A stretch of 24,000 bases of DNA from Flavobacteriaceae bacterium MAR_2010_188 (GCA_900104375.1 LT629302.1:3244480-3268479), one strand, 5' to 3'. Counted from the stretch's first letter, positions 1 through 24,000 are shown. The notes: a model not told the origin generated them from the letters alone. Made by a program: numbers and translations.

Positions 1-1
1 A

Positions 2-493
2 AATGTGAAGCGTGGTAGAATCAAGGATTATTTAGATACTTATTCTTCTGCTAAATATCATGAAGATAAACGCCCGTGGTCTGTAAAATGTGATCTTGCT
101 TTTCCTTGTGCAACCCAAAATGAGTTGAATGAAGATGAAGCTAAAACATTAATCGAGAACGGTGTAATGGCTGTTGTTGAAGGTGCTAATATGCCAACCA
201 CTCCAGAAGCTATTACCGCGCTTCAAAAAGAGAAAGTTCTTTTCTCTCCTGGTAAAGCTTCTAACGCTGGCGGTGTTGCAACTTCTGGACTAGAAATGAG
301 TCAAAACTCATTACGCTATAATTGGACGAGCGAAGAGGTAGATACCAAACTACATCAAATCATGAATGATATTCATAAGTCTTGTGTCGAATATGGCAAG
401 CAAGATAATGGATACATAGATTACGTAAAAGGTGCAAACATTGCAGGTTTCGTGAAAATCGCGGATGCAATGCTAGCTCAGGGTCTCGTATAA
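2..493 (+). CDS. gdhA: NADP-specific glutamate dehydrogenase, C-terminal fragment (5' end upstream of window)
   Basis: The frame is open from the window edge. GKASNAGGVATSGLEMSQNS and the C-terminus ANIAGFVKIADAMLAQGLV match the Glu/Leu/Phe/Val dehydrogenase NAD(P)-binding domain and closely resemble the E. coli GdhA C-terminus. Stop TAA at 491-493. Confidence 0.9.
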   Translation, partial: NVKRGRIKDYLDTYSSAKYHEDKRPWSVKCDLAFPCATQNELNEDEAKTLIENGVMAVVEGANMPTTPEAITALQKEKVLFSPGKASNAGGVATSGLEMSQNSLRYNWTSEEVDTKLHQIMNDIHKSCVEYGKQDNGYIDYVKGANIAGFVKIADAMLAQGLV

Positions 494-515
494 AATTATA
501 ATTGAAGAAATGTTG

Positions 516-552
516 AAGGCTTTCAAATTTATTTGAAAGCCTTTTCTTTTTT
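516..552 (+). terminator. Rho-independent terminator downstream of gdhA
   Basis: A 12-bp perfect stem (AAGGCTTTCAAA 516-527 with TTTGAAAGCCTT 532-543) and a 4-nt loop, followed by the T-rich run TTCTTTTTT to 552. Confidence 0.8.
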
Positions 553-591
553 GCTTCATATTAAATACTCTTAAAAGTCGTTTGTTATAAA

Positions 592-599
592 TATATTTG
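592..599 (+). promoter_or_regulatory. Candidate Bacteroidota -7 promoter box (TAnnTTTG) for the 616 gene
   Basis: TATATTTG matches the TAnnTTTG -7 consensus described for Bacteroides/Flavobacterium sigma-A promoters. It lies 16 nt upstream of the ATG at 616. No well-spaced -33 TTTG was seen. Confidence 0.3.
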
Positions 600-615
600 A
601 AGGCTCTAACGATTT

Positions 616-2991
616 ATGGTCAAAAAACTCCTTTTATATTTTTCAATATTAATGACTTCTGTCCTGCAGGCACAGGATTTCTCAGGTCTTTGGGAAGGTC
701 ATTTTGCTTATTTCGATATCAGGGACGTAACCCAAGGCACAAGCAAGATTTTTGCTGCTTCAGAAAACGCCATCTTCAGTTATGATATAAATACCGAAGA
801 AATTGAAACCATTACTACCGTTAATGGGCTTTCGGGCGAATCCATCAGTACCATTAAATATAGCCAGGACTATCAGCTTCTGATTGTTGGTTATGAAAAC
901 GGTCTTATTGAAATTGTCTTTGATAATGAAGAAGATGTCCTTTCGGTGGTAGATATTATAGAAAAAGTGACAATCTCTCCAGAACAAAAGAAAGTCAATC
1001 ATTTTAATGAATTTGAAGGCAAGATTTATATCTCTACCGATTATGGGATTTCTATTTATGATCTTGAAAGACTAGAATTCGGCGATTCGTTTTTTATAGG
1101 ATTCGGTGGAAGTAAAATTCCGGTTAATCAAACTACGATTTTCGACAATAATATTTATGCAGCATGTGGTAATAACGGGGCGATAAAAAAGGCGTCCTTG
1201 GATAATCCAAATCTAATCGACTCGCAGCAATGGCAGACTATAGGTAGTGGTAACTTCTCTTTTATTGAAAGTGTAGGAGTTAAGTTATATGCGATAAACT
1301 CTAATAGTGCAATATTCGAATTGGTCAATGATAATCTTCAACAAAAAGGAAGTCTTCCTAATCCGCCTAGGGATATGAGGTCAGTTGATGACAATCTACT
1401 CATCACTACCCAGGCAAATCTGTTTGTTTATGGTATGGATTTTAATCTTATTTATACCATCGGTGTTAATCAAGACTTTCAAACGCAATATACTTCCGCC
1501 ACAATTACTGCTACAGAGGCTTATATCGGAACAAATTCGCTCGGAGTTCTTAAAATTGACTTGAAGGACCATTCAAGCATCGAGATGTTAAGGCCCCAAG
1601 GTCCCCTTCGCAATAATGGTTTCAAAATCAATGCAAAAAACAATGAGTTGTGGATGACCTTCGGAGATTATACTGTTTCATTTAATCCGGCTCCCACAAG
1701 ACGATATGGTATTAGTCATTTAAAAGATGAAAGATGGGTCAATATTCCATACGATAGTTTATTAGGAGCCACAAATCTTAACTATATCGCCTATAGCCCG
1801 TTTGTATCAAATCAGGTTTTTGTAAGCTCTTTTGAAGAAGGGCTTTTAGAAATTAACGATGATGAAGCTACCATTCTCTATAATGAAACAAACAGTCCGC
1901 TAGAATCATTGGTCGTTCCTGGGAATCCAGCAGCAAGAAGTATTCGTGTTTCGGGGACTGCATTTGACCGTGCCGGGGTATTATGGACTTTGACGAGCCG
2001 AATTGATAAGCCGCTAAAATCCTTCGACAGAACTTCAGGACAGTGGCAATCATATAGTTTTGGGGATTTAATTGAAGACCCTTTGAATGATGAATTTGGA
2101 TTCCAAGAAGTTGTTATTGATAAAAATGAAACCAAATGGATAGCAGGTTATAAATTCGGGGTAATTGGTTTTAATGACGTACAAGGTAATTTGATCAAAA
2201 ACATCAGTACTGAAGAAGAAGGAATGCCTTCCGCTGTAGTTAGGGCGTTGGCAGTAGATAACCGAAGCCAATTATGGATCGGAACCACGAATGGACTTAG
2301 AGTACTATATAATACTGCAGGATTTTTTGAAGACCCTAATCCCTTAGTTCGCGAGATTGTTTTTGATGATAATGGCATACCTAAGGAGCTTTTGGCAAAC
2401 CAATTTATTACCGATATAAAGGTTGATGGCTCTAATAACAAATGGGTGGGAACATTAGATTCTGGAGTTTTCTATTTTTCAGCAGATGGCCAAGAAACCA
2501 TTTATCATTTTACTACGGATAATTCTCCTTTGCCCTCTAATGTAGTTAATGACATCTCCATCGATTTTACCAGCGGAAAGGTTTTTATGGCTACTCAAGG
2601 CGGATTGGTTTCCTTTCTTGCCGGAGGTTCTGAAGCTACTGATGAATTAACCGATGCTTACGTTTATCCAAATCCGGTACGGCCAGAATATAATATTCTG
2701 GGATTCGATAACCTCAATGACATCAATAACGGCGTTAAAGTTAAAGGTCTCACCGAAAACGTAAACATTAAAATCACGGACATAGAGGGCAACCTTGTTG
2801 CAGAAGCGCAGTCTAGCGTTAATTTAAGGTCTTCCAATGCTAATTATAATTTTGCAATCGATGGTGGTACCGCAGTCTGGAACGGCAGGAATTTAGCTAA
2901 CAATATCGTATCTTCTGGAGTTTACCTTTTTATGATTTCGGATTTGGATAGTTTTGAAACAAAGGTGCTGAAACTTCTAATCATTAGATAA
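616..2991 (+). CDS. Secreted double beta-propeller protein with T9SS C-terminal sorting domain (PorZ-like, two-component-regulator-propeller family)
   Basis: Signal peptide MVKKLLLYFSILMTSVLQAQ. Repeated propeller-blade-like motifs (WIGTTNGLRVLY, WVGTLDSGVFYF, KVFMATQGGLVSF). The C-terminal ~80 aa look like a T9SS CTD (YVYPNPVRPEY...GVYLFMISD...LKLLIIR). The 791-aa length and architecture match PorZ of the type IX secretion system. Confidence 0.7.
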   Translation: MVKKLLLYFSILMTSVLQAQDFSGLWEGHFAYFDIRDVTQGTSKIFAASENAIFSYDINTEEIETITTVNGLSGESISTIKYSQDYQLLIVGYENGLIEIVFDNEEDVLSVVDIIEKVTISPEQKKVNHFNEFEGKIYISTDYGISIYDLERLEFGDSFFIGFGGSKIPVNQTTIFDNNIYAACGNNGAIKKASLDNPNLIDSQQWQTIGSGNFSFIESVGVKLYAINSNSAIFELVNDNLQQKGSLPNPPRDMRSVDDNLLITTQANLFVYGMDFNLIYTIGVNQDFQTQYTSATITATEAYIGTNSLGVLKIDLKDHSSIEMLRPQGPLRNNGFKINAKNNELWMTFGDYTVSFNPAPTRRYGISHLKDERWVNIPYDSLLGATNLNYIAYSPFVSNQVFVSSFEEGLLEINDDEATILYNETNSPLESLVVPGNPAARSIRVSGTAFDRAGVLWTLTSRIDKPLKSFDRTSGQWQSYSFGDLIEDPLNDEFGFQEVVIDKNETKWIAGYKFGVIGFNDVQGNLIKNISTEEEGMPSAVVRALAVDNRSQLWIGTTNGLRVLYNTAGFFEDPNPLVREIVFDDNGIPKELLANQFITDIKVDGSNNKWVGTLDSGVFYFSADGQETIYHFTTDNSPLPSNVVNDISIDFTSGKVFMATQGGLVSFLAGGSEATDELTDAYVYPNPVRPEYNILGFDNLNDINNGVKVKGLTENVNIKITDIEGNLVAEAQSSVNLRSSNANYNFAIDGGTAVWNGRNLANNIVSSGVYLFMISDLDSFETKVLKLLIIR

Positions 2992-3007
2992 GGGTTGCAA
3001 ATTCATT

Positions 3008-3730
3008 ATGCAAAATAGAACGAAGGCAATTGTACTCTCAAAGCTGAAATATCAAGATCACGACCTTATTGTTAAATGCTTCACCTTAAACGATGGCCCG
3101 GTTAGCTATCTACTGCGAGGGGTTTTAAAATCTTCTAGAGGCAGCAAGAAAGTTGCCTATTTTCAACCTCTATCACAAATATCCATTGATCAGTCCTTTA
3201 GGGCCAATCAAAATCTTAGAAACATTAAGGAAGTAAAGCCTACTGTGATTTATCAGACTTTGCATACGGATGTTATAAAAGGTTCCATTGTGATGTTTGT
3301 ATCAGAAATATTGCATTCTGTTCTTAAAGAAGAGGAACCAAATGAAGATCTGTTTGAATTTTTGGAAACATCCTTTCAGCTTCTTGATATAGAAGAAAAT
3401 TTCGCGAATTTTCATCTTATGTTTTTGTTGAAATTGACCAAGTATCTGGGTTTTTACCCAGACACTAATAACGGGACCCATAACTATTTCAACCTTGAAA
3501 ATGGAAGGTTTGAAAATCAAGAAAAAGCGTACTACTCAATTTCAGGTAAGAATTTAGAAATTTTGAAAACCTTGTTAGGCACAAATTTTGAGGCCTTCCC
3601 AGAAATTCAGCTCAGCGCTTCACAAAGGCAGTCTTTTTTAACAATGCTATTGCTGTATTTTGAATTACATTTGGGGAATTTTAAAAAACCAAGGTCCCTT
3701 CAGGTCTTTAATCAAATTTTTAAAAAGTAA
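3008..3730 (+). CDS. recO: DNA repair protein RecO
   Basis: The N-terminus MQNRTKAIVLSKLKYQDHDLIVKCFT...YLLRGVLKS is the typical RecO OB-fold start. Length is 240 aa. It starts 16 nt after the upstream gene. Confidence 0.85.
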   Translation: MQNRTKAIVLSKLKYQDHDLIVKCFTLNDGPVSYLLRGVLKSSRGSKKVAYFQPLSQISIDQSFRANQNLRNIKEVKPTVIYQTLHTDVIKGSIVMFVSEILHSVLKEEEPNEDLFEFLETSFQLLDIEENFANFHLMFLLKLTKYLGFYPDTNNGTHNYFNLENGRFENQEKAYYSISGKNLEILKTLLGTNFEAFPEIQLSASQRQSFLTMLLLYFELHLGNFKKPRSLQVFNQIFKK

Positions 3731-3732
3731 TT

Positions 3733-6147
3733 ATGAGGTTTATTTTAATGCTGAGTTTAAGCGTATTATTTTCTATAACCGCTTGGTCTCAGACGGTCAG
3801 AGTTTTAGACCAATCTTCTCAAGAGCCCATTTCTGGGGTGACGGTATACAATAAGGACAAATCGAAATTTCAATCAACTGATTTAGACGGGGAGGTTTCT
3901 TTAGATGCGTTTTCTAATGATGAATTGATATACTTTCAAAGTTCGCTCACCGGTATTAGTTCTATTAGGAAATCTCAAATTATATCCGAGGGCAATATCG
4001 TTTATTTAAAGGAAAAAATTGAGTATCTGAATGAAGTCGTTATTTCAGCTTCCAAATTTGAACAGAATAGAAAAGAGATTCCACAGAAGATAGTAAATGT
4101 TACGGCAGAAGACATAAAATTTATGAATCCACAGACGAGTGCCGACTTATTGGAAGCGACCGGAAATGTCTATATCCAGAAAAGTCAATTAGGGGGTGGA
4201 AGTCCGATAATAAGAGGTTTTTCTACCAATAGATTATTAATAACCGTGGATGGGGTCCGGATGAACAACGCCATCTTCCGGGGTGGAAATCTGCAAAATG
4301 TAATTTCGATCGATCCTTTTACCATCCAGACTACCGAAGTTACCCTGGGAGCTGGATCCATTGTTTATGGTAGTGATGCTATAGGTGGTGTAATGAGCTT
4401 CTATACAAAAAAACCTATGTTGTCCTATAAAGATTCTTTGTATGTCAGGGCTGGTGGGTCCGCAAGATATGCCACCGCAAATAATGAAAAAACCATTAAC
4501 GCACAATTTAATATCGGTCTTAAGAAATGGGCCTTTTTAACGAATCTTACCTATTCGGATTTTGATGACCTAAGAATGGGAAAACATGGACCAGTTGACT
4601 ATTTGAGACCAGAATATGTCGTAACCGAAAATGGAATGGACAAGATAGTTCAAAATGATGATCCCCTTATTCAGGTTCCAACTGGGTATGACCAGATTAA
4701 CCTAATGCAAAAAGCTCGTTATGAGGCAGGTACTGACCTCAGCATGGATTTTGGTTTGTACTATTCTACGACTTCTGATTATGCCAGGTACGACCGTTTA
4801 ATCCGCTACAATGGAGATAACCTTTGGTCGGCAGAATGGTATTATGGTCCTCAAAGTTGGTTTATGGGTAATTACAATATCACTAAACTAAGCAGCTCTT
4901 CCACACTATATGACAAATTTCAAGGAACTCTGGCATACCAGAATTTTCAGGAAAGTAGGGTGGACCGTAATTTTCAATCAGAAATTAGAAATAAAAGGGA
5001 CGAAGCTGTAAATGCTTATTCCGTAAATCTTGATTTCGAAAAGTTTTTAAGTGAAAAATTTGAACTTTTTTATGGGGCGGAGTATGTTTTCAATAAAATC
5101 TTATCCAATGGCTCCGAAGAAAACATAATGACGAATGTGGAAGTCCCTGCGGTATCCCGATATCCGGACGGTTCTGACTGGCAATCGATTGCTGCATACA
5201 CAAGCGTTAAATTCAAACCTTCCGACGGCTTAGTTCTTCAGTCCGGTGTAAGATATAATCACATCGTTTCACATTCTGATTTTACGGAAAACAACCAGTA
5301 TCTAAATCTTCCTTTTAACGAGGCCGAAATAAATTCGGGGGCTTTGACCGGAACTCTGGGATTAACCTACAATCCCAATGAAACTGTACAATTTAAAGCG
5401 AACGCCTCTACTGCATTTAGAGCTCCAAATATAGATGATATCGGAAAGGTTTTTGATTCTGAACCCGGATCGGTCGTGGTGCCAAACTCAAATTTAAAAC
5501 CTGAATATGCTTATGGTGGGGATTTAGATCTTAGGTTAGACTTTAATAAGAAGTTTATTTTTGACTCTGCCATTTTCTATACCTATTTGGATAATGCTCT
5601 TATCAGAAGGGATTTTTCAATTGATGGTCAAACGCAGATTGAATACGATGGAGAACTGAGCAACGTACAGGCAGTGCAAAATGCAGCAAGTGCAAATGTT
5701 TATGGACTTGAACTATTGGCTCGCTATAATTTCACCGATCAATTCCATATCGTTTCTAAATACAATTTCATCCGTGGGACGGAAAATGAGAATGGAGAAA
5801 AGCTGCCGGTAAGACATGTAGCCCCAGACTTTGGAAATACACATATAGTTTGGGAAAAGGATAAACTTAAGATGGATGCTTATGCACAATATAATGCTGA
5901 GTTTACAAACGAAGAATTAGCTCCATCCGAAAGGGAAAAAGATTTTATATATGCCTTGGATGAAAATGGGAATCCATATTCACCGTCCTGGATAACGTTC
6001 AACCTCCGGACCAAATATCAGTTTAGTGATAGGTTTTCTATGTTCTTAACTTTGGAAAATATTACAGATCAACGCTATAAGACGTATTCATCGGGTATCG
6101 CTTCGGCCGGGAGAAATTTTATTGTTTCATTAAACTACTCACTGTAA
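3733..6147 (+). CDS. TonB-dependent outer-membrane receptor
   Basis: Signal peptide; carboxypeptidase-regulatory-like N-domain (VRVLDQSSQEPISGVTVYNKD); plug motif (GGSPIIRGFSTNRLLITVDGVRMNNAIFRGGN); barrel motifs (AFRAPNIDD, NLKPEYAYGGD). Starts 2 nt after the recO stop. Confidence 0.9.
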   Translation: MRFILMLSLSVLFSITAWSQTVRVLDQSSQEPISGVTVYNKDKSKFQSTDLDGEVSLDAFSNDELIYFQSSLTGISSIRKSQIISEGNIVYLKEKIEYLNEVVISASKFEQNRKEIPQKIVNVTAEDIKFMNPQTSADLLEATGNVYIQKSQLGGGSPIIRGFSTNRLLITVDGVRMNNAIFRGGNLQNVISIDPFTIQTTEVTLGAGSIVYGSDAIGGVMSFYTKKPMLSYKDSLYVRAGGSARYATANNEKTINAQFNIGLKKWAFLTNLTYSDFDDLRMGKHGPVDYLRPEYVVTENGMDKIVQNDDPLIQVPTGYDQINLMQKARYEAGTDLSMDFGLYYSTTSDYARYDRLIRYNGDNLWSAEWYYGPQSWFMGNYNITKLSSSSTLYDKFQGTLAYQNFQESRVDRNFQSEIRNKRDEAVNAYSVNLDFEKFLSEKFELFYGAEYVFNKILSNGSEENIMTNVEVPAVSRYPDGSDWQSIAAYTSVKFKPSDGLVLQSGVRYNHIVSHSDFTENNQYLNLPFNEAEINSGALTGTLGLTYNPNETVQFKANASTAFRAPNIDDIGKVFDSEPGSVVVPNSNLKPEYAYGGDLDLRLDFNKKFIFDSAIFYTYLDNALIRRDFSIDGQTQIEYDGELSNVQAVQNAASANVYGLELLARYNFTDQFHIVSKYNFIRGTENENGEKLPVRHVAPDFGNTHIVWEKDKLKMDAYAQYNAEFTNEELAPSEREKDFIYALDENGNPYSPSWITFNLRTKYQFSDRFSMFLTLENITDQRYKTYSSGIASAGRNFIVSLNYSL

Positions 6148-6149
6148 CC

Positions 6150-9100
6150 TTAAATTTTCTTTATAATCTTTTTGATTACGGATTCTCCGTTGCTCAACCT
6201 GACTTTTGCGATGTAGGCACTTGGTAACAACCGAGGGAGATTATATGTCTCTGAGGTAGAATTTCCTTTGAGCTGATAAATCGTACGACCAGATAAATCA
6301 GAAATAACTATCGATTCGATTTTGTGTGATTCGTTCGTAAATTGAAGTTGACCATCCTTAAGTTCAATCACTTTTAATTTTGAAAATGATTCATTGACAT
6401 TTTCAATTTTCAATTTGGCTTCCTTGAAGATTATTTTAAAACGGTCGTTAATTTCGCCCTTATCACTGGTAAATCGGTAGGGGCCATTTTTTAAATCATG
6501 CTCAATTAAACGATGTGTATCTTGTAGAATAATATCTAGTTCTTCTAATAAATTACCTTGATATTCCGGAATTGAAATCTCGAAAATGCTATTGGTATCC
6601 ATGGCTAGCGAATAACCTATATCAACACTTTCGTCATTGACCAAGCTACTCGCAGCTTTACCCTGGATCACATATTTAGCATCATCATCCTCTATGATAG
6701 AATATATGGTTCCAAATGATTTTATTGCAAGATTTTTAGGAGCATCATAATATGACCCGTCAAAATCATCGGTAGCTCCCTCGACATATGCGATTAGCAT
6801 TTGGCTAAACAAACCTTCTTCAGAAGTTAAGTTTAGCCATAATTTATTGTGTTCTGTATTGTTTCTCGTTCTAAAGAACTGGTTGTTGTCTGCAATTCCT
6901 TTTGTTCTCATGCTGTTTGCGAATACTACTTTACCCGTCTTTATGCCTTCATTATAATCTAACACGGCTCCTTCATTAGAATAGGAAACGAAAAATCCTT
7001 GCCCTGACGGAATAAATCTATTTGGTTTAATACCATCACCACCCGCAGTTTCACCAGAACCGTTTATGATTGCGTAATCGTCCTGACTAAAGTTTAGCAG
7101 TTCATTGCCGTTGTTGGTAAAAGAAGGTTCTGTCCCTTGGGACCATATATAGATTGCGCCATCCAAGCTTGTATTTTCTTCTATAAACTTATCTACGCTA
7201 ATTGGCGAAGGATAAGGATTTCCTATTAAATTCCAGTTGGTGTCTCTGAGCTCGTTGTCATTTCTATAAATAGGTACATTGATGATTCCATTATTAAAAG
7301 CTCCGGAAAACTCATATAGAAATGTCTGCGCCCCACTACTAGCTGAAAACGATGCAGGACTGTTTGTGGAGGCATAACCCACACCTGGTTGCATTATCAT
7401 TCCACCGGCAAACATCCAATCATTTCCGTTGTCATCCACTCCATCTTGACCTTCAACATATTGGTTATTATTGTTGGTTTCTGCCAAAGAGTCGAGATAA
7501 TTTGCAGCATTAAAATAAAATCGTCTGCTGCTTCCGGCCAATGAAAGTGCATTATCAATGGTTTCATTTCTTACGGGTGAACTCCAATAAGTATATTCAT
7601 ACCATTTATCCATCGGGGAAGTTTCTTTTTCAACAGTAATTTTGCCGGTGCCCAGAACATTTACCAAGGCCAGATTATTAATCTGGATAAAATTACCTGC
7701 AGTTTTTACATTAATTGTAGAAGGTTTAATCGCATCACTGCTATTAACAGTAATATTATTGATGACTTCAACGTAATTTTGATTTGTGATTGTGAGCACT
7801 GCACCATTAAGAATAGAAAGTTTACAAGCGCTTAAATTCCCATTAATCGAAGTATTATAATCTCCTTCAATAATCGCTGTTGAACCAAAATGGGGTGCGC
7901 CGTCACTCCAACTCCAGCCGTTCCATTTGGTTTTATTTACTTTCATTCTTATTGCTGTTGAAGAGCCATAACAATATTCGCTGCTTTCTTGGATTTGGGA
8001 GAAAAACTGATAGCCATTCATGCTACCTAAATCCACAATATTAAGTTCTGCGGTACCTTGACCGGTAAAATTAGGATCGTTTAATGATATTTCAGTCCAG
8101 CCTGCTTCACCAGGCGCATTGTAAAACCATTTATAAGTAATCGGTTGGCCTCCAGCAAAACCTTCTTGACCTTCAACAAAAATGGTATCCACAATCTCAC
8201 AATCTGACGAAGGGCCACTTGGGTTAGTTTCAATAATAGGTGGAATCCCTATTGAAAAATCATGTTTTCCAATGTCGGTATAATCAACAGGATTTAAGGC
8301 GGTCCAGTCACTGTTGTTCCAAGTGGTACTAGGAGCATAAACACCATTTCCTTTTCTCCTGTAAGTGTAATCTTTAGAAGCAATAGTAAAAGGGTCTCCA
8401 GAAATTTCTCCCCAAAGGTCTACCCAGACTCCAGATTTGGTTAAACGAATATGGTCATCATCGCTGATTCCGAAAGACGAACTAAAAAATTGAGCGGTAT
8501 AGCCACCTTCAGGGTCATAGCGATTAGTGCCGCCGACTGCAACTACCACAACTCCTTTGTTGGCTATGGTTCCTGATAAGGAAATAGTGCTGGTAGCAAC
8601 GGGATTTCCGTTATTGTGAATGGCTACTTTATACGGAGCTAGATTAATTGACGCTCCAGTTCCGTTATAGATTTCGATATAAGAATGAGAACCGGTTCCT
8701 TTATCGGTCACCTCACTGATAAAAAGATCTTTTGGTCTAAGACCATTATCTCCTTCGCAAGAGGTAGCTTTTAAATCAATAACCGTAAAACGCTTTGAAC
8801 TTTCGCAACCGTTATTGTCATTGATAATAATATTACCGGTGGTTGCGCCTACCGGAATGGTTACTTCAATTTTTGTGTTAGAAATTACTGTTATACTAGT
8901 ATTGATTCCATTTAAAGATGCGGTTGTTGCTGCGCCATAATTAGAACCTGTTACCGTTACGATAGTACCAATAGGGCCTGTAGAAGGTAAAAAGTTGAGA
9001 TTCGCTGCAGCACAAACTCCAGTTCCTTTTACATAAATGATATAGGGATTCTCGTCCGAATCATCGTTAGCTATAGTAATTGTTGCCGTACGAGTTCCTT

Positions 9101-11051
9101 TGCCATTTGGGGTGAAATCTATTTCGAACATCATAGATTCATTAGGCGCCAGTAGAATCGGTGCGCTATTTGGTAGTATTCTAAACTCTACTGGATTTGA
9201 AGAAATGAGGCTGCTAACATTTAAGTTGGCCGTTCCTTCATTCCGGATATAATAGGTTTTGGGAGAAGTTGTGGTCCCAATTGTAGTTGAAGCAAACAAA
9301 GTGTTGTTACCGGTGTTGGCTGGACTACTGCTGCTTATAGAAGCCATAGTGTTTCTTTCTACATCTATCTCTGGAATAGGAGTATAACCGATGCCTTTCA
9401 ATAGTATTTTACAATTTCCTTCATCCTCATCATTGCTAATAATTGATAGTTCTGATGTTTGCGCCCCTAATGACGTTGGAATAAATCTTAAGCTTATAAT
9501 CTGGGTGTAGCCTGGAGCTAGACTTAACGGAAAATTTGGTGATACTATGCTGAAATCGCCTGTAGTTACTAATGAAGAAATATCTAGGGCGATAGTCCCT
9601 TCATTTTTAATTTCAAAGGACCTATCTGTTGAATAACCCAAAGCTTGTCTATCAAAATTTATGGTAAAATTTCCACAGGCTTGAAGATTGCCGGAACTAT
9701 TCTTAAGCTGAATTTCGGGGTATGAACATGGAGATATAAGTGAATTAATTCCGGGGGAACCGCCATTAGGGACTTCCATCCAGTTAAAAGAGGTCATCGA
9801 GTTTCCTTGATATGCATTTATAACGTGCAATGAAGCGCCATTTCCGTCACCGCCATTTCCGGTAGAATAGGTCACGGAATCTACAATGGTCGAACTGTAG
9901 GATGCCACTATTTCTATTGTCTTCGTCGAATTGGGAAGATTATTCGTGGTGCTTGGGGTGCCATAATCGGGGACAAAACTACAATCAGCATTAAAAGGAG
10001 GAGAGAGATTATCGCCAAGGGCGACGGTGATACATTGTCCATTTAAGATAACACTGTTTAACGGGAAGGTAAATAAGTTAATACCTCCAACCACTATTTT
10101 ATGCAAACTTAGGTTTTGTGTGGTCCCAGAAATGTTGCAGATTTCTATCCATTCGTCGTCCGGACCAGAAGTGTCGTACATAATTTCGGTTAGTACCACA
10201 TTTGCCGGAGGAATGTAAACGCTTCCATTAAGAACCACGGTCTTTGTGGCAGCGGCATTGCTACTAGCGGATAAATTCCCATTATAGGTTCCATAGGTCA
10301 GACCTGCTTTTAGGCGAACGTAAATAGGGGTTGAAGAAACGATGCCGTCTACGGGACTCATAGATAACCCTTCCGTAAATCCAGATGTTTCATTTAGAGA
10401 AATTTCAAATGCTGCGGGACTAGTTAAGGTTATGTCTCCTACTAATTCCTTCCCTGAAATTGAAAAAGACTTGTTGGATGACGGACCGTAGCCTTCTCCA
10501 TAATTAAAATCTGAAATCGAGGTTTTGTCGATGGTAATTGTAGGTGTTGGCGTATACTCTGTCCAGGAAATGTCATCTAAGGAAATCTGCTTGCTGCCTA
10601 TTGACTTAAACTCAATTAAAACATTTCCGGGGACATTTGTAGTAAAGGACCTTTCGAAAATTGTATTCATCCCTGCTAGAGTATAGGAGTCGAATAAAAT
10701 GCCATTTACGTAAATCTCAATTTTGCGGTCCGCCGCCATTCCCCCAGTAAAATAAGAACGGATTTTATAAGAAACTCTACCGACACCTTTGCTGCCGGAA
10801 TTAACGCTTACTTTACTTGTAGTATTAAGGCCTTGACTAAGCCCGATTGATTTACCGACAATATTAAAATCTAAAGTGATGCTCCTTGCTTCTTGATAAT
10901 TCCAGACTAAGCCGTTATCACCGATAAATGAACTACTTTGATAAGTTGAACCAGAAGCGTTTAAATTTGTAAATGATTCGCTACCCTGTCCGAAACTGGA
11001 CATAGCAGAGAATATAAATGCTAATAGAGTGAGGGAAAATCTATTATCCAT
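6150..11051 (-). CDS. Giant (1633 aa) multidomain cell-surface/secreted protein: two lamin-tail domains, two choice-of-anchor-D-like Ig domains, IPT/TIG domain, T9SS type-A C-terminal sorting domain
   Basis: Signal peptide MDNRFSLTLLAFIFSAMSSFGQ. LTD-like segments are VLTEIMYDTSGPDDEWIEICN (about aa 284-412) and LFISEVTDKGTGSHSYIEIYNGTG (about aa 775-905). Choice-of-anchor-D-like segments are FEIKNEGTIALDISS...LSIISNDEDE and YYIRNEGTANLNVSS...ITIANDDSDENPY. IPT/TIG-like segment is PSTGPIGTIVTVTGSNYG. C-terminal CTD is VISDLSGRTIYQLKG...YIAKVRLSNGESVIKKIIKKI. Confidence 0.85.
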   Translation of the reverse strand: MDNRFSLTLLAFIFSAMSSFGQGSESFTNLNASGSTYQSSSFIGDNGLVWNYQEARSITLDFNIVGKSIGLSQGLNTTSKVSVNSGSKGVGRVSYKIRSYFTGGMAADRKIEIYVNGILFDSYTLAGMNTIFERSFTTNVPGNVLIEFKSIGSKQISLDDISWTEYTPTPTITIDKTSISDFNYGEGYGPSSNKSFSISGKELVGDITLTSPAAFEISLNETSGFTEGLSMSPVDGIVSSTPIYVRLKAGLTYGTYNGNLSASSNAAATKTVVLNGSVYIPPANVVLTEIMYDTSGPDDEWIEICNISGTTQNLSLHKIVVGGINLFTFPLNSVILNGQCITVALGDNLSPPFNADCSFVPDYGTPSTTNNLPNSTKTIEIVASYSSTIVDSVTYSTGNGGDGNGASLHVINAYQGNSMTSFNWMEVPNGGSPGINSLISPCSYPEIQLKNSSGNLQACGNFTINFDRQALGYSTDRSFEIKNEGTIALDISSLVTTGDFSIVSPNFPLSLAPGYTQIISLRFIPTSLGAQTSELSIISNDEDEGNCKILLKGIGYTPIPEIDVERNTMASISSSSPANTGNNTLFASTTIGTTTSPKTYYIRNEGTANLNVSSLISSNPVEFRILPNSAPILLAPNESMMFEIDFTPNGKGTRTATITIANDDSDENPYIIYVKGTGVCAAANLNFLPSTGPIGTIVTVTGSNYGAATTASLNGINTSITVISNTKIEVTIPVGATTGNIIINDNNGCESSKRFTVIDLKATSCEGDNGLRPKDLFISEVTDKGTGSHSYIEIYNGTGASINLAPYKVAIHNNGNPVATSTISLSGTIANKGVVVVAVGGTNRYDPEGGYTAQFFSSSFGISDDDHIRLTKSGVWVDLWGEISGDPFTIASKDYTYRRKGNGVYAPSTTWNNSDWTALNPVDYTDIGKHDFSIGIPPIIETNPSGPSSDCEIVDTIFVEGQEGFAGGQPITYKWFYNAPGEAGWTEISLNDPNFTGQGTAELNIVDLGSMNGYQFFSQIQESSEYCYGSSTAIRMKVNKTKWNGWSWSDGAPHFGSTAIIEGDYNTSINGNLSACKLSILNGAVLTITNQNYVEVINNITVNSSDAIKPSTINVKTAGNFIQINNLALVNVLGTGKITVEKETSPMDKWYEYTYWSSPVRNETIDNALSLAGSSRRFYFNAANYLDSLAETNNNNQYVEGQDGVDDNGNDWMFAGGMIMQPGVGYASTNSPASFSASSGAQTFLYEFSGAFNNGIINVPIYRNDNELRDTNWNLIGNPYPSPISVDKFIEENTSLDGAIYIWSQGTEPSFTNNGNELLNFSQDDYAIINGSGETAGGDGIKPNRFIPSGQGFFVSYSNEGAVLDYNEGIKTGKVVFANSMRTKGIADNNQFFRTRNNTEHNKLWLNLTSEEGLFSQMLIAYVEGATDDFDGSYYDAPKNLAIKSFGTIYSIIEDDDAKYVIQGKAASSLVNDESVDIGYSLAMDTNSIFEISIPEYQGNLLEELDIILQDTHRLIEHDLKNGPYRFTSDKGEINDRFKIIFKEAKLKIENVNESFSKLKVIELKDGQLQFTNESHKIESIVISDLSGRTIYQLKGNSTSETYNLPRLLPSAYIAKVRLSNGESVIKKIIKKI

Positions 11052-11076
11052 AAGAAATTTAATACAAAACTTTATT

Positions 11077-11084
11077 CAAAAATA
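11077..11084 (-). promoter_or_regulatory. Candidate -7 promoter box (TAnnTTTG) for the giant T9SS cargo gene
   Basis: The minus strand reads TATTTTTG, with 25 nt between it and the ATG at 11051. No clear -33 TTTG partner. Confidence 0.3.
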
Positions 11085-11154
11085 TATTAAAAAGAAAGAT
11101 GACTTATAATTGCATCTCAATAGTTATCAACAAATTATAATTTTATTTGTAGGA

Positions 11155-11631
11155 ATGGATTCACATAAATATTACACGCTGAAAGAGGCAATCCAAAAGG
11201 CAGAAAGTTATTGCGCATATCAAGAGCGTTGTCATAAGGAAGTGCGCCAAAAATTATTTAATATGAAAGTGAGCTCCGATAAGATTGACAGCGTCTTAGT
11301 ACATCTGATATCGCACAATTTTTTGAACGAAGAACGCTTCGCAGAGACTTATGTAAGAGGAAAATTCAATATTAAAAAATGGGGAAGAGTAAGGCTTACG
11401 GCAGAATTGAGACGTAGAGACATTTCAAAATTTATTATTACTAAAGCTCTGTCCCAAATAAGCGAGAGCAGTTATCTCAGTACTTTTCATGAGTTGGCTG
11501 AAAAGAAAGCAGAATCAATAGGAGAAGCTTCTCCTATAAAAAAGAAACGCAAACTTGCTGATTACCTGCTATACCGCGGATGGGAATCCCATTTGGTATT
11601 TGATAAGGTAAATGATTTAATCGGAAAATAA
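11155..11631 (+). CDS. recX: Recombination regulator RecX
   Basis: YCAYQERCHKEVRQKL...FLNEERFAETYVRGKFNIKKWGRVRLTAELRRRDIS is typical of the RecX helical repeats. The ATG at 11155 (MDSHKYYTLKEA) is preferred over the upstream TTG at 11110 used in the ORF track. Confidence 0.8.
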   Translation: MDSHKYYTLKEAIQKAESYCAYQERCHKEVRQKLFNMKVSSDKIDSVLVHLISHNFLNEERFAETYVRGKFNIKKWGRVRLTAELRRRDISKFIITKALSQISESSYLSTFHELAEKKAESIGEASPIKKKRKLADYLLYRGWESHLVFDKVNDLIGK

Positions 11632-11632
11632 A

Positions 11633-12124
11633 TTAGAGATTAAAACTTGCGCCGATATTTACCGCAAACTGATTATGAATTTTTTCCGCTGGCGTTAAGG
11701 CATCACTATTGTATTTGGCCATAGGAAATAGAGCTTCTGTAAAAATTCCAAAACCTGGTGTAAAGAAGTATCGAGCACCAACGTGCCCTCCGAAATTTTT
11801 CAAACTAAAGCTTAGACCTGGATAAAGATCAAAATTTTCATCGATATTCAATACATTTCCTAAGTGAGCATTAAACCTCCCTCTGACATCCATACGGTCC
11901 CCAAAATCTGCTTCTAAAGAATTATCGATTCCCAGGGCATAGGTACCAACTACTCCCAATGAAATATTTTCGCCAATACCGTAATCGAAACTGACGTTTA
12001 GACCAGTCGCATTGTCTTGAATATTTGCACCAACTTGAAATTTGTTGTCGCCGTTACCAGTGTATGCTTGGGCATGGATTAATGTGGTTGCGAAAATGGA
12101 TAAAATTAAAAGAGAATATTTCAT
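11633..12124 (-). CDS. Small outer-membrane beta-barrel (porin-family) protein
   Basis: Signal peptide MKYSLLILSIFATTLIHAQA. Alternating amphipathic strands follow, rich in G/Y/F, and the terminal residues are GASFNL. The ATG at 12124 is preferred over the TTG at 12151. Confidence 0.7.
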   Translation of the reverse strand: MKYSLLILSIFATTLIHAQAYTGNGDNKFQVGANIQDNATGLNVSFDYGIGENISLGVVGTYALGIDNSLEADFGDRMDVRGRFNAHLGNVLNIDENFDLYPGLSFSLKNFGGHVGARYFFTPGFGIFTEALFPMAKYNSDALTPAEKIHNQFAVNIGASFNL

Positions 12125-12148
12125 TATTTGGGTGTTTTTTAATTTCAA

Positions 12149-12156
12149 CAAAGATA
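12149..12156 (-). promoter_or_regulatory. Candidate -7 promoter box (TAnnTTTG) for the beta-barrel gene
   Basis: The minus strand reads TATCTTTG, with 24 nt between it and the ATG at 12124. It sits in the short spacer after the cupin gene stop (12171). Confidence 0.35.
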
Positions 12157-12170
12157 TTATAAGTTTTTAT

Positions 12171-13208
12171 TTATTGAGCATTATAGAATGCGTCTGTCCT
12201 AAAAATTGCTTGTTCATTTTTCCAATCGATCCATTTTTGGCCTTTTATCCTTCGCATAAAATTGTCAAAATATCTCATGATTGCGATATTATAAATGGCC
12301 TTGGCAAGATTTTTAGGATTTTTGGCGATAGAACGAAGGCTCATCGAAAAGCCTGGCGTTAAATACTTCATATAATGCCAATAACCTTCTGGCATATATA
12401 ACATATCGCCGTGTTTAAGTTCTGTGATAAAGCCATTAGCATTTTTAAGGGCCGGCCACTTTTCGAAATCAGGTTGATTAAAATCTATATCTTCTCTTAC
12501 GATTAAAGAGTGTGGAATTTTATAAAGATGCTTATTCTGTTTTTGATCAAATAAGATGCATTTTTTGATACCTTCAAAATGATAATGAAATATGTTGGCT
12601 AAATCGATATCAAAATGCATAAAGGTATGAGAATCGCGACCACCGAAGAATAGCATTGGCAGACCTTTCATGAATTTAATTCCCAAATCAGGATACTCAA
12701 ACTCATTTTGAAGCTGAGGTACTTCCTTCATAAGATTCCAAAGAAAAATGCGGTATTTAGTTGGTTCTTTTTTAAGAAGATCGATATAAGCGTTCATCTT
12801 CATCTTTGCGTGAGGCTGATTAAAACCATCCTTGTGGCTTACTGGCCTATCATCATAAAGCGGAACTATTTTTTCGCCGGCAATTTCCTTGAAGTAATCA
12901 AAATTCCAGGTGGAGTTGGCTGACCAATTGCTCGAAAGATTTTCCACCACTACTGGCAATTGAGGTTTATAGTAATTTGCTATAAATTCCTCTTTTGTAA
13001 TAGAAGATATACGAGGAATGTCCTTTAGATTCAGCTCCAACAATGATTGATTTTGTGATGGCAAAGTTATTAAATCGTAGAGAATAAGATTTAAAGATCT
13101 GTTAAAAGTAATTCTCCTACTTTCTTTAATCTTAAATCTTTGCGGCTGCCTTTTTTTGTTCGTTTCTTTCAATCTGATGTCCGGGCCTAGACCATTTCGG
13201 TTTTTCAT
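12171..13208 (-). CDS. JmjC/cupin-like (Cupin_8-type) putative Fe(II)/2-oxoglutarate oxygenase; start codon uncertain
   Basis: Facial-triad-like motifs are present: [12 protein letters not shown] (HxD) and [12 protein letters not shown] (distal His), with an intervening IKKCILF lysine. The maximal ORF starts at ATG 13208 and overlaps the bioB 3' end by 77 nt. An in-frame TTG at 13043 ([11 protein letters not shown]) would give a size more typical of the family. Confidence 0.7.
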
Positions 13209-14220
13209 TTTTAGATTGAAATTGGGAATCGGAAGCTTCTACCGTCGCAGGTTGCATTTTTTTGATGAATGGTTTTTGCGGAGTAAGACCCAAAAGACCA
13301 AATAATTTCATGTCTTCTGCAACATCCGGATTTGGAGTTGTCAGTAATTTATCTCCGGCAAAAATAGAATTAGCTCCTGCAAAAAAGCAAAGGGTTTGGC
13401 CTTCTTGGCTCATTTCAGTTCTTCCGGCGCTAAGTCTAACTTGGGTTTCTGGCATAACGATTCGCGTTGTAGCTACCATTCTTACCATGTCCCATATAGA
13501 AACCGGATTCTGATCTTCTAACGGAGTACCTTCAACCGCGACCAAAGAATTAATAGGTACGGATTCTGGTTGTGGATTTAAGGTTGAAAGCGCTACCAAC
13601 ATTCCGGCGCGGTCAGTTTCAGATTCACCCATACCAATAATTCCACCAGAGCAAACGGTGACATTGGTTTTACGAACGTTATCAATGGTATCTAAACGAT
13701 CTTGGTATCCTCGGGTAGAAATTACTTCCTTATAGTATTCTTCAGAAGAATCTAAGTTATGATTATAAGCATACAATCCTGCTTCTGCTAAACGATGTGC
13801 CTGATTTTCGGTAACCATTCCCAAAGTGCAACAGACTTCCATGTCTAATTTATTAATGGTTCTCACCATTTCGAGCACTTGATCAAACTCTTCACCATCC
13901 TTAACATTTCTCCAAGCAGCACCCATACATACCCTTGAGCTTCCAGATGCCTTTGCCCTTAGAGCCTGGGCTTTTACCTGTTGCACGGTCATTAAATCGT
14001 TGCCTTCTACATTGGTATGGTATCGAGCGGCTTGCGGACAATAACCACAATCTTCTGGACAACCGCCTGTCTTTATTGACAGTAAGGTAGAAACTTGGAC
14101 CGTATTTGGGTCGTGATGAAGTCTATGAACGGTAGCCGCGTCATAAAGTAACTCCATCATTGGCTTATTATAGATAGCCAAAATCTCTTCTTTAGTCCAG
14201 TTATGTCTTATATCGCTCAT
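13132..14220 (-). CDS. bioB: Biotin synthase (radical SAM)
   Basis: Radical-SAM motif [10 protein letters not shown]; NHNLDSS; YQDRLDT; GGIIGMGE. 362 aa. Confidence 0.95.
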
Positions 14221-14283
14221 ATATCAAAAATAAGATTTATTGATATTAAATATTAAAGTTGAATTATTTTCTACCAATTGTTT

Positions 14284-15444
14284 TCAACAACTAGGATGTT
14301 TTAGAACAATACTTACCGCGTTTCCACCGAAACCAACAGAGTTAATCATAATCCTTTTGATTTTTTCTGGCTCTTTAGTTGGAAGGTAAGGAACTTCAAA
14401 ATATTCTTGATTTTGAAGCATTAATATTGCCATCTCAACACTTAGAATTCCTGATGCTCCCAAAGTGTGCCCAATTTGCCATTTATTGCAGGTTAATGCC
14501 GGCATTTTATTTTTGAAAACAGTTTCGATGGCATTAAGTTCGGACAAATCACCTTTAATGGTGCCTGGCGTATGGGTGATGATAATATCTATTTCTTCTG
14601 GATGAATGGTTGTTAATGCCATGGTTATCGATTTTTGGAAGCAAATGGCATCGGGTGAAACGGAAACATTATGGGTTAGAGGCTCATTTCCGAATCCAAA
14701 ACCTTCTATGATTGCTAACCTATTTTTCAAAATGCCTTTCTGCAGGCAGGCACTGCCCGCAGCTTCACCTAAAATCATAGTATTTTCTTCTTTATCAAAA
14801 TTTAATGGCTGACAAGGATATTCACTTTGATTTCTCGAATAAATCTTTAAAGCTTGCATCTGGGCAATAGTAAAATCAGTTAATGGCGCTTCGCTACCTC
14901 CCACTAAAAAACTATCGCAGAGTCCAGATTTTATCCAAGCGATTGCATTTAACATGGCGTGTAATGATGTAGAACAGGTGATAGAATGGGAAATAGCTGG
15001 GCCATCCGAAAGCAAATCTTGAGCAACCCAAGACGAAATGTTTCCTAAAGTCGTGGTCGGCGAGGCTAGGGCACTTAGTTTTTTGTCCCGGATGAATTCT
15101 CGATGGAATTTTTCAAAGAGTTGGGTGGCACCACGGGAAGAACCTATATTTATTCCAAAGTTATTTTTCTTAGCCCAATTGGCTTCAGCAGTTGCATTTC
15201 TTGACGCATAAATAGAAAACAAAACGGTGTCGTCTAAGGATTTATACTTTTGGTTAGAAACTTTTAAGTTCTCTATTATCGCCTTGGATTCTTTTGATAA
15301 TTCCGCAACGGCAACTTCAGAATTATTTATGGTCTTAGACGTTATCTTTGGCTGAGAGCGTCTATAACTCTGCAAAACTTCTTCTCTATTAGCACCTAAA
15401 GGAGAGATAGACGAAATACCAACAATTGAAATAGGAAAATCCAA
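14284..15444 (-). CDS. Beta-ketoacyl-ACP synthase I/II-like condensing enzyme embedded in the biotin operon
   Basis: FabB/FabF-type motifs: SITCSTSLHA (Cys157), THTPGTIKGD (His291), NKWQIGHTLGASG (Lys321/His326) and C-terminal NSVGFGGNAVSIVL. At 386 aa it is shorter than E. coli FabF. The start is TTG at 15444, 22 nt after the bioA stop. Confidence 0.8.
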   Translation of the reverse strand: MDFPISIVGISSISPLGANREEVLQSYRRSQPKITSKTINNSEVAVAELSKESKAIIENLKVSNQKYKSLDDTVLFSIYASRNATAEANWAKKNNFGINIGSSRGATQLFEKFHREFIRDKKLSALASPTTTLGNISSWVAQDLLSDGPAISHSITCSTSLHAMLNAIAWIKSGLCDSFLVGGSEAPLTDFTIAQMQALKIYSRNQSEYPCQPLNFDKEENTMILGEAAGSACLQKGILKNRLAIIEGFGFGNEPLTHNVSVSPDAICFQKSITMALTTIHPEEIDIIITHTPGTIKGDLSELNAIETVFKNKMPALTCNKWQIGHTLGASGILSVEMAILMLQNQEYFEVPYLPTKEPEKIKRIMINSVGFGGNAVSIVLKHPSC

Positions 15445-15466
15445 AGGCTTTTAGTTTAGGGTAAAA

Positions 15467-16732
15467 TTATACTATTGAGAGCGCACCTTCAATCGCTCGG
15501 TAGATTTTTTTTAATTGATGCTCCTCAATGATATAGGGAGGATGTATATAAATAGTGTTACCCAACGGCCTCAGATAAATGCCTTGCGACATAAAATAAT
15601 CGAAAAGTTTATTGCGTAGATTTCCATAGCGCTCAGTTTCAACATTTAAATCTAGCGCATAGATTATCCCTTTTTGTCTGGTCGATTTTATTTTTGAATG
15701 ATTTTTTATTTTAGAGTCAAATTCTTGGTGCATTTTAATAATCTTCGAAATGTTTGATTGAATTTCAACAGAAGTCAATAACTCAATACCAGCAATGGCT
15801 GCTGTGCAGGCCAGAGGATTGGCGGAGTAGGTGTGACCATGAAAAAACCCTTTTGATACATCTTCGCTTAAAAAGGCATCGTATATTTTTTGTGAACAGG
15901 CTGTAATTCCCATTGGCAAAAGACCGGCAGTTAAGGCTTTGCTCAAGCACATGATGTCAGGATTGATTCTTAAATGCTGGGATGCGAAATATTTTCCTGT
16001 TTTGCCAAATCCGGTCATGACTTCATCGGCAATGGTGATGATTCCTTTTTCGATGCAAAAATTCAAGATTTGTTCTAAATCATCAGCTTTATGCATTTGC
16101 ATCGCGGCGGCGCCTTGTACTAGAGGTTCGTAGACAAAACAGGCAATGGAATTTTCTTTGGTGAGCTTTTCTAAGGTTTTTAAAATATCTTGAATATTAT
16201 CAGAATCGGGAGTTGGTATGCGTTTTACTTCTAGGAAAAAATCTTCAAAAGGACCGTTGTAGACTGAAAGTCCAGAAACACTCATTGCTCCAAACGTGTC
16301 TCCGTGAAATCCATTTTCGAAGGCTAGAATGACATTTCTTTTTTCATTTTTATTAAAATGAAATTGAAGAGCCATTTTTATCGCGACCTCTACGGTCGTA
16401 GATCCGTTGTCGCTAAAGAAAATCTTTTCCTGATTTTCTGGGAGAATCTTTATAAGTTCTTCCGAAAGTATGATCGCCGGCTTATGGGTGAAACCGCTAA
16501 AGACGATTTGATCTAAATTCTTCATTTGCGCAGCCACGCGATTTGTGATAAAATCGTTGCAATGTCCGTAGACTGAAGTGTACCAAGATGCAATCCCATC
16601 GATATACTCCTTTCCTGCTTCGTCGTAAAGTAAGCAGCCTTTTGCACTAATAATTGGTAAGCTCTCTGGATGTAGCTTATGTTGGGTAAGCGGATGCCAA
16701 AGATGTTTTTTGTCTCGTTGTGATAAGGTCAT
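15467..16732 (-). CDS. bioA: Adenosylmethionine-8-amino-7-oxononanoate aminotransferase
   Basis: N-terminus DKKHLWHPLTQHK; class-III aminotransferase body; PLP-lysine context DIMCLSKALTAG. 421 aa, within the biotin cluster. Confidence 0.92.
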   Translation of the reverse strand: MTLSQRDKKHLWHPLTQHKLHPESLPIISAKGCLLYDEAGKEYIDGIASWYTSVYGHCNDFITNRVAAQMKNLDQIVFSGFTHKPAIILSEELIKILPENQEKIFFSDNGSTTVEVAIKMALQFHFNKNEKRNVILAFENGFHGDTFGAMSVSGLSVYNGPFEDFFLEVKRIPTPDSDNIQDILKTLEKLTKENSIACFVYEPLVQGAAAMQMHKADDLEQILNFCIEKGIITIADEVMTGFGKTGKYFASQHLRINPDIMCLSKALTAGLLPMGITACSQKIYDAFLSEDVSKGFFHGHTYSANPLACTAAIAGIELLTSVEIQSNISKIIKMHQEFDSKIKNHSKIKSTRQKGIIYALDLNVETERYGNLRNKLFDYFMSQGIYLRPLGNTIYIHPPYIIEEHQLKKIYRAIEGALSIV

Positions 16733-16803
16733 AAATTTTAATTTGAAACTTGCTTTTGACAGAGCGTAAACTCAAAGTTTTTTTCTTGTTAATTTCTTGT
16801 GAG

Positions 16804-16868
16804 ACCCTGAATCAAGTTCAGGGTGACGTCCTTAATGCGTTGTCGTCATGCTGAACTTGTTTCAGCAT
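16804..16868. repeat. Pair of related short hairpins sharing a CTGAA-N5-TTCAG core (REP-like, Bacteroidota type)
   Basis: Hairpin 1 is ACCCTGAA (16804-16811) / TTCAGGGT (16817-16824) with loop TCAAG. Hairpin 2 is ATGCTGAA (16848-16855) / TTCAGCAT (16861-16868) with loop CTTGT. They lie directly downstream (minus-strand sense) of the GIY-YIG remnant. Confidence 0.75.
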
Positions 16869-16895
16869 CTCAGCCTTATTTACATTTAAATCCAT

Positions 16896-17165
16896 CTAAT
16901 ACTTCAAGGTTTTTAATGTTGGATTTTTTTCCTTTATAAGAGCAATTTTCCAATAATGCTTCCAATTCTTCAATTGTTTCTCTCTGGCTTGTTTTATAAC
17001 ACTAAATAATTCAAAATAAATAAGATATTTTATGTTGTATTTTTTTTGTGAATTCACTACCACTTCCGTCAAAATGTTCAGTCATCCTTTTACAGAGATT
17101 TGCTGTAACTCCTATGTAAAAGGTTGTCCTAAATTTATTAGTCAATATATAGATATAACTTTCAT
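16896..17165 (-). pseudogene. GIY-YIG nuclease family gene disrupted by two homopolymer frameshifts
   Basis: My own minus-strand translation gives three pieces: ATG-AAA (17165), then in another frame YILTNKFRTTFYIGVTANLCKRMTEHFDGSGSEFTKK, then in the original frame KKYNIKYLIYFELFSVIKQAREKQLKNWKHYWKIALIKEKNPTLKTLKY*. The frame switches fall in an A3 run near 17160-17162 and an A8 run (T8 on the plus strand, 17040-17047). Repairing both gives an 89-aa GIY-YIG protein. Confidence 0.75.
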
Positions 17166-17211
17166 TCAGGGGCTAGTGAATTAACTACATAATAAATATT
17201 TTTTAGGGAAT

Positions 17212-17844
17212 TCAACTTAATATAAAATCATTAAACACATCATCCTCCTTAAATTGCTCGGCATATTCCTTTATGACATTCTGATCAAAATATGGCTCAT
17301 CACTAATTCGACCCAATACCATCACCCCACTCATTTTTGAAATAATTTCTTCAGTACTCTTATTTTCATTTCCTGACCAGACGATAGCAGTATTTAATTT
17401 CTTTTGCTTCAACTTATCTAAAGTTAGTAAAGTGTGATTTATACTTCCCAAATAATGTCTAGACACCACCACCACTTTATAATCAGGTTTTATTAAATCT
17501 AGAATGGTGTTCTCATCATTTAAGGGAACCAGCAATCCACCCGCGCCTTCTATCACCAGATGATTGTTTGTTTTTGGCTCGATGATTTCTTCAAGATTGA
17601 TTTTTCTTCCATCAATCTCTGCAGCTGCATGAGGGCTCATAGGGGTTTGTAATGCGTAACTATTTGGATGAAATTTTGATTCTGAATTCGACACCAGTTT
17701 TTTAATTTTATGGCTATCAGAATTTTCCAAATCCCCTGCTTGGATGGGTTTCCAATAATCGGCTTTTAGCGCTTCAACAATAACGGCAGAAAATATAGTT
17801 TTACCTACATCAGTAGAAATTCCGGTGACAAATATTTTAGACAT
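17212..17844 (-). CDS. bioD: Dethiobiotin synthetase
   Basis: MSKIFVTGISTDVGKT P-loop at the N-terminus; EGAGGLLVP motif. The ATG at 17844 is preferred over the ORF-track start at 17889. ATGTCTAA overlaps the upstream gene's stop. Confidence 0.9.
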   Translation of the reverse strand: MSKIFVTGISTDVGKTIFSAVIVEALKADYWKPIQAGDLENSDSHKIKKLVSNSESKFHPNSYALQTPMSPHAAAEIDGRKINLEEIIEPKTNNHLVIEGAGGLLVPLNDENTILDLIKPDYKVVVVSRHYLGSINHTLLTLDKLKQKKLNTAIVWSGNENKSTEEIISKMSGVMVLGRISDEPYFDQNVIKEYAEQFKEDDVFNDFILS

Positions 17845-18220
17845 TAAAAATCGTATTACAAGCGTTACAGACGTAGCGTTTCTTTTCAAAAAAAGGGAAT
17901 AACATATAAAATATGTTTTTTCTTTCTAACGGAGCGATCAAAATGCGGCTAGAATTGCAGTTGATGCAATGAATTGAATTTCCTTCAGAATCCGTTTCAT
18001 ATTCCCTTATCTGATCATAAATTGCTCTAGCTTTTATGAAATCATTTTTGTGAACCAATAATTTAACCCCGCCAATCGCCTGACTGATCAGCGGGTCCGA
18101 GTCGATGGTCTTTTCGTCCATTAACATGCACTGAATGTCTTCTGACTCGAGCTTAGATTTTAGCATTTGGGCTTCGGTCGAATAATCAAACACATTTAAG
18201 ACTTTATAAATGGGGTTCAT
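17837..18220 (-). CDS. DUF2007-like (putative signal-transducing, GlnB-like fold) domain fused to a C-terminal CxxC...CxxC zinc ribbon
   Basis: The N-terminal ~70 aa (VFDYSTEAQMLKSKLESEDIQCMLMDEK...GGVKLLVHKNDFIKARAIY) resemble DUF2007. The C-terminus has CINCNS...CNACN. ATGA overlaps the bioF stop and there is an 8-nt overlap with the bioD start. Confidence 0.65.
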   Translation of the reverse strand: MNPIYKVLNVFDYSTEAQMLKSKLESEDIQCMLMDEKTIDSDPLISQAIGGVKLLVHKNDFIKARAIYDQIREYETDSEGNSIHCINCNSSRILIAPLERKNIFYMLFPFFEKKRYVCNACNTIFNV

Positions 18221-19356
18221 TTTGATTGTATCAGCTTAGAAAGAGTTTGAAGGACTTTAGTTATTTGGATTTTTTCGTTAAAAGAATGAATGCAAAACCG
18301 AAGACGTTCTTGACCACTTGGTACAGAAGGATAAAGAATCGGCTTCACATTAAAACCTTGTTCCTGAATTTGTTTTGCGACACTTTTTACTTTATCGTTC
18401 CCAGAAATTAGGCAAGAATGAATGGCCGAATCACTTATAATAAATAGATTTTCAAGATTATTTTTGGTTATTTCAAATTTGAAAAATTTAATATTATCAT
18501 GAAGTTTTTCAAGATTTGAAATATCATTTAGTGAATCATAGGAAGCGCTAATTGTCGCAAGCGAATGCGGCGGTAGAGCAGTGGTATAAATAAGCGACCT
18601 TGAAAAATTCACCAGATACTCTTTTAATTTATCCGATCCTAAAACTGCGGCTCCATGTGCTCCAATGGCTTTGCCGAAAGTAATTATCCGCGCAAAAATT
18701 TTATTTTGAAGGTTTAAATCTTGAACTAATCCCACCCCATTTTTTCCGAATACCCCGACCGCATGAGCTTCATCAACTACTAAAAAAATATTTTGTTCAG
18801 CACAAATTTTGGCCATTTCGGTCAGATTTGGGCTATCGCCATCCATTGAAAATACCGATTCCGTAACCACATAAATAGTTTCAACATCTTGAAATCTTTT
18901 CGACTTAAGTTTTAAATCTTCAAGATTATTATGACCAAACTTAAATGACTTTGCCTTGCTAATGGAGATGCCGTCGCGTATGGATGCATGAATAAATTCA
19001 TCGTATAAAATCACATCACCACGTTGAGGTACCGAAGAAAAAAATCCAATGTTGGTATCGTAACCAGAGTTAAAAATCAGGCAGGCTTCGGATTCGTGAA
19101 AATAACATAATTGCTTTTCTACAATGGGGTATAAAGAATGATTTCCGGTCAATAAACGCGAACCCGTGGAGCCATTAAGACGCAGCTCATTTTTTTCTAA
19201 AATTTCTTGGGCCGAATTATATATTGTTTCAGATTTAGAGAATCCCAAATAATCATTGGACGAAAAATCCACTAATGCGTGGGAAGTTCCCAATGATCTA
19301 AACGCATTTTCATTCTTGCGTTTATCTAATTTAGCCTGAAGTGATTTTGGAAACAT
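18217..19356 (-). CDS. bioF: 8-amino-7-oxononanoate synthase
   Basis: Alpha-oxoamine synthase motifs: VDEAHAVGVFG, and FGKAIGAHGAAV carrying the PLP lysine. 379 aa; first gene of the biotin cluster. Confidence 0.9.
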   Translation of the reverse strand: MFPKSLQAKLDKRKNENAFRSLGTSHALVDFSSNDYLGFSKSETIYNSAQEILEKNELRLNGSTGSRLLTGNHSLYPIVEKQLCYFHESEACLIFNSGYDTNIGFFSSVPQRGDVILYDEFIHASIRDGISISKAKSFKFGHNNLEDLKLKSKRFQDVETIYVVTESVFSMDGDSPNLTEMAKICAEQNIFLVVDEAHAVGVFGKNGVGLVQDLNLQNKIFARIITFGKAIGAHGAAVLGSDKLKEYLVNFSRSLIYTTALPPHSLATISASYDSLNDISNLEKLHDNIKFFKFEITKNNLENLFIISDSAIHSCLISGNDKVKSVAKQIQEQGFNVKPILYPSVPSGQERLRFCIHSFNEKIQITKVLQTLSKLIQSK

Positions 19357-19477
19357 CGACTCAAAGATACAAACTGCTCCGCGAAATTACAGGTTCAAAA
19401 AATGTCATAAAATTATAGAAATGGGACAAAGTTAAAAATCGTGATTCTTTGTATATTCGGTGTATAAACACTTTCTA

Positions 19478-21262
19478 ATGAGATACATTTTTTCGGTATT
19501 ATTAATTTTTGCTATTTCCAATACTTCAACCTCACAAACTTCTTACACAATAAGCTTTCCGGCCGCGGTACACCATGAGGCTGAAATCGAAGCGGTTTTT
19601 AAAAACATAAAAAACGATACGGCCACTTTTAAAATGAGCCGTAGTTCACCTGGGCGCTATGCCTTGCACGAGTTTGCCAAAAATGTTTACAGTGTCTCGG
19701 CAACCGATTTAAAGGATAAGCCTTTAACCATCTTTAGGACAGATCCTTATTCTTGGCATGTCACTGGTCATAAGGGTGAGATTAAAGTGAAATACACCCT
19801 GTTTGCTAACCATGCGGACGGCACCTATTCGCAGATTGACGAAACCCACGCTCACCTAAATATGCCGGCAACATTTATGTTTATGGACGAGTTGAAGGAT
19901 TCAAAATATCAATTGAAGATTATGCCGAGGCAAGATTTAAATTGGAAAATCGCTACCCAACTTCAAAAAGAATCCGATACCGATTTTTTAGCGGAAGACC
20001 TTCAATATTTTATGGACAGCCCAATTGAAATTAGCGATTTAAGAATGCGGACTTTCGAAATCAGTGACAATGATAGAACTCAAACCATAGAAGTTGCACT
20101 GCATGACTCTAAAGCTTCTGACTCTGATTTTGAACAATATTCTAAATACGTTGAGGATATCGTTAAACAAGAACAAGCTGTTTTTGGCGAGCTGCCTACT
20201 TATGATTTCGGAAAGTATACCTTTTTAGCGTGTTTTATGCCGCAGAATTCTGGTGATGCCATGGAACATAGAAATTCAACATCTTTATCTTCTACCAGAA
20301 GTTTGGCCGATGGCGGCGTAAAAGGAAATTTAGGAAGCGCGGCCCATGAATTTTTTCATTGCTGGAATGTCGAACGTATTAGACCCCAAGCTTTAGAACC
20401 TTTTGATTTTTCTGAAGCTAACATGAGTGGAGAACTTTGGTTTGCCGAAGGTTTTACTAACTATTTCGATGGTTTAAGTATGGTCAGGGCCGGGGTGATT
20501 ACCCAAGAGGATTTTATACAGGGAATGGGAAGAACTTTCAATTTTGTATGGACCAGCTCCGGGAGAGAATATTTTAATCCAATAGAAATGAGCTATCAGG
20601 CGCCTTTTGTTGATGCGGCCAGGTCTGTGGACGCAACTAATCGCAACAATACTTTTATCTCTTATTATTCTTATGGCGATATGTTAGGATTGGCTCTAGA
20701 CCTCGCACTGAGGAAGGAAGGAAAAGATTTAGATTCGTTTATGCAATTGGTTTGGAACACCTACGGAAAAAAACAGCAACCCTACACGGTTGACGATATT
20801 CATAAGAGCCTATCTAAATTCTCTTCACAGAAATTTTCCGATGATTATTTCAATAACTACATCTATAAAAGTGAAATGCCTGATTTTATGCCTTTGTTCG
20901 AAAATGTTGGTTTAAAATATGAGATTGAAAAAAAACCGGGTTTTGGAGTTTCCGTAAAGGACAACAAGGTTTTAAATAATCCTACTAATGGTTCTACCGC
21001 ATATAAAGCGGGCATTCAGGAAAATGATAAAATCATTAGGTTAAATGAAACCAGTATTTCCAACAGCCAAAATCCAAATACTTTGATATCTAACATGAAG
21101 GTTGGGGATTCTATAAATATTACCTTAGAACGTTATGGAAAATTGATGACTATTGAAACCGAGGTTTTGCCAGAGACCAATTATAAAATCGAACTCATTC
21201 CAGATGAAGGTTTGAATGATGAGCAGAGGAAGAACAAGTTATCATGGTTGGGTAAAAAATAA
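19478..21262 (+). CDS. M61 family (glycyl aminopeptidase-like) metallopeptidase with C-terminal PDZ domain
   Basis: Signal peptide MRYIFSVLLIFAISNTS; zinc motif AAHEFFHCWNVERIRP (HExxH); C-terminal PDZ-like segment (GSTAYKAGIQENDKIIRLNE). The ATG at 19478 is preferred over the GTG at 19460. Confidence 0.85.
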   Translation: MRYIFSVLLIFAISNTSTSQTSYTISFPAAVHHEAEIEAVFKNIKNDTATFKMSRSSPGRYALHEFAKNVYSVSATDLKDKPLTIFRTDPYSWHVTGHKGEIKVKYTLFANHADGTYSQIDETHAHLNMPATFMFMDELKDSKYQLKIMPRQDLNWKIATQLQKESDTDFLAEDLQYFMDSPIEISDLRMRTFEISDNDRTQTIEVALHDSKASDSDFEQYSKYVEDIVKQEQAVFGELPTYDFGKYTFLACFMPQNSGDAMEHRNSTSLSSTRSLADGGVKGNLGSAAHEFFHCWNVERIRPQALEPFDFSEANMSGELWFAEGFTNYFDGLSMVRAGVITQEDFIQGMGRTFNFVWTSSGREYFNPIEMSYQAPFVDAARSVDATNRNNTFISYYSYGDMLGLALDLALRKEGKDLDSFMQLVWNTYGKKQQPYTVDDIHKSLSKFSSQKFSDDYFNNYIYKSEMPDFMPLFENVGLKYEIEKKPGFGVSVKDNKVLNNPTNGSTAYKAGIQENDKIIRLNETSISNSQNPNTLISNMKVGDSINITLERYGKLMTIETEVLPETNYKIELIPDEGLNDEQRKNKLSWLGKK

Positions 21263-21822
21263 TGTCGTCTGTAATTTATAAGCGAGCAGAAACAACTGAA
21301 GAATTAAAACAAATCTTAAATCTTCAAAATCGAAATTTCCCTGATTCGGTTGCTGAGGAAGAAAGAATTTTGGAGGGTTTCGTGACGGTAAGACATAATT
21401 TAGAAATTTTGACCGAGATGAATAAGCGCTGCGCACATATTATCGCAGTGATTGATGAAAGGGTAGTGGCTTATGCACTAAGTATGCATCCAAGCTTTAA
21501 GAACGACATTGAAATACTTAAACCGATGTTTATTCAAATTGAAGACACTGTCGATAAGGATTTAAGCTATATCGCGATGGGTCAGATTTGCATCGATAAG
21601 AATTTTAGAAAACAAGGCATTTTCAAAGGACTTTATAATTTTATGGGGATTGAGCTTCGACCGGAATATGACGCTGTTATTACCGAAGTAGATTCCGAAA
21701 ATCATAGGTCTATGAACGCACATGTTGGAGCTGGATTTAAATGCATCTCAAATTATATGGCAGACGGTCACGACTGGAATTTATTGATAAAATACTGGAA
21801 TATTAACAAGATAAACACCTAA
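21262..21822 (+). CDS. GNAT family N-acetyltransferase
   Basis: Acetyl-CoA-binding motif QICIDKNFRKQGIFKGLY (R-x-x-G-x-G/A type). 186 aa. Its ATG overlaps the M61 stop (TAATG). Confidence 0.75.
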   Translation: MSSVIYKRAETTEELKQILNLQNRNFPDSVAEEERILEGFVTVRHNLEILTEMNKRCAHIIAVIDERVVAYALSMHPSFKNDIEILKPMFIQIEDTVDKDLSYIAMGQICIDKNFRKQGIFKGLYNFMGIELRPEYDAVITEVDSENHRSMNAHVGAGFKCISNYMADGHDWNLLIKYWNINKINT

Positions 21823-21825
21823 AAA

Positions 21826-23736
21826 TTGAAATCTGACATTACATACAAGGAACCCGGCCGTTTTGAGGAAACGCGCTACGAGAAAATCCATAATATTATC
21901 GTTGAATCTTCAGATGAGGGTTCTATCATGGTGGCAGAGGAAATTGCTCAACTCATCAAAGAAAAACAGACTCGAAATGAAACTTGTGTACTGGGACTGG
22001 CGACTGGTTCGTCCCCAATTAAGGTTTACGAGGAGCTGGTAAGAATGCATAGAGAAGAAAATTTGAGTTTTAGGAACGTTATCACCTTCAATTTAGATGA
22101 ATATTATCCAATGCCGAAAGATGATGATCAAAGCTACTATCATTTTATGCACGAACATCTTTTCAATTACATCGATATACCCTCAGAAAACATAAATATT
22201 CCGGACGGGATGGTGAGTAATGAGGATCTTCACGATTACTGTATTGCATATGAGAAGCGGATTAAGGATGCTGGAGGATTAGATTTTCAATTACTTGGAA
22301 TTGGTCGGACTGGTCACATTGGGTTTAATGAACCAGGTTCTCATTTTAATTCGGTCACCCGAAATATTACGCTAGATCATATTACTAGGGTCGATGCGGC
22401 AGGATCTTTCCATGGAATTGATAATGTTCCTAGAAAAGCGATCACGATGGGAATAGAAACCGTGAAAAATGCAAAAAGGATTGTGTTATTGGCTTGGGGT
22501 ATCAACAAGGCAGACATTGTGAAGCGCACCATTGAAGGTTCTATCAATTCTGATGTACCCGCAACCTATCTTCAAGAGCATCCAAATACGACCTTTATTT
22601 TAGATACTGGGGCCTCTTCCAAATTAACTAGAGTTAAGACTCCTTGGATCGTCAGCAATCCAGTCTGGACGGAGAATCTTCAGTTTAAGGCAGTTGTTTG
22701 GTTAAGTGAAGTGATGGACAAGCCCATTCTTAAATTAACCTCAAAAGATTATAATGATAATGGGATGTCCGGGCTATTGGCAGAAGCTGGAAGCGCTTAC
22801 GATTTAAATATTAAAATGTTTAATAAACTTCAGCACACTATTAGTGGTTGGCCAGGAGGCAAGAGGGGAGCAGATGATACCAATAGGCCAGAACGAGCAG
22901 TACCGGAGAAAAAGAGGGTCATTATCTTTAGCCCGCACCCAGACGACGATGTTATTTCAATGGGAGGTACGTTTGATAGATTGGTAGAACAAGGCCATGA
23001 TGTCCATGTCGCTTACCAAACTTCTGGAAATATCGCAGTTTCTGATGAAGAGGCTTTAAAATTTGCCGAAATCGCCAATGCTTTAACTTCAGACAATTCC
23101 AAAGTTGAAAAAATAATAAATTCTCTTAAATCGAATTCTGGACCAAGAACCGATGGAAGTATTAGAAAGTTGAAAGGATTAATAAGACGAAATGAATCTT
23201 TCGGCGCAACACGATATTTAGGTTTAGACGATAAGAATGTGCATTTTTTAGACCTTCCATTTTATGAAACGGGAACTATTAAGAAAAATCCACTTTCTGA
23301 AAAGGATATTTCTATTATGTGCAATCTTATAAAGGAAATTAAACCTCACCAGATATATGCCGCCGGAGATTTGGCAGATCCACACGGAACTCATAAAGTT
23401 TGTCTAGACGCACTCTTTATATCACTTAATAAATTAAAATCTGAACCTTTTATACAAGACTGTTGGGTTTGGCTATATCGAGGAGCTTGGCACGAATGGG
23501 AAACGTATGAAATTGACATGGCAGTGCCGATGAGCCCTGACCAAGTCCTTAAAAAACGTCATGCAATTTTTTACCACCAATCACAAAAAGATGGTGTGAT
23601 GTTTATGGGTGATGACTCTAGGGAGTTTTGGGTTAGGGTTGAAGACAGGAATCGGTTAACCGCCAATAAATATAACGACCTCGGACTGGCAGATTACGAA
23701 GCTATTGAAGCCTTTAAGCGGCATCACTTTCTATAA
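21826..23736 (+). CDS. nagB: Long-form glucosamine-6-phosphate deaminase: NagB domain fused to a C-terminal LmbE/PIG-L-like deacetylase domain
   Basis: N-terminal NagB motifs are VLGLATGSSP, FNLDEYYPM and LLGIGRTGHIGFNEPGS. The C-terminal domain has the PIG-L signature VIIFSPHPDDDVISMGGT and a later DPHGTHK. The TTG start at 21826 is 3 nt after the GNAT stop. Confidence 0.85.
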   Translation: MKSDITYKEPGRFEETRYEKIHNIIVESSDEGSIMVAEEIAQLIKEKQTRNETCVLGLATGSSPIKVYEELVRMHREENLSFRNVITFNLDEYYPMPKDDDQSYYHFMHEHLFNYIDIPSENINIPDGMVSNEDLHDYCIAYEKRIKDAGGLDFQLLGIGRTGHIGFNEPGSHFNSVTRNITLDHITRVDAAGSFHGIDNVPRKAITMGIETVKNAKRIVLLAWGINKADIVKRTIEGSINSDVPATYLQEHPNTTFILDTGASSKLTRVKTPWIVSNPVWTENLQFKAVVWLSEVMDKPILKLTSKDYNDNGMSGLLAEAGSAYDLNIKMFNKLQHTISGWPGGKRGADDTNRPERAVPEKKRVIIFSPHPDDDVISMGGTFDRLVEQGHDVHVAYQTSGNIAVSDEEALKFAEIANALTSDNSKVEKIINSLKSNSGPRTDGSIRKLKGLIRRNESFGATRYLGLDDKNVHFLDLPFYETGTIKKNPLSEKDISIMCNLIKEIKPHQIYAAGDLADPHGTHKVCLDALFISLNKLKSEPFIQDCWVWLYRGAWHEWETYEIDMAVPMSPDQVLKKRHAIFYHQSQKDGVMFMGDDSREFWVRVEDRNRLTANKYNDLGLADYEAIEAFKRHHFL

Positions 23737-23740
23737 AATA

Positions 23741-23771
23741 AAAAAAAGCCATCAAGAAATTGATGGCTTTT
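23741..23771. terminator. Bidirectional Rho-independent terminator between nagB and atpC
   Basis: An 8-bp GC-containing stem (GCCATCAA 23748-23755 with TTGATGGC 23760-23767) with a GAAA loop. It is flanked by an A-run upstream and TTTT downstream, so it can function on either strand. Confidence 0.8.
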
Positions 23772-23795
23772 AATTTATATTGAATTTTTTGTTAT

Positions 23796-24000
23796 TTAAT
23801 CCGCTAAGACAACCACATGGTTATCTTTCATTTCTACCGTACCAGAAGTAATCGGTAAAAAATAACCCTGTCTTCTTTCAGATTTTTGAAATCTATCGGC
23901 AACGTTTCCATTAAGGGTAATATTTCCATATAACTTCACAAATCCTTCTTCTAATAAAGAAATGATTGCCGCATGATTGTTAAGCATTTCAAATTCTCCT
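23796..24000 (-). CDS. atpC: F0F1 ATP synthase subunit epsilon, C-terminal part (5' end beyond window)
   Basis: The frame stays open to the window edge (GEFEMLNNHAAIISLLEEG...VVVLAD). The (F)xxLxNHA motif and short length fit the Bacteroidota epsilon subunit. Confidence 0.7.
   Translation of the reverse strand, partial: GEFEMLNNHAAIISLLEEGFVKLYGNITLNGNVADRFQKSERRQGYFLPITSGTVEMKDNHVVVLAD

Follow-up and report, generated by a model that had tools for sequence, protein, structure and literature searches.

A FabF-class condensing enzyme linked to the biotin genes of marine Flavobacteriaceae as a candidate source of the pimeloyl arm

Introduction

The part of biotin synthesis that varies, and has yet to be mapped completely, is the origin of the pimelate moiety; BioZ (2020) and BioE (2025) are recent additions to its known routes. 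The genome of Flavobacteriaceae bacterium MAR_2010_188 raises the question anew, as a stretch of 24 kb (hereafter, the window) holds bioF, bioD, bioA and bioB together with a condensing enzyme, a cupin-type oxygenase and a small DUF2007 protein: what makes the pimeloyl thioester that the bioF product consumes? In the sea, Flavobacteriaceae rank among the major degraders of algal polysaccharide, and vitamin-exchange models depend on whether they make or need biotin; annotation that demands BioC/BioH may rate their biotin pathway as incomplete.

Organization of the biotin cluster

The gene order given in an earlier note on this DNA (bioF, DUF2007, bioD, a gap with a GIY-YIG remnant, bioA, condensing enzyme, bioB, cupin, all on the minus strand) was reproduced gene by gene and junction by junction. 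The 8-amino-7-oxononanoate synthase gene bioF (18217-19356) has the Pfam domain Aminotran_1_2 and TIGR00858 as its best family by about 85 bits, yet its score of 321 bits is below the curated cut-off of 426. The DUF2007 gene (17837-18220; PF09413, 27.2 bits), whose product ends in a zinc-ribbon-like CxxC...CxxC motif, overlaps bioF by 4 nt at the bioF stop and bioD by 8 nt, and is translationally coupled between the two. The dethiobiotin synthetase gene bioD (17212-17844; TIGR00347, 124.5 bits against a cut-off of 83; PF13500) has an ORF opening at TTG 17889; the 8-nt overlap follows from placing its start at ATG 17844, which is backed by homologues beginning MK(L/F)F(I/V)TG.

The 479-nt gap between bioD and bioA (16733-17211) contains the remnant of a GIY-YIG nuclease gene, a 58-aa ORF (16896-17072) that resembles the C-terminus of intact GIY-YIG genes, and then short hairpin-forming repeats. 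The remnant has tblastn matches at the equivalent bioD-bioA position in loci L003, L008, L011, L042 and L065, and the intact copy in L011 scores 60.8 bits with PF01541. Downstream are bioA, encoding adenosylmethionine-8-amino-7-oxononanoate transaminase (15467-16732; TIGR00508, 528 bits against a cut-off of 405), the gene for a KAS I/II-like condensing enzyme of 386 aa (14284-15444; Pfam ketoacyl-synt N and C domains; here KAS) and the biotin synthase gene bioB (13132-14220; TIGR00433, 398 bits against a cut-off of 225; Radical_SAM and BATS), with 22 nt separating KAS from bioA and 63 nt from bioB on the same strand. BioB is extended at its C-terminus by about 45 residues, which include a motif common to the Flavobacterium BioB of L059. 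The gene for a JmjC/Cupin_8 Fe(II)/2-oxoglutarate oxygenase (12171-13208; PF13621, 99.6 bits) comes next, and the same-strand run extends beyond it into a DUF6646 gene (11633-12151). Scanning the cluster for promoters and terminators gave nothing above shuffled controls, and no regulatory palindrome was seen by eye upstream of bioF.

The condensing enzyme

The KAS protein matches both condensing-enzyme domains above their gathering scores (PF00109, 72.6 bits; PF02801, 58.9 bits), and no curated NCBIfam model reaches its cut-off, the scores being 143.4 bits for TIGR03150 (fabF; cut-off 493.75) and 97.6 bits for NF005935 (KAS I/fabB; cut-off 630). It has no match to the ACP_syn_III or FabH families and does not resemble KAS III families to any meaningful degree. 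Members of its own family reach 234-466 bits, whereas FabF proteins of solved structure stay at about 90 bits. As in E. coli FabF/FabB, both Pfam domains and the conserved catalytic residues are present, Cys157, His291, Lys321, His326 and Phe372 aligning with FabF Cys163, His303, Lys335, His340 and Phe400, although the protein is only 23% identical to E. coli FabF and about 27 residues shorter. The Cys-His-His triad, the Lys and the Phe of the GFGG loop are invariant in 140/140 family representatives.

The acyl pocket differs from that of FabF. The back gate of FabF is the hydrophobic pair Ile108-Phe202, located at C7-C8 of the bound chain; FabB has Gly at position 108, and the I108F substitution restricts FabF to C6 (PMC9006962). 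The window protein instead has an Arg/Met pair, flanked by Gln and Thr residues that are invariant or, in the case of Gln195 beside Met196, nearly so (139 of 140 representatives). Arg104 occupies the Ile108 position and is Arg in all 140 diverse representatives, down to 36% identity, while FabF F202, I138 and M141 align with Met196, Thr132 and Asn135. Judged from the alignment, a cation at the back gate would fit the carboxylate of a C5-C7 diacid, and Arg104 is here proposed as the candidate pocket residue for it. An AlphaFold model built from 11 aligned sequences reached a mean pLDDT of 51.8, too poor for pocket geometry.

Pimelate-arm genes

The claim that the 24-kb window holds no recognisable pimelate-arm gene stands: its other ORFs of 100 aa or more include no methyltransferase, alpha/beta-hydrolase, P450, acyl-CoA synthetase, FabH-like or ferritin-like protein. 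A GNAT-like ORF (21262-21822) was checked as a possible methyltransferase and ruled out. The list of known routes behind that claim had left out BioE and the Desulfovibrio FAS-like cluster, and was incomplete in this respect; as for BioE, neither a ferritin-like nor a MocR/GntR gene is found in the window.

The absence of other pimelate genes covers the window and about 14 kb around each of 160 homologous KAS loci, where SAM-methyltransferase motif I was found in none. Hydrolases present in a few of these loci were rejected as BioH, scoring 34-40 bits with the bioH model, whose cut-off is 207. Inserts in related clusters were likewise examined and rejected as missing pimelate genes, namely flotillin/NfeD, a PMT_2 glycosyltransferase, a Coa1-like protein, a secreted proline-iminopeptidase-like hydrolase, ATP-grasp and SET. 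Outside these 24 kb, the 3.8-Mb genome may still encode BioC with an esterase, BioE, BioW or some other route.

That room elsewhere in the genome admits a different role for KAS, in which it elongates malonyl-ACP and/or glutaryl-ACP methyl ester within a BioC/BioH-type pathway whose methyltransferase and esterase are unlinked. In E. coli, the route depends on a long-chain KAS that takes methyl-ester primers; glutaryl-ACP methyl ester, with a length of about C7, would lie right at the back gate (PMC9006962), and the linkage to bio genes described below fits this role equally well. However, the methyltransferase motif and a BioH-like esterase occur in 0/160 clusters, BioC users of a related phylum, e.g., Balneolaceae, retain bioC in the operon (PMC9909488), and the invariant pocket Arg would be a better partner for a free carboxylate than for an uncharged methyl ester. 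We regard this role as unlikely.

Linkage of KAS to biotin genes

In a scan with one genome per species, at least 595 genomes have a KAS relative. For KAS, the gene-neighbourhood check that the earlier note had called for came out in favour of linkage, as the gene lies beside bio genes almost always among the 160 loci: bioA, upstream of KAS, in 135, bioD in 123, bioF in 111, as the first gene of the cluster, and bioB in 110. Among the best 80 loci, bioA is upstream on the same strand in 77, and 2 of the remaining 3 are interrupted by a contig end. The linkage survives rearrangement. Flavobacterium-type loci (L059, L107, L121) keep bioF..bioD-bioA-KAS with bioB relocated or inverted, the order in L104 is bioB-bioF-bioD-bioA-KAS, KAS and bioA overlap by 8 nt in L081, and L122 and L136 have uppP-KAS-bioB without bioFDA.

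Such figures have to be read against the habits of the cluster. Several of the inserts named above are plainly unrelated passengers in the bio clusters of this family (flotillin/NfeD, the PMT-type glycosyltransferase, the Coa1-like protein, SET and ATP-grasp), so the position of KAS alone is weak evidence. Synteny around the cluster reaches the RecX, M61 and GNAT genes, and much of the KAS linkage reflects common descent in a single family.

KAS could accordingly be one more passenger, for example a lipid, pigment or polyketide ketosynthase, held beside bioA by inherited synteny, with the pimelate arm coming from an unlinked route, known or unknown; besides the tolerated inserts and the synteny running well past the bio genes, at least three loci (L082, L099, L148) have KAS without a bio neighbour within the contig. 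Evidence against this comes from a distant uncultured clade with a wholly different neighbourhood, where a KAS 36% identical to the window protein overlaps a BioF-type gene or lies 4 nt from it (two loci). The BioF-type protein is 41% identical to the window BioF and scores 314-340 bits with TIGR00858, against about 220-235 bits for the next family, and no other bio gene was found within 8 kb of the pair. This pair is an independent linkage of KAS to the consumer enzyme. A profile search with distant representatives and a metagenome scan returned mostly ordinary Flavobacteriaceae-type loci and few divergent arrangements. The KAS-bioB pairs without bioFDA, the bioA-KAS pairs kept where bioB moves and the short same-strand gaps in the window also speak against a passenger, and the pocket Arg would be unexpected in an enzyme for hydrophobic chains. 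Weighing both sides, we give the passenger explanation a low probability.

The cupin and DUF2007 neighbours

The earlier suggestion that the oxygenase and the DUF2007 protein contribute to the route was not borne out. Each occurs in only about 70 of the 160 KAS loci (DUF2007 in 69), and both are missing from the Flavobacterium-type and the distant bioF-KAS clusters; they are treated here as lineage-restricted, dispensable neighbours. No PDB relative was found for DUF2007, and its single-sequence structure model (pLDDT 41.8) was unusable.

For the cupin gene, the 77-nt overlap with bioB was reproduced, but the ORF is probably over-extended, because the cupin frame of most relatives opens only near window residue 55-59; the conserved core begins near 13040. 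In the PDB the cupin protein is closest to JMJD5 (68 bits) and FIH (56 bits), solved enzymes of a type that acts on proteins, and its HxD...H metal ligands (MHFD, WHY) align with LHQD and WHY of JMJD5. The gene follows bioB in 60/80 genome loci and belongs to a larger conserved run of genes, bioB-cupin-DUF6646-RecX.

The oxygenase has its HxD...H site intact and directly follows bioB, which invites the idea that it, with or without DUF2007, cleaves a long acyl chain oxidatively to yield pimelate, as BioI or BioE does, leaving KAS an accessory. This we consider very improbable: the nearest solved relatives are protein hydroxylases, the gene belongs to the larger run just named, it is absent from the L081/L104-type loci as well as from the lineages already mentioned, and in L117 it lies on the opposite strand 7 kb off. 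What recommends the idea, in addition to the intact site, is that oxidative C7-C8 cleavage is proven for BioI and BioE (PMC12704756). The cupin protein is probably a neighbour outside the pathway.

Proposed route to the pimeloyl arm

With modest confidence, we favour a reading in which KAS (14284-15444) is dedicated to biotin synthesis, with the building of the pimeloyl arm as its task. It would be a FabF-class ketosynthase whose acyl pocket is remodelled for a short primer with a free omega-carboxylate. A dicarboxylic thioester would be loaded onto Cys157, glutaryl-ACP/CoA being the likeliest primer; alternatively, KAS might start from malonyl-ACP and act twice. Condensation of the primer with malonyl-ACP would give 3-oxopimeloyl-ACP, which the housekeeping FabG, FabZ and FabI would reduce to pimeloyl-ACP for BioF. 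As the cluster has no dedicated ACP, reductase or dehydratase alongside KAS, unlike that of Desulfovibrio, the housekeeping FAS II would have to take omega-carboxy intermediates. Neither the BioC methyl-ester disguise nor a BioH-type esterase would be required.

The idea that KAS may supply the pimeloyl thioester, raised in the earlier note, gains support from the linkage, the distant bioF-KAS operon, the intact triad and the invariant Arg. That note had also called the route uncharacterised, and no description of this KAS enzyme was found in the literature, nor anything on Flavobacteriaceae in the supplements of the BioE papers; the FabF-like Desulfovibrio KAS and the BioE of Weeksellaceae are, however, precedents.

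More tentatively, and with chances that we put a little short of even, a stand-alone Arg-pocket KAS of the FabF class may represent a further pimelate route, feeding an omega-carboxy primer to the housekeeping FAS with no methyl ester, dedicated ACP or oxygenase, and hundreds of species of marine Flavobacteriaceae, as well as one or more uncultured lineages unrelated to them, may depend mainly on this route. If true, a one-gene, methyl-ester-free and oxygen-independent route would fill a gap in the metabolic reconstruction of hundreds of species and offer a simple part for engineered biotin production, and one charged residue would re-tune a FabF pocket to take a dicarboxylate.

Comparison with known systems

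Within the order Flavobacteriales, a parallel is found in the sister family Weeksellaceae, where BioE is the known pimelate route (PMC12704756). BioE/BioL is a ferritin-like diiron oxygenase that performs oxidative C7-C8 cleavage and supplies the pimeloyl thioester where BioC/BioH/I/W/Z are absent (PMC12704756, PMC12915131). Like bioE, the KAS gene is an extra gene in a cluster otherwise limited to bioF/D/B/A; by its published description, BioE is unrelated to the window KAS in chemistry and fold.

Clusters with an embedded condensing enzyme offer another analogy, and the bio cluster of Desulfovibrio was reportedly predicted earlier by Rodionov and others (2004). In Desulfovibrio vulgaris, DVU2558-DVU2565 include the FabF-like DVU2563 together with a dedicated ACP and FabG-like and FabZ-like proteins; DVU2563 is genetically required for biotin-free growth of a host that lacks bioC and bioH, and reports of such clusters are confined to anaerobes from a few phyla (PMC10102598). 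Both systems have a FabF-class KAS embedded among bioF/A/D/B, here between bioA and bioB, DVU2563 being taken from its published description. In contrast to Desulfovibrio, KAS stands alone, with no ACP, FabG or FabZ among the ORFs of 50 aa or more in 12171-19369 and none of the three in the Pfam-annotated relatives L162-L168, and its hosts are aerobic marine Flavobacteriaceae.

The alpha-proteobacterial BioZ, a KAS III-type 3-ketoacyl-ACP synthase, condenses glutaryl-CoA with malonyl-ACP, the housekeeping FAS II completing pimeloyl-ACP, and holds the free carboxylate through the polar pocket residues Ser84 and Ser287 (PMC7645780, PMC8024396, PMC12625853). Rescue of E. coli bioC/bioH mutants is a further defining trait of BioZ. 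As with BioZ, a single condensing enzyme lies within a bio operon that has no BioC/BioH. BioZ belongs to the FabH-like enzymes, has a Cys-His-Asn triad and takes a CoA primer, whereas the window KAS is FabB/F-like with Cys-His-His, and in place of the BioZ serines its candidate carboxylate anchor is the Arg at the FabF Ile108 position. If the proposed route holds true, the Desulfovibrio cluster and BioZ would be united with it in a general class, that of pimelate synthesis initiated by a condensing enzyme.

Gene content of the biotin cluster

ORF and family searches of the window recovered, on the minus strand, all the genes that the earlier note had placed there, coordinates included. These are bioF (18217-19356; TIGR00858, 321 bits), a DUF2007/zinc-ribbon gene (17837-18220; 127 aa), which overlaps bioF by 4 nt, bioD (ATG at 17844; TIGR00347, 124.5 bits), which overlaps the DUF2007 gene by 8 nt, bioA (15467-16732; TIGR00508, 528 bits), a KAS I/II-like condensing enzyme (hereafter KAS; 14284-15444, 386 aa) 22 nt from bioA, bioB (13132-14220; TIGR00433, 398 bits) 63 nt from KAS, and a Cupin_8/JmjC gene (12171-13208; PF13621, 99.6 bits). 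The cluster end needs correction, as a DUF6646 gene prolongs the same-strand run past the cupin. At its C-terminus BioB continues for about 45 residues past the BATS domain (13132-13270), and this extension has a motif common to the window and a Flavobacterium metagenome-assembled genome (L059, 15436-15570).

The 479-nt gap between bioD and bioA (16733-17211) includes a 58-aa ORF that matches intact GIY-YIG genes over their C-terminal portion. Two short hairpin-forming inverted repeats, tgctgaaacaagttcagca and accctgaacttgattcagggt, come after this remnant, together with which they lie in 16780-17072. Because intact 92-aa GIY-YIG genes are present at the same junction in five related genomes (PF01541, 60.8 bits for the copy in locus L011), the remnant and its repeats suggest a decayed mobile nuclease gene.

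Elsewhere in the window, ORFs of 100 aa or more encode glutamate dehydrogenase, PorZ, RecO, a TonB-dependent receptor, a 1633-aa surface protein, RecX, DUF6646, an M61 peptidase, a weak GNAT match and a NagB/PIG-L fusion. No ORF of this size within the 24 kb resembles BioC, an esterase, BioW, BioI, BioZ or the ferritin-like BioE, and the earlier reading that the window has no recognisable pimelate-arm gene holds on this scale. The 1633-aa protein, secreted and unrelated to the biotin finding, is encoded downstream of the cluster (6150-11051, minus strand), adjoining the TonB-dependent receptor and PorZ-like genes; its C-terminus, judged by eye, resembles a type IX secretion sorting domain.

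Linkage of the ketosynthase to bio genes

A scan with the KAS alignment, using one genome per species, found a relative in at least 595 genomes. Linkage was counted in 160 loci (L001-L160), the best 80 genome loci, from many Flavobacteriaceae genera as well as Flavobacterium, and 80 metagenome loci. In the best 80, KAS is preceded on its own strand by bioA in 77, a contig end cutting two of the remaining three, and the usual order is bioF-(DUF2007)-bioD-bioA-KAS-bioB-(cupin)-(DUF6646)-RecX. Over the 160 loci, all with KAS, bioA was found in 135, bioD in 123, bioF in 111 and bioB in 110.

The cluster is not tight, and unrelated genes recur within it at fixed junctions. These include flotillin with an NfeD-like protein at the KAS/bioB junction in 25-30 loci (e.g., L016, 11244-13259), a PMT-type (PMT_2) glycosyltransferase on the opposite strand at the bioD/bioA junction in 20 loci (e.g., L035, 7149-8627) and a Coa1-like membrane protein at the bioA/KAS junction in 35 loci (e.g., L031, 9474-9905), with secreted hydrolase, ATP-grasp and SET genes as occasional inserts. 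The SET-domain protein (198 aa; PF00856, 47 bits) occupies the bioA/KAS junction of five Flavobacterium-type loci (e.g., L049, 9326-9922; L080, 9367-9969). Because of these inserts, and because the synteny around the cluster reaches non-bio genes as well, the position of KAS within this family is only moderate evidence for a role in biotin synthesis.

Stronger evidence than shared synteny comes from loci with differing arrangements. Four Flavobacterium loci (L049, L055, L059, L080) keep bioF..bioD-bioA-KAS with bioB elsewhere or inverted; in L104 the order is bioB-bioF-bioD-bioA-KAS, with lysC/lysA-like genes coming next; in L081 KAS overlaps bioA by 8 nt; and L122 and L136 have uppP-KAS-bioB, with none of bioF, bioD and bioA within 8 kb. 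As counter-evidence, three family members that share 35-50% identity with the window KAS lack any bio gene on their contig (L082, 7995-9146; L099, about 5269-6423; L148, 6877-8094). The L082 relative is preceded by an MgtE-like gene and followed by nrdF/nrdE, and a class I methyltransferase fragment is found 5 kb upstream of that in L099.

The cupin oxygenase and the DUF2007 protein

The earlier note had grouped the cupin and DUF2007 genes with KAS as possible contributors to a pimelate route. Linkage to bio genes is conserved for KAS, whereas the cupin is present in about 70 and DUF2007 in 69 of the 160 loci, leaving their part in the route unsupported. The cupin follows bioB in 60 of the 80 genome loci, is missing from the Flavobacterium-type clusters, L081, L104 and the bioF-KAS lineage described below, and in L117 is found on the opposite strand at a distance of 7 kb; its behaviour is that of a gene in the local syntenic block and not that of a pathway component. 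One metagenome contig (L096, 4514-6300) has two cupin paralogues in tandem after bioB. The closest solved relatives of the cupin, with aligned HxD...H ligands, are JMJD5 (68 bits) and FIH (56 bits), both protein hydroxylases, and the idea that it makes pimelate by oxidative cleavage is considered very improbable.

The 77-nt overlap of the cupin with bioB in the window is probably due to an ORF drawn too long; the cupin frame of most relatives does not open until about the position aligned with window residues 55-59, and there without an ATG. Only some genera conserve the protein sequence of the basic N-terminal extension (55 residues, 13044-13208), as seen in L016, L034, L035, L060, L074 and L078; the few genera that keep it are represented by Zobellia-, Maribacter- and Muriicola-like loci.

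Where it occurs, DUF2007 sits between bioF and bioD in tight coupling, and is likely co-expressed with them. Like the cupin, it is absent from Flavobacterium loci L049, L055, L059 and L080, and both are dispensable across the KAS family. No solved relative of DUF2007 was found and its single-sequence structure model was unusable; a catalytic part in pimelate synthesis is not indicated.

Family identity and pocket residues of the ketosynthase

The window KAS has both KAS I/II Pfam domains and scores below every curated NCBIfam cut-off (fabF, 143 vs 494 bits; KAS I, 98 vs 630 bits). When 1.84 billion cluster representatives were searched exhaustively, 458 proteins matched at E<=1e-30, the best 150 of them at 234-466 bits and 36-56% identity. 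Since solved FabF and FabB structures reach only about 60-93 bits, the family is distinct as well as diverse.

In 140 full-length family representatives, Cys157, His291, Lys321, His326 and Phe372, which align with Cys163, His303, Lys335, His340 and Phe400 of E. coli FabF (literature numbering), are invariant (140/140), as are Glu111, Glu185 and Arg104. The motif S-P-x-T-T-L-G-N is near-invariant, as is Gln195 (139/140). In the alignment with E. coli FabF, Arg104 corresponds to Ile108, Met196 to Phe202, Thr132 to Ile138 and Asn135 to Met141, and a phmmer alignment with Listeria FabF gave the same Arg/Ile correspondence. In FabF, whose back gate includes Ile108, the I108F change limits the enzyme to C6 primers, and the position is Gly in FabB and Met in mitochondrial KAS, according to a review of elongating ketosynthases (PMC9006962). 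For a primer with five to seven carbons and a terminal carboxylate, an invariant cation at this pocket depth, surrounded by invariant polar residues as in this family, would be expected. The AlphaFold model of KAS (pLDDT 51.8) was too poor for pocket geometry.

Arg104 also bears on whether KAS serves a BioC/BioH-type pathway with its remaining genes elsewhere in the genome. This is judged unlikely, as an arginine would pair oddly with a methyl ester, a methyltransferase motif occurs in none of the 160 clusters, and the few hydrolases present in them are not BioH.

A distant bioF-KAS pair

The most informative arrangement is that of a distant clade with just 36% identity to the window KAS (query P0269). 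On five contigs the KAS relative and an alpha-oxoamine synthase gene (~380 aa) overlap or adjoin, with an overlap of 8-11 nt in three, an overlap of 4 nt in one and a 4-nt gap in one. The pair (~6850-9215 in L162, L163, L165 and L166) is flanked by tyrS/smr on one side and rpmG/secG on the other, and none of bioA, bioD and bioB was found within 8 kb on the five contigs. By its scores the synthase is BioF-like (TIGR00858, 314-340 bits, vs 220-235 for the next family), and it shares 41% identity with the window BioF. Therefore, KAS is coupled specifically to BioF, the pimeloyl-thioester consumer, in an unrelated genomic setting. Both this operon and the pocket chemistry speak against KAS being an unrelated passenger of the cluster, which is regarded as improbable. 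The lineage is uncultured; GCA_038134595.1 is one of its metagenome-assembled genomes, and a relative carries the label 'Pseudomonadota bacterium'.

Proposed route to the pimeloyl arm

The ketosynthase combines a distinct family identity and intact catalytic residues with an invariant arginine and with bio linkage in several independent arrangements. On balance, and with modest confidence, it is proposed here, from an analysis that covered the window and about 20 kb around homologous loci, that KAS would build the pimeloyl arm from an omega-carboxy primer, without BioC/BioH. A short omega-carboxy acyl thioester, for which glutaryl-ACP/CoA is the simplest candidate and two rounds from malonyl-ACP an alternative, would be loaded onto Cys157 and condensed with malonyl-ACP to 3-oxopimeloyl-ACP, which the housekeeping FabG, FabZ and FabI would reduce to pimeloyl-ACP for BioF. 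The suggestion of the earlier note that KAS may form a pimeloyl route is supported, and sharpened by the invariant back-gate arginine and the independent bioF-KAS operon; substrate, product and independence from BioC/BioH are inferred.

Comparison with known pimelate routes

The known routes listed in the earlier note had left out BioE and the FAS-like cluster of Desulfovibrio. BioE, a BioL-regulated, ferritin-like diiron oxygenase, is a source of pimeloyl-ACP/CoA in Weeksellaceae, which is sister to Flavobacteriaceae at family level, and homologues have been reported in some Flavobacteriaceae (PMC12704756, PMC12915131). The bio cluster of Desulfovibrio vulgaris, which lacks bioC and bioH, encodes a FabF-like KAS (DVU2563), an ACP, a FabG-like reductase and FabZ-like proteins, all needed for growth without biotin, and less hydrophobic active sites were predicted for the biotin-cluster enzymes (PMC10102598). 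Therefore, the idea of a pimelate route that uses a ketosynthase and no methyl esters is already known and backed by genetics, though only in multi-gene form. In BioZ, the glutaryl carboxylate is anchored by Ser84 and Ser287 (PMC12625853). A literature search of papers open without subscription found no description of a KAS of the window type.

BioZ, the Desulfovibrio cluster and, as proposed from sequence, the window route are all initiated by a condensing enzyme and free of methyl esters. In Desulfovibrio the KAS is part of a multi-gene set, whereas the window has a stand-alone FabF-class enzyme; if the proposal is true, this would be a stand-alone FabF-class pimelate enzyme that is widespread in marine Flavobacteriaceae.
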